DNA from: a virus
IMG/VR virus record: IMGVR_UViG_3300021446_000092
Coordinates: 1 to 51,500 of that record
Length of the DNA stretch: 51,500 nt
Direction: 5' to 3' (one strand)
In this document: piece by piece, positions 1 to 51,500 of the stretch
Layout of the letters: every line of letters starts with the position of its first letter
Position numbering within the stretch: the first letter of the stretch is position 1
Translations under genes and position numbers: made by a program
Notes under the pieces: generated by a model
The model's database searches: none
What the model saw: only the letters and a program-made list of their open reading frames with translations
Told to the model about the DNA's origin: nothing

Positions 1-72
1 CTCAAGTTCACCTTCTACACTCAACTCTTGCACCCGGTATGTAATAAAGGTTTGCTTCAAGCTAATTCTCCA
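1..72 (-). promoter_or_regulatory. Conserved promoter + 5' leader cassette, copy cut by window edge
   Basis: ctcaagttcaccttctacac...gtaataaaggtttgcttcaagctaatt matches copies at 3605, 4644, 31281 and inverted copies at 16662, 17148. nt 1-27 are identical to 51474-51500, so it probably drives CDS 51147..51473 across a circular junction. Confidence 0.7.
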
Positions 73-146
73 CTTGCCGGAGAGTGCAAAGCCTCACGCC
101 TACGGACCGTAGTCTGAAGCGGCGCAATGGAATGCGCAGGACAACG

Positions 147-346
147 GGTGAACGCCGCCGCACCGCGAAAACCGCGTTCAGGGACAGCCGCCGCAGGCGC
201 TCTGCGTCGAAGGCAAGACGGCGCGCGGGAGGTGAAGCCCGCGCGCGCTTCAGAAAGGCGTCCGGTTGGTGAACTTGAGATGAACGCCCTCCGCCCGGGC
301 CGCCCTGGAGGTGAAACAGGGCGACCCGGTGAACGCGGGGTTCACC
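147..346 (+). repeat. Non-coding cluster of five GGTGAA(C/G/A) motifs, including an orphan leader fragment and a hairpin
   Basis: GGTGAA at 147, 231, 268, 310, 328. 268-282 = GGTGAACTTGAGATG, identical to the last 15 nt (SD to ATG) of the cassette. 328-346 = GGTGAAC-gcggg-GTTCACC, a perfect 7-bp hairpin. Confidence 0.6.
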
Positions 347-414
347 TCTCGGGAGTCTGTAAGCGGCGGCCGCCTATGAGTCCTCCGGCTCCCCGGAGTC
401 CTCCGCCGCCTTGA
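280..414 (+). CDS. Doubtful 44-aa Arg/Pro/Gly-rich ORF behind the orphan leader fragment
   Basis: The ATG at 280 directly follows GGTGAACTTGAG. Composition is basic and unlike the acidic proteome, and the ORF overlaps the 3' end of 374..952 in antisense. Confidence 0.15.
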   Translation: MNALRPGRPGGETGRPGERGVHLSGVCKRRPPMSPPAPRSPPPP

Positions 415-952
415 TAGCCGCCTCCAGTTCCGTGACCGTTATCTCCGGATCTATGTCCCGTACGCCAAGCGTCTCTAAGTCGAGTGTCTCAAAGTCGGGC
501 CGGCTCCCGCTCGCTGGTGTCACGTAACCGGATGAGGCGCTCTGCGGGATTATACTCTCGACGCTATCCGGGATTGCACTCCCGGGGCTGTCCAGTAGTG
601 ACGGCGGATCCGGCGGGGAAGACGCCCACTCTGTCTCCGGGTCCCCGGTGGCGGTCAAGTGAGTCTGTTCCGGTGCGTCGAAGTCCGGGAAGTTAACGTC
701 GGAGTCCGGGAGGTTATGCCGGGCCGCCACGGCGCGGGCGCAGTCCGGGCAGGTGTCCGGATCTTCGATGAAGTCAACCAGGGAGTCCCAGGAGTCCTCG
801 ACATGGGCAACGAAGCCGTCCCGCTCGTGGCCGCACGCCGCAGGGTTTTGGGAGCCGGTGGAGGCTCCACACGGCCATTCCTTTGTGGTCCCGGACCGCA
901 TCGAGTCCCAAACGTGGTACCGTTCGTCGCCAAAACAGGTGACGTAGTTCAT
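374..952 (-). CDS. Acidic hypothetical protein, member of a CPxC-motif paralogue family
   Basis: 192-aa ORF with halophile-type acidic composition. ATGA overlap with the upstream gene at 949-952. Motif SWDSLVDFIEDPDTCPDCARAVAARHNLP is shared with four other ORFs. Confidence 0.8.
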   Translation of the reverse strand: MNYVTCFGDERYHVWDSMRSGTTKEWPCGASTGSQNPAACGHERDGFVAHVEDSWDSLVDFIEDPDTCPDCARAVAARHNLPDSDVNFPDFDAPEQTHLTATGDPETEWASSPPDPPSLLDSPGSAIPDSVESIIPQSASSGYVTPASGSRPDFETLDLETLGVRDIDPEITVTELEAAIKAAEDSGEPEDS

Positions 953-1365
953 CCGAATAGCCCCCCAAACACGGCTTCTCCGTCTTCACTGTCCTCGCCG
1001 TCTCCGCCGTCCTCGCTGTCTTCGCTTTCCTCGACGTACTCAGCCGCCGGGGGCCACCTGTCAGCGAGGCCCATCTTACAGGAGGGACAGAGATCCGGGT
1101 CGTTCACAAGCTCCTGAAGGTCGGAGAATGCCGCCATCTCAGTGACGTGGAGTAGGTCCCTCGGAAAGTCCTTATGCCCTCCCCCTCCTTGCGAGTTTGC
1201 TTCCTGTACCGAGATCCCGCAGATAGCCGAGGGAGACGTTCTCGACCCGCTCACGGTATATGACGCGGTGTTCGGAAAATCGGGGTGCGACTCCACCAAG
1301 CCGGTGTTGAGCGGCTCGATGTAGATGTGGAACGGCTCGGTGTAGTGGTTGATGAACAGGGCCAT
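949..1365 (-). CDS. Acidic hypothetical protein, CPxC-motif paralogue
   Basis: 138-aa ORF coupled to its neighbours. Motif FSDLQELVNDPDLCPSCKMGLADRWPP. Confidence 0.75.
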   Translation of the reverse strand: MALFINHYTEPFHIYIEPLNTGLVESHPDFPNTASYTVSGSRTSPSAICGISVQEANSQGGGGHKDFPRDLLHVTEMAAFSDLQELVNDPDLCPSCKMGLADRWPPAAEYVEESEDSEDGGDGEDSEDGEAVFGGLFG

Positions 1366-1643
1366 CAGTCGCCACCTCCGGGGGCCGCGGCGCGGACACG
1401 CCTCCCCGCGTGCCGTTCCATCGCTTCTACTTCGGGGAAGCCGAAGTGGTCCGCCAGCCTTTCCTTACAGTCGCACGAAGTATGGATCCGCCCGTTGTGG
1501 ACGAGTTGCCAGATGGACGCCCCATACTCATCCGTCACTTCATACACAGCGTCGCGGTGCCCGCACAGGGTTTCTTCCCCTTCCTCCAGTCCAAGGCACA
1601 TGTCGGAGTGGTTCGCGTTCTGTACGTCGGTGTAGAACGCCAT
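1365..1643 (-). CDS. Hypothetical Cys-rich protein (92 aa), divergent CPxC-family member
   Basis: Internal ATG (MAFYTDVQN) of track ORF 1365..1787. TGATG overlap with the upstream stop at 1643. C-terminal TSCDCKERLADHFGFPE resembles the family motif. Confidence 0.7.
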   Translation of the reverse strand: MAFYTDVQNANHSDMCLGLEEGEETLCGHRDAVYEVTDEYGASIWQLVHNGRIHTSCDCKERLADHFGFPEVEAMERHAGRRVRAAAPGGGD

Positions 1644-1930
1644 CAGTCGTCCACCTCCAGCGCCTCTACGGTCCACTCCACCGCCGGTTCGCCGTACCGC
1701 TTGAGCCGGACGCGGTCGGGGCACAGATCCGGGTTCTGGGCGTCCTCGGGTGCCACGTCGAAGTCCGCGGGCGTGACCGTCGGCCATACGTTCCGTCCGG
1801 GGGAGGCGCTTGGAACGTCCAGGGTACTGGCGGGCGTCCGGATCACGAACCCGTCTCCGACGCCGGCAACGGAGTTGGGGAGGTGTAGCCCGCGCTCGGT
1901 GAGCGCGAGGGTCCCGCGCGGCTCCGTCAT
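1643..1930 (-). CDS. Hypothetical protein (95 aa), degenerate CPxC-family member
   Basis: Internal ATG (MTEPRGT) of track ORF 1643..2308. ATGA overlap at 1927-1930. Motif EDAQNPDLCPDRV. Confidence 0.65.
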   Translation of the reverse strand: MTEPRGTLALTERGLHLPNSVAGVGDGFVIRTPASTLDVPSASPGRNVWPTVTPADFDVAPEDAQNPDLCPDRVRLKRYGEPAVEWTVEALEVDD

Positions 1931-2214
1931 CTCTCCACCTCCGGAAGCTCGTGGAACCGCTCGCGGAGCGTCACGCTGTTCGTGTCGAACCGCTCCGCCA
2001 CCATCGACTGGGTGGGCCGGCCAGCGCCGGGCGCGGCGCGTGGGCGCGTCTCCAGATACGCGGCGTACACGGCCGCCGCGGCGACCCCCTTCGGGGCCTT
2101 TCCGTAGTGCCACGACTCGTCCGCCTCCGCGAGCGCGACAGCGCGCTCTACCACGTCGTCCGGGATCCCGTCCGCCTTGGCCTCGATGATACCGACGGGC
2201 GTCTCGGGGTACAT
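1927..2214 (-). CDS. Solo TFB/TFIIB-type cyclin-repeat protein (95 aa)
   Basis: GIPDDVVERAVALAE...GKAPKGVAAAAVYAAYL...PTQSMVAERFDTNSVTLRERFHEL aligns by eye with the second cyclin repeat of archaeal TFB (GKSPxGxxAAAxYxA ... TQxEVAxxxxVTEVTxRNRYKEL). No Zn-ribbon or B-reader/linker is present. Confidence 0.75.
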   Translation of the reverse strand: MYPETPVGIIEAKADGIPDDVVERAVALAEADESWHYGKAPKGVAAAAVYAAYLETRPRAAPGAGRPTQSMVAERFDTNSVTLRERFHELPEVER

Positions 2215-2351
2215 CAGCACGCACCCCCGGCGAGCTTGTACGCCGCGCCGAGCGCCTGCGCGTCCAGCAGGAACGCCCCAAAGTAGAGTAGCTCGGGCTG
2301 GAAGCCATCCGACCGCGCGGATAGGAGCGCGACCGTGAGCGTGAATATCAT
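2214..2351 (-). CDS. Small hydrophobic protein (45 aa)
   Basis: MIFTLTVALLSARSDGFQPELLYFGAFLLDAQALGAAYKLAGGAC. ATGA overlap with the vWA stop and TGATG overlap with the next start. Below the ORF-track size cutoff. Confidence 0.45.
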   Translation of the reverse strand: MIFTLTVALLSARSDGFQPELLYFGAFLLDAQALGAAYKLAGGAC

Positions 2352-3604
2352 CGGCCGCCCCCGCCGACGTTCATCTGGGCCTCGTAGATCTGGATGAGGC
2401 TCTGGGCGATGTCGTTCTCGTCGGTCATAACGTAGCCGCCCTCGCCGAACATCTTCCGCATCAGATCCTCGTCTGCGCCGGGCTGTATCCCCATCCCGAT
2501 GACGACGTAGCCGTCCTGGCGGTACTTCCGGACTTCCTCTTGCGCCTCGGTTGTCGCGCCGACCGCGTTGTAAGTCCCGTCAGCCATCATCTGCGGCTGT
2601 CCGTCCGTGATAACGACCATCAGGCGCTCGGAGGCGGAAACCTCGTCGCACAGGCCCTTCGCGTGCCGCATCCCAGGCGTGATGGGATCCTGGTAGTTCG
2701 GCCACACGGCGTCCAGATGCTCCCACTCAAAGTCCTCGTCCGGGAGCGTCACCGGGATGATGCGCTGGTTCTCCTTACCCTTCTTTTCCGTGCTGGTCCA
2801 GGCGTTGGCGGTGAAGTCGTCTCCGATTTCCCGGCACGCGATGGCAAGCGCGCCGAGGGCGCTCTTGGCTTCCTTCACGACGCCCTTCATGGAGCCGCTC
2901 ATGTCCATGCTGACGGTGACGGCGCGGTCGCCCGGCTCCGCCTTCTGCTTCCGCTCGTAGAGGCGGTCCTGAGCGGACGTGTCGCCGGCCACAAGGTCCA
3001 CCACAGCGTCCTCGTTGAGGCGCTCGCCGTCCTCGTCCGGGACCCAGCGGTCGTCCGTCTTGAAGCGGCTGAACGCCTCCACGACTTCCTCCGCTTGCCC
3101 CGTCTCGTTAAGGCGGTCGCGGACGGTCTGGTGGCCGACTTCCTCGTAGCCGTCGTCGTCCGGGTTGACGCGCCCGGAGTCGAGGCGCTTCTGCCGGGTG
3201 CGGCGGTCCTGCTCCAGGTCCGTGTCGGCCTGGTCCTTCTCCCGCTGGACCTGCTCGAACTGTTCCTCGAAGCCGTCAAGCTCCGTCACGTCCACTTCCT
3301 GGTCCTCATCCAGTTCGTACTCCAGCCCGGTCCGGCCGTAGTCCTCATCGGCCCGGTCGTAGTCGTCCGGGACGTGTTCGTCCTCACCGTGTTCGTCCAC
3401 CTTGGAAAGCTCCGGGACCGGATCCGCGTCATCGTCCTCCACGATGGCGTCCGGCGTCTCGTCGTCCGCGCCGGACCCGCGCCCGCCCTCGGGAGCCGAA
3501 TCGCGCTTCTCCACGTCCGCGCCGGCCGCGGTGAGCTTCTCGATTTCCGCGGAGGTCAGATCCTCCGCGACCACTTCGCCCGTCTCGGTGTCTATAGCTT
3601 TCAT
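2348..3604 (-). CDS. von Willebrand factor A (vWA) domain protein with acidic N-terminal region
   Basis: MIDAS motif DMSGSM, later ITDGQP. 418 aa. The ATG directly follows a promoter/leader cassette. Confidence 0.9.
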   Translation of the reverse strand: MKAIDTETGEVVAEDLTSAEIEKLTAAGADVEKRDSAPEGGRGSGADDETPDAIVEDDDADPVPELSKVDEHGEDEHVPDDYDRADEDYGRTGLEYELDEDQEVDVTELDGFEEQFEQVQREKDQADTDLEQDRRTRQKRLDSGRVNPDDDGYEEVGHQTVRDRLNETGQAEEVVEAFSRFKTDDRWVPDEDGERLNEDAVVDLVAGDTSAQDRLYERKQKAEPGDRAVTVSMDMSGSMKGVVKEAKSALGALAIACREIGDDFTANAWTSTEKKGKENQRIIPVTLPDEDFEWEHLDAVWPNYQDPITPGMRHAKGLCDEVSASERLMVVITDGQPQMMADGTYNAVGATTEAQEEVRKYRQDGYVVIGMGIQPGADEDLMRKMFGEGGYVMTDENDIAQSLIQIYEAQMNVGGGGR

Positions 3605-3675
3605 CTCAAGTTCACCTTCTACACTCTACACTTGCATACGGAGGGTAATAAAGGTTTGCTTGGGGCAAATTCTCC
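3605..3675 (-). promoter_or_regulatory. Promoter + leader cassette (drives vWA operon)
   Basis: In gene direction: GAATTTGCCCCAAGCAAACCTTTATTACCCTCCGTATGCAAGTGTAGAGTGTAGAAGGTGAACTTGAG-ATG. TATA-like TTTATTAC lies about 48 nt upstream of the ATG, SD-like GGTGA about 12 nt upstream. Confidence 0.75.
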
Positions 3676-3707
3676 AGAAATAGAACGTTTTGAACCGTGA
3701 AGCGCCG

Positions 3708-4643
3708 CTACTCTACGATGCGGATTTCTGCGGCGTCCCGCTCCCCGAGTAGCTCGGCCACCATCCGGCTGTCCCGCGTCTCGCTCCCGCCGTCCTCGCC
3801 GTCCGCGCTGGAGCCGCCAGCCGCGGCGTCCGTGTCCTCGGCTTCCTCCGGGTCGAAGTCCGAATCGTCCGGGGCCTCGTCCGGGTCGAAGTGCCCGCGC
3901 TCCAGATCCTCCATAATCTCCTCGATGAGGTCACGGAGGAAGTCCGGCAGGTCCGGCGTCTCCGGGATGACCTCACGGAGACGGTCCACGACTTCGTGGG
4001 CCATCTCCTCGCGGCGGTCCGGGTCCTGGGTCTGCTTGACTTGCTCCGCCAGCGGGGCAATGTCCATCAGCGCCTCGCGGACTTCCGGGTCGGCGTCGTT
4101 GATGCCCTTGACTCTGCCCGCGAACGCGAGTTGAGTGAATCCCTCGACGGCCTGCTTCCGCGGCGGGATCTCACTCATCGGCGGGCGCATCTCATCGTCC
4201 TCCATGAGGCTCTGAATCGCCCAGTTGTGGACCTTCTTGAGTCCGCGGTACTTCCGGTGCCGGTTGTAGTCGATGTAGTTGTCCTCCAGAATGTTCATCG
4301 CCATTCCGGCGAGCTTCGCGTAGCCGTCGTCGTGTTGCTCCATGAACTCCCGCTTGCCCTCGATTTTGGAGTCGTTGTGGTGCTGAACCTCGTGGGAAAG
4401 CGTGTCCACGAGGAGCCGGAGCGCGTGCGCGCCGGTCGCGTCGTGGTACTTCCACGGCGCGTTCACGTCGAGGTAGACCGCGCGGGTCCCGTCCGGATCC
4501 GTATTGGCGTGGGCCGTCTCATCCGTCCAGCGGACTTCGATGGGGCCGTCGTCGCCGTCGTAGTAGTTCTGCGCGAGGTTCGTCAGGAGCCGCTTCAGGG
4601 CCTTGCTCTGTTCCAGCGCGTCGTCGGGTTTGGTATCGCTCAT
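3708..4643 (-). CDS. HExxH zinc metallopeptidase-like protein
   Basis: 311 aa with motif SHEVQHH and an acidic C-terminus. The ATG directly follows a cassette. Its neighbour is a vWA protein, resembling split DUF2201-type peptidase+vWA proteins. Confidence 0.85.
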   Translation of the reverse strand: MSDTKPDDALEQSKALKRLLTNLAQNYYDGDDGPIEVRWTDETAHANTDPDGTRAVYLDVNAPWKYHDATGAHALRLLVDTLSHEVQHHNDSKIEGKREFMEQHDDGYAKLAGMAMNILEDNYIDYNRHRKYRGLKKVHNWAIQSLMEDDEMRPPMSEIPPRKQAVEGFTQLAFAGRVKGINDADPEVREALMDIAPLAEQVKQTQDPDRREEMAHEVVDRLREVIPETPDLPDFLRDLIEEIMEDLERGHFDPDEAPDDSDFDPEEAEDTDAAAGGSSADGEDGGSETRDSRMVAELLGERDAAEIRIVE

Positions 4644-4715
4644 CTCAAGTTCACCTTCTACACTCTACACTTGCATACGGAGGGTAATAAAGATTTGTTT
4701 TGAGCAAATTAATCC
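4644..4715 (-). promoter_or_regulatory. Promoter + leader cassette (drives metallopeptidase gene)
   Basis: Near-identical to the 3605-3675 copy over about 55 nt. Confidence 0.75.
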
Positions 4716-4830
4716 CAAGCGGTGTCTATAGAGGCTTTGCGGGCCGTTTGCGGCGGATGAGCTGATTATCTTTTCTGATAACGCCGCGGGAGTGGGACAG
4801 GATTAGCCCACCCAGAGTGGCCCGATGTCC

Positions 4831-4859
4831 GCCTATCTTCCCCAAGGGGGAAGATAGGC
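4831..4859. repeat. Perfect 13-bp inverted repeat (stem-loop) in a long non-coding region
   Basis: gcctatcttcccc-aag-ggggaagataggc. Confidence 0.9.
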
Positions 4860-5041
4860 GAGTGGCGTGAGCGGGGGTTTTCCCGGCGGTTCTTTCCGGC
4901 ACCGGAGCAGGTCCGCATCTCGACTGCCCGGCCGTGCAGGTCGGCTGAACCTTCTACTGACCAGAAACTTTAAGGCGGAAACGGGATTATGGCAAATTAC
5001 CGCCGCGGAGTGAACGACACCCACTCCCGGTGGGCCGAACC

Positions 5042-6199
5042 ATGACGACACCGTGGAAAGACATCCAGTTCGCTGGGGTAGGCGGAGCCTCCGGCGGAGT
5101 CGCGTTCAGCGACTACCTCCGGACGCTCTACGGCGTTGCTCCGGCGGACACGACGACGATGAAGGACGCCGTGAGCGTCCTTCAAGACGAGTATAGCATC
5201 GAGGCGCGAGAGGTGGCCTACGACGACCCGACCGCCGCAGAGGAATGGTCGGGGACGGGCCGCCACATCGCCCTCGTCAACCCCGCAACAGGCCGCTTGT
5301 GGCACATCCCGACCCGGGAGTACACGCCGGTCACTCCCGAGGAGAAGTACGGCCCGCTCCTCGCCCGGCTCCGTGCGCGGGACTTTCACGAGTCCGTGTC
5401 GGGTGAGATCCGCCTGTTCCGGGACGGCGGGGAAGTCCACGCGGACTTCCTTCTGGACGACCTTCGGACCGGCGCGGACGACGAGATAGTGATGGGCGTC
5501 CAAACCGGCCACAACTACTTCGGCGGGAAGGCGCTCTACGCCGGTATCATCGCCTACGACACGGCGAACAACCGGATGATGCGCGGCCTGTCGGAGAAGC
5601 GGACCCGCCGCCACACCGGATCTGCCGGGTCGGACGTGGCGGACTGGTGGGACCAGATACTCAACCAAGCCGAGGACGCCTGCGACACGCTCGCGTCGGT
5701 GATTCTGGACGCCCAGGACTACCGCGTGGGCTTCTCTGAAGTCCCGCTGTCGCCCGCGGAGTACCTCACCTACGCCTTCGACGGCACGGAGTACCTCGCG
5801 GAGAACAGCGGCGAAGGCGAGGGACAGACCGGCGGTGCGGTGGCGTACCTTCCGGACGTTCCGAACCCCACGTCCGCCACCTACTCCGGCTGGGAGCTGT
5901 ACGCCGCGATGGCGTCCGCGCTCACCCACGACTTCCACGGGAAGGACGACAGTACGGCCGTCAGGCGGTACGTCCGCCGGGCAAACCGGCAACTGTTCTC
6001 CCCGCCGCGGATGGAGGACGACGTGCTTTCCGACGCCGCGGAGGACCTGGAGGACCAGGAGGATCTCGAAGGCGAGTCCATTCTGGAGTCAATCCGGGAG
6101 CGGCAGGCGTCCATCGGGGTCGCCGTGAAGCGCGCGCGGTCTGACAAGGACCGGCTCCGGACGCTGGTGGATGAAGCGGAGTCCGCGGAGGCGGCATGA
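5042..6199 (+). CDS. Hypothetical protein (385 aa), possibly a DUF932-like phage/plasmid protein
   Basis: Long acidic ORF starting at ATG 5042 (MTTPWKD); a GTG at 5030 is also possible. The family assignment is only an impression. Confidence 0.85.
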   Translation: MTTPWKDIQFAGVGGASGGVAFSDYLRTLYGVAPADTTTMKDAVSVLQDEYSIEAREVAYDDPTAAEEWSGTGRHIALVNPATGRLWHIPTREYTPVTPEEKYGPLLARLRARDFHESVSGEIRLFRDGGEVHADFLLDDLRTGADDEIVMGVQTGHNYFGGKALYAGIIAYDTANNRMMRGLSEKRTRRHTGSAGSDVADWWDQILNQAEDACDTLASVILDAQDYRVGFSEVPLSPAEYLTYAFDGTEYLAENSGEGEGQTGGAVAYLPDVPNPTSATYSGWELYAAMASALTHDFHGKDDSTAVRRYVRRANRQLFSPPRMEDDVLSDAAEDLEDQEDLEGESILESIRERQASIGVAVKRARSDKDRLRTLVDEAESAEAA

Positions 6200-6336
6200 A
6201 CCCCGACGAGCAATCGCTCGCCGTGTGGTGCCGCGAGTGCGAGGACTACGCGAATCCGGTGGATCTTGAGTCCACGGTATCGGGGCGGCTCCTGGTGGAG
6301 TGTGGGGCGTGCGGCGAAACAGAGGTGTGGGGCTGA
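6196..6336 (+). CDS. Zinc-ribbon protein (46 aa)
   Basis: MNPDEQSLAVWCRECEDY...VECGACGETEVWG with two CxxC pairs. ATGA overlap at both ends. Confidence 0.55.
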   Translation: MNPDEQSLAVWCRECEDYANPVDLESTVSGRLLVECGACGETEVWG

Positions 6337-6521
6337 TGGCGGAAGTCAGCCGCCGCCCGGACCAGAACGAGGTCGCCCTGTGGCACCTCACCGCGCACCC
6401 GCGGAGAGAGCGGGAAGCCGTGCTGTTCGACCCGGAGGAAGCCCGGGAGATGGCCGACGAGCTACGCGCCGCCGCGGACGACGTAGAGGCGGCGGAGACG
6501 GAGGACAACGATGAAAACTGA
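6336..6521 (+). CDS. Acidic hypothetical protein (61 aa)
   Basis: MAEVSRRPDQNEVALW...; the start overlaps the previous stop (TGATG). Confidence 0.6.
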   Translation: MAEVSRRPDQNEVALWHLTAHPRREREAVLFDPEEAREMADELRAAADDVEAAETEDNDEN

Positions 6522-7305
6522 TACTATCAAGTACAACGTCCTGAAGGCGCTTGCGGCGGGGGACACCCCGATGACGTGCGAGGAGCTATGGGACGTGATG
6601 GACGAGAAGAACCGGCCTACCCCCCACACGGACGACAGTAAGACGTGGGGGAACCTGACCAGCCACACCGCAACGCTCTGGGGGGACCGCTACCTGGACC
6701 GCCGGAAGCGGGACGCAAAGAACAGGCCGATGGAGTACTGGCTGGCGGCGAAGGGCCGCGAGCTACTCCGGGAGAACGGCGACCTGCCCGCGGAGGAAGG
6801 CGGCGATGAGCCGGTCCCGGAGACGACGAACACGGATGACGGATCCGTCGAGCGGGCGGACCCGTCCGCTGTGAAGTCCGGCCTGGGCCTGGGCGACCCG
6901 GAGGTAGACAGCGAACGGGCGCTTACAGAGACGCTCGGCGGCATCGTATCCCGGCTCCGGGCCGCGGAGAACGCCGTTGATAATCTCCGTGAGAACGCCG
7001 TCACGGAGATGGAGATGAACGGGCGGACGCCGGACGACGTGGAGGACCTGACGGAGCGCGTGGAGACGCTCACGGCCCAGGTGAACGCGCTGGCGGAGCG
7101 CGTGGACGACGGCGGGGAGTACGCCGGACAGTTCGCGGAGCCTATCGACAGGCTCTCGGCGCTCGCAGATGACGGCTACGGACTCTACGAGTTCGAGTAC
7201 GACTACGGGTATGCCGGGAACGTCGTGAACCTCCGGGTGAAGGCGAAGCCCGCTGAGAAGTGCGATAAGGGACCCGCCCGGCGCTCGGACGGGGACACCA
7301 AATGA
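6511..7305 (+). CDS. Winged-helix-like DNA-binding protein with coiled-coil C-terminus
   Basis: N-terminus KYNVLKALAAGDTPMTCEELWDVM...YLDRRKR...EYWLAAKGRELL looks like a wHTH. 264 aa. Confidence 0.85.
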   Translation: MKTDTIKYNVLKALAAGDTPMTCEELWDVMDEKNRPTPHTDDSKTWGNLTSHTATLWGDRYLDRRKRDAKNRPMEYWLAAKGRELLRENGDLPAEEGGDEPVPETTNTDDGSVERADPSAVKSGLGLGDPEVDSERALTETLGGIVSRLRAAENAVDNLRENAVTEMEMNGRTPDDVEDLTERVETLTAQVNALAERVDDGGEYAGQFAEPIDRLSALADDGYGLYEFEYDYGYAGNVVNLRVKAKPAEKCDKGPARRSDGDTK

Positions 7306-7520
7306 GCGAAGACGTGTTCCACAACCAGCCGAAGGGGGGCCTGACCAGCCACCTGTTCCGCGGGGAGGACCTGCGGGCGGCGACGGTGGTCGAGGGCGTC
7401 ACGGACGAGCCGGTCGCGGCGGTCTGCGGGACCATCCGCGCCTACGGTCCGTTCGAGGAAGGCGTCCCGGAGGAAGCGTGTAACAACTGCAAGCGGAAGA
7501 TCCAGAACGATGACGACTGA
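7302..7520 (+). CDS. Hypothetical protein (72 aa)
   Basis: ATGA-coupled ORF with a C-terminal CNNC. Confidence 0.65.
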   Translation: MSEDVFHNQPKGGLTSHLFRGEDLRAATVVEGVTDEPVAAVCGTIRAYGPFEEGVPEEACNNCKRKIQNDDD

Positions 7521-7896
7521 AACCCAACCGACGGCGGACGAACAGACCGACGACAACTTCACCCCCGGCGATTTCGCGGAGGACAGCGAGGAGTCCGGGA
7601 CGATGGTCGTGATAGCGGACGCGGGCCGGGAAGCGCAAGACCACCTCGTGGTCGCCGCGGATGAGACGGTGGCTGAACTGAACCCGGACTACCCGGCGGA
7701 CGACAACGTGCTGTTCTGCGCCTACCGGAACGCGCTGGACTCCACGTTCGGTGAGTCGTGGCGGGAGTGGACGGCCGCGTTCCTCGCGTTCCAAGTCGGA
7801 GACCAAGGCGTACCCGTGTACTCGTTCCCTGAGAGCCGGCTGGCGGCGAAGGCGGACGAGTACACCGCGGACGACGGAGGTGAGGGAGATGCGTGA
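7510..7896 (+). CDS. Acidic hypothetical protein (128 aa)
   Basis: Acidic ORF that overlaps its neighbours by a few nt. Confidence 0.75.
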   Translation: MTTETQPTADEQTDDNFTPGDFAEDSEESGTMVVIADAGREAQDHLVVAADETVAELNPDYPADDNVLFCAYRNALDSTFGESWREWTAAFLAFQVGDQGVPVYSFPESRLAAKADEYTADDGGEGDA

Positions 7897-8194
7897 ACAC
7901 GGCCTGAAAGACCTGACGGCGTTCCAGCGGGACGCCCTCGCTGTCGTGGCGAAGGGCGGCGGCCTGTACGGGCTGGCGGTCAAGGAGCGGCTCGGGGAGG
8001 CGCGCGGCGAGGCCATCAACCACGGCCGGCTCTACCCGAACCTCGACTCGCTGGTCCACATGGGGCTGGTGGAAAAGTCGGAGCGGAACGGCCGGACGAA
8101 CGAGTACGCCGTGACGCCAGCGGGCCGGGACGCGGTTTCGGACTACGCTGAGTGGGTAGCTGAGGCGGACCAGGGGGGTGAGGCGGATGAGTAA
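7889..8194 (+). CDS. PadR-family winged-helix transcriptional regulator
   Basis: Internal ATG (MREHGLKDL). LTAFQRDALAVV...GLAVKERL...INHGRLYPNLDSLVHMGLVEKSERNGRTNEYAVTPAG is a typical PadR pattern. Confidence 0.85.
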   Translation: MREHGLKDLTAFQRDALAVVAKGGGLYGLAVKERLGEARGEAINHGRLYPNLDSLVHMGLVEKSERNGRTNEYAVTPAGRDAVSDYAEWVAEADQGGEADE

Positions 8195-9125
8195 CATCGC
8201 GTGGGATAACATCGCGTGGGGGCGTGTCGCCGCGCTGGCGATGATCCCCATCGTGCTGTTCTCCAGCATCGGGCTGGTGTTTGCCTACCACCAGGTCCCT
8301 GAGGGCCACGTCGGCGTGGAGACCGAGTGGGGAGCCGTCACCGGGAACGTCGATGACCCGGGCGCGGAGTGGAAGGTCCCGTTCATGCAGGGGATTCAGG
8401 ACGTGGAGACGCGACCGCGGACGTACACGATGTCGCAAACCACCGGGGAAGGCGACAAATCCCGGGCGGACGCCATCTCGGTCAAGACGGTCAACGGGAC
8501 GACCGTCAAGGTTGACGTGACCATCCGTTACCGGATCAACGACAGCGAGGCGGATGAGTTCGTTGAGGACTGGAACAACGAGCGGCAGATGGAAAAGCGG
8601 CTTATCCGGCCGACCATCCGCTCCGAGCTACGCGACGAAGCGAGCGACATCCAGACGACCGGCGGGAGCGGTATCTACACCCGGCAGGGCCGGGAGGCGC
8701 TGGCGACTACGGCCCGGACCGCGCTGGAGAGCGAGTTTGCGGATGAGCCAATCGTGCTGGAGCAGGTCCAGATCCGGAACATCGACCTTCCGGACCAAAT
8801 CGACGCCACGCTGGACGAAAAGGAACAGGCGAAACAGCAGGTCGAAGTGGAGCAAGAGCGGATCCGGCAGGAGGAAGCCCGCGCAGAGCAGGCACGGGTC
8901 GAGGCCCAGGGTGAAGCGGACGTTATCGCAACCCGCGGCGAGGCCCTGAGCGAGAACCGCATCGTCCTGAAGGCCCGGCAGATAGAGGCGTACGACTCCG
9001 GGACCGTGTTCGTCACCGAAGGCGGACAGGAGATAATCCTTGACGGCTCCGGCGCGGCTGAGGGCAACACGGACGGGAACGAGACGAACAGCACGGTCCC
9101 CGCGTCCCCGGGGGCGGGAGCATGA
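8187..9125 (+). CDS. SPFH/band-7 (prohibitin/stomatin-like) membrane protein
   Basis: N-terminal TM segment, then VPEGHVGVETEWGAV...ISVKTVNGTTVKVDVTIRYRI...IRNIDLPDQI, followed by a charged coiled coil. Confidence 0.9.
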   Translation: MSNIAWDNIAWGRVAALAMIPIVLFSSIGLVFAYHQVPEGHVGVETEWGAVTGNVDDPGAEWKVPFMQGIQDVETRPRTYTMSQTTGEGDKSRADAISVKTVNGTTVKVDVTIRYRINDSEADEFVEDWNNERQMEKRLIRPTIRSELRDEASDIQTTGGSGIYTRQGREALATTARTALESEFADEPIVLEQVQIRNIDLPDQIDATLDEKEQAKQQVEVEQERIRQEEARAEQARVEAQGEADVIATRGEALSENRIVLKARQIEAYDSGTVFVTEGGQEIILDGSGAAEGNTDGNETNSTVPASPGAGA

Positions 9126-9418
9126 CGGACGGGAGCGACGACGACGGCATCTCCCGCCGGAAGCTCCTCGCCGCCAGCGGGACCGCGGTCGGCGTAGCCG
9201 CCCTCGCCGGGTGTACGGCCGGCGACCAAGCGCAGGAGTACGCCGGGACCGTCTCCGAAGCGGCCGGCATAGAGCCGCCGCAACCGCCGCAGGGAACGCC
9301 GGAGAACGAATACTGGCGCTTCGTAGTGGCGTCGATGGAGTACCAGAACCAGCAGGCCCGCGCACAGAGCCAGGGCATCGCGGCGCTGGTCGATAACGAG
9401 GGGCTGACGGAGGGGTGA
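9122..9418 (+). CDS. Tat-signal lipoprotein (98 aa)
   Basis: SRRKLL twin-arginine motif followed by the lipobox LAGC. ATGA-coupled to the SPFH gene. Confidence 0.75.
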   Translation: MTDGSDDDGISRRKLLAASGTAVGVAALAGCTAGDQAQEYAGTVSEAAGIEPPQPPQGTPENEYWRFVVASMEYQNQQARAQSQGIAALVDNEGLTEG

Positions 9419-9606
9419 CTGTGGCGGCGAAAATCGTGTTCATCGCCACCGCGCTCATCATCGCCGTCGGCGGCTCTACGTGGGCGCTCGCCTGGGCCTA
9501 CCGGAAGCACGTCGAGGCGAGCGCGGAGACGAGGAAAGCCCGCTACGAGCGCGACGAAGCGATGGTCGGAGAAGCCGAACGGGAGGTGAAGAAACGGGAG
9601 CGGTAG
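9415..9606 (+). CDS. Small single-pass membrane protein (63 aa)
   Basis: GTG start overlapping the previous stop (GTGA). Hydrophobic N-terminus and charged C-terminus. Confidence 0.6.
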   Translation: MTVAAKIVFIATALIIAVGGSTWALAWAYRKHVEASAETRKARYERDEAMVGEAEREVKKRER

Positions 9607-9618
9607 CCGCGGGGGACT

Positions 9619-9685
9619 CTCCCCCGTCGCCCCAGACTCGCGGAGGGGCCTGATGAGCCGGGTGAGGTCCGGCGAAACGGAGGAC
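9619..9685 (+). ncRNA. Candidate type III hammerhead ribozyme
   Basis: Stem III 9620-9627 / 9677-9684. GUC cleavage triplet 9626-9628. Stem I GCCCC(9629-9633)/GGGGC(9645-9649). CUGAUGA 9650-9656. Stem II GCCGG(9657-9661)/CCGGC(9669-9673). GAAA 9674-9677. Confidence 0.7.
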
Positions 9686-9695
9686 GACACCAACT

Positions 9696-10070
9696 ATGAG
9701 TCACGACACCGAAGACGGAAACGCTGGACGGAGCGATGAACCGAAGCCGGTCCTGTGGGTGAGTCTCACGTCGGCGGGACGGGCGGAGACGACCGCCGCG
9801 GACCTAACGGAAGCTGGCGACCGCGTGAAGGAAGCGGTCGGGGACGACTACGAGGTAATCGTGGCGGACGACCGTGTCCGCCTCGCCACGGTTGAGGACC
9901 TGCAAGACCTACGCGACTCCATCGACGCCCTGCTCCCGTCGGATCTGGAGACGGAGGCGGAGCGGCAGGAACGCCAGCGGGAGGAAATGGGTCTGTCCGC
10001 GGGCGACGTTATGGGCGGGAACACCGACGCGCCGGGCGTGCAGGAGCCGGAGGGCGAGGATGAAGCGTGA
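9696..10070 (+). CDS. Acidic hypothetical protein (124 aa)
   Basis: Acidic ORF, the first gene after the ribozyme-like spacer. Confidence 0.8.
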   Translation: MSHDTEDGNAGRSDEPKPVLWVSLTSAGRAETTAADLTEAGDRVKEAVGDDYEVIVADDRVRLATVEDLQDLRDSIDALLPSDLETEAERQERQREEMGLSAGDVMGGNTDAPGVQEPEGEDEA

Positions 10071-10399
10071 AGCACTACGACGACTACCGCTCGCTTGCGA
10101 TGGTCGTTGGCGCGCTCCAGAGCGGGGGGTTCGTCCGGACGGACGTGAAGCCCGACGACGACGGCCCGCCGTGGATGGGGCGGCCGCTATTCCTCCACGG
10201 CGGGGACGTATGGTGCGACGAGTGCCGGGAGCTAATCGACCCCGACGACTGGTACGGGGAGGCGTGGCCGAACGTCCTCGCGCGGCAAAAGCTCAAGTAC
10301 AGCGGGACGTGGTGCGGCGACTGCTTCGCGGAGGTAGACCCGGGCCGGTCCGCGGAGGGGACCGATGAGCCGGAGCGACCCGGACGGACCTTCGACTGA
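10067..10399 (+). CDS. Cys-rich hypothetical protein (110 aa)
   Basis: ATGA-coupled. WCDECRE...WCGDCF suggests zinc binding. Confidence 0.75.
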   Translation: MKHYDDYRSLAMVVGALQSGGFVRTDVKPDDDGPPWMGRPLFLHGGDVWCDECRELIDPDDWYGEAWPNVLARQKLKYSGTWCGDCFAEVDPGRSAEGTDEPERPGRTFD

Positions 10400-10598
10400 C
10401 GCCGAGACGGAGATGCCAAAGGGGATCCCGTTCACGACGGAGCGCGCCAAGAAGGCGGTGGACGGCGCGTGGCGGGCCAAGCGGGAGGAAGTCCTGAAGG
10501 AACACGGCCTGTGGTCCGGCTGGCGGTGCGTCCCGCCAAAGAAGGACCGCAAGAAGCCGCTGGAGGCGTACCTGCCCGGAGGCGAGGAGTATGAGTGA
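10365..10598 (+). CDS. Hypothetical protein (77 aa; alternative start at 10413)
   Basis: The ORF overlaps the previous gene by 35 nt. The ATG at 10413 (MPKGIPF) behind GGAG avoids the overlap. Confidence 0.6.
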   Translation: MSRSDPDGPSTDAETEMPKGIPFTTERAKKAVDGAWRAKREEVLKEHGLWSGWRCVPPKKDRKKPLEAYLPGGEEYE

Positions 10599-11361
10599 CG
10601 CCGCCGCCGTTCTGGAAGCCGTCGCGTGGGTCGCCACCGGCTACGTCCTGTCTTCCACGCTGGCGCGCATGGCGTTCTCCCGCCCGGCGCTCCCGCCGTA
10701 CAAGCCGCCGGAGATGGTCGCCGAGCTATGGCGGGTCGGCGCGGCGCTCCATATCTACCCGGATCCGGCGCTCCCGTGCGGGTGCCCGGCGTCGTGGCAG
10801 GACGTGTCAATCGTGTCCGACCGGGACCCAGACGGAACGGTGTACAGCACGATAGGCGCGTTCTCCAACGCGGACCGCGAATACAATCAGGTCCGGACCG
10901 TGGCGGAGGAAGGCGGCGGACTGAAAATCAGGGAAGTGGGAGAACAGACACACAGTTGCCGGATCTGCGGCGGGCGGTGGGTTGAACCGGCGGAGCGCCC
11001 CGACTCCCTCCGCCCCGGACGCCCCGTAGAGCCGGTTGCGGTCCCGAAGCCTACCCCAAGCGAGAAAATGAGAGCCTTACCGGCGGACTGGACGCGGCTG
11101 GACCGTGTACTGAATGAGGAGGCAGGCCAAGTGTCGGAGTACGTCCGCGACGACACCTGGGAGGCGTTCATCGAGGTGTTCGACGCCTCGGACCCGAACA
11201 ACGAGTACCAGCCGGAGCTTGGCCCGGTCTGTGCGGTTCTTCTCACCGGAGATCCGGATAGCGGTGTCTGGGAACGGGACACGGAGTACGGGGACAGCCG
11301 TACTGAGGCGGCAAAACGACTAATGCGGAGGTACAACGATGGAGCGTATGGCACGCAATGA
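10591..11361 (+). CDS. Hypothetical protein (256 aa)
   Basis: Long ORF with a hydrophobic N-terminus, an internal CRICGG and an acidic C-terminal half. Confidence 0.8.
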   Translation: MSDAAAVLEAVAWVATGYVLSSTLARMAFSRPALPPYKPPEMVAELWRVGAALHIYPDPALPCGCPASWQDVSIVSDRDPDGTVYSTIGAFSNADREYNQVRTVAEEGGGLKIREVGEQTHSCRICGGRWVEPAERPDSLRPGRPVEPVAVPKPTPSEKMRALPADWTRLDRVLNEEAGQVSEYVRDDTWEAFIEVFDASDPNNEYQPELGPVCAVLLTGDPDSGVWERDTEYGDSRTEAAKRLMRRYNDGAYGTQ

Positions 11362-11494
11362 CAGACACAAGTGCCCGAAGGACGGGTGCGGCGGAACGCT
11401 CCAGCACACGGGCGAGAAGCGAGAGCTATACGGCGGCCACCACGTCTCCGTCATGGAGTGCGGCCTGTGTGGAACGGAGGTGGAACGCGGATGA
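11348..11494 (+). CDS. Zinc-ribbon protein (48 aa)
   Basis: MARNDRHKCPKDGCGG...MECGLCGTEVERG. Lies in the third frame, missed by the track. TGATG junction to the next ORF. Confidence 0.5.
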   Translation: MARNDRHKCPKDGCGGTLQHTGEKRELYGGHHVSVMECGLCGTEVERG

Positions 11495-11673
11495 GCAGAT
11501 GGGTGCTTTCCCGCCGGGCGAACGCGATGGCGACCGGGTGGCTCATCTACTCCGCCCTCGCCTACGGGTGGGCGCGCGACCACGTCCCGCTCCCGCTCCT
11601 GCTTACGGCGGGCGTCGTCCTGTTCACCGCGGAGACGCACCGCTACATGACGGGAGGGTACGACGGTGAGTAG
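11491..11673 (+). CDS. Small membrane protein (60 aa)
   Basis: MSRWVLSRRANAMATGWLIYSALAYGW...LLLTAGVVLF; two hydrophobic segments. Confidence 0.55.
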   Translation: MSRWVLSRRANAMATGWLIYSALAYGWARDHVPLPLLLTAGVVLFTAETHRYMTGGYDGE

Positions 11674-11699
11674 CCGCGTGCTGGCCGTGGGGCAGAGCG

Positions 11700-12149
11700 G
11701 TGACTGACCTGTCGGACTTCAACGGCGGGATCCAGCCGCCGGACCCGCCGCAGATCAAGATGGTCAAGAAGGTCCCGCTGGCGTTCGGCGAGAACCGTAA
11801 GACAGCGGGCTGGATAGGCCCCGTTCCGGAGCGGAAGGCGCTCGGCTTCGTCACAAAGCGGGACTCGCAGGAACACCGGATCCGCGCGCTCAACGCCTAC
11901 AGCATCTCGGAGAAGGTGTTAAAGCGGCTGACCGCACAGGACGTGCAGGTCGTTCTCATCCACGAGAAGGACCGCGACCGCGTGCTGGAGTACACGCTTC
12001 AGCAGTTCCGGGACGCCGATAACGTCCCGGAAAAGTACCTGATGCGGCCGGACGACCCGCAACGCTTCGTCCGGCTCCGCGGGGCCGATAGCTGGCATCA
12101 CGCCGATACGCTCTACATCCCGCGCGACGAACCTATCGAGTATGGGTGA
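11700..12149 (+). CDS. Hypothetical protein (149 aa)
   Basis: GTG start with coding-like composition. Confidence 0.8.
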   Translation: MTDLSDFNGGIQPPDPPQIKMVKKVPLAFGENRKTAGWIGPVPERKALGFVTKRDSQEHRIRALNAYSISEKVLKRLTAQDVQVVLIHEKDRDRVLEYTLQQFRDADNVPEKYLMRPDDPQRFVRLRGADSWHHADTLYIPRDEPIEYG

Positions 12150-12807
12150 GACTGTCATCGAGGCGTTTGAGCGGCTGGCGCGCGAAATCCTCGACGCGCC
12201 GGAGGTGACGCCGGATCTCTCCCCGGTGAGTACCACCGTCTACGTCAAACACCACGGCGGTAAGGGGAAGCTCCGCGAACTGGAGAAGGCCCACTTGGAC
12301 GCGGAGATGGTCGGCTTCCCCGCGTCGGACAAGCTCATCGACATAGAGGTGTCGGAGGTAGAGTACGTCATCTCGGGCGACCCGCACGACCCGTACGAAC
12401 CGCCGCCATCTACGCCGGCCAGCGGCGGCTCAGGCGGCTCCGGCGGATCCGGGGGCGTTCCGTCCGACCCGCCCGCGGAGGACAGCGAGGAGCGCGAGAC
12501 GGCCGCGGAGGGTCCGGCACGCCCAGACCCGACGCTCTATGAGCGGTGGGAGCAGGCCGACGACAAGATTCACGTCGCCGCCGGATCATGGCTTGGAGAC
12601 GCAGACCACCGGCAGGACTACGAGGACGGGACCGAGAAGTACGTCCACGCCGAGGGGCCGGAGCCGACCGGGCCGCCTGACGGCCGGATAGATGACGGGT
12701 GGGAGTCCCTCACCGACTTTGCGGAGGACTCAAAGACCTGCCCCGCCTGCTCAGAAGCGATAGCCGACTACTACAACCTGCCGGAATGGAAGGTAAAAAA
12801 TGGGTAA
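12142..12807 (+). CDS. Hypothetical protein with GS-rich linker and C-terminal CPxC family motif
   Basis: C-terminus GWESLTDFAEDSKTCPACSEAIADYYNLPEW matches the motif of the paralogues at 374-1930. Confidence 0.85.
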   Translation: MGETVIEAFERLAREILDAPEVTPDLSPVSTTVYVKHHGGKGKLRELEKAHLDAEMVGFPASDKLIDIEVSEVEYVISGDPHDPYEPPPSTPASGGSGGSGGSGGVPSDPPAEDSEERETAAEGPARPDPTLYERWEQADDKIHVAAGSWLGDADHRQDYEDGTEKYVHAEGPEPTGPPDGRIDDGWESLTDFAEDSKTCPACSEAIADYYNLPEWKVKNG

Positions 12808-13204
12808 AGGAAGCGACGGCGAACGAGAGGTGGTGAATCGACTGGAAGATGCGATGGGCTGGCGCGCGCTCCGCGCGCCGGGGAGCGGCGGCGGGACTGA
12901 CCGGGAGCGGCCGGACGTGCTGGCCGGGCGGGACGGCCGCGTAGTGATGTTTGAAGTCAAGACGAGTAGCGGGAAGCCGGTGTACGTCGGGAAGGATGAG
13001 GCGGAGGCGCTCATCCAGTACGCCGCGGACTTCGGCGCGGCGGCGTACATCGCCGTCCGCTGGAAGTCCGTGAACATCCGGGATACTACGGTCTACGTTG
13101 CGAACCCGTTCGATATGCACGAGACAGAGCAGAACTACCGGGCGAAGTACGAGGACTGTACGGAGAAGAACGCCTGGACGACGCTTGCGGATCTCTGTGG
13201 CTAA
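12800..13204 (+). CDS. hjc: Archaeal Holliday-junction resolvase (Hjc-like)
   Basis: GSDGEREVVNRLED.GW.ALRAPGSGGGT...PDVLAGR....VMFEVKTSS......V...EAEALIQYAADFGAAAYIAVRW follows the Hjc/PD-(D/E)xK pattern. Confidence 0.85.
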   Translation: MGKGSDGEREVVNRLEDAMGWRALRAPGSGGGTDRERPDVLAGRDGRVVMFEVKTSSGKPVYVGKDEAEALIQYAADFGAAAYIAVRWKSVNIRDTTVYVANPFDMHETEQNYRAKYEDCTEKNAWTTLADLCG

Positions 13205-13665
13205 GGACCGTCGCCCCCCTCGTCGCTGTCAGCCTCATCCTCCCCCTCAGTTCCGTCGCTTAGAGATCCGGGATCTTCCGGTTCTGGACGCCCGCCGTCC
13301 GGGAAGTGGTCTGTCCCACGGAGGAACCCGCGGCCAGACGGCGGCGGTACGTCATCGACTCCGGAGGTATCCAGTTCGTCGTCTACGGAGTGAATGAGGA
13401 GATTGATTTTCTTGTCCACGGAGTAGAGTTGCTCATGCGTCTGTTCTGCGTGGGTATCGACCTTGTTCTCTAACTGGTCGAACCGTTGCTCCGTTTCAGA
13501 CAGAAACCCGTCGTAGGTGTCGTCGCCGTCCTTCCCGAGCAGGCGGAGTTTGAGCGCCCGCGCTACGTCGTAGTTCCACTTTATCAGCGCGCCGTAGGCC
13601 CCGAGTACGGCGATAAGCACAGTCACCGACAGCGCCAGCGCCTCCCACGTCTGGACTTCTACCAT
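13201..13665 (-). CDS. N-terminally membrane-anchored coiled-coil protein (154 aa)
   Basis: One TM segment (LALSVTVLIAVLGAYGALI), then a coiled-coil region and an acidic tail. Its stop overlaps the Hjc stop convergently. Confidence 0.8.
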   Translation of the reverse strand: MVEVQTWEALALSVTVLIAVLGAYGALIKWNYDVARALKLRLLGKDGDDTYDGFLSETEQRFDQLENKVDTHAEQTHEQLYSVDKKINLLIHSVDDELDTSGVDDVPPPSGRGFLRGTDHFPDGGRPEPEDPGSLSDGTEGEDEADSDEGGDGP

Positions 13666-13780
13666 CTTGTCTACTAACCACTCGCCCCGGGGACATAAAC
13701 CTCGTCACTCCTCACGCCGGATCTGGAATTAAGCGAAACCTACCCGGAGACGGGTGAGAGAGTATTCTACGGGAGAGTGA

Positions 13781-14554
13781 TTAGTCAAGTATAGAGATAT
13801 GGTCCACGTAGGTAGCCGCGTCTCCGTACCCGAAATAACTGGATACGGACCCGCCAATCCCCCCGGTCGTAGGAAGCCCATCTAACTCTAAAGATCCCGC
13901 CGCCTCGTCTACCTTTGTCCCACCGTCGTAAACTCTCACAGTTATATCCACTCCGGATCCGCCCACGTCTACAGGCGTCCCCGACTCCCGGAAAAAACCG
14001 GGTCCTGCGCCCGTGTTCCGAACAGGATCACCCCCCGCGTAAACGTAACTGTGGTCTCCGTGAGAACCAACTACGGCAGTTTCACCTGACACATTTAAGA
14101 ACCCGGACCTGCTCCCGGCGTAAGTCCAGTCTATCTCAAAGCGTAGGTAGCCCTCGGATATGGATTTAAAATAGGAGGCGTTAGTAGCGAGTATGACCTC
14201 TTTTCCGCCGTCTCCGTCTGCGTAAAATACCTGTAGTTCGTTATCGTCACCGTCTAATTTCAGTACGTAGCGTTCCGGGTCTACCGTTTCGCTTTGGACG
14301 GCAAACCAAAAAAAACCGTTGTTATCGGAGGGGTCGTCTAGAGAGAGATAGACCTCGAACGTGTCCCCCGCCTGTGGATACGCTGGTAGCCCCTCTGTCG
14401 AGACGACATACTCTGACTGGGTAGTAGTGTCTACGTTTAGAATTTCGAGGGCGTGGTCTCCGACGGCCGCGGTCGAAACTATGTCTCCCTCTCCCTGTCC
14501 ACTCTCTGAATACTCCGAAAGGTCCGCGTCCTCGTAGTCGTCTACAATTGTCAT
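13781..14554 (-). CDS. Putative receptor-binding/adhesin protein (lectin-like beta-sandwich?), low-GC gene
   Basis: 257 aa. The N-terminus (DDYEDADLSEYS...GLPAYPQAGDTFEVY) is paralogous to the N-terminus of 34541..36379. Lies immediately downstream of the tail-fibre gene. Confidence 0.85.
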   Translation of the reverse strand: MTIVDDYEDADLSEYSESGQGEGDIVSTAAVGDHALEILNVDTTTQSEYVVSTEGLPAYPQAGDTFEVYLSLDDPSDNNGFFWFAVQSETVDPERYVLKLDGDDNELQVFYADGDGGKEVILATNASYFKSISEGYLRFEIDWTYAGSRSGFLNVSGETAVVGSHGDHSYVYAGGDPVRNTGAGPGFFRESGTPVDVGGSGVDITVRVYDGGTKVDEAAGSLELDGLPTTGGIGGSVSSYFGYGDAATYVDHISILD

Positions 14555-16615
14555 TTATGGCCGGTTCAGCTTCTTAGCGAACAGGTTAGTCTCAGCGGAG
14601 AGCGGCGTCCGCGTCCCGCTACTCGCATCCCGCCGGCATTGGAGGACAAGGTACTCCCCCGCGGTGAGGTCCCCGACCCACGAGATGTGGAGCGAGGACT
14701 GGTCGTGGCCGTCCGTTTCGCGGGTGTACCCGGTCTTCCCAGCCGCTTTCAGTTGCGTCCCGCCGCTCCCCGACGAGGAGCGGTTCTTGAAGAGGAAGAT
14801 GTTGGGGTTGTCTCGGTTCGTTCCGTTGAGGCTCATCCCAACCGTCACATGGACCTCGTAGGTCCCGCCCTCTTCAACAGTCAGCCGCGTTGGCGCGTTA
14901 GTCCCGTCGTAGCTGAACGGGTAGTCCTGCATCGGCGCGGCGGTCCACGGGAACAAGACACCCTGATTGATGTTGGTTGACTCGTCGCTGGTGGTGAGCT
15001 TGGCAACGGGCGTGGTGGTCTCCGGCGGCGCTTCGACCGTGACCGTCTCGTCGCCGTTGTCCGTCAGCGTGAAGTTGGGGCCGAAGTCGAGGGAGCGTGC
15101 CGGAGCGACGAACGTAGCCCCGTTGTCCTCCACGCCGACGCCCTGCGTGGCTTGGTCGTCTATCTCGTAGACCTCGAAGTCCAGCACTACGTCGTTCCCG
15201 CTCCCCGGGTCTGTGTCCCACGTTGCGTCGATGATAACGTCCAGTTCTTGGTTCGCGTCGTCCCAGTACGTCGTCCACGTGTAGGAGAAGGCGTAGTCGG
15301 CGGCGAAGGACGGGTCGGAGTCAACACCCAGTTCGACGTGCAGGTTGGCGGTCTGGTCCGCCGTGACGCTCTGGACCGTGTACGTGGTCGCGGTGCCTCC
15401 GGTGTGGGTGAAGGTTCCGGTGGCGAGGTTGGTCTTTCCCGCGACGTTGGCGTCGATGGTCGCGCTCCCGTCGCCGTTGTCGGTGGCGTCCAGCGCCGCT
15501 CCGAAGTCGAGCGTCTGCGCGGCGGTTACGGTGGCAGAACCGTCGTCCTCGACGCCGACGCCAGCGAAGGCGTTGGAGACGGTCGTCCAGTTGCCTCCGT
15601 CCGAGGTAAGGAGGATCCCGGAGTATTCCGCGTCGATGGTGACGCTGGAGGCACCGTCGATAGTCTCCGTCCCTTCCGTGTCGATTGTGATGGGGTACGT
15701 CGCGGCGTCTCCCGTGAGGTCAAGGACGGCGATGGTGTTCCCGGCGGTTGCGTCGGCGGAGGCGAGCGTGATGGTGGACGCGGCGGCGATGGAAACGGTG
15801 TCAACGAACACCTGCTCCTCGTCCGCCGTCGTCTTTGCCGCGGAGGTGACGGTGGTGGACGCCCGCTGGTCGTCCAGCTTCCCGCGTTCGATAGTCGTGG
15901 AGCCGGAGATGTCGCCGTCAACGAGGGACCCGTCAGATACTTCGTCGGTCCCGACCGCGCCCGCCCTGATTTCGTCCGCCGCGACGGCGTCCGTCGCTAT
16001 CTCATCGGCCGTGATTGCCCCGGTCGCCACTTCCGCGGTTCCTACGGAGTCGGTTTCCAGATCCGCGCTCTGAAGCGGGTAGTTACCTATCTGGGCCGCC
16101 TCCTGTAGCTCGTCCAGCGCGGCGGCAACGTCCGAGACGCTGTAGGTCCCCGTCGTGTCATCGTAGTGGGTTTCTTCCGCCTCGTTGCTGAAGCGCGCGC
16201 GCCAGTTCAGGATCCCGGAGTCTCCTATGTCCGTCGCGTTCTGTTCGACGTAGACGAACGCCAGCGGCGCTTCATCGCCCTGCACGTCCGGCGGCTCCGG
16301 GGACGCGCCGGGCGTCCCCTCACGGACGCCTGTCGCTCCCGTGGCGGTGTCGAGGTACACCGTGTCCCAGCGGTCGTAGTTCGCGTCGCCGCCGCTCAGG
16401 GTGTGAGTCTCGGCCGCGCTGACGGTGTGTTCCGTGGCGACGTAGTAGTACGTCCCGGCAGAGACGCTTATCTCCAGCGCGTTGGCCGTCGATGTGACCT
16501 TCAGGTCGCCGTTGCTCACGATACCGTTCCCGGCGAGGCTCTCGGTGACGGCGCGCCACATCACCTCGAAAAGCGGTTGTCCTTGCGGCCATTCAAAGGG
16601 TTCAGCACTCGGCAT
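14555..16615 (-). CDS. Tail fibre protein
   Basis: 686 aa from ATG 16615 (MPSAEPFEW); the track ORF extension to 16843 runs through a promoter cassette. Short I/V-x-x-D-E-I/V-type fibre repeats (ITADEIATDAVAADEIRAGAVGTDEV) and an internal duplicated segment. Confidence 0.9.
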   Translation of the reverse strand: MPSAEPFEWPQGQPLFEVMWRAVTESLAGNGIVSNGDLKVTSTANALEISVSAGTYYYVATEHTVSAAETHTLSGGDANYDRWDTVYLDTATGATGVREGTPGASPEPPDVQGDEAPLAFVYVEQNATDIGDSGILNWRARFSNEAEETHYDDTTGTYSVSDVAAALDELQEAAQIGNYPLQSADLETDSVGTAEVATGAITADEIATDAVAADEIRAGAVGTDEVSDGSLVDGDISGSTTIERGKLDDQRASTTVTSAAKTTADEEQVFVDTVSIAAASTITLASADATAGNTIAVLDLTGDAATYPITIDTEGTETIDGASSVTIDAEYSGILLTSDGGNWTTVSNAFAGVGVEDDGSATVTAAQTLDFGAALDATDNGDGSATIDANVAGKTNLATGTFTHTGGTATTYTVQSVTADQTANLHVELGVDSDPSFAADYAFSYTWTTYWDDANQELDVIIDATWDTDPGSGNDVVLDFEVYEIDDQATQGVGVEDNGATFVAPARSLDFGPNFTLTDNGDETVTVEAPPETTTPVAKLTTSDESTNINQGVLFPWTAAPMQDYPFSYDGTNAPTRLTVEEGGTYEVHVTVGMSLNGTNRDNPNIFLFKNRSSSGSGGTQLKAAGKTGYTRETDGHDQSSLHISWVGDLTAGEYLVLQCRRDASSGTRTPLSAETNLFAKKLNRP

Positions 16616-16661
16616 TTGGCGGATTGACGTGTTCTGGGGCCTTAGTTGTGCCCCCGCTCTT

Positions 16662-16732
16662 GTAGAATTAGCTTCAAGCAAACTCTTATTACCCTCCGGG
16701 TGAAAGTATAGGGTGTAGAAGGTGAACTTGAG
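16662..16732 (+). promoter_or_regulatory. Promoter + leader cassette (plus-strand orientation)
   Basis: gtagaattagcttcaagcaaactcttattaccc...gtgtagaaggtgaacttgag followed by ATG 16733. Confidence 0.75.
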
Positions 16733-16861
16733 ATGAGCAAATGCGAAGCAACGGTCAGATGTACGGACTGCGGGAAATTCCACCACGGCCAACCGGACGA
16801 CGCTCCGCTGTTTGGGTGCCCGGACGGGGAACTTGACGCGCACGAGTGGGAGGCGTTCTGA
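16733..16861 (+). CDS. Zinc-ribbon-like protein (42 aa)
   Basis: MSKCEATVRCTDCGKFHHGQ...FGCPDGELDAHEWEAF. The ATG sits at the canonical cassette position, with an ATGA overlap to the next gene. Confidence 0.6.
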   Translation: MSKCEATVRCTDCGKFHHGQPDDAPLFGCPDGELDAHEWEAF

Positions 16862-17097
16862 TGACGGACGACGCGCCCCCCGAGATCCGCGAGGACGATG
16901 AGGTGACGTTCGATGGCGACCGCTACGAGGTGAAGGAAGTCTACGACGACGGGTTCGTGTACGCCGAGCGGAAGTCCGATGGGAAGGGGATCCTGTTCCG
17001 CCCCGAGGACGCCGTCGGGGATGGTCCGGTGACGCTCATCCCGGCGGAGGTGCTGGAGCAGGGCGAGGACGCCGTGGACGAGTACCTCAGCGAGTAG
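16861..17097 (+). CDS. Acidic hypothetical protein (78 aa)
   Basis: MTDDAPPEIREDDEV...; coupled to the upstream small ORF. Confidence 0.7.
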   Translation: MTDDAPPEIREDDEVTFDGDRYEVKEVYDDGFVYAERKSDGKGILFRPEDAVGDGPVTLIPAEVLEQGEDAVDEYLSE

Positions 17098-17147
17098 CCG
17101 GAGCGCCGAACCGGGGCGTCAGGCCCCAACACTATTATGCACACAGG

Positions 17148-17217
17148 TATTTGCTTGAAGCAAACTTTTATTACCCTATACCTGCAAGTATAGAGTGTAA
17201 TGGAGGTGAAAAACAGT
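17148..17217 (+). promoter_or_regulatory. Divergent copy of the promoter + leader cassette
   Basis: tatttgcttgaagcaaacttttattaccctatacctgcaagtatagagtgtaatggaggtgaaaaacagt-ATG. The TATA/BRE-like part is conserved and the leader 3' part diverges (GGAGGTGA). Confidence 0.7.
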
Positions 17218-17508
17218 ATGGAACACAAAGTCCACCGCGACGTGTCGGACGAGGAAAAGCGTCTCTGGTCGGAGTTTCAGGACGCGCTCGAAGCCTCAGA
17301 CTTCGAGAAGGTTTCCGTGACCGAGGTCGCCGTCCAGCGGGTCGGGATCCACGAGACGCGGTCGCGGCAAATCGTCTCCACGTGGGAGAACGAGGGGCTG
17401 GTCATTTCCGGAGGGGCCGGGTCGTATGACCACGCCGCGCTAACCGAGTACGGCCGGCAGGTGGACAGCATCGTTTCGACCAACACGGGCGGCGAGTCCT
17501 GGCGTTAG
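17218..17508 (+). CDS. Winged-helix-like DNA-binding protein (96 aa)
   Basis: MEHKVHRD...VSVTEVAVQRVGIHETRSRQIVSTWENEGLVIS resembles an HTH/wHTH regulator. Confidence 0.8.
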   Translation: MEHKVHRDVSDEEKRLWSEFQDALEASDFEKVSVTEVAVQRVGIHETRSRQIVSTWENEGLVISGGAGSYDHAALTEYGRQVDSIVSTNTGGESWR

Positions 17509-17586
17509 GACTCCCCCCGTTCTGCGGCGGGCCTGATGGGACGGCCCGGGGTTCGACTCCCCGGCAGGCCCCTCCCCGTCCGGGAG
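17508..17586 (+). ncRNA. tRNA-like minihelix element (acceptor-like stem + T-arm) followed by a small hairpin
   Basis: GGGCCUG(17529-35)/CAGGCCC(17565-71). CCGGGG(17546-51)-UUCGACU-CCCCGG(17559-64). CUCCC(17572-76)/GGGAG(17582-86). No D or anticodon arms. Confidence 0.5.
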
Positions 17587-17616
17587 CGCCCCGGGCGGAC
17601 CAAGGAGCTAAGAGCT

Positions 17617-17850
17617 ATGATAACAGACACCAACGGTATGGCGACAGAACCAGAGTCGAAACGCGGGCTGACGGACCCGGAAGTCCGGCAGGTATCGCAA
17701 CAGACCGCGCTGGAGGAAGGCGATGGGTCGTTCCAGCCGACCCTCGTGGAGTGCCCCGCGTGCGAGCGCGACGGGACCACGACAGAGGAAACGAACGTGT
17801 GCCTGGGGTGCGGCGCGTGGTTCCTCGTCACCCCCGGAGGGGACCAATGA
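17617..17850 (+). CDS. Zinc-ribbon protein (77 aa)
   Basis: ATG 17617 behind GGAGC. ECPACERDG...CLGCGAWF. Confidence 0.7.
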   Translation: MITDTNGMATEPESKRGLTDPEVRQVSQQTALEEGDGSFQPTLVECPACERDGTTTEETNVCLGCGAWFLVTPGGDQ

Positions 17851-18206
17851 GCGACCAGCCTGCCTACGAACCGGCGGATCTGCCGGAGGAAACTGCCGTG
17901 GAGATAGCGGTGGGCCGGGACGGGACGAACGACCCGTCCGCGGTGGGCGTAGTCATCGGCCGCTGGGAGTGGAAGTCAATGCAGAAGCGCAAGACCGCGG
18001 AGTGGAGCATCGACGGCGTGGAGGTCAAGGTCGTGCAGGGTGTGGACGACCAAGCGTTGATGACGACGGGGCCGGTCCGGGATCCGGACCTGTTGGAGCT
18101 ACGGCTGACGGACGAGCAAGTCACCACGCTCCGGGACAGCGGCGTGGCACGGTTCGACGCCTCCGGGACGTTCCCGTTCCCCGTGACGGTGGTGCGCCGT
18201 GACTGA
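17847..18206 (+). CDS. Hypothetical protein (119 aa)
   Basis: ATGA-coupled (MSDQPAYEP) with acidic composition. Confidence 0.75.
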   Translation: MSDQPAYEPADLPEETAVEIAVGRDGTNDPSAVGVVIGRWEWKSMQKRKTAEWSIDGVEVKVVQGVDDQALMTTGPVRDPDLLELRLTDEQVTTLRDSGVARFDASGTFPFPVTVVRRD

Positions 18207-18336
18207 AACAGCGAGCGCGGACTGCCCCGGGGAGTGGTGCCCGGGGAAGTGGCCCGAGGACGGCGAGAGCCTGTCGTGCTGGCCGTGCTACCGGGAGCGG
18301 GAGCAACTGCCCGCGGTGCCGAGGTGGTTCCCGTGA
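18199..18336 (+). CDS. Possible Cys-rich small protein (45 aa)
   Basis: GTG start overlapping the previous stop. MTETASADCPGEWCPGKWPEDGESLSCWPCYRE.... Confidence 0.35.
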   Translation: MTETASADCPGEWCPGKWPEDGESLSCWPCYREREQLPAVPRWFP

Positions 18337-18419
18337 GCCACGCAGAGGCGCTTCTGTTCTGGGTCGCGCTCCTGATGCTGGCGTACCTGTGGGCGGGGAT
18401 GTACGTCGCGGTCAGATGA
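18333..18419 (+). CDS. Possible 28-aa hydrophobic peptide
   Basis: GTGA-coupled. SHAEALLFWVALLMLAYLWAGMYVAVR. Confidence 0.25.
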   Translation: MSHAEALLFWVALLMLAYLWAGMYVAVR

Positions 18420-19407
18420 TACGGAAGCCGACTGCCGTCGTGAACCGCGTGTCCTCGGTTTTCTTGAACGAGTCGAAAGTCCCCCGCCACACCAGCGAGC
18501 CGGTGTTGTCAAACACGCCTACCTCCGTGTAGTCGTAGGGCTGACCGGACGGTTCATGCTCGAACTGGGGTGCAGAAACGGTGATTACCTCCAGGTCAAG
18601 GTCGCGCTGTGCAGGTTTCCGTAGTACCTCGTTCTCCAGAGCGGTGTCGCTCCCCGCTGGATCTGTCCCGCCGGTCCCCCACGCCAGTTCCTCCAGCCCG
18701 ACGACGGTGGACTCCAGTTGGAGCGCGTCCGCGACGGCGCTCTTACCGTCGTCCGTGACGACGCTGGAGCCAGTCCCGTCGCCATCGACACGGACCGTGA
18801 GGTCAACGCGGACTTCCTTTTCGATGGACGGCGACTGGATGGTGGTTGTCGTCCGGGAGAGTAGCCGCCCAGTCGAGTCGAACAGGCCATACTCGGCCAC
18901 TTCACCGGAGTCGCCGACCGCGGAAAAGCGGAGGCTTCCGCGGCCGCGGACCTCGTTGAACGCTTCGCCAGCCCGCAGGCCGTAGGCGAAGGTCCGTCCC
19001 GTCTCTGCGTCCAGTCCCGCGTCGGCCGGAGACGGCTCCCCCGTCCCACCGCCTATCGCTATCTCGGCCAGCGCGCCGTCCTGTCCGTTGAGCGTGTCCC
19101 TGACAGCGTTCCGGCCGGCGCGGGTCCACTCGGTCGCGGTTATCTCCGCGCCAATGAGCGTCCAGTCTCCGCGCTGGTCGCCGGAGACGCCGTGCCCGCT
19201 CCCGTGCCGGTCGCCGTTCGGGTGTCCGGAGACGAGGGCGTTGTTCAGGTCCCGCGTGTAGACTTCGACCTTGGCGACGGCCGGCCGGATCCCGTTCCGG
19301 CCGAACACGAGGTTCTGGTCCCGGCGGTCCGGGACCGTCACGAACCGTCCGTCGATTTTGGACACGTCGCGCCGGTTCTCGGCCACTTGGTCCTGTATCC
19401 GGGGCAT
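18412..19407 (-). CDS. Tail/baseplate-associated structural protein (331 aa)
   Basis: ATG 19407 (MPRIQDQ), 2 nt after the upstream stop. Last gene of the minus-strand tail module. The function is assigned by position. Confidence 0.85.
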   Translation of the reverse strand: MPRIQDQVAENRRDVSKIDGRFVTVPDRRDQNLVFGRNGIRPAVAKVEVYTRDLNNALVSGHPNGDRHGSGHGVSGDQRGDWTLIGAEITATEWTRAGRNAVRDTLNGQDGALAEIAIGGGTGEPSPADAGLDAETGRTFAYGLRAGEAFNEVRGRGSLRFSAVGDSGEVAEYGLFDSTGRLLSRTTTTIQSPSIEKEVRVDLTVRVDGDGTGSSVVTDDGKSAVADALQLESTVVGLEELAWGTGGTDPAGSDTALENEVLRKPAQRDLDLEVITVSAPQFEHEPSGQPYDYTEVGVFDNTGSLVWRGTFDSFKKTEDTRFTTAVGFRII

Positions 19408-19409
19408 GA

Positions 19410-20201
19410 TTACTGAACCGATTTTGCGACGCCCGTCGGGTTCCAGCACGCGAGGATGGGGTCGGCGTCCCCAATGGCGTAGTCGGCGCACACGTAGTCG
19501 TCCTTCGTGACGCTGAACTCCACGGCCGTCGTTGCGTTCCCTTCGAGACGGACTTCCTTAGTGCTGATGACGCTCCCGTTCTCCGTGAGCGGGACCTGGG
19601 CTGTTACGCCGTAGTTGTTCGGATTCGTCACGTCCGCGGAGAACGTGATGGGCGTCCCTACGTCCGTCACATTGTCAGCGTCATCGCTCTGGAAATTCGC
19701 GTAGGTGACAGAGTCCTTCGTCCCCCGCGGCGGGTCCTGCCTGGATACCTCCACCCGGACGCCGAATATCTCAGCCGTCCCCGCAGGGACCTGAACGCCG
19801 TCGTAGGAGATGCCGTCGCTCTCGTGAAAGCGGATCCCCGCGGCGGGAGCGCCGTCGGCCGTCAGTGAGTCGGAGGTGTACGTGGTTGCCGTGTCGAAGT
19901 AGCTCTGGAGTTGCTGGTAGGTTGACCACCCATCGACGGAGGATTGGAAGTCGTTGTAGGAGTTAAATTCGTTCTTGAGCCGGGCAATGAAGGCATCCGC
20001 CTCTGCCGAGGACCACCCGTGCGTATCGACCAGTTCTGTCTTCAGTCCGCTGTATGCGTCGGTCTGGTTGACCACGAGGTCCGAGAAGGCATCCCAGTCC
20101 CCGACCGTCTGCTTGAGATGCTCCACGTCGGAGGCGACCTGGCTGACCTTCCGGCCGCCGCGCTTGATTCCAAGCCACACCAGCTTCTCCTCGGCGTCCA
20201 T
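19410..20201 (-). CDS. Tail/baseplate-associated structural protein
   Basis: The ATG at 20201 overlaps the upstream stop (TGATG); a GTG at 20204 is also possible. Confidence 0.85.
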   Translation of the reverse strand: MDAEEKLVWLGIKRGGRKVSQVASDVEHLKQTVGDWDAFSDLVVNQTDAYSGLKTELVDTHGWSSAEADAFIARLKNEFNSYNDFQSSVDGWSTYQQLQSYFDTATTYTSDSLTADGAPAAGIRFHESDGISYDGVQVPAGTAEIFGVRVEVSRQDPPRGTKDSVTYANFQSDDADNVTDVGTPITFSADVTNPNNYGVTAQVPLTENGSVISTKEVRLEGNATTAVEFSVTKDDYVCADYAIGDADPILACWNPTGVAKSVQ

Positions 20202-21655
20202 CACGCACCACCCCCGCCGGTGTAGCCGGAGAAGTGGAGCGTGACGTAGCCGGCGTTATCGACTTCGGTCTTTGTGACCGTGTAGATTTTGTCCACGTTT
20301 TCCGGACTCCATTGGACGCGCATCCCTTCCCCGACGCTCACGTCGGCGTAGGACAGGTCGGCGACCTCGAACGAGATGGCGGTGTCGTGCCACGCATTTG
20401 CCTCCAGGTACTCCGTGGCGCGGCGGTCCGCTTCTGCCTGCGTCTGTATCTCCCGGTCCACTATCTGGTCCTCCCGCTCGGAGATCCCGTAGAAGCCGAT
20501 AGAGGCGTTATCGACTGCCGTCACTTGGATGTCTCCCGCGCCCTGTACCGTGACCTTGTTCGTGATTCGGTCGTAGTCCCGGTTGAAACTGTAGTCCGTG
20601 ATGGGCGTAGAGTCGGTGATGGACAGCGGCGCGGGCCGGCCGCCGCCCGGTTCGTAGTGCAGGTCGTCGTTCTCATCGACCCAGGAGTCGTAGCCGTCCT
20701 CCTCGCCCAGGGTCTTGAGCATCTGCATTACGTTCTCATCGAACCGGCGGGTGATGACGTTGCCGGTGTCCTCGACGTTGCTGACCGTCACGTCCACGTT
20801 CCGGGTCTGCGTCACGAACGGGAGCGTCTGAGCGTGGTCGATGCCGACCGCCCGCGGCTCCGGTAGCTGTCCCTTCAGCCGGAAGCGGTACTGAAGCGCG
20901 CCGTCCGTGGAGAGTGGCGTCCCGATGCTCGCCTCCGTTTCCGCGTCCTCGGCGGCGAACGTGTACTCCCGGAAGTTCGTATCCAGCCGCTCCGGCGTCC
21001 AGATGTAGTTGTTCCCCGCGTTGTCCCGCAGATCCACCTCGCACTCGATTTGGTCCCCGCGGTTGTTCACGAGCATCCGGGTCGTAAGGCGCATCACCTG
21101 TCCGTCACCGGGGACGGCGGCGCTCGGGACGCCCGTGTACGTAACGCTGTACTCCCCGGACTCATCGGCGGGCCACCCGGCGAAGATAACGTCTGATCCG
21201 TGTTCGTGGACCCGTTTCTCGTCCGAGGACAGTAGCTCAAACTCCGGCGTGTCGCTGGTCCAGTCCGTGAGGGAACTTCCCTCGTGGATGGTCTCCGGGG
21301 AGCGCACGGTCGCTTCCTCCTGCACCGCCCGCCGGATGATCTCGCCGGAGTCAACTTGGTAGAACGGCCGGTGGACCTCGATGTACCGCAGGACGACCCG
21401 GTTGTCGGAGATGGTGAACTCCAGTTGCTCCTTGTTCTTCCCGGCGGTCGGGGCCTTCGTTACCTTCCCGTCGAACTCGACGCTCCCGTTCCGCTTCACG
21501 ACAGCGTCGTCGCCGGATGAAAAGGCGCGGTTCGTCTGGGTGTCGCCCACGACCAGCTTGCAGGTCCCGAGCTTCCCTTCGTCGCCGGAGGTGGGTTCAA
21601 CGCCGTTGATGGCTTCGACCGCTGTCCCGTCAATCTCCGCGGACCAGTTGACCAT
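20201..21655 (-). CDS. Large distal-tail/baseplate hub-like protein (484 aa)
   Basis: Second gene after the tape measure (the Tal-like position). Confidence 0.9.
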   Translation of the reverse strand: MVNWSAEIDGTAVEAINGVEPTSGDEGKLGTCKLVVGDTQTNRAFSSGDDAVVKRNGSVEFDGKVTKAPTAGKNKEQLEFTISDNRVVLRYIEVHRPFYQVDSGEIIRRAVQEEATVRSPETIHEGSSLTDWTSDTPEFELLSSDEKRVHEHGSDVIFAGWPADESGEYSVTYTGVPSAAVPGDGQVMRLTTRMLVNNRGDQIECEVDLRDNAGNNYIWTPERLDTNFREYTFAAEDAETEASIGTPLSTDGALQYRFRLKGQLPEPRAVGIDHAQTLPFVTQTRNVDVTVSNVEDTGNVITRRFDENVMQMLKTLGEEDGYDSWVDENDDLHYEPGGGRPAPLSITDSTPITDYSFNRDYDRITNKVTVQGAGDIQVTAVDNASIGFYGISEREDQIVDREIQTQAEADRRATEYLEANAWHDTAISFEVADLSYADVSVGEGMRVQWSPENVDKIYTVTKTEVDNAGYVTLHFSGYTGGGGA

Positions 21656-21661
21656 CAGGAG

Positions 21662-22120
21662 TCACCCCACGTACACGTCGTAGTGGGTCCACTCCAGCGT
21701 GAACTGGTAGTCCCGCGGCTTGTCGTTCTCCCGGTTCTCGGTGATAGCAACCTCGGTCAGGACTCCGTCGATGGGGCCGCGGAGGTTCGCCCCCTGCTCG
21801 TAGTTCATCACGTTCAGGCCGTCCGCGGTCGTCGGCGTCCACTCCTTGACGGCCCGCTTCAGTTCCTCGCCCATCCCGAGGTCGTCGTCGGAGTACGTCC
21901 CGCTGTTCGGGTAGTCCTCCGGATCCACGTCCTTGATAACGCCGGTGATCTCGTACGTCTCCTTTGAGAGCTTCGGGTTGCCGCCGGATAGCCCGGAGGC
22001 AACGCCGAGGAGCGCCTTCGTGACGACGCCCATCGAGATGGTGGACTTGACGCTGTTCGCCTTCAGGGTGAACGTCTCCGAGCCGTCGTTCTTGACGATG
22101 GTGAGTCCGGTTTCGCTCAT
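21662..22120 (-). CDS. Distal tail protein-like (152 aa)
   Basis: Lies immediately downstream of, and coupled to, the tape measure gene (the Dit position). Confidence 0.85.
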   Translation of the reverse strand: MSETGLTIVKNDGSETFTLKANSVKSTISMGVVTKALLGVASGLSGGNPKLSKETYEITGVIKDVDPEDYPNSGTYSDDDLGMGEELKRAVKEWTPTTADGLNVMNYEQGANLRGPIDGVLTEVAITENRENDKPRDYQFTLEWTHYDVYVG

Positions 22121-23376
22121 GCTATCAGGCTCTCGATTTCGTCGCCAAAGCTGTCACCGATTTCGTCAGCAAGCTCCTGTAGCTCGGTCCGGGTCAGGGT
22201 ACTCAGGTCGAGCGTCTGGTCCCCGATTTCGATGACGACTTCCCGGATGGTGACGTTCCCAGACGACCCGCCGCCAGCAGAGCCGCGCTGTACGTCTCGC
22301 GTGACCTCCGCCGGGACGACTGCCTCGCCCGGGTGGAGGAACGCCGCGCCGGCTTCCTCGATGAGGCCACCCGTGTTGAGTTGCGGAAGGTCTATCGACC
22401 CGCCGCCAAGGGTTTTCTCCGGAATGTCCTGCCCGGCGATTTCACCGCCGCCGATGGTGACGGTCGGGACTTCAAGCGAGTTGGGGATCATCGCGTTGAA
22501 CCCCGTCTTGAACGTCTCTCCAACCGTTTCGCCAAGGCTACCGAGCTTGTCGCCTATCTCTCCGGCGGCGTTCGTCAGACCGCTCACGAAGTCGCTCACG
22601 AACTTCCCGGCGCGGGCGAACGTCCGCTCCCACGCCCCCTCGAAGATGCCGAGGATCTTCTTGACGTTCTCCCACGCTCGGCTGAAGCCTTCCGTCAGCC
22701 CGCCTTCGAGGAAGCCCGTCACGAACCCGGTGATAGCCGCGCCGATGACGGCGAGCGGCCCGGCGACGAGCGAGATAGCGGCAAGGAACACGTCCCGGAC
22801 GGTCGGAGACAGGACGCCGCGGAGGTACTGAGCGAAGCCCCGGACCTTGTCCAGAACCCCCGTGACCTCCAGCGCCATGACGGCGAGGACGCCGATGGCA
22901 ACGCCGATAGCTCCGGCGACGGCCATCGCCCCGGCGCTCCCGGCGGCCAGCCACGAGACGAACGTCCCCCCGGCGCTTGCGACCGCGGAGAGTGCGGAGA
23001 GCAGACCGCCCGCGAGGTAGCCCCCGACGGCGGTCACGATGCCAAGTAACGTCCCTGCCACCCCGGTTATCGTTCCCCATACGGCTCCGAGCGACAGCGA
23101 GATCCCGAGCGCCTTTGTCACCACAGTTATCAGGAAAAAGAACGCCGAGGAGAGAAGCCCGAGCGTCCCGGACAGCTTCCCGGCGCGGCCGCGGAGGTTT
23201 CCGAAGCGGCCGCTGGCTTCCCCGGCGCTCTCGCCAGCCCGGTTCACCGCCTCGTTCGACTGTTCGGCCTTGGCGCTTGTCTCGTCCAGTTCCTCCTGAA
23301 GGCGGTTTGCCTTCTCCGCCGCTTCTTCGGCCTGCCGGATCTCGGCGGTCCACCAGACCGCGCCGATGGAGGGCAT
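22117..23376 (-). CDS. Tail tape measure protein
   Basis: 419 aa: an N-terminal coiled coil, then a long Gly/Ala-rich hydrophobic region. Located between the chaperone-like genes and the distal tail genes. Confidence 0.85.
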   Translation of the reverse strand: MPSIGAVWWTAEIRQAEEAAEKANRLQEELDETSAKAEQSNEAVNRAGESAGEASGRFGNLRGRAGKLSGTLGLLSSAFFFLITVVTKALGISLSLGAVWGTITGVAGTLLGIVTAVGGYLAGGLLSALSAVASAGGTFVSWLAAGSAGAMAVAGAIGVAIGVLAVMALEVTGVLDKVRGFAQYLRGVLSPTVRDVFLAAISLVAGPLAVIGAAITGFVTGFLEGGLTEGFSRAWENVKKILGIFEGAWERTFARAGKFVSDFVSGLTNAAGEIGDKLGSLGETVGETFKTGFNAMIPNSLEVPTVTIGGGEIAGQDIPEKTLGGGSIDLPQLNTGGLIEEAGAAFLHPGEAVVPAEVTRDVQRGSAGGGSSGNVTIREVVIEIGDQTLDLSTLTRTELQELADEIGDSFGDEIESLIA

Positions 23377-23781
23377 CTAACCGCCCCCCTTCGCGCGGGC
23401 CTTCCGCGCTTCGGCTTCCTGTTCTTCCTGTTTCATCTGTTCGTGTTCGTCGTGTTGGTGGAGACGCCCCATAACTTCTTCTACGCTCATCCCGGGCTTC
23501 TCCACCTCATGGACCGTTTCCACCGGCTCCGCGTCGATGCTGGATACGTAGTGGAGCGCCACGGCGAGGGCGACGGAGACGGCCACGGCGCTCACAAGGC
23601 CCGTCTCGTACGCTGTGAGAAGCCCCACGCCGAGCAGGGTCCCAGCGGCCGTCCGGACGCTCCGTGGCGTGAGTGCCGCGACTGCGGCCAGCAAGCCGCG
23701 CGGCTCCTCAGTTGTCCGGTAGGTGTAAGATTCGCCGCGGATGTCCTCCAGCGAGTAGCCCGCCTCCTTGACCAGGACCAT
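23377..23781 (-). CDS. Hypothetical membrane protein upstream of tape measure (134 aa)
   Basis: Two hydrophobic segments and a charged C-terminus. The stop abuts the TMP start. Confidence 0.75.
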   Translation of the reverse strand: MVLVKEAGYSLEDIRGESYTYRTTEEPRGLLAAVAALTPRSVRTAAGTLLGVGLLTAYETGLVSAVAVSVALAVALHYVSSIDAEPVETVHEVEKPGMSVEEVMGRLHQHDEHEQMKQEEQEAEARKARAKGGG

Positions 23782-23849
23782 CTCGATTGCCTTCGGGACG
23801 TGTTGCAGTACGGCCGGATCATCTATCTTCCGCCGCCGTACTGCCTGCC

Positions 23850-24284
23850 TCAGTTTTCCTCCTCGTCAGCCTCCAGATCCGAGACGGGGGCGGGTAGCTT
23901 ATCCTCCAGTTGCGTGCCGTAGCTCGCCTTGAGTCCCTGGAGCCACACGGTGAGGTTTTCCGGCTGAGGCTCCACTTCGACTATCATCTCTTTTGCTATC
24001 TCCCGGTAGTAGTGCGCGAAGTCCAGCTTGCCGTCGCTCTTTCCCGTCCGCTTCAGGGAGTCCGTGAACACGTCGTTCTTCTTGGCCCACGAGGCGTCCG
24101 TGAGCGTCACGACGTACACTTCACCCGAGTCCTCGTCCACGAGCGGAACGTCCCACGTATCCTCCGGGTTCGTGGTCGCGTCCATCGCGTTATCCGCGAC
24201 GTGCAGGTCGTCCCGGTCGCGGAGGTGCGGGGGTAGCTGGTCGCGGATCTCGTCCGACAGACCGTTGTTGGTGTCGCCAGGCAT
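23850..24284 (-). CDS. Tail assembly chaperone-like acidic protein (144 aa)
   Basis: Position between the major tail protein and the TMP; very acidic. Confidence 0.8.
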   Translation of the reverse strand: MPGDTNNGLSDEIRDQLPPHLRDRDDLHVADNAMDATTNPEDTWDVPLVDEDSGEVYVVTLTDASWAKKNDVFTDSLKRTGKSDGKLDFAHYYREIAKEMIVEVEPQPENLTVWLQGLKASYGTQLEDKLPAPVSDLEADEEEN

Positions 24285-24287
24285 GGC

Positions 24288-25274
24288 TTACGCGAGGTAG
24301 CCCGCGGAGCTATATGAATCCTGCACCTCGATGGTGATGGACTCCGGCTCTATCGTCGCCTCCACCTCGACCTTCCCGGACTCCCCGGGGATGGTGTGCG
24401 GCGTCTCAGCGAAGTTACAGCCGTCCGCCGTGATGGTTATGGTGTCGCCGTTCGACCGCTCGAACGCCATCTGGGCGGTGAACCCGCCCGCTGTCGGGTT
24501 CAGTAGCTCCTGGTACAGGGCGTCGTCCTCGATGGTGAGCGTCGTGGATAGCTCGTACTCCGCGTTCCCGTAGGTTATCTCGTACGGGTCCTTTGCGTCT
24601 CCGCTCGGCGTAGCGGCGTCGTCAACGATGTAGCGCCCCTCCTGAAGGTTGTTCGTGATGGACAGCGTGAAGTCCTGAAACCGAGCGAAGGACGACCCAA
24701 ACAGGGAAAGCTGGCTGGCCGCGTCCGAGAACAGCCACGGGTCCCGGTCCGGGACGGAGATACCGGCGGTCGGGCTGGATCCGGTCCCGACGCCGAGCGC
24801 CCAGTACGACAGGTTGACGGTAAGCTCGTCGTCGTTGTTCATCTGAAGCTCGCCGGACGCCGGGACGCACCCCTGGAACGTCCGGACGAAGTCGGATCCT
24901 CCGCCCCGGCCGTAGTACACGGCTTCGAGGGTCTGCGACGGCGGCTTCCCGTCGTTCTCGGCGGTCAGGGTGTGGGTGTTCGGCGTGGTCGTGTCATCGA
25001 AGGACTCCGCGCCGAGCAGATACGCCAGCGGAGCGCCGTCCTGAAGGATGATGGGAATATCCCCGCCCTGGTAGGACCGCTGACCTTGGTGTTTCTGGAA
25101 CGGCTCCCGCGTCCCGCCGATGACGCGCGTGACCATCCACTCCTGCTCCGGGTCCGGCGGCGTCGCTTCCTCGGCGACCTTCCCGAGCGTCCGGGTCGGG
25201 GAAACCGCGGTTCCCTGCGTCGATTCCACGCCGACAGCGAGTTGAGTGTCCTCGCCTTTGTACGGGTCAGCCAT
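24288..25274 (-). CDS. Major tail (tube) protein
   Basis: 328 aa in the canonical position after the neck genes. No sheath gene is present. Confidence 0.85.
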   Translation of the reverse strand: MADPYKGEDTQLAVGVESTQGTAVSPTRTLGKVAEEATPPDPEQEWMVTRVIGGTREPFQKHQGQRSYQGGDIPIILQDGAPLAYLLGAESFDDTTTPNTHTLTAENDGKPPSQTLEAVYYGRGGGSDFVRTFQGCVPASGELQMNNDDELTVNLSYWALGVGTGSSPTAGISVPDRDPWLFSDAASQLSLFGSSFARFQDFTLSITNNLQEGRYIVDDAATPSGDAKDPYEITYGNAEYELSTTLTIEDDALYQELLNPTAGGFTAQMAFERSNGDTITITADGCNFAETPHTIPGESGKVEVEATIEPESITIEVQDSYSSAGYLA

Positions 25275-25283
25275 GCTCTTACC

Positions 25284-25595
25284 TCACTCCTCGTTGTCCT
25301 CCGCCTTAGTCGTGTCCCCGTCAGACCCGCTCTCAAGCCGCTCGAAGCTGGGGTAGTGTTCCGCGATGGACTCCTCGATGGCCTTGGCGCGTTTGCCCGC
25401 CTCTTGGGGACTCTCGCCGTGGCTGAACTCCTCGGGGACCCGCTCCAGCAGGTCAAAGTCGTCCGGGTCGTCCGCCGACCCGTTGGTCTGGAGCGCGGCG
25501 CGGAGCCGCGAGCGGTCGCCGGGGAGTAGTTCTGATCCGCTCCGGTCCGCGTCCGGGATCCGGTACAGCTTCGTCGTAGTGGTTGCTCGGAGCAT
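25284..25595 (-). CDS. Hypothetical acidic protein (103 aa)
   Basis: Internal ATG (MLRATTTTKLY) of an Arg-rich track ORF. Confidence 0.7.
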   Translation of the reverse strand: MLRATTTTKLYRIPDADRSGSELLPGDRSRLRAALQTNGSADDPDDFDLLERVPEEFSHGESPQEAGKRAKAIEESIAEHYPSFERLESGSDGDTTKAEDNEE

Positions 25596-25618
25596 CGTTG
25601 TGTATCGTCGGATATGGT

Positions 25619-26089
25619 TTACAGCGTCCGGGCCTCGGCGGAGTAGTCCCACGAAAGCTCGAAGGCCCACCAGTTGAACGCTTGGTCGTTGATGGTAGCG
25701 CCGCTCACGTCTACGGTGTCCCAGTTCCCGGGCGTCCCCTCGCTCCGCTTCCGGGCGTACTCCGCGAGGACCAGCAGTTCGGACCAGAGTTGCTCCCGGC
25801 GGGAGCGCCCCCGGGGCGTTGCGACTTCCACGAACGCGGTCGCGCTCAGGTCTACTGCCTCCCGCGGCCCGTCGATGTACTCCTGGCTCCGCTCGCTCGT
25901 CTCGCTCACCAGGACGTACTCCTCGGTGTAGTCCACGCCCTTCCGGGCGTTCCCGTCGTTGTCCTCGCTCCACAGTTCGACGTGAGCGGGCTTCTCGACG
26001 CCCGCGGACTCTGGGAGGTTCCCCCAGTTGGTGTCGATGAGGCGGCGCGTCAGGTCGGCCACGTCCCACTCCAGGTCGGAAACCGTCAT
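25619..26089 (-). CDS. Neck/tail-completion protein (156 aa)
   Basis: ATG 26089 is ATGA-coupled to the upstream gene. The function is assigned by position. Confidence 0.8.
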   Translation of the reverse strand: MTVSDLEWDVADLTRRLIDTNWGNLPESAGVEKPAHVELWSEDNDGNARKGVDYTEEYVLVSETSERSQEYIDGPREAVDLSATAFVEVATPRGRSRREQLWSELLVLAEYARKRSEGTPGNWDTVDVSGATINDQAFNWWAFELSWDYSAEARTL

Positions 26090-26631
26090 TCGCCACCTCC
26101 GGACGGCTCCCGCGGCGGCAGGTCCTCCGCGGAGTCGAACCACTCGATGCTCCCGGACTGGAGAAGCGTCCCGCGGTCGCTCGCTTCGTCGCGGATGATG
26201 CGCTGGGACTCCCGGAACATCCCGTTGACAACCTCCGCGAGGATCTTCTGGTTCGCTTCAGGGTCCTCGCTCCCGGCGTAGCTGGAGACGACTGACGGGG
26301 CCTTGTCCTTCCCCTTCTCCAGCGCCCGGTTGCCGAAGTACACGCCGTCGGTTCCGTTCTCGTAGATGGACCATTGGACCAGCCGGGCGACCCCCTCCAC
26401 GGTGTTGTCGCCGGCTTCCTTCAGCCCGGCGTCCAGATCCCCCCACTTCCGGTCCACCCAGTCGAGGAGGGGCTGAAGCGGGGGCGGACTGCCGGCGTAG
26501 GAGGTTGGAAACTCCACGTACTGCGCGTAGTTCACGGAGTAGTTTATCATCGCGGCTCCCTCCATGTCCTCCAGCAGTTCCTCCGCCTCGAACGCTCCGG
26601 TCCGCGTCCGGACGGTTCCCTTCTGCGGCAT
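26086..26631 (-). CDS. HK97 gp10-like head-tail joining protein
   Basis: NYAQYVEFPTSYAG resembles the gp10-family YAxxVEfGT motif. TGATG-coupled. Confidence 0.85.
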   Translation of the reverse strand: MPQKGTVRTRTGAFEAEELLEDMEGAAMINYSVNYAQYVEFPTSYAGSPPPLQPLLDWVDRKWGDLDAGLKEAGDNTVEGVARLVQWSIYENGTDGVYFGNRALEKGKDKAPSVVSSYAGSEDPEANQKILAEVVNGMFRESQRIIRDEASDRGTLLQSGSIEWFDSAEDLPPREPSGGGE

Positions 26632-27407
26632 CAGATCATCACCTTTGAGACGCGGTACTCCGTTAGCTCGTCCCAGGCGTCCTCGCGGAGGCGTTGGGCG
26701 GCCGTGGACTGGTCGGGCGTGTTCTCCGGGCCGGACGAGAGCATCGCCCCGTACTGGTCGGTGTCGATGAGGTCCGCGGCGACCAGCTTCGCCGTTGCCA
26801 TCCGGACCGCACGCGGTATTTCCTCCGGGACGTTGTCGCCGTCGAGCGCCGAGGTCTGTCCGATGCGGTACGTCAGCCGGACCCGGGGGTTCACGGCTTT
26901 CCCGGAGCCGCGGACGGGGCCGACCAGAAACTCCGACACATCGACGTACAGGACGCCCTTCCGGGTGTCCAGATACCACTTGGAGTCCTCCGACCGGGTG
27001 CCGCCGTCCGTAGTAATGTCCTGAACCCCGTCCTGAAGGAACACCTCAACCTTGTCCCCCTGCGCGTTGTCGATTTCTTGGAGGTGCATGTGGGGGAGGA
27101 ACGCCTTTCCCCACTCATCGATGGGGTTGAGGAAGCCGTGACGGGACGAGCGTCGGCGGCGGCGCTCCAGGGAGCTTTCGGACGTGTGGTGAAACTCCAC
27201 GTCGAGGATCCGGTCGGCTGTCTTACGGGTCCGCCAGTACCGCCGCGTCTCGTCTTCGACGGATGAAGTGGCGTCCGCTATCATGTCCTTCACCTGCGAC
27301 AGGGTCGGGTCTGACGTGGCGCTGAAGTCCTTGTTGCGGATGTAACGCTCTACGTCGTCCGGAGAACAGTACACAGCATCGCTATCAACGAGTTGGTTCG
27401 TGGGCAT
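26631..27407 (-). CDS. Head-tail connector/adaptor protein (258 aa)
   Basis: First neck-module gene after the capsid genes. N-terminus YCSPDDVERYI...LSQVKDMIADATSSVE is typical of gp6-like connectors. Confidence 0.85.
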   Translation of the reverse strand: MPTNQLVDSDAVYCSPDDVERYIRNKDFSATSDPTLSQVKDMIADATSSVEDETRRYWRTRKTADRILDVEFHHTSESSLERRRRRSSRHGFLNPIDEWGKAFLPHMHLQEIDNAQGDKVEVFLQDGVQDITTDGGTRSEDSKWYLDTRKGVLYVDVSEFLVGPVRGSGKAVNPRVRLTYRIGQTSALDGDNVPEEIPRAVRMATAKLVAADLIDTDQYGAMLSSGPENTPDQSTAAQRLREDAWDELTEYRVSKVMI

Positions 27408-27427
27408 ATCTGTTACTACGGGAGAAG

Positions 27428-27442
27428 GGGGCTTGAAGCCCC
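27428..27442. terminator. Short intergenic hairpin after the capsid genes
   Basis: GGGGC-ttgaa-GCCCC in the 44-nt gap between 27452..27727 and 26631..27407. Confidence 0.3.
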
Positions 27443-27451
27443 GTTACGCCC

Positions 27452-27727
27452 TCACTCGTCCGGGACCACGACGAGGACTTCCACGTCGTCCGTGGTGTCC
27501 CCGCCGATGGTCGCCTGCGTGGTGCCCTTGCTCGACACCGTTTCGCCGCCGGTCGGTCCGGTGACGAACACGTAGGGTTCGGACTCCAGCGGCGAGTCGA
27601 TGCCGTCGATGTCCGTGAACGTGAGCGTCGCGGTCCCGGACGACAGGGTGACTGTCGTGGCGTGTGCCCGGCCCTCGATGAGCGGCGAGCCGCTCCCCGA
27701 GCGGGTCAGGGTCATGTCCCCGGGCAT
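27452..27727 (-). CDS. Small beta-rich protein next to MCP (possible head decoration, 91 aa)
   Basis: Thr/Gly/Ser-rich, immediately downstream of the MCP gene. Confidence 0.7.
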   Translation of the reverse strand: MPGDMTLTRSGSGSPLIEGRAHATTVTLSSGTATLTFTDIDGIDSPLESEPYVFVTGPTGGETVSSKGTTQATIGGDTTDDVEVLVVVPDE

Positions 27728-27730
27728 GGT

Positions 27731-28918
27731 TCAGGCCAGGGCGTCGAGCGCCTGGATCCGCGTGGGTGCTTCGCTGACGAGCGTCCCGTAGGCGTCCGTG
27801 GCGAACGTCTCCTCGGGGCTGGAGCGCGCCAGCGGATGCATCGTCACGTCCTGAAGCATCGCCATGTAGTTGGCGGAGGCGTCGAACGACAGGAACACGC
27901 GCTGGCTGTCCGTGTTCGGACTGCCGTGGGACTCCATGATCATCGTCCCGTCCACGTCGAGCGCCTGGAAGCCGAACGAGAAGTCGTCGGCCGGCGTGTC
28001 GTAGCGGGTGAAGTCCTGCACGTCCTCCTGAAGATCCTGGAACGTCTTGTGGTCCGTGATGTGGACGATGTCGTCCCGGGAAGCACCGTCGCGGCGGAGC
28101 TTCCGGATCTGGTCCCGGACCTTCGAGAGCGTGATGGACGCCCCCGCCTCGTCGGAGACGTTCGCGGCCGGGGCGAGGTCCGTCAGGCCCTCGAACCCGG
28201 TGGCGTCGTTCGCGCCGGCCGTCAGGTTCGACCCCTGCCCGACGATAAGCTGGCGCTCCTCGTACTTGCGGATGGAGCGGACCTGCTGGTCCTCGGTCAG
28301 CGCCCGCGTGGAACGGAGCGTGTTGGCCGCAAGCTGAACGAAGTCGGTGACGCTGTTCTGACGACCGTAGGAAACCACTTCGTAGGTGTGGTTCGTGTAC
28401 GTGTCGTCGTTCTCCGGCCACGCCGCCGCGCCCTCGGAGAACTGCGACGCCTCGCCGGTGTCCGTCAGTTCGTCCACCTTGACGGTGTCCTCCTGCACCG
28501 CCGTCCGCGCCACCATGTCGGCCAGGGGCAGGTCCTCCTGGTCGGTGATGAACACGTCCGGGGTGAAGAAAATGGGCAGGCTGTACGAGGTCCGGTCCAC
28601 GGCCTTCGACTGCACCGCCTTCTCAGCGGCGTCCCGGAGGGAGTAGCCCTGGGCCGCGAGGTCGTTGAACTCCTCGTAGACCGGCTCCCACTTGTCGAAC
28701 ATCTTGCCCTTCAGGCTCACCGGCTCCCCCCGCCCGGAAAGGAACCCCATCGGGTCCCAGTAGGGAACCTGGTCGCCGGGCAGTCCGCCCGCCGCGGCGG
28801 CCTTCTCGATGAGGTCCCCGAACGACCGGCGGTGCGCGACCTGCGCTTCCCGCTTGTTGATGCCGCCCGGTGCGGCCTTCGTCACGCCCTGCTCGTGGTT
28901 CTTGACGATTCCCGTCAT
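27731..28918 (-). CDS. Major capsid protein (HK97 fold type)
   Basis: 395 aa directly after the protease/scaffold gene; size and pattern are typical of HK97-like MCPs. Confidence 0.9.
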   Translation of the reverse strand: MTGIVKNHEQGVTKAAPGGINKREAQVAHRRSFGDLIEKAAAAGGLPGDQVPYWDPMGFLSGRGEPVSLKGKMFDKWEPVYEEFNDLAAQGYSLRDAAEKAVQSKAVDRTSYSLPIFFTPDVFITDQEDLPLADMVARTAVQEDTVKVDELTDTGEASQFSEGAAAWPENDDTYTNHTYEVVSYGRQNSVTDFVQLAANTLRSTRALTEDQQVRSIRKYEERQLIVGQGSNLTAGANDATGFEGLTDLAPAANVSDEAGASITLSKVRDQIRKLRRDGASRDDIVHITDHKTFQDLQEDVQDFTRYDTPADDFSFGFQALDVDGTMIMESHGSPNTDSQRVFLSFDASANYMAMLQDVTMHPLARSSPEETFATDAYGTLVSEAPTRIQALDALA

Positions 28919-28921
28919 GGT

Positions 28922-30376
28922 TTACATCAGCCCCTCGAAGTCGTCGTCGCTCCACGAGTCGGGGTCGGTGCGGTCCTCCTGACCGGCGGTGTTCTCGTGG
29001 ATGTGCTTGCGGATGACCTCGTTCCGCTCATCCTCGTCCGCCGGAAGCTCGGACTTCTCGACGCCGAGAATGTCGGCCATCTTCTCTTCGACCTGTTCAT
29101 CCAGGTCCTCCTGCGGGGTCGCCTCCGGCTCGTCCTCGCCGTCCTTGCCGAAGACTTCCTGCTCCAGGTCGTCCACGCGGTCCTGAACGGACTTCACCGT
29201 CTCGTTCGTCTCCTTGACGGTGTCGTGAATGTCCTGAAGGGATGGACCGTCGCCGGATCCGCTCCCGGCGTCCTCGTCCTTCCCCGCGTTCATTTCCGGT
29301 TCCTCATCTTCGTCGCTGTCCTCGTCGTCCTCCTCGTCCTCCTCGCCGTCCTCAGACTCTATCTGCGCCTGGAGCATCTGGATGAGGTCCTTGACCTCGC
29401 TGTTGGAAAGCCCCTTCAGGGCTTCCTCGTCCAGGTTGCTGAGGTCCACGGGGGACCCGGAGTTATCGTTGTCGTTTTCGTCAGTCATGGTTTCACCAGT
29501 ATCGCCGGTTGCGCCCTTCGCGGCCAGCGCCGCGGCGGTCGCCCCGCTGGCTTCTTGCGCTTCCTCCGGAGACACGTCGCCGCTCAGGAAGTCCTCCACG
29601 TCCAGTTGGGTCGCTTCCCCGTAGATGGAGAAGCCTGTTAGCTCGCCCTCCTTGACGCGCTCCCACGCTTCGTCGGAGAACTGCACGCCCATCATCCAGG
29701 TCCCGGCAGGGTACTCCCTGCTCTCGGATCCGTCCGGGAGCGTGAACGTTCCGGACTCCTTGAGCGTCCACGACTCGATGGGGACTCCCTTCCCCTCGAA
29801 CAGGTCGTGGTCCGTGTCTATCTTCCGGTACTCTGCGAGGAAGTCGTGAGCCGCGGACTCTATCTCGTCCGCCGGGATCACGTCGCCCTGCTTGTCCGTC
29901 TCGTTCGGAATGAGAACGGGTGCCCACGCCTTCTGTTCCTCCTCGTCCTGCTCGTCCTCCTCGCCGTCGGCCTTACTCCAGACCGGCGCGCGGCCGCCGC
30001 CGTCAACGGCGACGGTCTTGGAAGTGTGCAGGACGATGGGGGAGGTGACGCCCCAGTCCGCGCCCGCGTGTTCGGTGTCCGCGTCTTTGGCGTACACCCA
30101 TTGGGAGTCGATTGCGGGGTTCTCGACGCCGGAAACGTAGGTGACGGACAGGTTCGTCAGGACCTTCTCCGCATCAGGGTCCTTGAGGGACTCCACGAAG
30201 CTCAGGATACCACCATCTTCAGGGTCGTACTCCTGCGCGAGGTCCTTGTTCGACTCCATCCAGCCACACATCGCATCCGGATCTTCTACGTCGGGGTCGT
30301 CCTCGAAGTGACGGACGCACGCCTCGAAGTCATCGAAGGGGCCTACCGGCTTCTGCACGTCGCCGTTCTCCGTCAC
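28922..30376 (-). CDS. Prohead protease (XkdF-like) fused to acidic scaffold region
   Basis: KAWAPVLIPNETDKQGDVIPADEIESAAHDFL is typical of the XkdF/S78-like domain. The C-terminal half is extremely acidic coiled coil. GTG start at 30376. Confidence 0.9.
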   Translation of the reverse strand: MTENGDVQKPVGPFDDFEACVRHFEDDPDVEDPDAMCGWMESNKDLAQEYDPEDGGILSFVESLKDPDAEKVLTNLSVTYVSGVENPAIDSQWVYAKDADTEHAGADWGVTSPIVLHTSKTVAVDGGGRAPVWSKADGEEDEQDEEEQKAWAPVLIPNETDKQGDVIPADEIESAAHDFLAEYRKIDTDHDLFEGKGVPIESWTLKESGTFTLPDGSESREYPAGTWMMGVQFSDEAWERVKEGELTGFSIYGEATQLDVEDFLSGDVSPEEAQEASGATAAALAAKGATGDTGETMTDENDNDNSGSPVDLSNLDEEALKGLSNSEVKDLIQMLQAQIESEDGEEDEEDDEDSDEDEEPEMNAGKDEDAGSGSGDGPSLQDIHDTVKETNETVKSVQDRVDDLEQEVFGKDGEDEPEATPQEDLDEQVEEKMADILGVEKSELPADEDERNEVIRKHIHENTAGQEDRTDPDSWSDDDFEGLM

Positions 30377-30620
30377 ACACGGTCCGATGGGCTACGGGGA
30401 CTTAGATGTAGTGTGGGATACCCCCGCTCAGAAACAAGACTGACGCCGTTGACAGCGGTGACAGTTGACGCCGCGGGACCTGACGGGAGCGCCGGAGAAA
30501 AGCCAGCGCCCCCGGCTGACGACACCAGAGGTCAGCGGGCCGAACGCCCGATGGCTGGGGACACCGGGCACTTCGGACCAAGAGGGGTGGGGAAAAGAAG
30601 GTTCGGGAACGCCGGTGGGC

Positions 30621-31280
30621 CTACCGCTCCAGTTCAACTTCGACCAGTTCTCCCATGAACGGGTAGTAGCCGCTGGAGAACAGCGCGGGCGTCCCGTTAT
30701 CGTCCGCCTTGACGCGCTTCGTCTTGCCGTCGCTGTCCCAGAACACGATGCCGGTGGTCTGCGCGCGGACGCCGCGGCCCGTCCGCTCCCCGGCCACCTG
30801 CGCGCTCTCAACCTCGCCCTCGTACGTGTTCAGCCCGTTCCCGTTCTTCTTTTCGTACTGGACCCGGACGGTGTCGCCCTCCGACGCCGCGCCGCACAGC
30901 GCCTCCAGTTCGTCGTCGCCCTCATCCCCCTCATCGCCGCCGTTCTCCAGCCGGTGGCGGCGGTCCGCGACTCCCTTCCACTCGTAGCCCGCATCCTCCG
31001 CCTTCTCCGCGAGCGGCTTCAGGCCGGAGATGTCCAGCGTCCACGCCCTGCGGTCCTTATCGAACGTGTAGTGGTGGTCGACCCACTCCAGCGACTTCAC
31101 CAGGTCGTTCGGCGGCGTCGCGCCGTCCGGAACGTCCCACGGCGCGGGCGTTTCCACGGCCGCCTTCTTGTCGTCGTAGTCGTTCTCGTAGGAGTCCACG
31201 ACGCGGAACACCAGTTCGGTCTCGTCTTCGTCCTCGCTGTCCTCCGCCTCAAACTCGTACCGCCGGATGCTTGCACTCAT
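30621..31280 (-). CDS. Acidic hypothetical protein (219 aa) with its own promoter cassette
   Basis: The ATG directly follows the cassette at 31281. Inserted between the portal-side genes and the protease. Confidence 0.85.
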   Translation of the reverse strand: MSASIRRYEFEAEDSEDEDETELVFRVVDSYENDYDDKKAAVETPAPWDVPDGATPPNDLVKSLEWVDHHYTFDKDRRAWTLDISGLKPLAEKAEDAGYEWKGVADRRHRLENGGDEGDEGDDELEALCGAASEGDTVRVQYEKKNGNGLNTYEGEVESAQVAGERTGRGVRAQTTGIVFWDSDGKTKRVKADDNGTPALFSSGYYPFMGELVEVELER

Positions 31281-31350
31281 CTCAAGTTCACCTTCTACAC
31301 TTACAGCTTGCAGGGGATGGGTAATAAACGTTTGCTTGAAGCTAATTCGG
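31281..31350 (-). promoter_or_regulatory. Promoter + leader cassette
   Basis: ctcaagttcaccttctacacttacagcttgcaggggatgggtaataaacgtttgcttgaagctaattcgg. Confidence 0.75.
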
Positions 31351-31393
31351 GTATGAAAGGACTTCAGAAACCGTCACGAAAGCGGTCTATCGT

Positions 31394-31678
31394 TCAGTCC
31401 GGGTCCGCAGCCACGTCCTCCAGCCAGTTGTAGAGCGTCCCGCGGCTGACCTTCTCCTCGATGCCGTTGGCGTCCAGCGTGTCGTTGATCCGCCGGAGCA
31501 TCTGACTCTTGGACTCCGTGTTGTCCGCCAGTTCCCGCAGGACCGAGGGGAGCGCCTGGCCGAACGCCGACTCCACCTCTCGCTGTCGGTCCGTCCGCGC
31601 GCCGTCCTTCGCCATCTGCTTGAAGATCCGGTCGTAGTCCTCCTGCTTCTCGATGTGAGTGTGGTCGTGGTCTGTCAT
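31394..31678 (-). CDS. HTH-containing small protein (94 aa)
   Basis: Internal ATG (MTDHDHTHIEK). C-terminal VSRGTLYNWLEDV is HTH-like. Confidence 0.7.
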   Translation of the reverse strand: MTDHDHTHIEKQEDYDRIFKQMAKDGARTDRQREVESAFGQALPSVLRELADNTESKSQMLRRINDTLDANGIEEKVSRGTLYNWLEDVAADPD

Positions 31679-31932
31679 AGTAGTCCTCCGGACAGGACGT
31701 TCCCCGTCCCGATAACGACAGCCGCCTGGACGAGCGTCCCGATGACGTAGCCGCCCTTGTAGTAGTGCGGTTCCTTCTGCACGTCCTCGTTGTCCGGGAG
31801 TGCCCCCGGACGGGCCTTCCACGAGCGCATCCCGTTGAACACCCCGTGAGCGAGCGCGTGCCACTCCGCGGCGTAAGACAGGAACCCGTCTCGCTCCGTC
31901 CCGTCCTCGGAAGCGCCGTCAGGACCCGCCAT
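31675..31932 (-). CDS. Hypothetical protein (85 aa) with hydrophobic C-terminus
   Basis: The ATG at 31932 overlaps the portal stop (TGATG). Confidence 0.65.
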   Translation of the reverse strand: MAGPDGASEDGTERDGFLSYAAEWHALAHGVFNGMRSWKARPGALPDNEDVQKEPHYYKGGYVIGTLVQAAVVIGTGNVLSGGLL

Positions 31933-34124
31933 CAGTCCCAGTCCACCCCCGAGGAAGCCGCCCGGACGAAGGTATGGCGCTCGTTCGGGTGGACGGCGTG
32001 GCGGCGGAAGTCCAGATTCTCGAAGTATTCCTCCGTCACGTCCCGCTCGTAGGCGACAAGCCGCTCCATCTCCACCGGATCCCCGCCGAAGTCCGGGTTC
32101 GTCCGGGCTTTCAGTTCCTCGCACGCCTCCGTCGTCCGCGTGTCGTCCGGTCCCTCCCAGTAGAACACCGGGTCGTCGTCCCCGGGAAGGTCTTCGTAGC
32201 CTTCCTCCCGGGCTTCGTTCAGGACAGACGCGGTTTCCGTCCGGGCGACCGTCTCCAGCTTGTCCTCCGGGACGCCGGGCCACTCGCCCTTCATCCGGTC
32301 CACCACGGAGTCCATCGACCAGCCCTGGGGCTGAGTAAGCGCGTCCGACAGAATCTCCTTGAGCCGCTCCACGGTCCGGTCCGGGACAGACTCGATATTC
32401 TCGAACACCGCGCCGCCGTCGATGGCGTCTCCGATACGCTCCCGGACGTATTCCGGGACGGCGTCGCTCTCGGTCCAGACGCGCTTCTCTATATCGTCCA
32501 GCGACTCCGGCTGGATCTGAGTCCGGTGTGCCTCCAGAAGCGTCTCGTCCAGCTTCGCCACCTCCTGCTTCGTGAGCGCCGTCCGCTCGCCGTCCCCGCC
32601 GTCCTTATCTGCCGGGACGATAGAGTCCCCGCACCGCGGACAGCCCGCGTCCTCGGCAAGCTCTTGTTTCCCGAACCGCGCTCCCTCGTCGTTGCAGTAC
32701 AGGTCGCCATCGGGGATCCGCTGGTGGCCGTCCGCCAGCGGGTCGTCCTTCTCCAGGCTGAACGCCTCCGCTTCCGCGCCGCCGGATAGACCGAACGGGT
32801 TGCCGCCCTCGCCCGCGGGTCCTTGGTCGTCCGGCGCTTCGACCGGGCCGTCCTCTATCTCCAGCCGGCCGTCGTGGAGCGCCACGTCGCGGCCGAGGTT
32901 GTCCCACGACTCCGCGGCGGCCGCAAGCTGGTCCTGGTACTGGGCCTCGCTCTGTTTCTCCTCGGTCGATGTGACCGTCTCGAACTCGAATTTCAGGTCC
33001 TCGCTGATGTCCGGCCACACCAGTTGACGGTTTATCGCTTCCTCCATCTGCCGGAGCAGGACGTGGAAGCCGCGCTGTTTGTACGCCTCCGTCTGCGCCG
33101 TGTTCTGCGCCTTGTTACCCTCTTGGAAGTCGAACCCGGCGTAGGGGGCGTTCACCTTGAACACCGCGCCGAGGGACTGAATCCAGAGCTTGTTCCGCTC
33201 CATGAACTGTAGCTCCTGATACCCCGGATCCAGCGGCGTGAACTGCCAGTCGCCCATCGAGACGATGGCGCGGTGACGCTCCCCCTCCTTGAGTTTCCAG
33301 TTGCTCTTGACCTTCTCGTAGGAGTCCACCGCCATCGGCGTATCTTCATCCTCCTTGACGGAGACGATACCCGGCGGCATCCCCTCTTTCAGGTCCTTCT
33401 TCTCCTTCTCCCCCAGTTCCTCCAGTACCTCGATAACGTCCGACCCCTTCTCGACCGCGCCCATCCCGTACACGTGGTCCTCGCGGCTGGACCACTCGAA
33501 CCAGACGATTTCTTCAAGGTCGTACCGCTGGCTGACAGCGCGTTCCGAGAAGGAAACCTCGATGTACTGCTCCGTCATCCCGTGGTCGTCCACAATCTTG
33601 TAGAGCCGCGAGGAGTCCACGGGGACCGCTTCCGCCAGTCCGCCGTCTGGGTAGTAGTGCTTCACCCACGCCCCGTCACCGAGCTTGAGCGTGTTCTTCG
33701 CCGCCATTTCCCGAAGGTCGCGGAACGACTTCTCGGGGTTTAGCTGTTCCAGCTTCCGCTCCGCATCTGCGATAGCGTCCGCGTCTACCTCCGTCCGCTC
33801 ATCCCGCGGTTTGAGCGACCACGGCGCGGTCGCCGCGTCCTGCGCCATCGTGTCGATGTACGCCTGCACGACCCAGTTCTCCGACAGTTCCTTCAGCCAG
33901 CCGGCGTCGTAAGGCTTCATCGCTCCCTCGCGGTTACGGACGCTCCGGGCGAGCTTCGGCGGGAGAGATGTTTTACGGTCCGGTTCCTGCTTCGAAACCG
34001 TCCCCTTATTGACCACCTCCCCGCCGCCTGGGCGGGACTCTTGGGGCGAGTGCCCCTCAACGTATTCCTGGTCGGAGCCGTCGCCCGTGGTGATGAAATC
34101 GCGGAGGCGCTCGAAACCGGACAT
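31932..34124 (-). CDS. Portal protein fused to MuF/SPP1 gp7-like head morphogenesis domain
   Basis: 730 aa. The N-terminal ~450 aa are portal-like. A central CNDEG...CPRCGD zinc ribbon follows. The C-terminus VARTETASVLNEAREEGY...FYWEGPDDTRTTEACEEL is MuF-like. Confidence 0.9.
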   Translation of the reverse strand: MSGFERLRDFITTGDGSDQEYVEGHSPQESRPGGGEVVNKGTVSKQEPDRKTSLPPKLARSVRNREGAMKPYDAGWLKELSENWVVQAYIDTMAQDAATAPWSLKPRDERTEVDADAIADAERKLEQLNPEKSFRDLREMAAKNTLKLGDGAWVKHYYPDGGLAEAVPVDSSRLYKIVDDHGMTEQYIEVSFSERAVSQRYDLEEIVWFEWSSREDHVYGMGAVEKGSDVIEVLEELGEKEKKDLKEGMPPGIVSVKEDEDTPMAVDSYEKVKSNWKLKEGERHRAIVSMGDWQFTPLDPGYQELQFMERNKLWIQSLGAVFKVNAPYAGFDFQEGNKAQNTAQTEAYKQRGFHVLLRQMEEAINRQLVWPDISEDLKFEFETVTSTEEKQSEAQYQDQLAAAAESWDNLGRDVALHDGRLEIEDGPVEAPDDQGPAGEGGNPFGLSGGAEAEAFSLEKDDPLADGHQRIPDGDLYCNDEGARFGKQELAEDAGCPRCGDSIVPADKDGGDGERTALTKQEVAKLDETLLEAHRTQIQPESLDDIEKRVWTESDAVPEYVRERIGDAIDGGAVFENIESVPDRTVERLKEILSDALTQPQGWSMDSVVDRMKGEWPGVPEDKLETVARTETASVLNEAREEGYEDLPGDDDPVFYWEGPDDTRTTEACEELKARTNPDFGGDPVEMERLVAYERDVTEEYFENLDFRRHAVHPNERHTFVRAASSGVDWD

Positions 34125-34190
34125 CTGTTGTCCGCAATATCTTGCTGGCAGAGTAAAGGTGTTCCCCCTCGCAGGGAGCCTCAGCGGGGG

Positions 34191-34544
34191 TTACGGCTCT
34201 TGGACCGGAAACTCCCCAGACCAGATCTGCTTTTCATCACTCCCGTCGTCGTCGACGACCAGCCGTTGCCACAGCGTCTCCCCGCCGAGGTCCGAGGTAA
34301 CGTCCTGAGCGATATGAACGTTGACGCGGCCCGCCGCCGCGTCTACGACCGTCACATCTACCCCCGTGGAACTGTCCGAAAGCGTCGCCCGGCTCCCGTC
34401 CGCGCCGCGGCGCGGGAGCAGGTACCACTCCACCGTCGAGTTGTCAAGCGGCTTCGCCGTCCCGTCCGCCTGCTCGATGGTAAACTCCCACGTTACGTTC
34501 TCCCCAGCGACGTAATCACGGAACGGCTCAATGGAGTGCGTCAC
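34191..34544 (-). CDS. Hypothetical beta-rich protein (117 aa)
   Basis: ATGA-coupled to the upstream repeat protein. Confidence 0.75.
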   Translation of the reverse strand: MTHSIEPFRDYVAGENVTWEFTIEQADGTAKPLDNSTVEWYLLPRRGADGSRATLSDSSTGVDVTVVDAAAGRVNVHIAQDVTSDLGGETLWQRLVVDDDGSDEKQIWSGEFPVQEP

Positions 34545-36379
34545 GCCGAATCCTCCTCGTTCATGGTCCGCTCAACGGAGCCGTCCCACGTAAGCGTTCG
34601 TACGGTGAACGGGGCAGAGACGAGCGCCCGGGGGAGGTTCGACCGCGCTACCGCCAGCGTCCGGGCCGGCGTTGCCGCCGCCGAGACGCCGCGGCTGACC
34701 GCCGGGTCGGCCACGAGGACTCGGGCGATGCTGTAGGCGAGCGGCGCGGACCCGCTCCCCTCCCCAACGCCAGCCGCGTTCAAGCCGGCAGTCCGGGATA
34801 CCCTGGCCGCGCCGGATCCGGTAGCCGTCCCGGTGGCGTCGAAGGGGCGCGAACGGACGGGCGTCGCCGTCCCGACCGCCGCGCCGCTCCCCGTAGCGGT
34901 CAGCGGGCGATAGCGGTCCAGCGCCGCCGCCCCGGCCGCGGCCGAGATCCCCGCGCCCAAGAGCGTCCGACTGCGGAATAGCCCCGCCGCGCCGTCACCC
35001 GCCGCAACGCCGCCGCCGGACAAGGCGCGCTCCCGGCGGGGTTGAGCCGCCCCGCTCCCGACGCCGCTCCCCGCGGCGCTCAGGCCGCGGGTGAACAGTA
35101 TGACAGCGTCGCCAGTCGCCGTCCCGGCCCCGGCCGCCGTAAGGGGGCGGGCAACTACGACGGCCGCGGAGCCGACGCCTGTGCCGGCCCCACTCCCGGC
35201 GAGCGGGCGGACTCTGGTCACGTCCGCCGCGCCAGTTCCTATCCCGTCACCCCCCGCGTCGAGTGCCCGCGGCCGGAGTAGCGCCGCCGTCCCACTTCCC
35301 GCGCCGGAGCCAGCGGCGGTGACAAAGCGTGGGCGGGTCACGACGGCCGTCCCGTCGCCGGCCGCCGTGCCGCTCCCGGCGAGGAGGCGGGCCAGCGTTA
35401 CGAGCGCCGTTCCCGACCCGGAGCCAGCGCCGGCCGCTGTGAGGGTGCGAACTGCGGAGGCAGTTGCCGCCCCCGCGCCCGTCCCGACTCCGCTCGCGCT
35501 CGTGAAGCGCGGACGGAGGATAGCCGCCGCTCCAGCGCCCGCGCCGCTCCCGGACCCGGCCAGCCCGCGCGTGAGGGTGGCCTGCGCGCCACCTGCGCCG
35601 TTCCCCGCGCCGCTCCCCGTGACGGACCGCTGGCGGAGCGCATCCGCTGTCCCATCCGCTCTCCCGCTCCCCGCGGCCGTCAGCAGGCTGGCGCGTGTGA
35701 GAGCGGCGGACCCGCTCCCGACGCCGCTCCCCGTAGCGGTGAGGGAGACGGCGGCCGACCCGAGGAAGTCGCCGCCGAGCGCATCCCAGTAGCCTACATC
35801 GCCGACAGATCCCGAATAGAGGCCAATACCGCTCCCGGTCCACGGTGTATCCGAGTCGCTGGCGCTGAGAGTCCCAATCTGGTCGCCGGTATCGTGGTCG
35901 TAAACCGTCGCGTCGATGTTCCCGGACGAGTCCCACGTCACGGAGATCCGGGCCGGGTTTCCGCGGATGTCCGCCGAGAGGGTGACGCTGTCTAGGAGCG
36001 TCCGAGAGCCGGCGTCATGGCGGTATATGCGGGCCTCGTTGATCTTGTTCGAGCCGTCGTGGGGATGAACCGTGACGGAGTAGCCGTCGTCTGGGTTCCC
36101 CTCGCCGCCGAAAATAACGCCCGGCGAGCTAAACGTCACGACGAAGCTATTATCGTCGTACTGAGCAGTAGCGACTATCTTGATGGTGTCGCCCGGCGAC
36201 GGGTAGGCGTCCAGACCGGAGTACGACTGGTGATAGTTCGACTCGGCAGTGGAGGCAATCTTCGCCGCGTAGCTCCCATCAACGTTGTGAACCGTCGCGC
36301 GCTCCAGATCACTCGGTGTTGAATACTCGGAAAAGTCAGAGTCCTCGTACGAGTCCAGAACGTCGTAAGAGACGGGCAT
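34541..36379 (-). CDS. Lectin-like N-terminal domain + about 17 tandem 20-aa Gly/Ala repeats (612 aa)
   Basis: The N-terminus is paralogous to 13781..14554. The repeat consensus is roughly L-x-A-A-G-S-G-x-G-x-G-x-A-x-x-x-R-x-R-x. Confidence 0.85.
   Translation of the reverse strand: MPVSYDVLDSYEDSDFSEYSTPSDLERATVHNVDGSYAAKIASTAESNYHQSYSGLDAYPSPGDTIKIVATAQYDDNSFVVTFSSPGVIFGGEGNPDDGYSVTVHPHDGSNKINEARIYRHDAGSRTLLDSVTLSADIRGNPARISVTWDSSGNIDATVYDHDTGDQIGTLSASDSDTPWTGSGIGLYSGSVGDVGYWDALGGDFLGSAAVSLTATGSGVGSGSAALTRASLLTAAGSGRADGTADALRQRSVTGSGAGNGAGGAQATLTRGLAGSGSGAGAGAAAILRPRFTSASGVGTGAGAATASAVRTLTAAGAGSGSGTALVTLARLLAGSGTAAGDGTAVVTRPRFVTAAGSGAGSGTAALLRPRALDAGGDGIGTGAADVTRVRPLAGSGAGTGVGSAAVVVARPLTAAGAGTATGDAVILFTRGLSAAGSGVGSGAAQPRRERALSGGGVAAGDGAAGLFRSRTLLGAGISAAAGAAALDRYRPLTATGSGAAVGTATPVRSRPFDATGTATGSGAARVSRTAGLNAAGVGEGSGSAPLAYSIARVLVADPAVSRGVSAAATPARTLAVARSNLPRALVSAPFTVRTLTWDGSVERTMNEEDSA
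34718..35749 (-). repeat. In-frame tandem repeat region (period about 57-60 nt) inside CDS 34541..36379
   Basis: Protein residues about 211-554 parse into about 17 units such as LTAAGSGAGSGTAALLRPRA and LAGSGAGTGVGSAAVVVARP. Confidence 0.8.
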
Positions 36380-36389
36380 TTAGCCGTCT

Positions 36390-36548
36390 CTACCAGCAGA
36401 GTTCGCCTTTGTCCCCGAGGGGTTCACACCCGGAGCCAGCGTCGAGTGCGCCGGCTCCGGTGTCAGCCGCCATCGCAGGATCCACGGCGAGCAGTACGGT
36501 TAGCACGAACGCTACGACCAGCATCGAGAGGATGAGTTTCCGGTCCAT
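36390..36548 (-). CDS. Possible small secreted peptide (52 aa)
   Basis: MDRKLILSMLVVAFVLTVLLAVDPAMAADTGAG...CEPLGDKGELCW has a signal-peptide-like N-terminus and two Cys. Below the track cutoff. Confidence 0.4.
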   Translation of the reverse strand: MDRKLILSMLVVAFVLTVLLAVDPAMAADTGAGALDAGSGCEPLGDKGELCW

Positions 36549-36625
36549 TGTGGGTCACGGATACCGGCGGTGCCGGGTATCCAACCGTGTATTTGACAGG
36601 TAACGCATTAGGCTTTTTCCCCCGG

Positions 36626-37039
36626 TCAGTCCAGCGCGAAACTCAGGTCGCCCGCGGAGAACACGGCCTTGTCGCCGGAGTTGATAGCCTTCTGCGTGTC
36701 TACGGCGTATGCCGCGAGTGCCGTCTCTCCGGTCGCTCCCTGCGTGTCGTCCCAGAGCGCGACGTGGGTGACGGTCCCCCAGTCGTTCGTCGCCTCCCCG
36801 AAGTCTACGTCGGCCGCGTTCTGAAAGTCGTTCTCATTCGGGGTATCCCACCCGGACCCGGCGGCGACGCTGACGCGGGAGTAGTCCGCGGCGCTGACCT
36901 CGGTACTCCCGTCAGGCGACTCCCCGGGATCTGCCGTGTGAAGGCCGACGTAGAGCGGGTCGGGGGGCGTGTCGGGGGCGACCCCCTGACTTATCCAGTC
37001 CCGGATCTCCGTTTCGCTGTAGTTCGTCAGGTCGGACAT
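36626..37039 (-). CDS. Conserved-looking phage structural-type protein of unknown function (137 aa)
   Basis: LYVGLHTADPGESPDGSTEVSAADYSRV...NAADVDFGEATNDWGTVTHVALWD, a pattern I associate with phage virion proteins. No firm family call. Confidence 0.8.
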   Translation of the reverse strand: MSDLTNYSETEIRDWISQGVAPDTPPDPLYVGLHTADPGESPDGSTEVSAADYSRVSVAAGSGWDTPNENDFQNAADVDFGEATNDWGTVTHVALWDDTQGATGETALAAYAVDTQKAINSGDKAVFSAGDLSFALD

Positions 37040-37085
37040 ACGACAGCGTTCTGGTTCCAGCGTCTTAACCGTTCGCGTGGAGCCG

Positions 37086-38783
37086 CTACGACGTGAAGAC
37101 AGCCGGCCCGGTGTCCGTGCTGGAACCGCGCCGGTCCGAATGGGCCATATACCGCATAGCGTCCATCCCGTGATTATCGTGGTCCTGCGGCTCCTCGCTC
37201 TCGTCGTCTTTCCAAGCGTAGCCCCGCATCTCCGAGAGCGTGGAGCCGGGGCGGTCCCGGTTTGAGAGCCGGGAGTCTATCTGGTGAGCGCGAGCGCCGC
37301 GGATGAAGTACAGTCCGGCGCGGTCGTGTTCGTCCGGGCGGAGTAGCCGCGTCACCGTTTTGATACCGGCGCTCACGTCCTTCCGCGCCTTCGTCGTCCG
37401 GAGCCGTCGCCAGTTCGGCGGGTCCGAGTGGCCGGCGTACTCCTCGGCTACGGCGTCCCGCGCTCCCTCCAGCCAGTCCGCCCGGTCGCCGGTGTCGTGG
37501 TCCGCGTAGACCGCCTGCACGTTCCGTAGTTCCTGCTCGCTCATCAGGCCGACCGCTTCCCGGACAGCGTCGTCCGGGAGGGTCCGGGTTTTCATCCACT
37601 CGCGGTACAGGACGTGGCCGTGCGTCTCCGTCTTGGCCCACCATTGGATCACCAGCGGGTCCGGACGGTATCCCCAGTCCACGCTCATCACGACGGGTGT
37701 TCCGTCCGGCGGGTAGAGCCGGGCCGGGACGTACTCCCCCCGGGTGTTCGGGTCCCCGACCGGCGTGGAACGCGCCGCCTCCATCTCCCGCATATCTGCC
37801 TCGGCGCTGTCCGGGAGCGTCCAGTCTCCGGGGAGAAGATCCGGAACGTCCAGCGGGTCCAGAACGTGCAGGTTGTCGCTGAAGTCGGAGTAGACGAGGC
37901 CCTGATAGCCGCGCCACTCGCCGCCGATGTAGCGGTCCGCGTCCGTCCCGGAAAACTGCGACTCCAGACGCTCCATGTAGTCGTCCGGGTTATGGATGTT
38001 GTCCTCCGCTGTCCCCTCGTACACCTCGCCAACGCCCTGCTCGTAGAACCGCTTGTACATCCAATGCGTCGGTCCGGCGGGGTTCGTGGCCGAGAAGATT
38101 TGCCGGACGGGAAGCTCCGGGACCCACGGGTTCCCCAGGTCCGAGAGGCGGAGGCGGCCCTGAAGCATCTCCCAGTCCTTCTCCGTTATCTCGATGCCCT
38201 CGTCCACCCCCACGAACCCGAGGTTCATCCCGGCTATCTTCTCCGGCATCTCGCCCGGGCGGGAGCCGGTGTTCAGCCCCTCGTAGTACAGTTCCGACGC
38301 CGGTGTGAACGCCACGGCCCCGCGGCTCTTACACTCCGGACAGCCCCAGTTCTCAGACTCCCGGAGCTTCTGCCGCTTCTTGACCGGGAACATCTTGGTC
38401 GAGGTCCAGCCGCAGTCCCGGCAGTACACGGTCGGGTAGAACGGACTCTGGACGAGGATCCGGTGTTGGCTCTGGTTGTGACCGACGATGTGAGACTCCG
38501 GGATAACCTCCGTCAGCAGGGTCTTGAGCGTCGTGTTCCGGATGGACGAGAACGTCTTTCGGGCGAGTAGCCCGACGTTCCCCGGATAGAGGGACAGCAT
38601 CAGGTAGACCTTCTCGTCCAAGGCGCGGGTCTTCCCCGCGCCGAACGCGCCCGACCCCAGGACTTCCTCCGCCTGCGAGTGGATGAACCCCTCCTGCCAC
38701 TCCAGCGGCTTGAACCCCCAGAGCGTCGTCCCGCCAGCCGAGGCGTCCGGCGGCGGATCCTCCGGCAGGTCGGCGCTACTCAT
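37086..38783 (-). CDS. terL: Terminase large subunit
   Basis: Walker A GSGAFGAGKT, Walker B LGFVGVDEG, and a C-terminal nuclease-like region ending HDNHGMDAMRY. A zinc ribbon is inserted between the Walker motifs. Confidence 0.95.
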   Translation of the reverse strand: MSSADLPEDPPPDASAGGTTLWGFKPLEWQEGFIHSQAEEVLGSGAFGAGKTRALDEKVYLMLSLYPGNVGLLARKTFSSIRNTTLKTLLTEVIPESHIVGHNQSQHRILVQSPFYPTVYCRDCGWTSTKMFPVKKRQKLRESENWGCPECKSRGAVAFTPASELYYEGLNTGSRPGEMPEKIAGMNLGFVGVDEGIEITEKDWEMLQGRLRLSDLGNPWVPELPVRQIFSATNPAGPTHWMYKRFYEQGVGEVYEGTAEDNIHNPDDYMERLESQFSGTDADRYIGGEWRGYQGLVYSDFSDNLHVLDPLDVPDLLPGDWTLPDSAEADMREMEAARSTPVGDPNTRGEYVPARLYPPDGTPVVMSVDWGYRPDPLVIQWWAKTETHGHVLYREWMKTRTLPDDAVREAVGLMSEQELRNVQAVYADHDTGDRADWLEGARDAVAEEYAGHSDPPNWRRLRTTKARKDVSAGIKTVTRLLRPDEHDRAGLYFIRGARAHQIDSRLSNRDRPGSTLSEMRGYAWKDDESEEPQDHDNHGMDAMRYMAHSDRRGSSTDTGPAVFTS

Positions 38784-39168
38784 CCCCGCTCTCGTCGTCC
38801 CACTCTACCGCTCCCTGGGCGTCCGCCGCCGCCGCGGCTACCTCCGGCGGAACGTCCTCGGGAGCGGGCTGGTTCTCCGCTTGGGCGCGGGACCGCGCCG
38901 CGCCGCGGCAGTCCGGACACCGCTTCTGGGCGGACAGGTCGGACCCGAACGTCAGCCGGTTACACGCCTTGCAGAACTGCGCCCGCGGGTGAGGCGCGAC
39001 GCCGATTTCCGCCGGGTCCGTGTAGCGGGTCAGCGGCTCCGCGCAGTCCGGGCAGACGTAGACCCGGCGGCCGTCCGACGCGAACGCCCATCCCCAGGCA
39101 TCCCCGCCGCACCCAGCGCACTTGGTGTCAATGTCCTCTTGGTATCCGAGGTCCATACACGTCCTCAC
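38776..39168 (-). CDS. Multi-CxxC zinc-finger protein (130 aa; alternative start at 39156)
   Basis: CAGCGG...CPDC...CKAC...CPDC. Overlaps the terL start by 8 nt. A small-terminase role is possible but unsupported. Confidence 0.7.
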   Translation of the reverse strand: MRTCMDLGYQEDIDTKCAGCGGDAWGWAFASDGRRVYVCPDCAEPLTRYTDPAEIGVAPHPRAQFCKACNRLTFGSDLSAQKRCPDCRGAARSRAQAENQPAPEDVPPEVAAAAADAQGAVEWDDESGDE

Positions 39169-39274
39169 GGGCAGGAGCGGGAAAGAAGTACCGGGGCCGG
39201 AGTCTTGTACGCCGCGCGGGATACTCCCCAGGGGTTTTCGCTCAGACCCGGGGGAGTATTTCGTGGGGAGCGAA

Positions 39275-40012
39275 CTACTCCGCCGCCCGGCGCTGTTCGT
39301 ATAGCTCCGCCGGGGTGGTGTCCGTCCGGCGGGCGACGTTGGCGCGGACAGCCTGCCCCGACAGGCCGTAGACCTCGCCCACCGTAGACGGCGGGTGGTA
39401 CTGGAGCAGGCGGGCCATCGTCTCGGCCATCACGTTCTGCCCCGCTTGCCGGCGCTCCTCGGCGGACACACCGAGCGAGGACGAGATCCGGCCCACGGAG
39501 TCCGGCGCTTTGAACCCCAGCCGCTCGGCCATCTTCGCGCCGCTCAGGCCGTGCCAGTAACACCGGAGCATCACCGAGCGGCGCTTCTCCAGAAGGCGGG
39601 CCTTCGCCCGGTAGCGCCATTGCTTCCGGCAGTCCTCCGCGTGCTGGTGTTCTCCCTGCGAGACAGGCGTCCCGCCGACCAGTTCCTCCCGGACCATCAG
39701 CGCCCCGCACTTACACTCAGCGTACACGTCAGAGTACACTTCGCGGCCCGGGTAGTGCGGGTTGACGTAGCGCGCGCCGCCGCTCCCGGCGGAGTAGACC
39801 GGCGGGATTTTCCAGGATCCCATCAGGGTTATCATGCCCTCCGAGACGGTCCGTGCCCGGCGGGCGTCCATGAAGTCCTTCGGCTTGAACGTCGCCGCCG
39901 TCTCCGGAAGCGCGTCGATACCCTGCCGGAGCTTCACCGCCGTCTCCGCCCGGTCGTACCGCTGGTGTTCAGTCGGCAGGAGGAAGTCGTGAACGTCGCC
40001 CCGGACGTTCAT
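39275..40012 (-). CDS. HTH DNA-binding protein (245 aa), possible small terminase or regulator
   Basis: ATG 40012 is ATGA-coupled. Sigma-region-4-like segments RRSVMLRCYWHGLSGAKMAERLG and VGEVYGLSGQAVRANVAR. Confidence 0.75.
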   Translation of the reverse strand: MNVRGDVHDFLLPTEHQRYDRAETAVKLRQGIDALPETAATFKPKDFMDARRARTVSEGMITLMGSWKIPPVYSAGSGGARYVNPHYPGREVYSDVYAECKCGALMVREELVGGTPVSQGEHQHAEDCRKQWRYRAKARLLEKRRSVMLRCYWHGLSGAKMAERLGFKAPDSVGRISSSLGVSAEERRQAGQNVMAETMARLLQYHPPSTVGEVYGLSGQAVRANVARRTDTTPAELYEQRRAAE

Positions 40013-40242
40013 GTCTCCACCTCCCCATCCGCGGCGCGCCTCCGGCACCACCAGCAGACGTAGCGGCCCTTTGTCCCCAGGTCCCGGTACTCCGTCCGCG
40101 GCCGGCCGCAGTCCGGACAGGGGGCGAGGAGCGTGTGGTACTCCATATCGTTCATCAGGACGCGGCCGTACTCCTTCGTCCACTCGTACTCTGGGGCGGC
40201 GCACTTGTAGCAGTCGCAGGGCACCGGAGCGGAGGCGGCCAT
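40009..40242 (-). CDS. Zinc-ribbon protein (77 aa)
   Basis: CDCYKC...CPDCG...CWWC. TGATG-coupled to the methyltransferase gene. Confidence 0.65.
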   Translation of the reverse strand: MAASAPVPCDCYKCAAPEYEWTKEYGRVLMNDMEYHTLLAPCPDCGRPRTEYRDLGTKGRYVCWWCRRRAADGEVET

Positions 40243-40742
40243 CACAGGTCTGCCCCCGTCAGGACGGTTCCCATTTCGTCCAGCGCGTCGAAGTACGCCG
40301 GGGGGAAGTCGCCATACGAGGCGATTCCAGACGGGAACGTGGCGTTGTTCTCCCCGCCGATGAACGAGACGCGGCCGCGGATGAGCGTCAGGTAGTCCGC
40401 CTTCGCGTAGTAGTCCTGAAACCAGCCCGTGTCCGCTGATACCGGGATGAGCGCGGTAAGGGTGTCCGCCCGGCCGCTGTCGTACTCGTTGAACGCCTTG
40501 CGCGCCCAGCGCGGGTTCTCGGTCCGGCCGTAGGGAGGGTTCAGCCACACGTCGCCGTACCACGCCAGCGCCAGCCCGTCGTCCGCCTTGGTGTAGCGGT
40601 CCTCGGCGTATGGCTCCGGCTCCGCGCCCGCCGCCGGATCCAAGTCAAAGCCCCCGACGGCGTCCGCCAGCGGCCGGACGTACTCGGGTGGCGTCCCCCA
40701 CTCCACGCCCGCGTCGGACTCGTCGTAGTGGCCGTCACTCAT
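40242..40742 (-). CDS. DNA N6-adenine methyltransferase (phage Dam-like)
   Basis: 166 aa. Catalytic NPPYG motif (WLNPPYGR) and an overall layout like small phage Dam enzymes. Confidence 0.85.
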   Translation of the reverse strand: MSDGHYDESDAGVEWGTPPEYVRPLADAVGGFDLDPAAGAEPEPYAEDRYTKADDGLALAWYGDVWLNPPYGRTENPRWARKAFNEYDSGRADTLTALIPVSADTGWFQDYYAKADYLTLIRGRVSFIGGENNATFPSGIASYGDFPPAYFDALDEMGTVLTGADL

Positions 40743-40792
40743 CCGTTACCTCCTGGGCGCACTCCGGATAGGTGACGGATCCGGTGCCGGTG

Positions 40793-41083
40793 TTACTCAC
40801 TGTTGACCACCCAGTCCTCGCCGTCCTCCCAGTTGACCTCGCTGACCGGGACGTGTTTCTGACAGCCAGCGCAGTACGTCTTTCCGTAGTACGACGGGTC
40901 GCGGGCGACGGACTCCGGAAGGTCGCCGGTCATCGTGGTCCGCGTCCCGCACTCCTCGTGGATGTACGTCTCCCGCGGCTCCTGCTCAAACCCGCCCTCG
41001 TCTACGGTCGGGTAGTTCTCATACTGGCCGTCCGCCCGTTGTTCGCCGTAGTCGAAGTCGCCCGGCGGCTGGTCGTCACTCAT
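40793..41083 (-). CDS. Acidic Cys-containing hypothetical protein (96 aa)
   Basis: HEECG...CAGCQ suggests zinc binding. Confidence 0.7.
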   Translation of the reverse strand: MSDDQPPGDFDYGEQRADGQYENYPTVDEGGFEQEPRETYIHEECGTRTTMTGDLPESVARDPSYYGKTYCAGCQKHVPVSEVNWEDGEDWVVNSE

Positions 41084-41621
41084 CGGTGTCCTCCAGCGGG
41101 ATCTCCACGTCGTCGGCGTCCCCGTCCGCCGCGTCCGGGTCCTCCAGTTCCAGGCCGACCATCTGGTCCGGGTCGACGCCCTCGAACTGCGTCAGGTCCA
41201 CGCCGACGAGCGCCTTCCGCTCGTCCTTCTCGATGGAGGCGTCCAGGTCCATCTCCATCCGGTCCGGCGCGCGTTCCTGCTGGCCGGTGTCGAACAGCCA
41301 CTCGTTCCACGATTCGAGGATCTCCACGGCTTCCATGTACTCCCCGCGGTCCGCCTTCTCCCGGATAGCCTTCCGGTAGATGATACTGCTGATTAGCTCC
41401 GCGTCCTCGGATAGGTCCTCGTGAATGTCGTCCCGGAGCGCCTGTATGTCCCGGGTGATTGTCGATGGGGCAACGTCGTACCGCTCCGCGAACTTCTGCC
41501 GTGAGAGCATATCCGGGTGGCCCGCCTCGATGGCGAATTGGAGTAGCTCACTCCGGCGTTCGTGGTAGGTGTAGTCCTCCGGGTCCTTCGCCGGGTCGAT
41601 TTCTATGTCCTTGTATCCCAT
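41076..41621 (-). CDS. HTH protein with acidic C-terminus (181 aa)
   Basis: ATG 41621 behind GGGGTGA. FAERYDVAPSTITRDIQAL is HTH-like. Confidence 0.8.
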   Translation of the reverse strand: MGYKDIEIDPAKDPEDYTYHERRSELLQFAIEAGHPDMLSRQKFAERYDVAPSTITRDIQALRDDIHEDLSEDAELISSIIYRKAIREKADRGEYMEAVEILESWNEWLFDTGQQERAPDRMEMDLDASIEKDERKALVGVDLTQFEGVDPDQMVGLELEDPDAADGDADDVEIPLEDTDE

Positions 41622-41771
41622 AACTGGTTCACCCCGCTCCCGGTGGCCCCCAGCGCCCCGGTGCCGTCCCGCGGTTCCGCGCGTGCGTGGGGGGCGATTG
41701 CGTCCGATTGCGGTGTATCTCAGTACCATCCCGCTCGACTTGAACCTTGGGACAGCGAGGAGATACAGCGG

Positions 41772-42395
41772 TCAGGAGATGAGTCCGGCGTTCCGTGCAA
41801 TCGTGGCGGCGTTTGCGTCCAAGTCGTCCGGGTCCTCGTTGTGCAGGACGTGGATGAAGTCCCGGTCCATCCAGCCCTCATACTTCGTCCGGCGGCCCTT
41901 CAGCCACGTTTCATCCTGGTCATCGCCGCGCGCGTCATGCCGCTTGTTCAGGTCCTCCTCGGGAGCGTCGAGGACGTAGCCCCGGAAGCGCGTGTTGGGG
42001 AGGGTCTGGACGTGGTTGACGAAACGGTCGGACCACAGCCTATCACCCTCGTACAGGACGGTGTTGAACGGGCGGTCAAACGGGTTCCGGGCGGCGTGGT
42101 TAAGGAAGTCCTCCACGTCGTCGGTGACGGCCATGCTCAGGGTGTCTGTGCCTTCGCGCTCGTCTTCGCCGTAGCGGCCGAGGACGGCGAGCTTCTCGTC
42201 GTGGTAGAGTTGGCCTGCAAGGAGTCCCCAGTTGAACACCTCGAACGCGCCGGCCCACCGGAGAACGTGTTTCATCAGGGTGGACTTGCCGGTCGCAGGT
42301 TCCCCGCCGACGCCGATAACGTACAGGAGCGGGCCGTCAGTATCGGTCCCAGGGTCCGGCTGGTCCGGGGCGTCACCGGGTCCGTCGTCGGTCAT
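41772..42395 (-). CDS. P-loop kinase-like protein (207 aa), candidate DNA 5-hydroxymethyluracil kinase
   Basis: Walker A GVGGEPATGKST in a small kinase-sized protein. ATGA-coupled within the modification cluster. The substrate is inferred from context only. Confidence 0.8.
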   Translation of the reverse strand: MTDDGPGDAPDQPDPGTDTDGPLLYVIGVGGEPATGKSTLMKHVLRWAGAFEVFNWGLLAGQLYHDEKLAVLGRYGEDEREGTDTLSMAVTDDVEDFLNHAARNPFDRPFNTVLYEGDRLWSDRFVNHVQTLPNTRFRGYVLDAPEEDLNKRHDARGDDQDETWLKGRRTKYEGWMDRDFIHVLHNEDPDDLDANAATIARNAGLIS

Positions 42396-42715
42396 ACGTG
42401 TTCCTCCGCAAGAGCGCGCAGGTCCTCCATTCCGGGGACGGTATCGACCCACTCGATGGTGGTAGCGCCGCCGTGGCCGTGGACTTCCAGCGCGTCTTCG
42501 ACGCCGTCCTCGGAGTGATAGGATGCAAAGCCGTTGCGCCCGGTCTGTACGCTGTCGTTCTCGTGGTTGAGCCATTGGAGGTCAACGGCTCCGTCCGGCC
42601 AGCGGACGCCTACTGCGACGGTGCCTGTACCGCTGACGCCGCTCTCATCGGTGGTCCGGACGAGCTTGAAGCGGAGCGGTAGGTTGGTGTCGGCTTGTGG
42701 GTGTTCTTCTGTCAT
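42392..42715 (-). CDS. Hypothetical protein (107 aa) in modification cluster
   Basis: Coupled ORF with no recognisable motif. Confidence 0.7.
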   Translation of the reverse strand: MTEEHPQADTNLPLRFKLVRTTDESGVSGTGTVAVGVRWPDGAVDLQWLNHENDSVQTGRNGFASYHSEDGVEDALEVHGHGGATTIEWVDTVPGMEDLRALAEEHV

Positions 42716-42772
42716 CCCGTGGGGGAGTACGGGGCGGGGGAGTAAGAGCGTGGGGGAAACGCGGGGCTGGAT

Positions 42773-43747
42773 TCACCAGAGGTTCAGGAGCCGCAGGGCA
42801 CGTCTGGCGCATATCGGGGCCAGTAGCAGGCCGACGCGGTGGCCGCCCGTAGCGACGACGCCGGAGGGAAGGTCAGAGCGGATCTGTTCGACCGTGATGG
42901 TATCGCATACGGGACGAACGCCGTCCTGCACTTCTGCGAGGTCGTAGTCTCCGACGATTTCCCCGGCCTTCTTCATCGCGCGGTTCAGTTCAGCTTCGTT
43001 CCCGCCGAGGTCCTGTTCGGTGGTGTCCCCGAAGCGGTACTTATCCCGGTACGGCCGGAGCGTGAGGTGGGAGTACGGCCGCGGGTAGATGGTGTGGGGC
43101 GTGCTGTCCGGGATAGACTCGGGGAGCGCGTCCTTGGTCTCGTCGTAGGCGCGCGGCGGGTCCTCGTCGTAGTCGTGCGGTTCTACGAGCAGGGCGCGGC
43201 CGCGGAGCGGTTCGACGCCGACCGTGGGAAGGTCGGAGGCGCGGAGTAGGTCGTCGGTCCAGGCTCCGGCGGCGACGAGCAGGTTGTCGCATGTCGCGGG
43301 CGGTTCGCGGTCCCCGGTGAAGTGGACGGCCCAGTCCGGTCCATCCTCCTGTGGTGTGGGGGAGATGCGGCCGACTTCCTTCTCGGTGACAGGCTGGAGG
43401 GTGAGGAGTTGACTGCATTCCTCGATGAGGTAGCAGTCGTCCCGAAACTCGCCGTCCTTGCCCTGGAAGGACGTGTATAGCTCGCCGGTATCAAGGAGGT
43501 TCACGCGCCCGTCAAGCCAGTCCACGGCCCATTCGGGGTAGGACTCGTCCCACCAGTCCGGGAGCATCTTGGAGGTGGTGACGCTCTCGTACCACCACAG
43601 TTGGATGATGCCGGCGGCGACCTGCGACGCGCCGAGGTCGTGGTCCGCGTCCCAGATGGTCACGTCGTAGCCGCGCTCCACGGCCATCTGGGCGGCGGTC
43701 ATCCCCCAGAAGCCGCCGCCGATGATGCCCAGGTCTGCGTCCGTCAT
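42773..43747 (-). CDS. FAD-dependent oxidoreductase, D-amino-acid/glycine oxidase (DAO) family
   Basis: N-terminal LGIIGGGFWGMTAA...DVTIWD (GxGxxG, beta-alpha-beta). LLVAAGAWTDDLL...VEPLRGRALL. C-terminal VVATGGHRVGLLLAP. Confidence 0.9.
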   Translation of the reverse strand: MTDADLGIIGGGFWGMTAAQMAVERGYDVTIWDADHDLGASQVAAGIIQLWWYESVTTSKMLPDWWDESYPEWAVDWLDGRVNLLDTGELYTSFQGKDGEFRDDCYLIEECSQLLTLQPVTEKEVGRISPTPQEDGPDWAVHFTGDREPPATCDNLLVAAGAWTDDLLRASDLPTVGVEPLRGRALLVEPHDYDEDPPRAYDETKDALPESIPDSTPHTIYPRPYSHLTLRPYRDKYRFGDTTEQDLGGNEAELNRAMKKAGEIVGDYDLAEVQDGVRPVCDTITVEQIRSDLPSGVVATGGHRVGLLLAPICARRALRLLNLW

Positions 43748-43890
43748 TCAGCCACCTCGATGGCGGTGTATTCGATTTCTGTCAGCCGGTCCAGTTCGTC
43801 GCCGTGGGTCTGGTTTACGTGTTCCATGTGTCCGTCGAAGCTGAAGTTGATGTACGGGCAGAGCGGGCAGGTCAGGACCGTTTCAGTCAT
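43744..43890 (-). CDS. C2H2-like zinc-finger peptide (48 aa)
   Basis: CPLCPYINFSFDGHMEHVNQTH. ATGA-coupled on both sides. Confidence 0.5.
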   Translation of the reverse strand: MTETVLTCPLCPYINFSFDGHMEHVNQTHGDELDRLTEIEYTAIEVAE

Positions 43891-44825
43891 ACGTTCACCC
43901 CGCCGGGAGTGGGCGCGTCGTCCGGGAGCGTGGGGACGTTCTCTTGGTGTTCCCACCAGCGTATCAGGCCGTCGTCGGCGTAGAGGCGCTGAAGGTCGGA
44001 GCGGACGCCGCTCCAGCCGTGCGCCTCCCCGAGAAAGATGTGGGGGAATACGTCGGCGCGGGCTTCCCACCAGACGGGCGGCGCGAAGTCCAGTTGGTTC
44101 CCGTACAGGTCTATGTCGTGGCCGACGTAGTAGTGGCCCTTGACGGCGGAGTTGAAGTCGCACAGGCACGTCTCCATCTGGTCCAGCCCGGAGAACTGCA
44201 CGCCCTCGTGTCGGCAGTCCGCGAGCATCTGTTTCTGGAGGCTCACGTCGTTGGCGCACCGCTTCCAGTCCTCCCCGGTTATCTTGACCATCCCGGGGAT
44301 GGGGCCGGCGGTCTTGGACTTCCCGCCGACGCCGATGTCGGAGGCGGTGATGGGGTAGTCCATGACGTGGGCGAGCAGATCCGCCCACTTGTAGGATGCC
44401 CACGGGCCGTTCCACGGGACGCTTTCGTACTGGTCCCGGGCTTCGTCCCACCCCTTCTCTCCCTCCAGCGTGTTCCACAGCGACGGCTCCAGCAGGCCCG
44501 TCTCGACGGTCTGCTTGACGTTCTTGAGCGCCGGGGACGGCTGGCCGCGGAAGCACCTGCGCTCGGTCCCTGTCGGTAGTGCAAGCTCTGACTTTGGCGG
44601 GACGGTCGGCTCCGGGTAGTCCTGCCACAGCGTCATCGCGCTCCCGACGTGGTAGAACGTGGTGTACAGGTAGAGCCTCCAGAGCCGCGCTTGCTCACCG
44701 AGGTCCTGAAGCTCGAACACCCGCTTGAACCACGGGTATATCGGGTCCACGTCCCATGACCAGAGGTGCCAGCGGCTCCACTCGCAGAAGTCCTTGAACA
44801 GGTCCGGGTCGTAGTCTATCTCCAT
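43887..44825 (-). CDS. Trp-rich protein of unknown function (312 aa), candidate base-hypermodification transferase (aGPT-Pplase-like) by context
   Basis: Long ORF between the dioxygenase and the FAD oxidase. I recognise no motif, so the function is inferred from gene neighbourhood only. Confidence 0.85.
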   Translation of the reverse strand: MEIDYDPDLFKDFCEWSRWHLWSWDVDPIYPWFKRVFELQDLGEQARLWRLYLYTTFYHVGSAMTLWQDYPEPTVPPKSELALPTGTERRCFRGQPSPALKNVKQTVETGLLEPSLWNTLEGEKGWDEARDQYESVPWNGPWASYKWADLLAHVMDYPITASDIGVGGKSKTAGPIPGMVKITGEDWKRCANDVSLQKQMLADCRHEGVQFSGLDQMETCLCDFNSAVKGHYYVGHDIDLYGNQLDFAPPVWWEARADVFPHIFLGEAHGWSGVRSDLQRLYADDGLIRWWEHQENVPTLPDDAPTPGGVNV

Positions 44826-44841
44826 CCCCAGCGCCTCCGGG

Positions 44842-45831
44842 TCAGTCCCCGCCCGCGGAGTAGTCCCGCTGGCTTGGCTGTTCTTCCGCCGCGCCCAGTT
44901 CGTCCGGGTCGTCCGCGTAGTCGCGGATCTCCTTGGCGCGCTTCAGTTCTTCTTCGGGCGTCCCGCACTCGGCCATCTCCTCGCGGTAGTACAGGACGAC
45001 GCTCAGGCGCTCGTAATAGCCGTCGCTGGAGTGGAACGGGCCGTTGCCGTGCCACTCGTGTACGTCGTTCAGGAGAACGTCGCCGGCCCGGGCGTCGTAC
45101 GCCATCCCGAACTTCGGCTCGATGAAGTACGCCCCCTCGTAGTCGCCTGCGTCGATGACCGGCATGACGCCGAAGCCTTCCTCGTAGTCGCCGGAGTCGG
45201 TGTGAAGCGCGGTCTGCCAGTTCAGGTTGACGGTGACGGTGGTGAAGGGCGTCCCGGAGATAACCCAGTCGTCCACCGTCTCCTTGGCGACGGCGTTCTG
45301 TCGCTCGTACCGCTCCGGGACGTACTCCGCGAAGGCGTCCCCGGCCCGCTGGAAGAACGGGATTGCGCGGGCGAATTTCTTCGGGTTGTTCACGTTGTAG
45401 GCGGTCTGTCGGCAGTACGGGATCCGCGGGTAGCGGTCGTAGTAGCCGGCGATGCCGGTGTTCGGTTCCATCTCCGGCTTCACCTGCGTCGTCTTACTGA
45501 CCGACCCATCCTCCTTGACCCGCTTCTCGCGGCTCCCCTTCCCGGTCGCCATGCCGCGGTTGACGGAGCCGGTGAACGCCGCGGGGCGGAGCGCCTTGTA
45601 CGCCTCGATACACTTCTCCTGTTCGATGTAGTCGTGGAGGTAGACCGCCAGTATGTCGCCGTTCGGCTTGTACACGATGGCGGAGCCGGTCGTCTCTCCG
45701 GAGATGAGCGTGTCCCAGTCGTCGTCCGTCAGTTTCTCCCCGGCCATCGCCTCCACGTCCTCGTCGGCCATGCAGTCCGATTCCTCCAGCCGGATCTCAG
45801 TCAGTCCGTCGTCGCGTTCAGCCCGCTCCAT
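44842..45831 (-). CDS. 2OG-Fe(II) dioxygenase, probably TET/JBP family
   Basis: Facial triad candidates ALHTDSGD (HxD) and VHEWHGNG (distal His), then RLSVVLYYR (RxS 2OG-binding pattern), with spacing typical of the double-stranded beta-helix. Confidence 0.85.
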   Translation of the reverse strand: MERAERDDGLTEIRLEESDCMADEDVEAMAGEKLTDDDWDTLISGETTGSAIVYKPNGDILAVYLHDYIEQEKCIEAYKALRPAAFTGSVNRGMATGKGSREKRVKEDGSVSKTTQVKPEMEPNTGIAGYYDRYPRIPYCRQTAYNVNNPKKFARAIPFFQRAGDAFAEYVPERYERQNAVAKETVDDWVISGTPFTTVTVNLNWQTALHTDSGDYEEGFGVMPVIDAGDYEGAYFIEPKFGMAYDARAGDVLLNDVHEWHGNGPFHSSDGYYERLSVVLYYREEMAECGTPEEELKRAKEIRDYADDPDELGAAEEQPSQRDYSAGGD

Positions 45832-46595
45832 TAGTCGCCAGCCTCCAGCAGTTCCGCCTCGCCCTCGTCCATCTCTGCGCGCTCCGACTCCCGGCGGACC
45901 GCTTCCTCCACGGCGTCGCTCGTGGTGTCCAGGTCGTACTCCCGCTTGAGGGTCGTGACGCGCTCTTGGAACGTTTGCTTGGCGTCCTCGGTCATGAACA
46001 GTTGGACCATCGCGGTGGCGGTCGTCTCCCCGAGGTGTTCCATCGACCGCGGTGTGGTGTCGTCCTCGCTGTCGGCGGCGTCCGCGGATCCGCTGTCGGC
46101 GTCCGCGTCGGTGTCCTCCGCGTCGGCGTCCGCGTTCTCGCTGTCGGCGTCGCCGCCGGACTCCAGCAGTTCCTCCGGGTCCATCTTCGTTGCGAGGTTC
46201 TGGGCGAGGTCCTGGGGCGCGTAGAAGTCCACCTTGAACCGGGACACGTCGATGTCGTACTTGTCCATCAGTTCCGCCACGCGCTCCTCGTCGTAGGACC
46301 CGGCGCGGTCGTTGTCCGCCATCGCTATCTCCATCATCTCGTCCTCGTCCTCCGGGTCCACGACAGACACGTAGGCTTCCTCCCGGCCCATCTCACGCAT
46401 CGTCTTGAGGCGCTGGTTGCCGCCGATGACGGTCCCGTCGCCGGTGACGATGAGCGGCTTGAACTGACCGTGCGCCTCCAGATGCTTCCGGAGCCGCTCC
46501 AGGTCAGCGTCGTTGACTTCCCGCGGGTTGTCGTCCCACAGTTCGAGGTCGGCCACGTCCGCGTAGGTCTTGCCGCCTTCTTGTCGCGTCTCCAT
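45831..46595 (-). CDS. ParB-like nuclease/N-terminal domain protein with poly-acidic linker
   Basis: ATG 46595 (METRQEGG). LELWDDNPREVNDADLERLRKHLEAHGQFKPLIVTGDGTVIGGNQRL matches the ParB/Srx fold signature. Confidence 0.85.
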   Translation of the reverse strand: METRQEGGKTYADVADLELWDDNPREVNDADLERLRKHLEAHGQFKPLIVTGDGTVIGGNQRLKTMREMGREEAYVSVVDPEDEDEMMEIAMADNDRAGSYDEERVAELMDKYDIDVSRFKVDFYAPQDLAQNLATKMDPEELLESGGDADSENADADAEDTDADADSGSADAADSEDDTTPRSMEHLGETTATAMVQLFMTEDAKQTFQERVTTLKREYDLDTTSDAVEEAVRRESERAEMDEGEAELLEAGD

Positions 46596-46807
46596 AGTCG
46601 GCTGAATGACCGCTGGACGCTTAGAATTTCGGGTTGCGCGGGTCTGTGTGGTTTGCGGCGGTTCTAAACTATCTGCGTTGGTCTGCACGGCTGAGTCCTG
46701 AACAGCTAATAAGTGAAAGAACAAATTGAAACAAATTAGTGGGTATATACTAAGGTAGGATACCCTGCAAGGTATAATTGCCTCCAGGGGTGGAGGCGTG
46801 AATCGCT
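46596..46807. promoter_or_regulatory. AT-rich divergent intergenic control region
   Basis: Separates the minus operon (46595 leftwards) from the plus gene at 46808. Contains aataagtgaaagaacaaattgaaacaaattagtgggtatatactaagg...ggtataattg and the hairpin CCTCCA-gggg-TGGAGG next to the ATG. Confidence 0.5.
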
Positions 46808-47437
46808 ATGTCCAGCGAGCAACAGCAGAGGATCCGGCGGGGGGATGCCATCCGGCAAACTTCCACGGACTACGACACAGACGCACAGGCAGAGGTAGCC
46901 GAAGCAATCGCGGAGCAATGGGGCGAAGGCGAAAGCGTGTCGGACATCGCGGATGCCGCGGGCCGCTCGCCCTCGTTTACGCGCGTGTCTCTCAACGAGT
47001 ACTTCGAGGTCGTTGAGAGGGGGGATAACCCCGCGGACCAGCGCGTCGAAGGCGAAGGCGAGGGAGAAGCCACGGCGGCCGGGGGCGCGGAGGTTGACGA
47101 GGACCGGGTCGCGCTCCTAGCGGACTGGTACGGCGTGTCGGAAGAGAAGGCCCGCACGCTCGCCGCCGCGGAGGCGCAGACCGGCATCGAGCTTCGCGGT
47201 GACGAGCGCGTTGGGCACCCGGAGACGGACCCGAACGCGCGGGCGGGAGATGAGCCGGATGGGGATCCGGAGCCGAGCGAGGAGGGAGATGCAGAGCCGG
47301 AGCAGGCGGCCGCGGGCGCGATGCAGAAGTCCGCGGAGGTACGGCCCGTCGAGAACGTTCCGGCGACCGAGGAGGCGATGCAAGCGTACCGGCTTGGCTT
47401 CCAAGACGGCTTCGCGGCCGGGAGGGAGATGGAGTAA
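46808..47437 (+). CDS. Acidic hypothetical protein (209 aa), possible HTH
   Basis: Acidic ORF. ESVSDIADAAGRSPSFTRVSLNEY is HTH-like. Confidence 0.8.
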   Translation: MSSEQQQRIRRGDAIRQTSTDYDTDAQAEVAEAIAEQWGEGESVSDIADAAGRSPSFTRVSLNEYFEVVERGDNPADQRVEGEGEGEATAAGGAEVDEDRVALLADWYGVSEEKARTLAAAEAQTGIELRGDERVGHPETDPNARAGDEPDGDPEPSEEGDAEPEQAAAGAMQKSAEVRPVENVPATEEAMQAYRLGFQDGFAAGREME

Positions 47438-47439
47438 CG

Positions 47440-47595
47440 ATGGCGTCCGGAGAGACGCGGGCACCTGAGGATGACGTGCCCGTATGCATTGGCCGGATCC
47501 TCGACCTGCACCTCGAACAGCCGACGCGGGTCGAGATAAAGCCAGACGCCAACGACGACCACTACCACATCGTGTGGGAGACGGTCGAGAACTGA
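47440..47595 (+). CDS. Possible small protein (51 aa)
   Basis: MASGETRAPEDDVPVCIGRILDLHLEQPTRVEIKPDANDDHYHIVWETVEN; starts 2 nt after the upstream stop. Confidence 0.45.
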   Translation: MASGETRAPEDDVPVCIGRILDLHLEQPTRVEIKPDANDDHYHIVWETVEN

Positions 47596-47632
47596 CGGTT
47601 CGGCGGGTCCTGGTTCGGCCCACCTGATTCTT

Positions 47633-47929
47633 TCACGCGGCTTCGTGGTCGGTGTCGATTTCTACGTCGGTCGGTTCGTCCATCCGAACGTCCTCGTAGA
47701 CCTGCTCCAGAGCGCCGTGGTCCTCCAGCCAGCAACAGAGCGGGGATAGGTCCGCCATCGCCTCCTGAACGCTCCCGTCGAAGTCCGTCCGCACGGCGTC
47801 CTCGAAGGCGTCCGTCTCCAGCGTCACGTCTACGAGACGGACAGCGGCGGCGATACCGTTGTAGTGCGGATCCTCCCGGATCCGGGTCCAATGCTCGTCA
47901 CACCACGGGTTGAGTCCTTCCTCGGCCAT
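47633..47929 (-). CDS. Acidic hypothetical protein (98 aa)
   Basis: ATG 47929 (MAEEGLNPWCDEHW). Last gene of the right-end minus operon. Confidence 0.75.
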   Translation of the reverse strand: MAEEGLNPWCDEHWTRIREDPHYNGIAAAVRLVDVTLETDAFEDAVRTDFDGSVQEAMADLSPLCCWLEDHGALEQVYEDVRMDEPTDVEIDTDHEAA

Positions 47930-47972
47930 ACGCGGGGCTTCGGACGCTGGAGGCAAGAAGGCTTCGAGCGGT

Positions 47973-48149
47973 CTACCTCATCACAGTCTGTCCCCTGAGG
48001 AAAGCGTCCCGGACGCGACGGTTGATTACCCAGTCCGGCGGGGCGTCAGCGAGGATGCCTTCGACGGCGCGCTCGTACTTCCGGAGCGGTACGTCGTCCT
48101 CGACGTACGCATCGCGCGCCGCGCTGATGAGCGCGTCTGTCTCCGTCAC
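47973..48149 (-). CDS. Possible small protein (58 aa)
   Basis: GTG start overlapping the upstream stop (GTGA). MTETDALISAARDAYVEDDVPLRKYERAVEGIL.... Confidence 0.35.
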   Translation of the reverse strand: MTETDALISAARDAYVEDDVPLRKYERAVEGILADAPPDWVINRRVRDAFLRGQTVMR

Positions 48150-48346
48150 GGTAAGTCCTCTACCAGCGCGCCGGTTTCGTCGCGCCGGTACGTCTGGTGG
48201 AGGTCAACCATGTAGATGGAGGCTTCCGAGTGCTTCTTGCCGCATTCGTCGCACCGGACGACAGTCTGGGGGTCGCTGTCCCTCCGCCGGTATTCTGTGA
48301 ACCGGGCGCAGTCATTACAGTTGACCCGGAGTTTGAGGTTGGTCAT
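48146..48346 (-). CDS. Zinc-ribbon protein (66 aa)
   Basis: VNCNDCARF...VRCDECGKKH. ATGA-coupled. Confidence 0.6.
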   Translation of the reverse strand: MTNLKLRVNCNDCARFTEYRRRDSDPQTVVRCDECGKKHSEASIYMVDLHQTYRRDETGALVEDLP

Positions 48347-48765
48347 CGAGACGGGAAGCGCGGCCCGCCCTGGTGCTTCTTGATGTGTACCTCCCCGTCG
48401 CGGGCGTGAAGGTCCACGGCCTGCTGTCCAAGCCGTGCGGCGTCCAGCGCCTCCCGCGGGAGGGTAAGGACCAGCGAGTTGCCGTGTTCCCGGATCTCCC
48501 GGGTCCCGGCGTCCTTCCACTTCTCTCCGACGCGGACCGTGAGGTGAAGCCCCTCGGCCCCCGCGGCCGCGTCAACGATGCTGGCTTGGTAGTGGTCCAG
48601 AAGGTCGTGGATGCCCGGCGGGATCTCGTTCCGCGTGAGTAGGAGGGTCACGGTGGGCGGGAAGCGGTCGCCGTCAATCTCCACGGCGGAGACATATGAC
48701 CGCCCTTCGGCGTCGTCCGCGAAGGTCCCAGCGTGTTCACGTCCCGTCGTGCTTGATTCGGCCAT
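48343..48765 (-). CDS. Hypothetical protein (140 aa) with AbrB/SpoVT-like C-terminal segment
   Basis: ATG 48765. A TATA-like TTTAAG lies about 31 nt upstream, suggesting a leaderless-type promoter. NSLVLTLPREALDAARLGQQAVDLHARDGEVHI resembles a swapped-hairpin DNA-binding domain. Confidence 0.75.
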   Translation of the reverse strand: MAESSTTGREHAGTFADDAEGRSYVSAVEIDGDRFPPTVTLLLTRNEIPPGIHDLLDHYQASIVDAAAGAEGLHLTVRVGEKWKDAGTREIREHGNSLVLTLPREALDAARLGQQAVDLHARDGEVHIKKHQGGPRFPSR

Positions 48766-48820
48766 TACACTCCGTATTTGCCCCGGTTTGCTTAAAGAGT
48801 TTCCGTCTCCGCGGGGCGTC

Positions 48821-48852
48821 TCACGGCCGGACTCACGCGGAAGGGCTTCCGC
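48821..48852. repeat. Copy 1 of a duplicated hairpin-containing element (copy 2 at 49018-49056)
   Basis: tcacggccggactcacgcggaagggcttccgc versus tcacggcgactcacgcggcggaagggcttccgcgtgag. Both contain the stem GCGGAA/TTCCGC. Confidence 0.7.
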
Positions 48853-49018
48853 CGCCTGGAGAGCCGCGGGGCCGCCCCGATTTCCGTCCGAACGTACAGC
48901 CTTCGGAGGAAATAGGTCCGGTCCCACAACTCTCCGCAGTATGCTTTCAGCCGCCCCAGCGTGTTAATCTACACCTTCACTCTGAACGGGATGGGGAAAA
49001 GTGTTCCGGGCGGGGTGG

Positions 49019-49519
49019 TCACGGCGACTCACGCGGCGGAAGGGCTTCCGCGTGAGGAGTGGCCGTTCGGAACGTCTCCAGGTCGATTCGGAGTTGCTTC
49101 CCCGCGCCCACTTCGTCCGGTGTCTTGAGGTGGAACCCCGGGACTTGCTCCGCCAGTTCGTCCAGGTGGGTCCGCGCCTGCCGCTTGGAACACTCCGCCA
49201 CCGCGGACGCGGTTTCGGTGTCCACGTGCGACTTCCCACTCCGCGTGGCCTCGGCCTTCTCGATGAGATGCTCCACGACCTTGACCTTCCGAGCGCGCTT
49301 GCTCGGGCCGTCATCCGACAGGAGCGTCAGGAGGTACGTCCGCTCGGCCACCTCCCGGACCGTGTCCTCGACCGACGTGATGCGGTCTAAAAGTAGGTCA
49401 GCCTTCTCCACCGGACTCATCTCGTCCACCGCCGCGGGATCCTCGCTCACCGCGGCGGCCCCTTGGTGGAGTATCCGACGGAGCGCCGCCGCCTCCACCG
49501 GCTCCAGGCCGTCCGTCAT
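49019..49519 (-). CDS. Hypothetical protein (166 aa)
   Basis: Acidic ORF, ATGA-coupled upstream. Confidence 0.8.
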   Translation of the reverse strand: MTDGLEPVEAAALRRILHQGAAAVSEDPAAVDEMSPVEKADLLLDRITSVEDTVREVAERTYLLTLLSDDGPSKRARKVKVVEHLIEKAEATRSGKSHVDTETASAVAECSKRQARTHLDELAEQVPGFHLKTPDEVGAGKQLRIDLETFRTATPHAEALPPRESP

Positions 49520-49893
49520 ATCTGCCGGACCTCGCCACCGACGACGTACACCTCGCCGGTCCGCTTCAGCCGGTCCAAGGCGTCGTCGGCGGCGGACGGA
49601 GACACGCCCTCGTCCGTCGCCGCGGCGAGTAGCCGCCCCTCGTCCACGCCGTCAAGGTCCTCCTCGTCCGTGATACGGTCCAGGTGGCCCAGGAGTACGT
49701 CCCGCGGGGCGTCCGCCCGGCCGCCGTCCGGCTCCGTCTCCACGCCCGTCTCACGGACTTTCCGGGCGCGGAGCTTCTTTATCCGCTCCCGGATCCGCTC
49801 TTGCTCCCGCTCCAGTTCCTCGATTCGCGCGCCGATACGCTCCGTCTCCAGCCCCCGGCGGTCCGCCGGGGTAGTGTGTTCACCATCTGTCAT
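49516..49893 (-). CDS. Coiled-coil + winged-helix-like protein (125 aa)
   Basis: ATG 49893 (MTDGEHTTP). C-terminus GVDEGRLLAAATDEGVSPSAADDALDRLKRTGEVY resembles a wHTH. Confidence 0.75.
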   Translation of the reverse strand: MTDGEHTTPADRRGLETERIGARIEELEREQERIRERIKKLRARKVRETGVETEPDGGRADAPRDVLLGHLDRITDEEDLDGVDEGRLLAAATDEGVSPSAADDALDRLKRTGEVYVVGGEVRQI

Positions 49894-50011
49894 TGGTTCG
49901 GCCCGGCCGAACCGTTCACTCTCCGTAGTATTAGTTCGTTCGGACAGGAAAACCGCGTCAGAGAAGCAGCCGGACCGCAATGAAGGTGATGAACGCCGTT
50001 CCGCCGGGCAC

Positions 50012-50404
50012 CTACGGACGGAGCGCACCCCCGGACTCAACCGTGCAGTCGTCGTGCCGTTCCTCCGCTTCCCGGATCCGGTCTATCTCCCCCTCGGCGA
50101 CAGCGCACGCGCGGCGTATCTGCTCGGACTCGGACACCGGCTCGTACTCCCACCCGGTCAGGCGCTCCCGAAGCCGCTCCGTCCACGTCGGGGTGAGCCG
50201 CGCGCCGTCAAACCCGCCGGAGATGCGGCTGTCGCCGTCGGCGTCCCGGTGCGCGGTTGCGGACACGCACCGATAGTCGCCATCGGCGTCCTCGCGGACG
50301 ATGAACTTGACCATCCCGCCGCGGTACTCGTAGGCGTCCGTGTGGAGCGTGATGTTCGCCCGGAGCGCGTAGTCAAGCTCGCTCCCGCTGATGTTCGGCG
50401 TCAT
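50012..50404 (-). CDS. Hypothetical protein (130 aa)
   Basis: TGATG-coupled ORF with acidic composition. Confidence 0.75.
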   Translation of the reverse strand: MTPNISGSELDYALRANITLHTDAYEYRGGMVKFIVREDADGDYRCVSATAHRDADGDSRISGGFDGARLTPTWTERLRERLTGWEYEPVSESEQIRRACAVAEGEIDRIREAEERHDDCTVESGGALRP

Positions 50405-50700
50405 CAGGCCGCCCCCGCTACCGGACCTTCGTCGGGGTACTCGCTAATATCCCGGTCCGAGCAGGGGCCGCACCACCGCGCCGTCGGGGCCGGCTCCCCC
50501 ATCACGTTTACCTGCATACACTCGTCCGGGACCTGTTCCGACTCCGGGCGGCAGGCGACGTGCCACTCTCCGTGGAAGATGTTCACGCCACAGTCTTCAC
50601 ATTCTCCGGTTGGGTCAGGATCCGCGGCGTCACCGTCTGGTTCCTCATCCGTTGACCCAGGGGTGAACTCGTGTTCACAGGACGGGCACGTTACCGTCAT
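50404..50700 (-). CDS. Zinc-binding acidic protein (98 aa)
   Basis: CPSCEHEF...CEDCG...CGPC. Confidence 0.7.
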   Translation of the reverse strand: MTVTCPSCEHEFTPGSTDEEPDGDAADPDPTGECEDCGVNIFHGEWHVACRPESEQVPDECMQVNVMGEPAPTARWCGPCSDRDISEYPDEGPVAGAA

Positions 50701-51047
50701 TATGCGCTCCCTCCCGTCTCTACTACGTCACCGAGAACGTCGTGCTGGTCGGCGAGGCTCCGGATAGTTTCCTCTACCTCTGCGGCCGCCTCGACCTCGC
50801 CGTCGTCGAGCAGGACTTCGCGGTACACCGTCAGCGACGCCACGCCGCGGACCGCGTTCATCTCCCGGACCGTCACCGGGTCGTCCTCGTGTCCCTCGTT
50901 GAGGGAGCGGCGGAACGCCTCCACCTGCTGTGAGTCGTTGTCCAGCCCGCCCGCGAGCAGGAAGCCGCGGGCTTGGTCCAGCGCGGCGCGGAGCGTGCGC
51001 CGTTTGTCCGGGTCCAGTTCTATCTGTAGCTCGTCGTCTGGTGCCAT
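50700..51047 (-). CDS. Acidic helical hypothetical protein (115 aa)
   Basis: First gene after the tRNA-like spacer; the ATG at 51047 lies behind GGGAGGGAGG. Confidence 0.75.
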   Translation of the reverse strand: MAPDDELQIELDPDKRRTLRAALDQARGFLLAGGLDNDSQQVEAFRRSLNEGHEDDPVTVREMNAVRGVASLTVYREVLLDDGEVEAAAEVEETIRSLADQHDVLGDVVETGGSA

Positions 51048-51061
51048 GTGCAGTAGCCTCC

Positions 51062-51122
51062 CTCCCAGGTCGCCCCGGGAGAAGCCCCGCCGTGGAGTCG
51101 AACCACGGGCCGCCGCTCGGGG
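51062..51122 (-). ncRNA. Second tRNA-like minihelix element + hairpin (minus strand)
   Basis: The minus strand reads CCCCG-agcggcggc-CCGUGG-UUCGACU-CCACGG-CGGGG, then CUCCC...GGGAG. Same architecture and T-loop as 17529-17586. Confidence 0.45.
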
Positions 51123-51146
51123 TGCCGCAGGTGGTTGTGTGCGTTG

Positions 51147-51473
51147 CTACTCCGTCAAGACGAGCGGGTCGCTCGCGCTCCAGGGGCCGCCCGTATCGGA
51201 AGCCCCGTAGTGGTCGCGGGCGAGGTTGTGCATCCACTCGGAGAGGATGCCGCGGCTGATCCCGAGGTCGTCGGCCCAATCGGACAGTTCGTAGCCGGCG
51301 GAGTCGCGGAGGACCACGAGGTTGTCCGTCTCGGCCAGCTTCTCGATGTGTTCCTCGGCCACGTAGTCCTCGACTGAGAGCGAGGCGGAGCTGAGGTCGA
51401 TACCGTTTTCGGTGAGGCGCGCGCCGTCGTCGGTGCTGTTCTCGGTTGCGTCGTAGGCGTCAGTAGCGTTCAT
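51147..51473 (-). CDS. Acidic hypothetical protein (108 aa), cassette-driven
   Basis: ATG 51473 (MNATDAYDATE) directly follows ctcaagttcacc.... C-terminal LGISRGILSEWMHNLAR is HTH-like. Confidence 0.8.
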   Translation of the reverse strand: MNATDAYDATENSTDDGARLTENGIDLSSASLSVEDYVAEEHIEKLAETDNLVVLRDSAGYELSDWADDLGISRGILSEWMHNLARDHYGASDTGGPWSASDPLVLTE

Positions 51474-51500
51474 CTCAAGTTCACCTTCTACACTCAACTC
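51474..51500 (-). promoter_or_regulatory. Leader part of the promoter cassette, cut by the window end
   Basis: Identical to nt 1-27. Confidence 0.7.

Follow-up and report, generated by a model that had tools for sequence, protein, structure and literature searches.

What is the role of a viral spacer that repeats the start of a messenger leader in a place where there is no gene for it to serve? The window, that is, the whole stretch of DNA analysed here, is a complete IMG/VR virus record of 51,500 nt, whose positions 1-27 are repeated at its end (51474-51500). It derives from a halite metagenome: in a run search, positions 1-5000 were matched in one run, of halite-metagenome DNA, and in no RNA run. 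The window is collinear in gene order with Haloarcula hispanica tailed virus 2 (HHTV-2, Saparoviridae), at protein identities of about 30-84%, and is an HHTV-2-like haloarchaeal siphovirus. It contains six promoter cassettes with the common core GCAAACCTTTATTAC. Five of them have an identical leader, GTGTAGAAGGTGAACTTGAGATG, and the SD-to-ATG stretch GGTGAACTTGAGATG stands at the corresponding gene starts at 3602, 4641, 31278 and 51471 on the minus strand and at 16721 on the plus strand. The sixth cassette, at 17160, has the leader AATGGAGGTGAAAAACAGTATG, followed by a gene with its ATG at 17218. This gene encodes a wHTH protein, and a gene at 7889 encodes a PadR protein.

The spacer lies between the last gene of a cassette-driven vWA operon, whose stop codon adjoins it, and a cassette that drives the next gene across the circular junction (Table 1). 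The 192-aa protein of the last operon gene is found unchanged on the near-identical contig L108, and a homologue search returned only the protein itself.

Table 1. Features of the spacer and its surroundings in the window
Feature	Position	Strand	Description
Last gene of the cassette-driven vWA operon	374..952	-	192 aa, acidic, no Pfam family
Unique part of the spacer, putative anti-leader module	161..373	-	non-coding by GC3 and pI; four UUCACC motifs
H0, perfect hairpin/palindrome	328..346	-	GGUGAAC-CCCGC-GUUCACC
H1	297..327	-	predicted 11-bp stem, one G.U; 9-nt loop UUUCACCUC
H2	253..292	-	predicted 11-bp stem; 18-nt loop with the anti-TIR
H3	221..246	-	9-bp G+C stem, loop CUUCACCU; formed in the 301-nt fold
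First oligo-U (UUUU) after the operon	168..171	-	first T-run of at least four in the module (171-168); the three anti-leader loops all precede it
Upstream part of the 196-nt promoter module	73..160	-	fifth motif (147), two small hairpins
Promoter-plus-leader cassette	1..72	-	BRE/TATA GCAAACCTTTATTAC at 55-41; leader GUGUAGAAGGUGAACUUGAG
Next gene	51147..51473	-	108 aa, no Pfam family; SD-AUG-AAC-GC is the 20-nt target

The spacer and the RNA it would specify

A sequence-only reading of this region had pointed to a cluster of GGTGAA motifs too dense for chance, an orphan copy of the cassette leader, a perfect 7-bp hairpin and the lack of a credible reading frame between genes that are all on the minus strand. 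We verified each of these observations. GGTGAA occurs on the plus strand at 147, 231, 268, 310 and 328, with one minus-strand copy at 341-346; the whole genome has 29 plus-strand and 25 minus-strand copies. In 300 genomes simulated with a second-order Markov model, the maximum single-strand count per 200 nt was 1 in 137 runs, 2 in 157 and 3 in 6, and never 4 or the observed 5. GGTGAA is the only rare hexamer in the genome to reach five per 200 nt, the other hexamers with five to six being abundant coding-repeat words of 65-110 copies. The hairpin reads GGTGAAC-CCCGC-GTTCACC, and every flanking gene is on the minus strand.

The orphan copy is longer than first described. GGTGAACTTGAGATG lies at 268-282 on the plus strand, where 0.02 occurrences are expected, and the identity runs on to 287, so that 20 nt reproduce the SD, the spacer, the ATG and the next five bases, to the second codon, of gene 51147-51473. 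A second orphan, TGGAGGTGAAA at 306-316 (plus strand), repeats 11 nt of the leader of the sixth cassette gene, an identity that was reached in 5 of 2000 shuffles. Two full 8-nt SDs (GGAGGTGA) are present on the plus strand, at 228 and 307. The plus-strand reading frames at 127-414, 84-272 and 280-414 have GC3 values of 0.56-0.70 and a pI of about 12, compared with GC3 values of 0.74-0.93 and pI values mostly of 4-5 for real genes of the window. One correction applies: 73-160, which had been counted with the non-coding region next to the cassette, is part of the promoter module, as is the motif at 147, and the unique part of the spacer is 161-373.

On the minus strand, which is the sense strand of the operon, the module is predicted to fold into a series of hairpins (Table 1). 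The H1 loop is unpaired with P = 1.00. The H2 stem consists of 8 Watson-Crick and 3 G.U pairs, which become C.A mismatches on the plus strand; its loop, unpaired with P = 0.87-0.95, carries the anti-TIR, which in full, from 287 to 268, reads GCGUUCAUCUCAAGUUCACC. The loop of H3 together with the first bases of its stem gives UCACCUCC, 8 bases identical to the haloarchaeal 16S anti-SD. In the minimum free energy structure of the 213-nt RNA, H0 has the H3 region as an alternative partner. Compared with shuffled sequences, the spacer folds better on the minus strand (z = -3.3/-4.2) but not on the plus strand (z = -1.7/-1.4).

The three loops match different leaders. H2 is complementary to the five identical leaders over 15-20 nt that reach from the SD to the second codon; H1 and H3 match the sixth leader in its SD region, over 9-11 nt. 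A 12-nt match of H3 at 9580 is away from any start codon. Inspection of the sequence before the module showed no A/T-rich promoter motif on either strand; if transcribed, the module would thus form the tail of the operon message. Oligo-T acts as a terminator in archaea, and the UUUU at the far end of the module is a candidate for a weak termination signal.

The anti-leader across four lineages

The spacer was compared among four diverged lineages: the window and L108, L112 and L113, HHTV-2, and G001. The paired assemblies within the first two lineages are not independent of each other, and five further contigs (L109-L111, L114 and L115) stop short of the spacer. In all four lineages the spacer follows the vWA operon and precedes the promoter of the next cassette, and its operon-sense strand carries the complement of the virus's own leader, which differs in each lineage. 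The sequence-only reading had proposed looking for the motif cluster in related viruses; at the same syntenic spot an anti-leader is observed, matched each time to the resident leader.

The matches are as follows. In the window and L108, with the leader GGTGAACTTGAGATG, the anti-leader matches 20/20 positions of the next gene's TIR, GGTGAACTTGAGATGAACGC. In L112 and L113 (vWA 68% identical), the leader is GGTGAGACAGAGATG and the anti-leader, CATCTCTGTCTCACC, matches it at 15/15 positions and the next TIR, including the first codons, at 24/26; a 10-bp stem encloses the anti-leader. Four positions from SD to AUG have changed on both arms between the window and L112. HHTV-2 has the leader TGTAGCAGGTGAAC and the anti-leader GTTCACCTGCTACA, which matches the vWA leader at 14/14 positions and the gene-10 leader in two blocks of 10 and 5 with a 2-nt bulge. 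In G001, with the leader AGCAGGTGACCCAC, the anti-leader GTGGTTCACCTGCT matches the AAA leader at 13/14 positions. The 14-nt sequence GTGGTTCACCTGCT forms an island common to HHTV-2 and G001 within spacers that otherwise align poorly, with many indels. The HHTV-2 anti-leader lies inside the annotated 'gene 9' (5648-5941), which with a GC3 of 0.64 and a pI of 9.8 looks non-coding.

Several features accompany the anti-leader. The duplex energy between spacer and TIR was equalled or bettered by 0, 0, 4 and 0 of 500 dinucleotide shuffles in the four lineages, in the order given above, and in two of them the complementarity extends into the codons of the next gene. On the sense strand TCACC occurs 5, 3, 2 and 2 times, GGTGA 1, 0, 1 and 0 times. 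A BRE/TATA motif stands between the two arms in every lineage. Runs of four or more T before the anti-leader are absent from all, and L112 has none up to the next gene. Outside the window lineage the fold of the whole spacer is not significant (z = -0.7 to -1.2), and the extra TCACC motifs of L112, HHTV-2 and G001 have no convincing TIR target elsewhere in their own genomes.

L108, an ENA contig of 52,983 nt, is 99.97% identical to the window over the operon and spacer. It contains the 196-nt module (window 160 through 1 to 51438) twice, with GTTCTCC in place of motif 147 in copy B, and differs from the window only by a gene for a wHTH-MoxR (AAA_5) ATPase between the two copies. This gene is headed by the same TIR and first 28 coding nt as the 108-aa gene. 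The window follows copy A of L108 to nt 188 of the 196-nt repeat and copy B thereafter; the switch falls within an 83-nt stretch identical in both copies, which also contains the ends of the contig. The ATPase gene may thus have been truly deleted from the window, or it may have been lost when the assembly collapsed the repeat. At the corresponding place HHTV-2 and G001 carry the ATPase gene, and by this comparison of sequences the spacer is ancestrally the region upstream of the cassette of the ATPase gene. The first 48 aa of the gene after the L112 spacer showed no demonstrable match to the AAA ATPase.

Wider searches added no relatives. The exact 15-mer gave 85 single chance matches and no relatives among viral contigs; the 23-mer leader gave zero matches in viral contigs and the 21-mer orphan zero in metagenome contigs; and neither the vWA profile, run on JGI metagenome contigs, nor the AAA profile, run on genome contigs, detected any. 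Homologues of the 108-aa protein (L097-L107) were rejected for the comparison, as they belong to other viruses and have no cassette upstream. The regions upstream of these homologues contain tRNA-like T-arm elements.

Possible masking in cis and binding in trans

To compare the arms in the context of one transcript, read-through RNAs were folded, each beginning at the upstream stop codon and ending at position +40 in the next gene. The anti-arm and the next TIR pair with P = 1.00 in the window, 1.00 in L108, 0.90 in L112, 0.99 in HHTV-2 and 0.92 in G001, over a distance of about 270-350 nt. In the terminated form, the anti-leader loops are unpaired with P = 0.87, 0.57, 0.58 and 0.51 in the four lineages. 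The conserved order of anti-arm, promoter and TIR, together with pairing probabilities of 0.90-1.00, favours masking in cis at least as much as action in trans.

We therefore favour a reading, with a probability of about one in two, in which the spacer is an anti-leader RNA module that acts mainly by masking in cis and possibly also in trans. Minus-strand transcription past the vWA operon would yield the spacer RNA as a tail of the operon message; the module would be included because the first oligo-U lies beyond it. Stem-loops would form, and their loops would present the reverse complements of viral leaders. If transcription read on across the next promoter cassette, the anti-arm would hide the SD and AUG downstream of it. 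In L108, HHTV-2 and G001 the masked gene would be that of the wHTH-MoxR AAA ATPase; in the window it would be the 108-aa gene. Only RNA from the gene's own promoter, starting between the arms and so lacking the anti-arm, would then be translated into its product. The same loops could also bind the identical leaders of other cassette mRNAs in trans. Transcription, read-through, start sites, 3' ends and the effect on translation are steps that we infer; the motifs, the complementarity and its co-variation across lineages are observed, and the pairing follows from the predicted folds. It is the conserved arrangement of anti-arm, promoter and TIR that predicts the mechanism in cis. In Haloferax volcanii, SD motifs in 5' UTRs do not increase translation (PMC3986360), and GGUGA may accordingly not be a classic SD; masking of the AUG would still matter.

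A similar arrangement is known from phage T4. In genes e, soc, 49 and I-TevI, the SD/AUG is sequestered on early read-through RNA, and a late promoter lies in or beside the 5' arm; the ribosome-binding site is concealed in the read-through RNA, and it is the transcripts of the nested promoter that are translated (PMC3014915). As in T4, pairing is predicted between the SD and/or start codon and an arm that precedes them on the same strand; such an arm is found in all four lineages (20/20, 24/26, 10+5 and 13/14) and outdoes shuffled sequences. The structure is likewise kept among related viruses through matching sequences. The BRE/TATA motif between the arms suggests that the gene's own transcripts may start downstream of the arm; only read-through RNA would then be masked, which is the logic of the T4 genes. 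The differences are that this is an archaeal virus with a BRE/TATA promoter, that its arms are 270-350 nt apart and do not form a local hairpin, that the target leader is a repeat common to 5-6 genes, and that the masking proposed here is a prediction. The upstream operon also shares its promoter type with the masked gene, giving no evident early/late logic; with all cassettes using one promoter type, the benefit of silencing on read-through is unclear. T4 has another viral device against the SDs of its own mRNA class, the RegB endoribonuclease (PMC3014915), but this is a protein nuclease that cuts GGAG, while the agent proposed here is a complementary RNA.

The main competitor is a possible, if less probable, action purely in trans. 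The terminated or processed tail of the operon would be a 3'-UTR-derived RNA whose three loops pair with the SD/AUG of every leadered mRNA of the virus; the targets would include the 5' leader of the operon itself, creating a feedback or timing switch, and the pairing in cis would be incidental. The anti-leader loops are exposed in the fold, every lineage has multiple anti-SD cores per spacer, and the anti-leader is predicted to bind all five identical TIRs of the window at -36 to -43 kcal/mol. In each genome the duplex energies with all cassette TIRs are similar, and only the window anti-leader clearly prefers the next gene (-42.9 kcal/mol, compared with -36 to -40 for the other TIRs); complementarity by itself thus does not separate cis from trans. 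The H1 loop moreover matches 11 nt of the distinct leader of gene 17218, 17 kb away and on the opposite strand. This match and the nearly equal binding of all cassette TIRs make trans action plausible as an open addition to masking in cis. As the whole explanation it fits less well. The module has no promoter motif of its own; its sole end signal is a run of four T, which L112 lacks; and the extra loops have TIR-like targets in the window lineage only. A conserved site just upstream of the target promoter is unnecessary for trans action alone, and in two lineages the complementarity enters the codons of the next gene. What had been proposed from the sequence, a minus-strand RNA antisense to the leaders, thus stands in part: the sequences antisense to SD and AUG are there and have comparative and thermodynamic support, but masking in cis is at least equally indicated.

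One form of the trans model, which we put forward tentatively, is a multi-headed riboregulator in the 3' tail of the operon, each loop being the anti-leader to one class of mRNA. H2 would address the five identical leaders; H1 and H3 would address leaders of the GGAGGUGA type, which belong to the wHTH gene at 17218 and perhaps to the PadR gene at 7889. As RNA of the vWA operon builds up, it would switch off cassette translation or lead to cleavage by the haloarchaeal duplex-specific RNase. If this is true, an archaeal virus would possess an RNA-based switch for early shut-off.

Bacterial sRNAs of the RsaE and RNAIII types have anti-SD motifs in hairpin loops. A comparable layout is seen in the Rfam family ar14 (RF02344), which has three hairpins with a pyrimidine-rich anti-SD motif in loops 1 and 3; cmscan places UUUCACCUCC and CUUCACCU, which come from the loops of H1 and H3, on the two CCUCCUCCC loops of this family. 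The score of 30.4 bits (E = 0.0005 over 361 nt) is below the gathering score of 58.8; membership in ar14 was rejected, and the match is a likeness of layout, one that would suit action in trans. The spacer also differs from ar14 in belonging to another domain of life, in having no promoter of its own and in the gene-specific anti-TIR of 15-20 nt in its middle loop.

Among haloarchaeal viruses the closest parallel is Halobacterium phage phiH, whose antisense RNA is reportedly a true counter-transcript, made from the opposite strand of its target. Here, by contrast, the anti-leader is a separate copy, 270-350 nt upstream of or kilobases away from its targets, and because it is on the same strand as the nearest of them, we rejected a cis-antisense counter-transcript of this type. 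What the two share is an RNA of a haloarchaeal virus complementary to the 5' part of a viral mRNA: the phiH antisense RNA pairs with the 5' part of the mRNA, as the work of Stolt and Zillig (1993) is related in PMC6210493 and PMC8707807. In the account of PMC8707807, the duplex is a substrate of a host RNase and the mRNA becomes untranslatable. RNase activity of this kind on viral antisense duplexes is in line with binding in trans, and by analogy a haloarchaeal RNase could make a duplex formed in cis or in trans destructive. The intergenic repeats of halovirus HF2 (PMC8707807) are likewise repeated, promoter-bearing cassettes of a tailed haloarchaeal virus, but no description of an inverted orphan copy was found in that paper, which does not use the words Shine-Dalgarno or leader.

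Less likely explanations and significance

It is unlikely that the spacer is a functionless relic, made of cassette scraps left by recombination between repeats and kept alike by gene conversion. The cassettes do recombine or confuse assembly, as the passage of the window from copy A to copy B of L108 illustrates, and gene replacement between lineages has a hot spot here. Yet the segment has been kept with matching changes in four lineages whose spacers otherwise do not align, its orientation and distance to the TIR are constant, and the stem that closes the loop around it is strand-specific. Without homology on either side, stretches of 14-26 nt in general make poor substrates for gene conversion.

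Distinctly improbable is an operator array, in which GGTGAAC/GTTCACC sites, present also in every leader, would bind a viral regulator such as the wHTH of the AAA ATPase, a PadR-like protein or a solo TFB domain. The perfect 7-5-7 palindrome at 328-346, the five direct copies and one inverted copy of the motif and the presence of wHTH and PadR proteins in the virus would suit such an array, as would the position of the spacer ahead of the wHTH-AAA gene in L108, HHTV-2 and G001. Against this, matches of 20-26 nt run through the start codon into the next codons, far beyond the length of an operator, and vary with the leader from lineage to lineage. The palindrome is found in the window only, and the sole motif common to all lineages is TCACC, the 5-nt anti-SD core.

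Very unlikely, in our view, is an inverton, in which the arms would serve as inverted DNA repeats around the promoter and a flip of about 255 bp would switch off the next gene and direct antisense transcription from the orphan SD-ATG towards the vWA operon. In all four lineages the promoter does have inverted repeats on its two sides, 20, 26 and about 14-15 bp long; in the window the arms are at 268-287 and 51466-51485 (equal to -8..12), with the TATA at 41-55 between them, and a flipped segment would return a TATA box to the orphan copy. Identity of the arms as DNA would also account for the co-variation, a point against the anti-leader reading. However, no tyrosine or serine recombinase (PF00589, PF00239) was detected in the window, G001 or HHTV-2, with positive controls, a host enzyme being possible. 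A single orientation is seen in 7/7 assemblies (the window, L108, L112, L113, HHTV-2, G001 and L115), which are contigs and not raw reads. A flip would activate no conserved reading frame (44 codons in the window, 11 in L112 and none in HHTV-2), and the extra TCACC motifs and strand-specific G.U pairs are left unexplained. Logan contigs (X1-X3) over positions 1-1500 show no joints or variants; they break at the cassettes and are hence uninformative on an inversion or on the AAA segment.

Hardly credible is a product of the plus strand, which the sequence-only reading had listed as an alternative, either a 44-aa basic peptide behind a relic leader or an SD-bearing RNA decoy for ribosomes: the perfect SD-spacer-ATG at 268-282 and the two full SDs noted above would fit, but the peptide frame (280-414) has non-coding composition (GC3 0.58, pI about 12) and is not conserved, BRE/TATA for plus-strand transcription is absent in 73-267, and the plus-strand fold is indistinguishable from shuffles, with three mismatches in the H2 stem.

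Since the same element recurs at the same spot in related viruses, the spacer most likely silences viral messengers by RNA pairing. We found no earlier description of the anti-leader or of these cassettes in HHTV-2-like viruses in the literature searched. To our knowledge, phiH apart, there has been hardly any study of how tailed haloarchaeal viruses regulate their genes. An anti-SD/anti-AUG element that is conserved and co-varies would give a clear example of an archaeal virus controlling translation at the level of RNA. The comparison also implies that 'gene 9' of HHTV-2 is a mis-annotated, non-coding regulatory spacer, and with HHTV-2 and its host Haloarcula hispanica in culture the prediction is directly testable. 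If it is true, the leader, and probably its SD, would matter in a setting where leaderless mRNAs dominate and the role of the SD has been questioned (PMC3986360).

An ATPase gene between two repeats

The contig L108, nearly identical to the window, carries a gene for a 453-aa wHTH-MoxR AAA_5 ATPase, flanked by two 196-nt direct repeats (copies A and B). This gene is missing from the window. The switch from copy A to copy B in the window falls within an 83-nt stretch identical in both copies, and the ends of the window contig, with their 27-nt 'terminal repeat', lie inside the same stretch. Hence the window may represent a variant with a deletion, or else its assembly may have collapsed, leaving out approximately 1.5 kb.

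The two copies were compared over their upstream 88 nt, using L108:5320-5407 for copy B and window 160-73. There they differ at 14 positions, and the opening 17 nt of the cassette, the promoter-plus-leader unit, add two further differences. In place of the small hairpin GCGCA-UUCCAU-UGCGC, copy B reads GAGCG-UUCCAU-UGUUC, which can still pair; copy B does not keep the GGTGAA found at window 147.

Coordinates of the features
Feature	Location	Window counterpart
196-nt direct repeats	L108:3793-3988 and 5320-5515	1-160 + 51438-51500
Regions holding the full 8-nt SD GGAGGTGA ahead of two regulator genes	window 7876-7891 and 17202-17220	
tRNA T-arm-like element	L097:1930-1950; L101:293-312; L104 about 455-475	
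HNH_3 endonuclease gene	L112:11236-11637	
Annotated 'gene 9'	HHTV-2 (L091, NC_021340) 5648-5941	

Signals upstream of genes

Two regulator genes in the window have the full 8-nt SD in front of them: a PadR-like gene, whose true start is likely ATG 7889, and a wHTH-like gene (ATG 17218). The 8-mer has no copy on the window minus strand and is used by no minus-strand gene. A conserved tRNA T-arm-like element, GGGGTTCGA(C/G)TCCCC, precedes genes of other halite viruses that encode homologues of the 108-aa protein.

The region after the vWA genes

In L112, a relative whose vWA is 68% identical, an HNH_3 endonuclease gene is inserted immediately after the vWA gene.

In HHTV-2, annotated 'gene 9' has a GC3 of 0.64 and a pI of 9.8, compared with 0.9 and 4.2-4.5 for neighbouring genes. 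Its alignment with the related lineage G001 requires indels whose lengths are not multiples of three. Most probably, 'gene 9' is a non-coding spacer rather than a gene.

Follow-up and report, generated by a model that had tools for sequence, protein, structure and literature searches.

The TFB-repeat gene and its operon

The window, i.e. the whole 51,500-nt stretch of virus DNA analyzed here, belongs to a haloarchaeal tailed virus and has a G+C content of 64-68%. Its only relatives at the DNA level are HHTV-2 and, more weakly, HCTV-2, the identity being approximately 72% in a part of the first 8 kb. HHTV-2 (Haloarcula hispanica tailed virus 2) and HCTV-2 are both haloarchaeal siphoviruses of the family Saparoviridae, the former assigned to the genus Halohivirus and the latter to the other genus. 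The beginning of the window contains an operon on the minus strand in which a gene for a solo C-terminal cyclin repeat of TFB is embedded:

2348..3604, minus strand: vWA-domain, CobT-like protein of 418 aa, the first gene of the operon (Pfam VWA, PHROG CobT, synteny)
2214..2351, minus strand: hydrophobic ORF of 45 aa, separating the vWA gene from the TFB-repeat gene (ORF and gene calls, synteny)
1927..2214, minus strand, stop codon included: solo TFB C-terminal cyclin repeat (CLR2/HTH2), 95 aa
1643..1930, minus strand: gene for a protein of 95 aa downstream of the TFB-repeat gene, orthologous to HHTV-2 gp5 (gene calls, synteny)
374..1643, minus strand: three more small genes of the operon, encoding 92, 138, and 192 aa (gene calls, synteny, Pfam)

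The TFB-repeat gene extends from an ATG at 2214-2212 to a TGA at 1929-1927. An alternative in-frame GTG at 2220 would add two amino acids to the product; the ATG is favored because the homologues begin with MNY(S/D)TP. Independent gene calls on two public assemblies, a 52,983-nt ENA metagenome contig (ERZ27300283 k141_27952) and a 3.6-kb Logan contig, yield the identical 95-aa product.

The gap of about 134 nt between the TFB-repeat gene and the upstream vWA gene holds the 45-aa ORF, the stop codon of which overlaps the start of the TFB-repeat gene (TGATG) and which was found in this virus only; in Saparoviridae-like contigs, the vWA gene is always located directly upstream of the TFB-repeat gene. 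On the other side, the stop codon of the TFB-repeat gene overlaps the start codon of the next gene (ATGA), so that the two are coupled. The product of this downstream gene has a single cluster of homologues and shows no family or fold match in Pfam, PHROGs, PDB sequences or Foldseek; its AF2 model is poor (pLDDT 67.6) and beta-rich, and retrieves only noise in Foldseek. Two of the three further small genes encode DPD(L/T)CPxC motifs.

A stand-alone second cyclin repeat of TFB

The first-pass annotation, made by eye from the sequence, had described the 95-aa product as a solo, virus-encoded second repeat of TFB and had proposed searches against TFIIB/TFB profiles as the check. The match to the Pfam TFIIB repeat (PF00382) scores 24.1 bits (E 3.8e-5), above the gathering cut-off of 23.6 bits and marginal for a single sequence. 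The family as a whole gives a clearer signal: 14 of the 19 solo-family members match PF00382, the best with an E-value of 4.6e-10, and a profile built from the 19 small homologues aligns with Pyrococcus woesei TFBc (1ais_B) with an E-value of 3.8e-21 over residues 107-192, i.e. the whole second repeat including the first helix. On TFBc, the same family profile scores 60 bits for repeat 2 and only 16 bits for repeat 1. Searched on its own, the 95-aa protein finds P. woesei TFBc (1ais_B, 1d3u_B) as its best PDB sequence match, at residues 120-192 of the second repeat, and both motif matches that had been noticed by eye reappear in this alignment, the first as GKAPKGVAAAAVYAAY versus GKSPAGLVAAALYIAS and the second, in the HTH, as PTQSMVAERFDTNSVTLRERFHELPE versus RTQREVAEVARVTEVTVRNRYKELVE. 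The NCBIfam TFB model (cut-off 384 bits) gives 25.9 bits, confined to model positions 234-304 of 312.

The AF2 model of the protein is a five-helix bundle of high confidence (pLDDT 93.4; helices at residues 6-12, 19-31, 41-56, 69-75, and 80-89), in which residues 80-89 (SVTLRERFHE) form the predicted recognition helix. The top 27 Foldseek matches in the PDB are all chains of TFB, TFIIB or Brf1, the best being 1ais_B (TM 0.70, rmsd 2.2 A); in a library of viral structures, the best matches after HHTV-2 gp4 are giant-virus TFIIBs and the TFB of the rudivirus SSRV1. Orc6 is found among the distant fold matches.

The ORF starts at the first helix of the repeat and comprises a single repeat, with no Zn-ribbon, B-reader/B-linker or tandem repeat. 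When four TFBs that possess both cyclin repeats (one truncated at the N-terminus, the other three complete and including the Zn ribbon) were compared by phmmer with all six-frame ORFs of the window, the 95-aa ORF alone was matched, and solely by their repeat 2; no counterpart of the Zn-ribbon or the first repeat was detected, in agreement with the initial description. The 95-aa protein is thus one complete, stand-alone C-terminal cyclin repeat of TFB, with no other TFB part. A TFB split among neighboring genes was also considered and rejected: the seven other genes of the cassette region yield only vWA/CobT matches in Pfam, PHROGs and PDB sequences.

The protein had been treated as new, and in this respect the initial description has to be corrected. 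HHTV-2 gp4 (YP_008060313; UniProt R4TG19), which carries the name "hypothetical protein" in GenBank, is an orthologue with 56.5% identity over 92 aa and has already been annotated as "TFIIB, cyclin-like domain" (supplementary file 6 of Liu et al., 2021; PMC8651126). Supplementary files 5 and 6 of the same study contain further "TFIIB cyclin-like domain" entries from other archaeal tailed viruses, namely the clusters PC_00762 (family code F1) and PC_18656 (F3, F4) and psiM2 gp6. Viral TBPs and genes labeled "Zn finger, TFIIB type" appear there as separate entries, and the TFIIB cyclin-like genes are not taken up in the main text (PMC8651126). From the gene content, we read F1 as Hafunaviridae. 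Hence the solo TFB repeat is already annotated as a kind, and the window protein is a further member. We found no functional study of viral TFB-like genes, HHTV-2 gp4 included, in the literature.

A HMMER search of 1.84 billion representative sequences retrieved 23 relatives. A few are TFBs with at least two cyclin repeats; the majority are small and acidic, with lengths of 85-121 aa. The solo family comprises about 20 small proteins. In one member (P0014), two complete repeats of the solo type follow each other in tandem, and the Saparoviridae-type members share an insertion of 7-8 residues between helices 3 and 4. The order vWA gene, TFB repeat, gp5-like gene recurs in four metagenomic contigs (L005, L006, L007, and L010). 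Solo repeats are also encoded in a 113-kb contig (L009) together with a ribonucleotide reductase, an ERCC4 nuclease, MazG and a Rad3-like helicase; in a 14-kb contig (L012) with His1-type capsid genes, which looks like a spindle-shaped virus; and in a 43-kb contig (L013). Scanning IMG/VR for homologues returned only HHTV-2, and a metagenome scan one further locus. No relative was detected in two pattern scans, of limited sensitivity, of 185,579 species-representative genomes, and no homologue in a plasmid collection; HCTV-2 has no member of the solo family; and tblastn searches of a phage collection with three other family members and a canonical repeat 2 gave either nothing or only the Sulfolobales virus YNP1. 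In the first 50 kb of HF2, the solo-family HMM finds no member of the F1 "TFIIB cyclin-like" cluster, which suggests that this cluster is too divergent for the model. The nearest cellular sequences are the second repeats of haloarchaeal TFBs (40-51% identity), which makes a host tfb gene the probable source from which the domain was captured.

To compare the two groups, 21 solo proteins and 77 canonical haloarchaeal TFB repeat-2 segments were aligned to one HMM. Residues of the fold core (P6, A25, G38, P41, A45-47, Y50, A52) and of the HTH (T68, Q69, V81, T82, R84, R86, i.e. T-Q ... V-T-x-R-x-R) are kept in both sets. V81 and R84 align with V283 and R286 of human TFIIB, which we take to be BRE-contacting residues. 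Several positions with a conservation of at least about 80% in the canonical repeat, namely N85, Y87, K39/S40, E80 and Y9/V10/F12 of the first helix, are not conserved in the solo family, in which W35, F76, and V21 are conserved instead. Position 85, the N of RNRY, is Asn in 99% of the canonical repeats and K, E, Q, D, N or S in the solo proteins, and would lie on the side of the recognition helix that faces the DNA. The picture that emerges is that of a domain that appears to have retained the DNA-reading apparatus and to have been released from the constraints of working inside TFB.

Promoter cassettes with a palindrome at the BRE position

The operon, described as cassette-driven in the first-pass annotation, is indeed driven by a promoter cassette, which lies in front of the vWA gene and is present in six copies in the window:

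3602..3669, minus strand: cassette driving the TFB-repeat operon (comparison of the copies)
1..65, minus strand: cassette truncated within its leader at the window start; in the ENA contig it drives a CobS-like AAA+ gene
4641..4708, minus strand: cassette driving the 311-aa gene 4643..3708, with ACAAA as the proximal half-site
31278..31345, minus strand: cassette driving the 219-aa gene 31280..30621
16668..16735, plus strand: cassette copy
17150..17217, plus strand: cassette with a variant leader, driving a 102-aa ORF at 17200-17508

The CobS-like gene lies outside the window, and in the ENA contig it is followed by a further near-identical cassette. All cassettes share a layout in which a TATA-like TTTATTA is followed by about 20 variable nucleotides and a leader, GAGTGTAGAAGGTGAACTTGAG, that is near-invariant up to the ATG. 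In the cassette of the TFB-repeat operon, the element TTTGCCCCAAGCAAA (3669-3655) is separated by CC from TTTATTA (3652-3646), and the leader ends at the ATG at 3604-3602.

The motif AAGCAAAC, which had been described as conserved upstream of the TATA-like box, occurs eight times in the window (0.4 expected), and five of these copies immediately precede the TATA-like box of a cassette. It turns out to be the TATA-proximal half of a palindrome, TT(T/A)GC-N5-GCAAA, for which seven occurrences (0.03 expected) were counted, all of them inside cassettes and representing five distinct sites, two of which were counted on both strands. Two bases separate the palindrome from the TATA box downstream of it, which places it at the BRE position, and the centers of its half-sites are 10 bp apart.

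HHTV-2 has three such cassettes, in front of gp2, gp3 (vWA), and gp10 (AAA+). All three contain GGAAA in place of GCAAA, and in two of them the distal half matches this change (TTTCC or TTGCC). As the element precedes the expected start of the transcript, the joint change of its arms points to recognition of two inverted half-sites by a protein. No such cassettes are present in HCTV-2, in which the TFB-repeat gene is missing, and no obvious BRE palindromes were seen in the few upstream stretches available for the solo repeats of L009, L012, and L013. Where a half-site could be set beside residue 85 of the recognition helix, the following pairs were obtained:

Window: GCAAA, E
L010: GCAAA, E
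L006: GCAAA, D
HHTV-2: GGAAA, Q

Residue 85 thus appears to track the proximal half-site, a correlation that is suggestive, comprising four viruses and two states that are confounded by descent.

Two other proteins are candidate binders of the palindrome. A PadR-family dimeric wHTH protein (7889-8194), encoded by both the window and HHTV-2 but not by HCTV-2, would be a conventional palindrome binder and is no less ordinary a candidate. Apart from one conservative I/V change, its recognition helix is the same in the window and HHTV-2, unlike the half-sites, which counts weakly against PadR as the reader of the palindrome. The cassette-driven 102-aa ORF at 17200-17508 is a further candidate.

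Possible roles of the solo repeat and known systems

[quoted passage not shown] Given the absence of repeat 1, a stable complex of the solo fragment with TBP-DNA is doubtful, and without the parts that recruit or position RNA polymerase the protein would be a promoter-specific regulator rather than an initiation factor. Tentatively, we favor the reading that the solo repeat binds BRE-like DNA and regulates specific promoters, most plausibly those of its own cassettes, where it would either exclude or stabilize the host TFB. The targets would be the repeated cassettes of the virus, with the palindrome at the BRE position bound either by two copies of the protein, one per half-site, or by one copy on the distal half-site beside a host TFB on the proximal one. 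The TFB-repeat gene is itself under the control of such a cassette, which makes feedback the simplest logic: the accumulating protein would compete with the host TFB for the BRE and switch the cassette operons off. Activation through stabilization of TFB would fit the data equally well. The link between the protein and the cassette promoters, drawn in the first-pass annotation, has become more specific and is circumstantial: the upstream motif is half of a BRE-position palindrome, both halves are changed in HHTV-2, and the absence of both the gene and the cassettes from HCTV-2 is counted as co-occurrence. The functional part of the earlier interpretation is plausible at the level of sequence comparison, the early expression presumed there is conjecture, and the version in which the fragment occupies TBP/BRE complexes is less likely than a virus-specific operator role.

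A more specific form of the cassette-binding role, which we consider unlikely as it stands, is that two solo repeats could form a pseudo-TFB core that reads the palindrome as a "double BRE," mimicking the two-repeat arrangement of TFB; the tandem organization of P0014 makes a two-repeat unit plausible. If so, there would be a virus-specific promoter class from which the host TFB is excluded or at which it is appropriated, i.e. an archaeal counterpart of sigma-appropriation by phages, and the protein would become the first factor of viral origin shown to work through the BRE.

Global shut-off of the host, the idea placed first in the first-pass annotation, would have the solo repeat act as a dominant-negative TFB fragment that sits on host BRE/TBP-DNA instead of the host TFBs and blocks polymerase recruitment genome-wide. 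In its favor, the protein is a BRE-reading repeat that keeps the HTH contact residues, lacks all polymerase-recruiting parts and has host-type TFBs as its nearest relatives. We regard it as improbable, however: the near-invariant canonical residues (N85, Y87, K39/S40, E80, Y9/V10/F12) are not kept in the viral family, affinity for TBP-DNA should be low when the main stirrup contact is missing, the virus promoters with an ordinary BRE and TATA box would be blocked as well, and the variation of the specificity position among viruses suggests virus-specific targets.

It is similarly doubtful that the protein is a generic HTH regulator, or a binder of replication or packaging sites, that descended from TFB, has targets unrelated to BRE positions and leaves the palindrome to a different reader, for example the PadR-like protein. 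Some family members do score weakly on models of sigma-70 region 4, GntR, and other HTH domains, PadR co-occurs with the cassettes, and TFIIB-like folds are used beyond transcription, as in Orc6. Nevertheless, the residues conserved in the family are exactly those of the TFB HTH, the gene lies within a cassette operon, and the half-sites are BRE-like both in sequence and in position.

Quite improbable, in our assessment, is a role as a protein decoy, in which the solo repeat would sequester a host protein that normally binds the C-terminal repeat of TFB. Such a partner might be the N-terminal region of TFB (as proposed for TFIIB), an activator or repressor, or a defense sensor. The surface residues W35, F76, and V21, conserved in the family and absent from canonical repeats, would suit this role, as would the fast evolution of the protein (56% identity to HHTV-2 versus 81% for the neighboring vWA gene) and a contact between the TFIIB Zn-ribbon and repeat 2 predicted by modeling (PMC4581349). 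A pure protein decoy would have no need for the conservation of R84, Q69, T82, and R86, however, and the translationally coupled neighbor gave no informative AF2 model. Finally, it is scarcely credible that the gene is a defunct relic of a tfb gene captured from a host: notwithstanding its short length, a score close to the Pfam threshold and high pairwise dN/dS values (0.4-0.8), which are uninformative at near-saturated dS, the position and length of the gene are conserved across divergent viruses, the five-helix fold is complete (pLDDT 93), the start is coupled to the upstream stop and the stop to the downstream start, and about 20 sequence clusters from several virus types, with solo repeats in at least three kinds of halovirus-like contigs, argue against a remnant.

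To our knowledge, few transcription regulators of archaeal viruses have a known mechanism (e.g. ORF145/RIP and SvtR), and archaeal viruses are thought to encode no polymerase of their own. A free-standing BRE-reading domain across halovirus groups would therefore be a handle on the viral redirection of TBP, TFB and RNAP, and in haloarchaea with their many TFB paralogues competition at the BRE is a plausible control point. What the present analysis adds is a defined 15-bp candidate operator at the BRE position, a putative natural exchange of specificity, in which one virus pairs GCAAA with E85 and the other GGAAA with Q85, the comparison within the family, in which the HTH core is kept and Asn 85 is varied, and the reading of AAGCAAAC as part of a palindrome. 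Should the protein bind no cassettes, it would be an ordinary HTH gene.

Compared with the C-terminal repeat of TFB/TFIIB (P. woesei TFBc, 1AIS, 1D3U), the viral protein has the same five-helix fold and the T-Q...V-T-x-R-x-R HTH, and differs by the loss of the canonical Asn of RNRY and by the insertion between helices 3 and 4; devoid of the Zn-ribbon, B-reader, B-linker, and first repeat, it cannot be an initiation factor. TFB homologues have been reported for rudiviruses and Asgard wyrdviruses, and those of the rudiviruses SSRV1, MRV1, and ARV3, of YNP1 and of the wyrdviruses are likewise virus-borne derivatives of host TFB, the SSRV1 protein (270 aa) being much longer than the 95-aa protein. 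Sulfolobus TFB3, a truncated TFB paralogue that activates in trans (PMC6101594), sets a precedent, being a fragment of TFB that works at promoters alongside the full-length factor and TBP; it is, however, cellular and represents the opposite half of the molecule (Zn-ribbon and coiled coil, with the HTH domain missing). The promoter-bearing intergenic repeats of halovirus HF2, with a TATA box from -26 and a BRE at -33 to -37 (PMC8707807), resemble the cassettes in being repeated intergenic units with a BRE, a TATA box, and a conserved transcript start region, and differ from them in sequence, with no palindrome reported and no regulator linked. The closest system is HHTV-2, in which gp4 likewise sits after a vWA/CobT-like gene and before the gp5-like gene and has a predicted fold that superimposes with a TM score of 0.90; it has Q in the recognition helix where the window protein has E, and its cassettes carry GGAAA rather than GCAAA. 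On its host Haloarcula hispanica, this virus is a cultivable model for the operator hypothesis.

Genes around the TFB-repeat gene

The gene for the solo TFB repeat is followed by several small genes and is separated from the vWA gene by a hydrophobic ORF, as listed here for the window:

374-952, minus strand, small gene downstream of the TFB-repeat gene
949-1365, minus strand, small gene downstream of the TFB-repeat gene
1643-1930, minus strand, small gene downstream of the TFB-repeat gene, 95-aa product
2214-2351, minus strand, 45-aa hydrophobic ORF between the vWA and TFB-repeat genes

The small genes have in common the motif (N/D)PD(L/T)CP(D/S)(R/C), and two of their products, of 138 and 192 aa, give a weak mutual alignment; the motif-sharing genes look like a paralogous family. 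HHTV-2 gp5, the orthologue of the 95-aa product of 1643-1930, has been assigned to arCOG06449, 'zinc finger protein' (Liu et al., PMC8651126). The 45-aa ORF, the start and stop codons of which overlap with its neighbors, is missing in HHTV-2 and in locus L010, where the vWA and TFB-repeat genes abut.

Candidate binders of the cassette palindrome

At the BRE position, the promoter cassettes of the window carry a palindrome, TT(T/A)GC-N5-GCAAA, the HHTV-2 counterpart of which is TTTCC-N5-GGAAA, with changes in both arms. This element looks like an operator, a candidate target for a two-fold symmetric binder.

51-65, 3655-3669, 16668-16682, 17150-17164 and 31331-31345, palindrome copies in the window
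about 350-365, 1662-1676 and 5917-5931, palindrome copies in HHTV-2
7889-8194, plus strand, window, PadR-family wHTH regulator (Pfam E 6e-13)
17200-17508, plus strand, window, cassette-driven 102-aa ORF

The PadR-family protein is a rival candidate for the reader of the palindrome, in place of the TFB repeat. Its gene is directly followed by a Band_7/SPFH gene, the same pairing as in HHTV-2 (gp82/gp81), and HCTV-2 lacks it. The helix-rich 102-aa product looks like a winged-helix regulator; it gave no match in Pfam and is without a homologue in HHTV-2 or HCTV-2.

Window termini and other loci

A 25-nt direct repeat at the window termini (1-25 and 51476-51500) is a portion of the cassette leader and no sign of a closed circle. 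Compared with the window, the 52,983-nt ENA contig contains, in the region 9487-11073, about 1.48 kb of extra sequence encoding a 473-aa AAA_5 (CobS-like) protein. As this segment is flanked by two near-identical cassette copies, it appears to have been lost from the window at a repeat.

Elsewhere (window 44842-46724, minus strand; ENA contig 15856-17617), a gene of the Tet_JBP dioxygenase family comes after a ParB_N-like one, and in the equivalent place in HHTV-2 a ParB-like gene adjoins a 'beta-glucosyl-HMC-alpha-glucosyltransferase'; these pairings suggest hypermodified viral DNA. A 612-aa ORF (34541..36379, minus strand) contains direct repeats, diverged and about 38 nt long, spaced 54-66, 180 and 480 nt (34866-35749; G+C 0.72); it probably encodes a repetitive Gly/Ala-rich structural (fibre-like) protein.

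Spread of the solo repeat

Solo TFB-repeat genes were found on three further contigs:

2186-2494, ENA KOPF15-1 scaffold_3358, spindle-shaped virus-like contig with His1-type capsid genes
10001-10321, Logan SRR23092357_15278, 113-kb contig with many replication genes
about 4972-5237, Ga0207714_1000172, 43-kb contig, preceded by a Zn-finger gene

Judging from these contig types, the solo repeat is spread across unrelated halovirus groups. The metagenomic protein P0014 (269 aa), without a Zn-ribbon, is a tandem of two complete solo-type repeats (residues 31-121 and 161-250) and may represent the covalent form of a dimer.

Follow-up and report, generated by a model that had tools for sequence, protein, structure and literature searches.

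A conserved type III hammerhead motif, predicted to self-cleave, in an operon spacer of an HHTV-2-like haloarchaeal virus

Introduction

Does a short gap in a tightly packed viral operon hold a self-cleaving ribozyme? The question is raised by a spacer in a 51,500-nt stretch of viral DNA (IMG/VR record IMGVR_UViG_3300021446_000092, positions 1–51,500; hereafter the window), for which a preliminary description had proposed a complete hammerhead ribozyme of type III topology. On comparative sequence grounds, we conclude that positions 9620–9684 of the plus strand are likely to form a genuine type III hammerhead self-cleaving ribozyme within a polycistronic viral transcript. Below we describe the element and its relatives, weigh the covariation that carries this conclusion, and set the element against competing explanations and known hammerheads.

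Results

The spacer and its operon

The window encodes a portal protein, a large terminase, a tail tube protein and a prohead protease, and one of its tail proteins is 76% identical to gp51 of HHTV-2. A PadR gene and an SPFH/Band 7 gene lie ahead of the spacer, as they do in HHTV-2. The virion genes, the gp51 match and this synteny identify the window, a JGI metagenome contig, as an uncultured HHTV-2-like (Saparoviridae) haloarchaeal tailed virus, in agreement with the haloarchaeal context and the upstream PadR–SPFH module given in the preliminary description. From about position 7750 as far as the Hjc resolvase gene, the plus-strand genes abut or overlap one another, and no sizeable gap other than the spacer was seen in this run. 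It contains no A/T-rich TATA-like or promoter-like stretch and no U-tract between 9607 and 9695. The features of the locus are as follows.

7751–8194, plus strand: PadR gene, upstream of the spacer
8178–9125, plus strand: SPFH/Band 7 gene, upstream of the spacer
9415–9606, plus strand: last gene upstream, encoding a 63-aa protein, homolog of HHTV-2 gene 79
9607–9695, plus strand: spacer of 89 nt, flanked by the stop (9606) and the ATG (9696)
9610–9626, plus strand: upstream hairpin CGGGGGA-cuc-UCCCCCG, with GGGGGA at 9611–9616 and UCCCCC at 9620–9625
9620–9627, plus strand: 5′ strand of stem III, UCCCCCGU (positions 16.8–16.1), partner of 9677–9684
9626–9628, plus strand: cleavage triplet GUC
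9628, plus strand: C17 of the GUC triplet, the predicted cleavage-site nucleotide
9629–9649, plus strand: stem I hairpin, 5 bp, with GCCCC (9629–9633), an 11-nt loop 1 (9634–9644) and GGGGC (9645–9649)
9637–9641, plus strand: CUCGC, candidate pseudoknot strand of loop 1, partner of 9662–9666
9650–9656, plus strand: catalytic core C3 U4 G5 A6 U7 G8 A9 (CUGAUGA)
9657–9673, plus strand: stem II hairpin, 5 bp, with GCCGG (9657–9661), loop 2 and CCGGC (9669–9673); its first pair is G10.1–C11.1
9662–9668, plus strand: loop 2, GUGAGGU, 7 nt, with the candidate pseudoknot strand GUGAG at 9662–9666
9674–9676, plus strand: catalytic core G12 A13 A14
9677 and 9627, plus strand: A15.1 paired with U16.1
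9677–9684, plus strand: 3′ strand of stem III, ACGGAGGA (positions 15.1–15.8), partner of 9620–9627
9696–10070, plus strand: first gene downstream, 124 aa, homolog of HHTV-2 gene 76, with no Pfam family

The sequence of 9607–9695 and every coordinate of the motif agree base for base with the preliminary description, including the closed 5-bp hairpins of stems I and II and a stem III in which seven of eight positions are paired, with one A–C mismatch (9620–9627/9677–9684). The helices run in the order III–I–core–II–core–III, which is the type III topology, as aligned by Rfam over model positions 1–54. Hammerhead scission between C9628 and G9629 is expected to leave a 2′,3′-cyclic phosphate on 9628 and a 5′-OH on 9629. 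The 3′ strand of stem III also holds a Shine–Dalgarno-like GGAGG (9679–9683), 12 nt ahead of the ATG at 9696. A type II hammerhead built on the GAAAC at 9591 was considered and rejected; it has no stem II, and the GAAAC consists of Arg/Glu codons of the upstream ORF.

Chance and the Rfam model

We searched the window with a relaxed type III descriptor in which every stem has at least 4 bp. The real window matched once, at 9620–9684, and only one of 2000 dinucleotide-preserving shuffles of the window gave a match. The motif is not due to chance. It is the only hammerhead core of the window in which stem II closes, and a covariance model of the family described below likewise recovers a single copy.

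The Rfam model Hammerhead_3 (RF00008) aligned end to end at 9621–9683 (model positions 1–54) with 35.2 bits and an E-value of 2.4e-6, the latter referring to a 201-nt scan of 9550–9750. The score is below the gathering score of 48.5 bits, which is a curation cut-off and not a biological property, and the shortfall stems mainly from loop 1, which exceeds that of the model by 8 nt; for the copies in HHTV-2 and HVTV-1 the model gives 38.1 and 35.7 bits. The element is therefore filed under the ribozyme class and not as a member of the Rfam full set. Whole-window Rfam scans returned no match, either at gathering thresholds or by E-value; in the E-value scan the hammerhead was lost at the speed filters. 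The type III model bears out the earlier assignment along its full length in the narrow scan, at a score short of the curated family.

Related copies in two virus families

Nine distinct copies of the element were compiled: those of the window, HHTV-2 and HVTV-1, and those on six metagenome contigs, namely L101 and the Logan/ENA contigs L206, L207, L208, L209 and L213 (L210 carries the same element as L209). BLAST placed the HHTV-2 copy in synteny with that of the window, between genes 79 and 78, and also returned a 55-nt match to HVTV-1 and HVTV-2 (Druskaviridae, 102 kb), covering the element only and lying between genes 25 and 26. Over these ~55 nt, HVTV-1 and the window are 89% identical, and the genes that flank the HVTV-1 and L101 copies are unrelated to those flanking the copy of the window. 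A pattern scan of metagenomes yielded at least one family member, L101, and the five Logan/ENA copies were reached via homologs of the upstream 63-aa protein. In two further relatives, L211 and L212, the genes overlap and there is no spacer, indicating that the element is dispensable for the operon.

Other searches added little to the family. Pattern scans of IMG/VR anchored in turn on stem II, on loop 1, on loop 2 or on its pseudoknot strand gave HHTV-2 and HVTV-1 as the only family members, and the many further matches of one of these scans were rejected as chance matches in coding sequence. A scan of GTDB genomes returned one unrelated actinobacterial match and zero haloarchaeal proviruses, and an SPFH-based locus search of IMG/VR returned HHTV-2 only. 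The GenBank records of HHTV-2 and HVTV-1 carry no feature covering the element; its predicted cleavage sites fall between 47310 and 47309 on the minus strand of the former (KC292024) and between 10991 and 10992 of the latter (KC117377).

In every copy the element lies in the sense orientation relative to its flanking genes, and its end lies 9–25 nt from the following start codon (12 nt in the window). The first gene after it belongs to five unrelated families. A GGAGG is located within the stem III strand in seven of the nine copies, while L209 and L213 have theirs further downstream; GGAGG at −10 to −17 also precedes other genes in the operon. Occlusion of the Shine–Dalgarno sequence by stem III was rejected as a general feature, the stems of L209 and L213 having no GGAGG.

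Covariation and core invariance

Alignment of the nine sequences revealed that C3–A9, apart from N7, and G12–A14 are invariant in all copies, as are the U16.1–A15.1 and G10.1–C11.1 pairs. At N7 the copies have U, C or G, and at position 17 eight of them have C and one has U, never G, so that the triplet reads GUC in eight and GUU in one. In the proposed helices 90.9% of the alignment cells are paired, compared with 37–53% when the partners are slid by 1–3 columns, and seven pairs have changed on both sides (two in stem I, one in stem II, two in stem III and two in the pseudoknot described below). These compensatory changes fall in different lineages and helices. The paired fraction, the numbers of double changes and the covariation score of the alignment were each equalled by none of 500 shuffles, a count that is not a probability because the nine sequences are related.

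Stem I is 100% paired, and its second and third pairs switch from C–G to G–C in five of the nine sequences. Stem II is likewise 100% paired, with a compensatory G–C to C–G change in L101 and an inserted U–A pair in L213. Stem III is 76% paired and has two pairs with compensatory changes. The G–U pairs of stem III and of the pseudoknot are compatible with the plus (mRNA) strand only. The comparison establishes the motif, its conservation and covariation in all three stems and the pseudoknot, and the type III fold proposed from the single sequence is now backed by a comparison of nine.

A probable pseudoknot between loops 1 and 2

Loop 1 (A[G/U]ACUCGCGGA) and loop 2 (GUGAGGU) hardly vary among the copies, and a 5-bp pseudoknot can form between CUCGC at 9637–9641 and GUGAG at 9662–9666. 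Over the nine sequences this helix is 95.6% paired. In L207 the strands CUCGC/GUGAG are replaced by CCUGC/GUAGG, changing two adjacent pairs from U–A to C–G and from C–G to U–A; L207 is the one sequence that supplies the covariation of the pseudoknot. Mismatches occur in L209, in which the terminal pair is lost, and in L213, which has an internal U–U. The duplex is worth only about −4 kcal/mol, and we estimate a chance of ~15% for a random 5-bp match between such loops, so that support for the pseudoknot comes from the double compensation in L207 together with the invariance of the loops.

Pseudoknots between stems I and II are a documented docking mode, needed for fast cleavage at low Mg2+, and ~40% of hammerheads have been reported to carry a Watson–Crick loop–loop pseudoknot (PMC3088659). 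The preliminary description had seen no obvious loop I/II contacts and had pictured a minimal hammerhead made active by high salt. The 5-bp pseudoknot, the near-invariant loops and the two compensations in L207 argue against that picture, which is probably wrong, and suggest that the element is probably a full-length hammerhead with a tertiary contact.

Predicted folding and the upstream hairpin

The folding energy of the spacer is unremarkable (z = −0.24), and the minimum-free-energy fold of the element differs from the hammerhead fold, which when enforced lies 6–9 kcal/mol above the minimum in the four copies tested. In the minimum-free-energy folds of HHTV-2 and HVTV-1 a dominant long helix pairs GUCGGGCC with GGUCCGGC. 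We rejected this helix because the compensatory changes of stems I and II break it: both the stem I variant of the window and the stem II variant of L101 disrupt it, each keeping its own stem. In the ensemble of the window the pairing probability of stem III is ~0, because the upstream hairpin, with a predicted energy of −14.7 kcal/mol and a pairing probability of 0.99, occupies its 5′ strand. A hammerhead fold disfavoured in this way could make the predicted cleavage slow or conditional.

The hairpin shares 9620–9626 with the 5′ strand of stem III and hence competes with stem III before cleavage. The preliminary description had read this as a toggle between an inactive and an active fold, a reading that refines the ribozyme explanation and is no alternative to it: the hairpin at 9610–9626 would keep the 5′ strand of stem III and hold the ribozyme mostly off, cleavage being confined to conditions in which stem III is favoured by folding kinetics, by salt or Mg2+, or by a factor. 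We regard such regulation as possible but doubtful. It is consistent with the predicted dominance of the hairpin over stem III, with the order of transcription (the hairpin emerges ~50 nt ahead of the 3′ strand of stem III) and with the capacity of most of the eight other copies to form a comparable hairpin, including L209, in which an upstream segment CAGGU faces the stem III strand ACCUG; salt-responsive control of saltern hammerheads has also been proposed by Perreault et al. (PMC3088659). Against it, the upstream complementarity is not better than that of shuffled G-rich upstream sequence (p 0.04–0.64, 38/1000 to 640/1000), the hairpin energies are not lower than those of shuffled sequences, and the hairpin is absent from HVTV-1. 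A role after cleavage explains the structure equally well: it would then lie at the 3′ terminus of the upstream RNA, with the cyclic phosphate 2 nt away, and drive product release. Of the toggle, then, the existence and strength of the hairpin stand, whereas its conservation does not exceed what composition provides.

Discussion

Proposed mechanism

In the preferred reading, the element acts as a self-cleaving ribozyme in the plus-strand transcript. Stems I and II would form capped hairpins lying side by side through the 5-bp loop 1–loop 2 pseudoknot, and the flanking mRNA would supply both strands of stem III. From established hammerhead chemistry, an internal transesterification in the folded core would sever the RNA between C9628 and G9629, giving an upstream RNA with a 2′,3′-cyclic phosphate end and a downstream RNA with a 5′-OH start. 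To judge from the gene context, the cut would split the message for PadR, SPFH and the small protein from the block that extends from the ATG at 9696 to the Hjc resolvase gene, and the separated halves could then differ in stability and translation. The upstream hairpin may cap the 5′ product and help to free the GGAGG-bearing 3′ strand of stem III for ribosomes. The most likely function, as suggested by this context and by its match to the settings of the prophage and HF1/HF2 hammerheads discussed below, is processing of the polycistronic transcript at C9628/G9629, which would uncouple the PadR–SPFH module.

Competing explanations

The RNA could instead be conserved in the shape of a hammerhead with its catalysis unused in vivo, as a leader for protein binding or translation control or as a decaying relic. 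The thermodynamically disfavoured fold, the constant position 9–25 nt upstream of a start codon and the overlap with GGAGG in seven of nine copies would suit such a leader, but the catalytic nucleotides are invariant in all nine copies while the stems and N7 drift, and H17 is never G. This pattern fits selection for catalysis and not for shape alone, and we consider a non-catalytic RNA distinctly unlikely.

Less probable still, to a degree that we give it very little weight, is an element that works at the DNA level, whether by marking a boundary of recombination or mobility or by binding a protein. It would explain why ~55 nt are 89% identical in unrelated viruses with a variable following gene: the HVTV-1 match does not extend beyond the element, the gene after the copies comes from five unrelated families, and the HVTV-1 element plus gene 26 resembles an insertion relative to HCTV-5, HCTV-1 and HCTV-16. 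A DNA site, however, would not keep the hammerhead core and H17; the substitutions compensate RNA helices, the pseudoknot included, the G–U pairs work in plus-strand RNA only, and the placement on the sense strand of the flanking genes is constant.

Chance or another RNA class is scarcely credible: the shuffle result and the eight other conserved copies speak against chance; the spacer has neither the U-tract of a terminator nor the TATA-like A/T-rich stretch of a promoter; and an archaeal C/D box sRNA, hinted at by sub-threshold matches to Rfam sR28 (9646–9701, 15.3 bits, E 0.051; HCTV-16, 20.4 bits) and by the likeness of UGAUGA to a C box, is rejected by the missing downstream D box CUGA, by the sR28 score of 15.3 bits against a gathering score of 39, and by the change of UGAUGA to UGACGA or UGAGGA in six of nine copies, which breaks a C box and is allowed at hammerhead N7.

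A second hammerhead-like element in Druskaviridae

HVTV-1 contains a second hammerhead-like element, right after gene 26 (11663–11743; 3176–3256 of L002), with counterparts in the syntenic spacer of HCTV-5 (13512–13600), HCTV-16 (12803–12869) and HCTV-1. In each of them stems I, II and III pair perfectly, the core reads CUGANGA and GAAA, the site is GUC, and loops 1 and 2 carry complementary C-runs and G-runs. All have an insertion between A9 and G10.1. It is a single U in HCTV-1 and HCTV-16; in HVTV-1 and HCTV-5 it comprises 17 nt, made up of a GNRA-looped hairpin of 4 bp and a further 5 nt, and the stem of the insert hairpin covaries between these two viruses. Rfam scans did not detect these Druskaviridae elements. 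De la Peña and Flores are said to have found in 2001 that one extra nucleotide at A9/G10.1 is tolerated in a viroid hammerhead; we know of no hairpin insertion at this place. If the element with the 17-nt insert is active, it would represent a core architecture without a known prior description.

In two virus families the same 60-nt ribozyme plus leader precedes five or more unrelated genes, and gene 26 of HVTV-1 is bracketed by two ribozyme-type elements. It is conceivable, if unlikely, that the hammerhead modules of haloarchaeal tailed viruses are portable boundaries of gene cassettes. Speculatively, double cleavage would free a gene-sized RNA with 5′-OH and 2′,3′-cyclic-phosphate ends; since such ends are substrates of archaeal RtcB ligase, circular or separately regulated mRNA could form.

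Significance

The analysis defines a well-supported family of hammerheads with a consensus core that is present in cultivable haloviruses, unannotated in GenBank and missed at Rfam thresholds. HHTV-2 grows on Haloarcula hispanica and HVTV-1 on Haloarcula vallismortis, and the combination of a canonical ribozyme, a fixed operon position and a growable virus would allow a direct test of the role of hammerheads in operons. Where Rfam thresholds are applied, hammerheads of this sort may go under-counted in high-GC archaeal viruses. Knowledge of the ribozyme class itself is unchanged by the element.

Comparison with known hammerheads

The novelty implied by the preliminary description was overstated. 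Hammerheads in haloviruses HF1 and HF2 and in saltern viral metagenomes, one of them with a typical consensus, were published in 2011 (PMC3088659), and the GenBank record of HF2 annotates one. A 2019 review (PMC6466107) refers to Senčilo et al. 2013 (RNA Biol 10:803), the genome paper of HHTV-2 and HVTV-1, on hammerhead motifs in haloarchaeal tailed viruses. Our full-text literature searches returned no description of the present element; the 2013 paper is outside their coverage and may mention it.

The closest architecture is that of the RF00008 type III hammerheads with a pseudoknot between stems I and II (PMC3088659), which share the same core, the GUC, the A15.1–U16.1 and G10.1–C11.1 pairs, capped stems I and II, an open stem III and a Watson–Crick loop–loop contact. 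Their pseudoknots usually go with a 2-bp difference, whereas stems I and II are both 5 bp here. An IMG/VR contig (L030) carries the same architecture with a different pseudoknot sequence.

The closest setting is that of HHphage, the hammerhead of HF1 and HF2, whose host is likewise a haloarchaeal tailed virus. It is annotated as type II at 10292–10359 of the HF2 record (AF222060) and fills a short spacer in an early polycistronic unit, starting 2 nt after the annotated end of the preceding ORF and ending 11 nt before the next ATG in that record; the distance to the helicase ATG is given as 11–13 nt for HF1/HF2, compared with 12 nt before the ATG at 9696 here. In HF1 and HF2 the mapped 5′ end of a transcript lies no more than 3 nt from the cleavage site, and transcript processing was proposed (PMC3088659). 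HHphage has an atypical insertion next to C3, in contrast to the type III topology and strictly consensus core of the present element, and the two have no sequence similarity beyond the core. A saltern variant related to HHphage needed very high Mg2+ (PMC3088659). A BLAST search with the published HHmeta sequence missed the HF1/HF2 ribozyme, whose position is taken from the HF2 annotation.

Prophage hammerheads (PMC3088659) are intergenic in phage operons and their adjacent gene is not constant, as is the case here. The stem II sequence GCCGG/CCGGC also occurs in about 50 phage contigs, mostly in type I hammerheads with a capped stem III, unlike the type III element of the window. A further likeness to the prophage setting is that gene 26 of HVTV-1 is flanked by two hammerhead-type elements; the window differs in having a single copy. 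Type III hammerheads of viroid and satellite RNAs have the same topology and core, and they process multimeric intermediates of circular-RNA replication; the element here occurs once, in the mRNA of a dsDNA virus. It is thus a further example of an already known kind, with activity predicted from its sequence.

A second hammerhead-like element in Druskaviridae

Separate from the ribozyme of the window, a second type III hammerhead-like element was recognised by sequence in four viruses and is specific to Druskaviridae. It is followed in each by a conserved mini-ORF.

Druskaviridae hammerhead-like element and adjoining mini-ORF region, by extracted locus
HVTV-1: element, L002 3176–3256 (KC117377 11663–11743); mini-ORF region, L002 3257–3300
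HCTV-5: element, L202 1464–1552 (genome 13512–13600); mini-ORF region, L202 about 1553–1600
HCTV-16: element, L203 1516–1582 (genome 12803–12869); mini-ORF region, L203 about 1583–1625
HCTV-1: element, L204 1455–1521 (genome 13021–13087); mini-ORF region, L204 about 1522–1560

All four copies have a core that agrees with the consensus, a GUC site and perfect stems, and C-runs and G-runs in loop 1 and loop 2 are complementary to each other. The junction between A9 and G10.1 holds an insertion, which is a single U in HCTV-1 and HCTV-16 and 17 nt in HVTV-1 and HCTV-5, where it consists of a covarying GNRA hairpin and a linker. The Rfam models gave no match to this element. The mini-ORF, located immediately 3′ of the element, has seven codons (versions MKDATEV*, MKENTEV* and MKPKTEV*). 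It ends in GAGGUGUGA, a nearly perfect Shine-Dalgarno sequence situated 3–6 nt upstream of where the following gene is annotated to begin.

Genes adjoining the hammerheads

In HVTV-1, gene 26 is flanked on both sides by hammerhead-type elements, with the window-type ribozyme on one side and the Druskaviridae element on the other (L002 2493–3259, genes 25–27). Comparison of this interval with L202, L203 and L204 revealed that gene 26 and the window-type ribozyme are both missing from HCTV-5, HCTV-16 and HCTV-1, so that in HVTV-1 the two together look like an inserted cassette. The 196-aa product of gene 26 had no Pfam match.

The gene slot directly 3′ of the window-type ribozyme is a variable region, as judged from the window (9696 onward), locus L001 (2778–3544) and the Logan/ENA contigs L206, L207, L208, L209 and L213. 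The first gene encodes a gene-78-like membrane protein in HHTV-2, L206, L207 and L208, a CxxC protein in L209 and L213, and in the window directly the gene-76-like protein; the L209 slot additionally holds a gene with a Halo_toxin domain (PF26442).

RtcB ligates 2′,3′-cyclic-phosphate and 5′-OH ends, exactly those that hammerheads produce. An SPFH gene lies just upstream of the ribozyme in both the window and HHTV-2. A hammerhead is likewise present in viruses of the HF1 group, and their genomes code for both a prohibitin/SPFH protein and an RtcB RNA ligase (L215 18629–19504; genome comparison PMC7230728).

Comparison with other hammerheads

The best BLAST match of the published saltern metagenome hammerhead HHmeta was not in HF1 or HF2; it was a weak one (76%) to an unannotated stretch of Salisaeta icosahedral phage 1 (H32, JN880423 10219–10273), Salisaeta being a halophilic bacterium. 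A phage contig of 56% GC (L030, IMG/VR 3300037504_001072) carries a type III hammerhead on the minus strand (locus positions ~2348–2417) with a 6-bp loop 1–loop 2 pseudoknot, GGCCAA/UUGGCC. Its stem II, GCCGG/CCGGC, is identical to that of the window and is also found in ~50 other viral contigs, there mostly in type I hammerheads. Among the matches listed, type III hammerheads were present in other metagenome contigs with a GC content of 0.69–0.70.

Type III hammerheads in high-GC contigs
L156, around 4139–4204 and 4729–4794 (two copies, spacing ~590 nt)
L131, 467–533
L172, 1037–1102

As in the window, these hammerheads have GGAGG in the 3′ strand of stem III and an ATG shortly after.

Follow-up and report, generated by a model that had tools for sequence, protein, structure and literature searches.

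Unannotated tRNA-like minihelices between genes of archaeal and bacterial viruses are candidate signals for cutting polycistronic mRNA

What is half of a tRNA doing between two protein-coding genes of a virus? The question is raised by a spacer in the IMG/VR virus record IMGVR_UViG_3300021446_000092, of which positions 1 to 51,500 (the whole stretch analysed, referred to as the window) were studied. A first-pass annotation had described a tRNA-like acceptor/T minihelix in this spacer and proposed that it directs processing of the transcript. We report that this minihelix, element A, has a second copy in the window, element B, and that the family to which they belong is a large, unannotated group of half-tRNA look-alikes between viral genes. 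Element B, as well as the D-loop-like nature of the bulge discussed below, had not been part of the annotation.

The helices, the T-arm and the 10-nt bulge that had been proposed were all found where they had been placed (Table 1). Specifically, the two helices of element A (7 + 6 bp) are coaxial with a continuous 3' strand, the arrangement that characterizes t-elements, and the loop, which fits the T54-Psi55-C56-R57-A58-N59-Y60 consensus, is closed by a G-C pair equivalent to G53-C61 and has a partner GG in the bulge. By analogy with G18 and G19 of tRNA, this GG would pair with the T-loop to form an elbow contact. The isolated 44-mer of element A is predicted to fold into exactly 7 bp, the 10-nt bulge and the 6-bp T-arm, which together with the absent Rfam tRNA match agrees with the description of a minihelix that is not a full tRNA. 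The CUCCC/GGGAG hairpin suggested to follow it can pair (17572-76 with 17582-86), but RNAfold prefers a longer hairpin, and the cut sites predicted on either side of the element may be off by one.

Table 1. Coordinates of the minihelices, the hammerhead ribozyme and neighbouring features in the window.
Feature	Position	Strand	Remarks
Type III hammerhead ribozyme	9611-9689	+	Occupies a different intercistronic spacer of this virus
Upstream ORF, 102 aa, putative "wHTH"	17200-17508	+	Stop codon 17506-08; 9 homologs, 65-73% identity
Element A (43 bases)	17529-17571	+	
Outer acceptor-like helix, 5' strand GGGCCUG	17529-17535	+	Partner 17565-17571
10-nt bulge AUGGGACGGC	17536-17545	+	D-loop-like segment with conserved GG
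T-arm CCGGGG-UUCGACU-CCCCGG	17546-17564	+	6-bp stem, loop UUCGACU
Outer helix, 3' strand CAGGCCC	17565-17571	+	Runs straight on from T stem; 13-bp coaxial stack
Discriminator-like C	17572	+	A 12-bp ruler would make C17571 the discriminator instead
Hairpin downstream of A, CCGUCCGGG-AGCGC-CCCGGGCGG	17576-17598	+	-19.3 kcal/mol, z -3.2; fold preferred by RNAfold
Downstream ORF, 77 aa, CxxC...CxxC	17617-17850	+	GGAG at 17604-07 ahead of start
Hairpin downstream of B, UCUCCCGGG-GCGA-CCUGGGAGG	51061-51082	-	-16.6 kcal/mol, z -2.7
Element B	51083-51124	-	R1 46.5 bits, E ~4e-8; outside the model seed

Folding energies do not differ from those of shuffled sequences (at 65-80% GC the 44-mer has z -1.0 and the whole spacer 0.03), and the MFE fold of the whole 112-nt spacer favours another structure with an energy equal to that of the shuffles; thermodynamics was therefore left out of the evidence, and the significance of element A rests elsewhere. 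The T-loop signature GGTTCRANTCC occurs three times in the window compared with an expected 0.52, and T-loop hairpins with 6-bp stems are present twice. Since the ORFs flanking element A have no match in Pfam, the wHTH label of the upstream ORF is putative. Single-protein scans of IMG/VR with these flanking genes gave no relatives and their homologs were taken from the protein database; the genes that follow element A are collinear with HHTV-2 gp56-54.

A covariance model, R1, was built from IMG/VR copies and element A (12 seed sequences). In the window it gave 56.5 bits for element A, a circular score as A belongs to the seed, followed by 46.5 bits for element B and 18.7 bits for the next match. 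Besides B, the sequences outside the seed that score as members include the copies in relative L120 (52.8 bits) and in HHTV-2 (50.5 bits). R1 matched 52 copies in 83 IMG/VR loci, and the family was found in IMG/VR, in metagenomes and in the cultured viruses SH1, HCIV-1, HF2, HHTV-2, HRTV-27, Fowlmouth and Izzy; given that Fowlmouth is a mycobacteriophage and Izzy a Streptomyces phage, it spans viruses of archaea and bacteria. BLAST searches that started from two haloarchaeal copies returned 178 phage records, among which seven viruses were confirmed by the structure model. The minihelix is annotated in none of the copies found. Rfam 15 does not contain the family and gave nothing at gathering score in the window, and in 29 related loci neither a RAGATH nor any other Rfam family was predicted over the minihelix. 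The literature searched, which included few subscription journals, contained no description of it, and a prior description is possible.

Among 47 distinct sequences 91.8% of the cells were paired, compared with 69.6% in shuffled and 36-57% in slid controls; these counts come from an alignment that had been fitted to the model, and conservation of the T-arm is partly ascertainment, as the search was baited with it. The outer helix covaries strongly, with two-sided changes at all 7 pairs, and pair 4 of the T stem covaries over the family (G:C, C:G, U:A). In the helices G-U combinations (12) outnumber A-C combinations (7), counts that alone do not prove which strand is the RNA. The family consensus of the bulge is A/G-N-Y-G-G-Y-N3-5, with GG in nearly all members, and resembles the A14-R15-Y16-G18-G19 segment of tRNA (A-R-Y-G-G) without the D stem. 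The stacked helix varies between 11 and 13 bp, and thus there is no strict 12-bp ruler. The base directly after the 6-bp helix is U (23), C (18) or A (10) but never G (n=51), the base next to this discriminator position is U in 32 of the 51, and the trailer is U-rich. Moreover, approximately 60% of 58 members are followed within 0-4 nt by a hairpin, the mean z for the downstream hairpins being -1.46 vs -0.38 in upstream controls.

In element B the outer helix is CCCCG/CGGGG, the bulge AGCGGCGGC and the T-arm CCGUGG-UUCGACU-CCACGG, and it is located between the co-directional minus-strand ORFs 51147-51497 and 50700-51047. Element A had likewise been placed on the sense strand between cistrons and indeed separates co-directional ORFs, such that both copies would be embedded in a longer transcript and adjoin other RNA, as is the case for t-elements. 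Wherever gene calls were available, the copy separates co-directional genes and has the orientation of their sense strand. This siting was seen in seven annotated cultured viruses, among them SH1 (27697-27736), HF2 (2904-2946 and 4374-4415), HHTV-2, HRTV-27, Fowlmouth and Izzy, and in 30 low- and mid-GC loci, where in most cases the upstream stop is 0-30 nt before the element and the next start 28-45 nt after it; a same-strand ORF spans the minihelix in one of these 30. HF2, HRTV-27 and Izzy have two copies each, the pair in Izzy flanking an HNH gene.

The pairings are conserved in relatives, as had been anticipated for a functional element. Relative L120 has a copy after the homologous gene, and HHTV-2 has a positional ortholog of element A with a wholly different outer helix, CCCCG/CGGGG. 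The relatives L119 and L122 have no minihelix after the homologous gene, hence it is dispensable at the position of A. An HDV-like match was noted in a spacer of L119.

Element A had also been regarded as a processing signal equivalent to a hammerhead-containing spacer elsewhere in the same virus (Table 1). The hammerhead scores 35.2 bits with Rfam Hammerhead_3, below the gathering score of 48.5, and 102.7 bits with R2, a model built from the window copy and four orthologs (five copies). As the window copy is part of the R2 seed this second score is circular, and independent support comes from HHTV-2, L136, L138, L139 and L140, where the hammerhead is conserved in the orthologous spacer while stems I and III have undergone compensatory changes. 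The sequence has the CUGANGA ... GAAA core, three stems and a cleavable NUH site that characterize hammerheads. A reading of the L140 copy as a truncated remnant was ruled out, since it is complete (R2 78.4 bits) with one inserted A in the core. Element A itself was rejected as a hammerhead: it reads CUGAUGG, where A9 is G, its spacer has no GAAA, Rfam hammerhead models have no match at 17300-17800, and R2 has no plus-strand match there.

Hammerheads and minihelices share their niche in other genomes. Type II hammerheads are present on the same strand 270-900 nt upstream of the minihelix in L007, L010, L018, L020, L051 and L099, L006 also has a same-strand hammerhead several kb from its minihelix, and in L127 minihelix, hammerhead, minihelix and hammerhead alternate on one strand. 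Moreover, the L018 gene encoding MNRLEEAKKAF... is preceded by a minihelix and its 77%-identical L074 ortholog by a type II hammerhead. The intercistronic siting, the co-occurrence and the L018/L074 swap give strong comparative support to the proposed equivalence as a processing signal; taken as a whole, the interpretation in the first-pass annotation is supported in part.

The additional claim that the two spacers diverged from a single ancestral processing element fared less well. The 5' flank of element A does resemble 9614-9657, with a chained local score of 36.5 that is the best of 2052 window tiles (next tile 31, mean 16.1, sd 3.2). However, the cores are structurally unrelated and R2 is blind to the flank. 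One portion of the resemblance, G-AUGG, simply reflects the bulge consensus of the minihelix family, and G-AUGG is absent in ortholog L120, which reads CUGAGUGG. Judged from these sequences, a shared ancestor of minihelix and hammerhead spacers is weakly supported. As a speculation from modelling, the C-rich 5' flank of A might pair with the GGAG that precedes the start codon, which cleavage would then free; such a pairing, which resembles hammerhead stem III, is seen in a constrained fold of A and is inconsistent in HHTV-2, SH1 and HF2.

We infer that elements A and B probably are viral "t-elements" that would recruit RNase P and tRNase Z to cut polycistronic mRNA. Each corresponds to the upper half of a tRNA, in which an acceptor-like helix and a T-arm stack to a total of 11-13 bp, and the GG of the D-loop-like bulge would dock on the T-loop to create a tRNA elbow. 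Once transcribed within a polycistronic mRNA, elbow and helix would be recognised by the host enzymes of tRNA maturation; RNase P would cut at the 5' base of the helix, at about 17528/29 or 17529/30, and tRNase Z after the discriminator, at about 17571/72 or 17572/73. The upstream cistron would then be split from the downstream ones, a free minihelix RNA of approximately 43-45 nt would be released, and the remaining downstream mRNA would begin with a protective hairpin just before its GGAG and start codon. The minihelix would in this way be the enzyme-dependent counterpart of the hammerheads in equivalent spacers of the same viruses and their relatives. There are precedents for the individual steps: t-elements in Haloferax are substrates of both enzymes, in vivo too when set next to a crRNA (PMC4326828), in prophages the hammerheads that flank single genes cleave polycistronic RNA in vitro (PMC3088659), and long primary transcripts of HF2 are apparently processed by an unknown route (PMC8707807). 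Also consistent with tRNA enzymes are the resemblance to mascRNA described below, the U-rich trailer whose first base is never G and, in locus L126, the position of the minihelix directly upstream of two real tRNAs. For the family as a whole, we see about an even chance that it is an undescribed RNA family acting as mRNA "punctuation" in archaeal and bacterial viruses, through cleavage by tRNA-maturation enzymes, and exchangeable with hammerhead, perhaps also HDV-like, ribozymes.

The closest known systems are the t-elements themselves, i.e. the one upstream of 5S rRNA in Haloferax volcanii, other predicted haloarchaeal ones and those of plant mitochondria. Like the minihelix they are tRNA-like folds within longer transcripts, and those of Haloferax are RNase P/tRNase Z substrates that set the ends of neighbouring RNAs. 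In contrast, known t-elements are cellular or organellar, few and individually diverse, whereas the minihelix represents a sequence-conserved family in viruses of two domains, is confined to spacers that separate protein-coding cistrons, lacks an anticodon arm, carries a D-loop bulge without a stem, and is exchangeable with ribozymes. In Rfam the best resemblance is to mascRNA/MEN-beta (RF01684), where acceptor stem and T-arm align over the full model with 22.8 bits for element A and 34.8 bits for the L099 copy, neither of which reaches the gathering score of 42.5. RNase P and RNase Z excise mascRNA from a long transcript; this RNA is vertebrate and nuclear, has small D-like and anticodon-like arms, and there is no evolutionary link to the minihelix. 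In coliphage T7, RNase III hairpins are situated between the early genes. These are also structured intercistronic signals by which a host endonuclease acts on polycistronic phage mRNA and leaves stable ends, but enzyme, fold and taxonomic range all differ.

The tRNA-like domain of tmRNA shares with element A the acceptor helix, a UUCGACU-type T-arm loop and a stem-less D-loop analogue with GG, while A has no mRNA-like domain, pseudoknots, G3:U70 or encoded CCA. Element A was rejected as such a domain because ARAGORN predicted no tmRNA, the pair at 3:70 is G:C and the element is not followed by CCA; the minihelix is moreover present in archaeal viruses, whose hosts are not known to have tmRNA. 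Prophage and halovirus hammerheads occupy the same niche as the minihelix, that is intercistronic spacers of small-gene operons, often with several per genome (PMC3088659). The hammerhead cuts itself whereas the minihelix, having no hammerhead core, would need host enzymes, and the ends would differ accordingly in chemistry, with 5'-P/3'-OH for the minihelix and 5'-OH/2',3'-cyclic phosphate for the hammerhead.

We consider it rather unlikely that the minihelix instead works as a folded module that is left uncut, or as a released small RNA, by binding factors that normally bind tRNA. Possible roles would be to block 3'-exonucleases, to insulate cistrons or to act as decoy or recruiter for elbow-reading proteins, among which the CCA-adding enzyme, TruB/TrmA-type modifiers, EF-Tu and tRNA-targeting defence nucleases are possible targets. 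Such roles would account for why conservation is highest in the elbow features, T-loop and GG bulge, and exceeds the need of a mere helix, and are in keeping with the stable hairpins that accompany the element, with B-type copies that are 94-96% identical in unrelated gene contexts, and with the Izzy copies beside anti-restriction and HNH genes. They leave unexplained, however, the replacement by a ribozyme at orthologous genes and the alternation in spacers; the element has no anticodon-like part for anticodon nucleases, and as the family is found in archaea and bacteria its target cannot be a factor restricted to one domain, such as SmpB.

The near-identity of copies has also a reading at the DNA level, by which homology of ~50 nt at gene boundaries promotes shuffling of cassettes between viruses and RNA structure is secondary. 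Element B is 94-96% identical to the SH1 and HCIV-1 copies over ~50 nt while the flanking genes of the three are unrelated, the element is gained or lost at orthologous positions, and the same 19-nt T-arm recurs in very different genomes. We find this improbable as the main explanation, since the outer helix changes by compensatory substitutions, which means selection on pairing and not on sequence identity, since the orientation is always that of the transcribed strand, and since the asymmetry of the T-loop would be meaningless in duplex DNA. It is compatible with cleavage by tRNA-maturation enzymes, and the two are non-exclusive.

It is very improbable that the element represents the core of an attP site, or what is left of the 3' half of a host tRNA or tmRNA gene that served for site-specific integration. 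Sites of this tRNA-like attP type do exist in haloviruses, e.g. HF2 HrrHF2_450 (PMC8707807), and a T-arm with a 3' acceptor strand is the usual content of an attP fragment, but a covarying, matching 5' strand 10 nt upstream would be needless in such a fragment, the window has two inverted copies of differing sequence deep inside operons, and SH1, a protein-primed lytic virus, still has the element. A tRNA-derived attP was rejected on an exact scan with the 25-nt T-arm and 3' strand over the genomes of 185,579 species, which returned no tRNA gene; its sole match is another minihelix, in Halorubrum sp. CBA1125. A genuine odd tRNA gene, as in the ARAGORN call of an 86-nt tRNA-Arg(UCU) at 17487-17572, can practically be dismissed as spurious, because its 5' acceptor strand GGGCGGC pairs with CAGGCCC at 4/7 positions, the final stretch of the upstream ORF, stop codon included, makes up its 5' part, the fold conserved in relatives is the compact one of 43 nt and not a cloverleaf, and the canonical tRNA model (RF00005) has no match at gathering score or at E<=10, where tRNA-Sec (14.5 bits, E 5.5) is the sole match among tRNA models.

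What biological role the many self-cleaving ribozymes of phages and prophages play has been an open question since 2011 (PMC3088659), and the review PMC6765202 still describes it as one. A non-catalytic tRNA mimic in the same spacers, which replaces a hammerhead in one orthologous pair, suggests that the selected function is cutting between cistrons and that these viruses own at least two interchangeable ways of intercistronic mRNA cutting. If this is true, selection on phage ribozymes maintains simply intercistronic cleavage, and the excised 45-nt minihelix might also be a stable small RNA, e.g. an elbow decoy. It could furthermore explain how long halovirus primary transcripts give rise to short RNAs on Northern blots (PMC8707807). 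Many deposited virus genomes would gain an RNA feature that their annotation lacks. The family is also a source of false ARAGORN tRNA calls, and could serve as a small natural building block (~45 nt) for RNA processing by RNase P/Z in synthetic operons of archaea and bacteria. Cultured systems for tests exist in HF2, SH1, HHTV-2, HCIV-1, Fowlmouth and Streptomyces BD-type phages.

We report that the window, which derives from a tailed virus of haloarchaea that is a distant relative of HHTV-2, carries a conserved, covarying tRNA top-half between two cistrons and on the mRNA strand (element A, a tRNA-like minihelix); a second copy, element B, lies on the opposite strand (see table). The pairings proposed for A in the first-pass annotation are present, and the isolated 44-mer folds exactly so. 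In DNA of 65-80% GC such as this, folding energy does not discriminate A: the element has a z of -1.0, and the whole spacer a z of 0.03 with an MFE structure that differs from the minihelix. The window contains three matches to the T-loop signature GGTTCRANTCC (0.52 expected) and only two T-loop hairpins with 6-bp stems, those of A and B; the third signature (26131), within a coding region and with a 4-bp stem including a G-U pair, looks like chance.

Features of the window and minihelices or other spacer elements in related loci and cultured viruses
Feature	Position	Strand	Sequence, pairing or score in the minihelix covariance model R1
Intercistronic spacer holding A	17509-17616	+	between the ORF ending at 17508 and the ORF starting at 17617
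A, outer helix	17529-35 with 17565-71	+	GGGCCUG paired with CAGGCCC
A, bulge (10 nt)	between the 5' strands of both helices	+	AUGGGACGGC
A, T-arm hairpin	17546-64	+	CCGGGG-UUCGACU-CCCCGG; 3' strand continuous with the outer helix
Hairpin 3' of A	17576-98	+	small, stable
Element B	51083-51124 (hairpin 51090-51108)	-	CCCCG - AGCGGCGGC - CCGUGG-UUCGACU-CCACGG - CGGGG
Hairpin 3' of B	51061-82	-	small, stable
HHTV-2 minihelix	between gp58 and gp57	sense	50.5 bits
HF2 minihelices, early operon	2904-2946 and 4374-4415	sense	56.4 and 31.7 bits
SH1 minihelix	between ORF54 and ORF53	sense	42.9 bits
HCIV-1 minihelix	IMG/VR locus L002		42.6 bits
HRTV-27 minihelices (two)	each begins at a stop codon	sense	44.6 and 39.3 bits
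Mycobacterium phage Fowlmouth minihelix	between gp52 and gp53	sense	42.6 bits
Streptomyces phage Izzy minihelices	L143 703-746, 1267-1310	sense	33.7 and 19.9 bits
CCGCCGCAGAGGAUGCC...ACCGGCGGCGG element	L051 ~4590-4640; L099 ~8860-8910; L075; L018	- (L051); + (L099)	

IMG/VR was scanned using the bare T-arm CCGNGGTTCGACTCCNCGG as bait, which gave at least 118 loci; only approximately 10 of these T-arm matches are called tRNAs by ARAGORN, and dozens of the matches listed have the same mini-architecture, in genomes ranging from 34% to 73% GC. The covariance model R1 was seeded with A plus eleven diverse copies from IMG/VR, all of the same length. In the window it gives 56.5 bits for A (a seed member) and 46.5 bits (E ~4e-8) for B, which is outside the seed, the next match having 18.7 bits; in 83 sources it finds 52 copies, with two or three at several loci. 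In an alignment of 47 distinct sequences fitted to R1, 91.8% of cells are paired vs 69.6% after shuffling and 36-57% with the partners slid, and both sides have changed at all 7 outer-helix pairs and at three T-stem pairs. The T-arm served as search bait and the outer helix lies outside it; covariation of the latter is plain by eye (GCAAG/CUUGC, CCCUU/AAGGG, CCCCG/CGGGG, GUGCGAG/CUCGCAC, GCGCGUG/CACGCGC).

The consensus comprises an outer helix of 5-7 bp, mostly 6 (the first model pair is open in 30 of 46), a bulge of 9-12 nt, A/G-N-Y-G-G-Y-N3-5, and a 6-bp T stem with the loop UUCGACU followed by the 3' strand, all T-loop consensus positions being kept. Compared with a tRNA, the D stem and anticodon arm are dropped; the bulge reads similarly to a D-loop (A14 R15 Y16 G18 G19) that has no D stem. 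Together with the intact T-loop, this means that the minihelix retains the requirements of the tRNA 'elbow' and an 11-13 bp acceptor/T stack, and by analogy with tRNA structure the GG of the bulge would dock on the T-loop. G is absent from the first position 3' of the helix, and the second position is U in 32 of 51. In ~60% of 58 distinct copies a small stable hairpin, often having a GNRA loop, begins 0-4 nt downstream (mean z -1.46 vs -0.38 in upstream controls).

The ORF upstream of A has nine homologs (65-73% identity). At one locus, L120, the minihelix UGGCCUG-AGUGGACGGC-T-arm-CAGGCC (R1 52.8 bits) comes after the homologous gene and has a 3' hairpin that is different from that of A and equally stable; L121 has a divergent copy before the gene, not after it, and in L119 and L122 the spacer after the gene is without a minihelix. 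Gene order at 17847-18495 of the window matches that of HHTV-2 gp56-54; two genes further upstream, at the corresponding boundary, HHTV-2 has its copy, whose outer helix, CCCCG/CGGGG, is completely different. The L120 and HHTV-2 copies thus show that the pairing is kept although the sequence is altered, which is the conservation in relatives that the first-pass annotation had looked to. Just upstream of A, a hairpin at 17494-17513 (+), GAGUCCUG-GCGU-UAGGACUC, takes in the last codons and stop of the upstream ORF and the first spacer bases; in L120 compensatory changes maintain it in a 7-bp form, GAGUCUU/AAGGCUC. An AT-rich stretch at 17140-17200 (+) has TTTTATTA ~25-30 nt before the start of the same ORF and resembles an archaeal TATA box, putatively for a transcript with a short leader or none, in agreement with the 'first cistron' of the first-pass annotation.

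Genomic context was sampled where ORFs are easily called, at 30 distinct loci of low or mid GC. The minihelix is on the strand of its neighbour genes (e.g. L007); in most of the loci the upstream stop precedes it by 0-30 nt, at times overlapping with its first bases, and in most the next start follows 28-45 nt after it, behind GGAGG. A same-strand ORF spans the minihelix at only one locus. BLAST against deposited phage genomes gave 178 records (by the first word of the organism name Streptomyces 65, Halorubrum 31, Mycobacterium 26, Haloarcula 15, and others), and nearly all of the matches listed have no annotated feature at the minihelix. The copies in SH1, HF2, HHTV-2, HRTV-27, Fowlmouth and Izzy were confirmed using R1 and the gene tables of the records, and all are sense-strand and intergenic. 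The family is absent from Rfam 15 and unannotated in the deposited genomes checked. tRNA-like processing signals such as t-elements and mascRNA are known already; our literature search, which included the literal sequence and was incomplete in coverage, found no description of this viral family, which thus appears undescribed, and an earlier description is possible. Its interest lies in its spread across domains, its exchange with ribozymes and its ready testability in cultured virus-host pairs. In Izzy the minihelix pair, located shortly after an Ocr-like anti-restriction gene, brackets a gene for an HNH endonuclease, an arrangement that recalls the hammerheads around ardA in Agrobacterium (PMC3088659). 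At L126 a minihelix (2420-2465, -) is directly upstream of genuine tRNAs (2319-2384 and 2203-2273, -), and on this one strand would be co-transcribed with true substrates of RNase P and tRNase Z.

Acceptor/T minihelices and t-elements are established substrates of RNase P and tRNase Z. The best explanation, which we consider reasonably probable, is that the minihelix recruits both enzymes to cut viral mRNA between cistrons. RNase P would act at the 5' base of the minihelix and tRNase Z after the discriminator, splitting the first cistron from the remaining ones, releasing a minihelix of ~45 nt and leaving the downstream mRNA with a 5' hairpin. For A, the usual 6+6 bp stack of the family would place the cuts at 17529/30 and 17571/72, and its own 13 bp at 17528/29 and 17572/73, the sites proposed in the first-pass annotation. 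In Haloferax t-elements are processed in vivo (PMC4326828), prophage hammerheads cleave polycistronic RNAs in vitro (PMC3088659), and HF2 makes long primary transcripts, yet short RNAs are seen on Northern blots (PMC8707807). That the minihelix stays uncut and has a structural or decoy role seems unlikely. A role in recombination at the DNA level, compatible with the other readings, is to us improbable; it would draw on element B, which shares 94-96% identity over ~50 nt with its SH1 and HCIV-1 counterparts amid unrelated flanking genes. B has the architecture of A, with a compensatory G:C to U:A change in the T stem, and lies between co-directional minus-strand ORFs (51147-51497 and 50700-51047).

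Chance origin of A is excluded by the model scores and orthologs, and a tmRNA-like domain by its having neither tag domain, G3:U70 nor CCA. That A is not a full tRNA, as the first-pass annotation held, agrees with the Rfam tRNA model, which has no match on it at the gathering score or at E<=10; the 86-nt tRNA-Arg(UCU) of ARAGORN (17487-17572) pairs its 5' acceptor strand at only 4 of 7 positions and takes in the last codons and stop codon of the upstream ORF. ARAGORN calls tRNAs on a few other copies (e.g. L009 and L026), and the family therefore leads to tRNAs being falsely annotated in virus genomes. The best Rfam resemblance of A (22.8 bits, under the family threshold) is to mascRNA/MEN-beta, a vertebrate tRNA-like RNA produced by RNase P and RNase Z. 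An att site is likewise rejected, since in an exact scan of the genomes of 185,579 species no tRNA gene matches the T-arm and 3' strand of A. The only match is another minihelix, on a 6-kb Halorubrum sp. CBA1125 contig (contig246; L123 3184-3225, +), ~85 nt before the gene of a secreted protein with a Tat signal; there the gene upstream of the minihelix is divergent and no viral genes are obvious nearby.

Another spacer of the window (9611-9689, +) holds a genuine type III hammerhead, whose sub-threshold Rfam score (35.2 bits) fits the salt-adapted variants known from salterns and HF1/HF2 (PMC3088659). It is present in the orthologous spacers of HHTV-2, L136, L138, L139 and L140, where stems I and III show compensatory substitutions; our own five-copy model, R2, gives 102.7 bits for the window copy (a seed member) and 68-78 bits for copies outside the seed. 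Type II hammerheads above the Rfam threshold lie 270-900 nt upstream of a minihelix on the same strand at L007, L010, L018, L020, L051 and L099; at L006 a further such hammerhead on the minihelix strand is several kb off, and at L127 minihelix, hammerhead, minihelix and hammerhead alternate on one strand. Direct evidence that the two elements are exchangeable at a gene boundary comes from one orthologous pair, because the L018 gene MNRLEEAKKAF... is preceded by a minihelix and its 77%-identical ortholog in L074 by a type II hammerhead (35.7 bits).

The first-pass annotation had suggested a common ancestor for the spacer of A and the hammerhead spacer. The flank similarity stands: three collinear blocks (GGACUC-CCCCCGU, CUGCGG and GGGCCUGAUG.G.CGG) give a chained score of 36.5, the best of 2052 window tiles (runner-up 31). 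The comparison does not support homology of the elements proper: the cores are unrelated folds, R2 has no plus-strand match at 17508-17545, and the last block, which overlaps the helix-end and bulge consensus of the family (G-AUGG), is not retained in L120, which reads CUGAGUGG. Both HHTV-2 spacers have a similar C-rich start, GGCUCCCC, so a shared scaffold or an exchange of flanks between the two kinds of spacer is possible.

In the 9611-9689 hammerhead the loops AnACUCGCGGA and GUGAGGU hardly vary between the window, HHTV-2 and the four relatives from metagenomes, a pattern suggestive of loop-loop contact, and the stem III 3' strand GGAGG is 11 nt before the next start codon. The L140 copy (2156-2235, +) has one extra A in the conserved core (CC-a-UGAUGAG), resembling insertion variants reported from salterns, and the metagenome gene caller began an ORF at an ATG arising within this ribozyme. 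In L119 an intercistronic spacer (508-581, +) scores 38.6 bits with the HDV-F-prausnitzii model (gathering score 44); this candidate would add a third type of cleavage module to the lineage of the window. Finally, low-GC gut-type phages have a third conserved spacer element, CCGCCGCAGAGGAUGCC(C/A)GCCGGA..ACCGGCGGCGG followed by UUUU, which no Rfam family recognises; in L018 it occupies the spacer that follows the gene flanked by the minihelix. A terminator whose internal loop is conserved is one possible identity, a further processing motif another.
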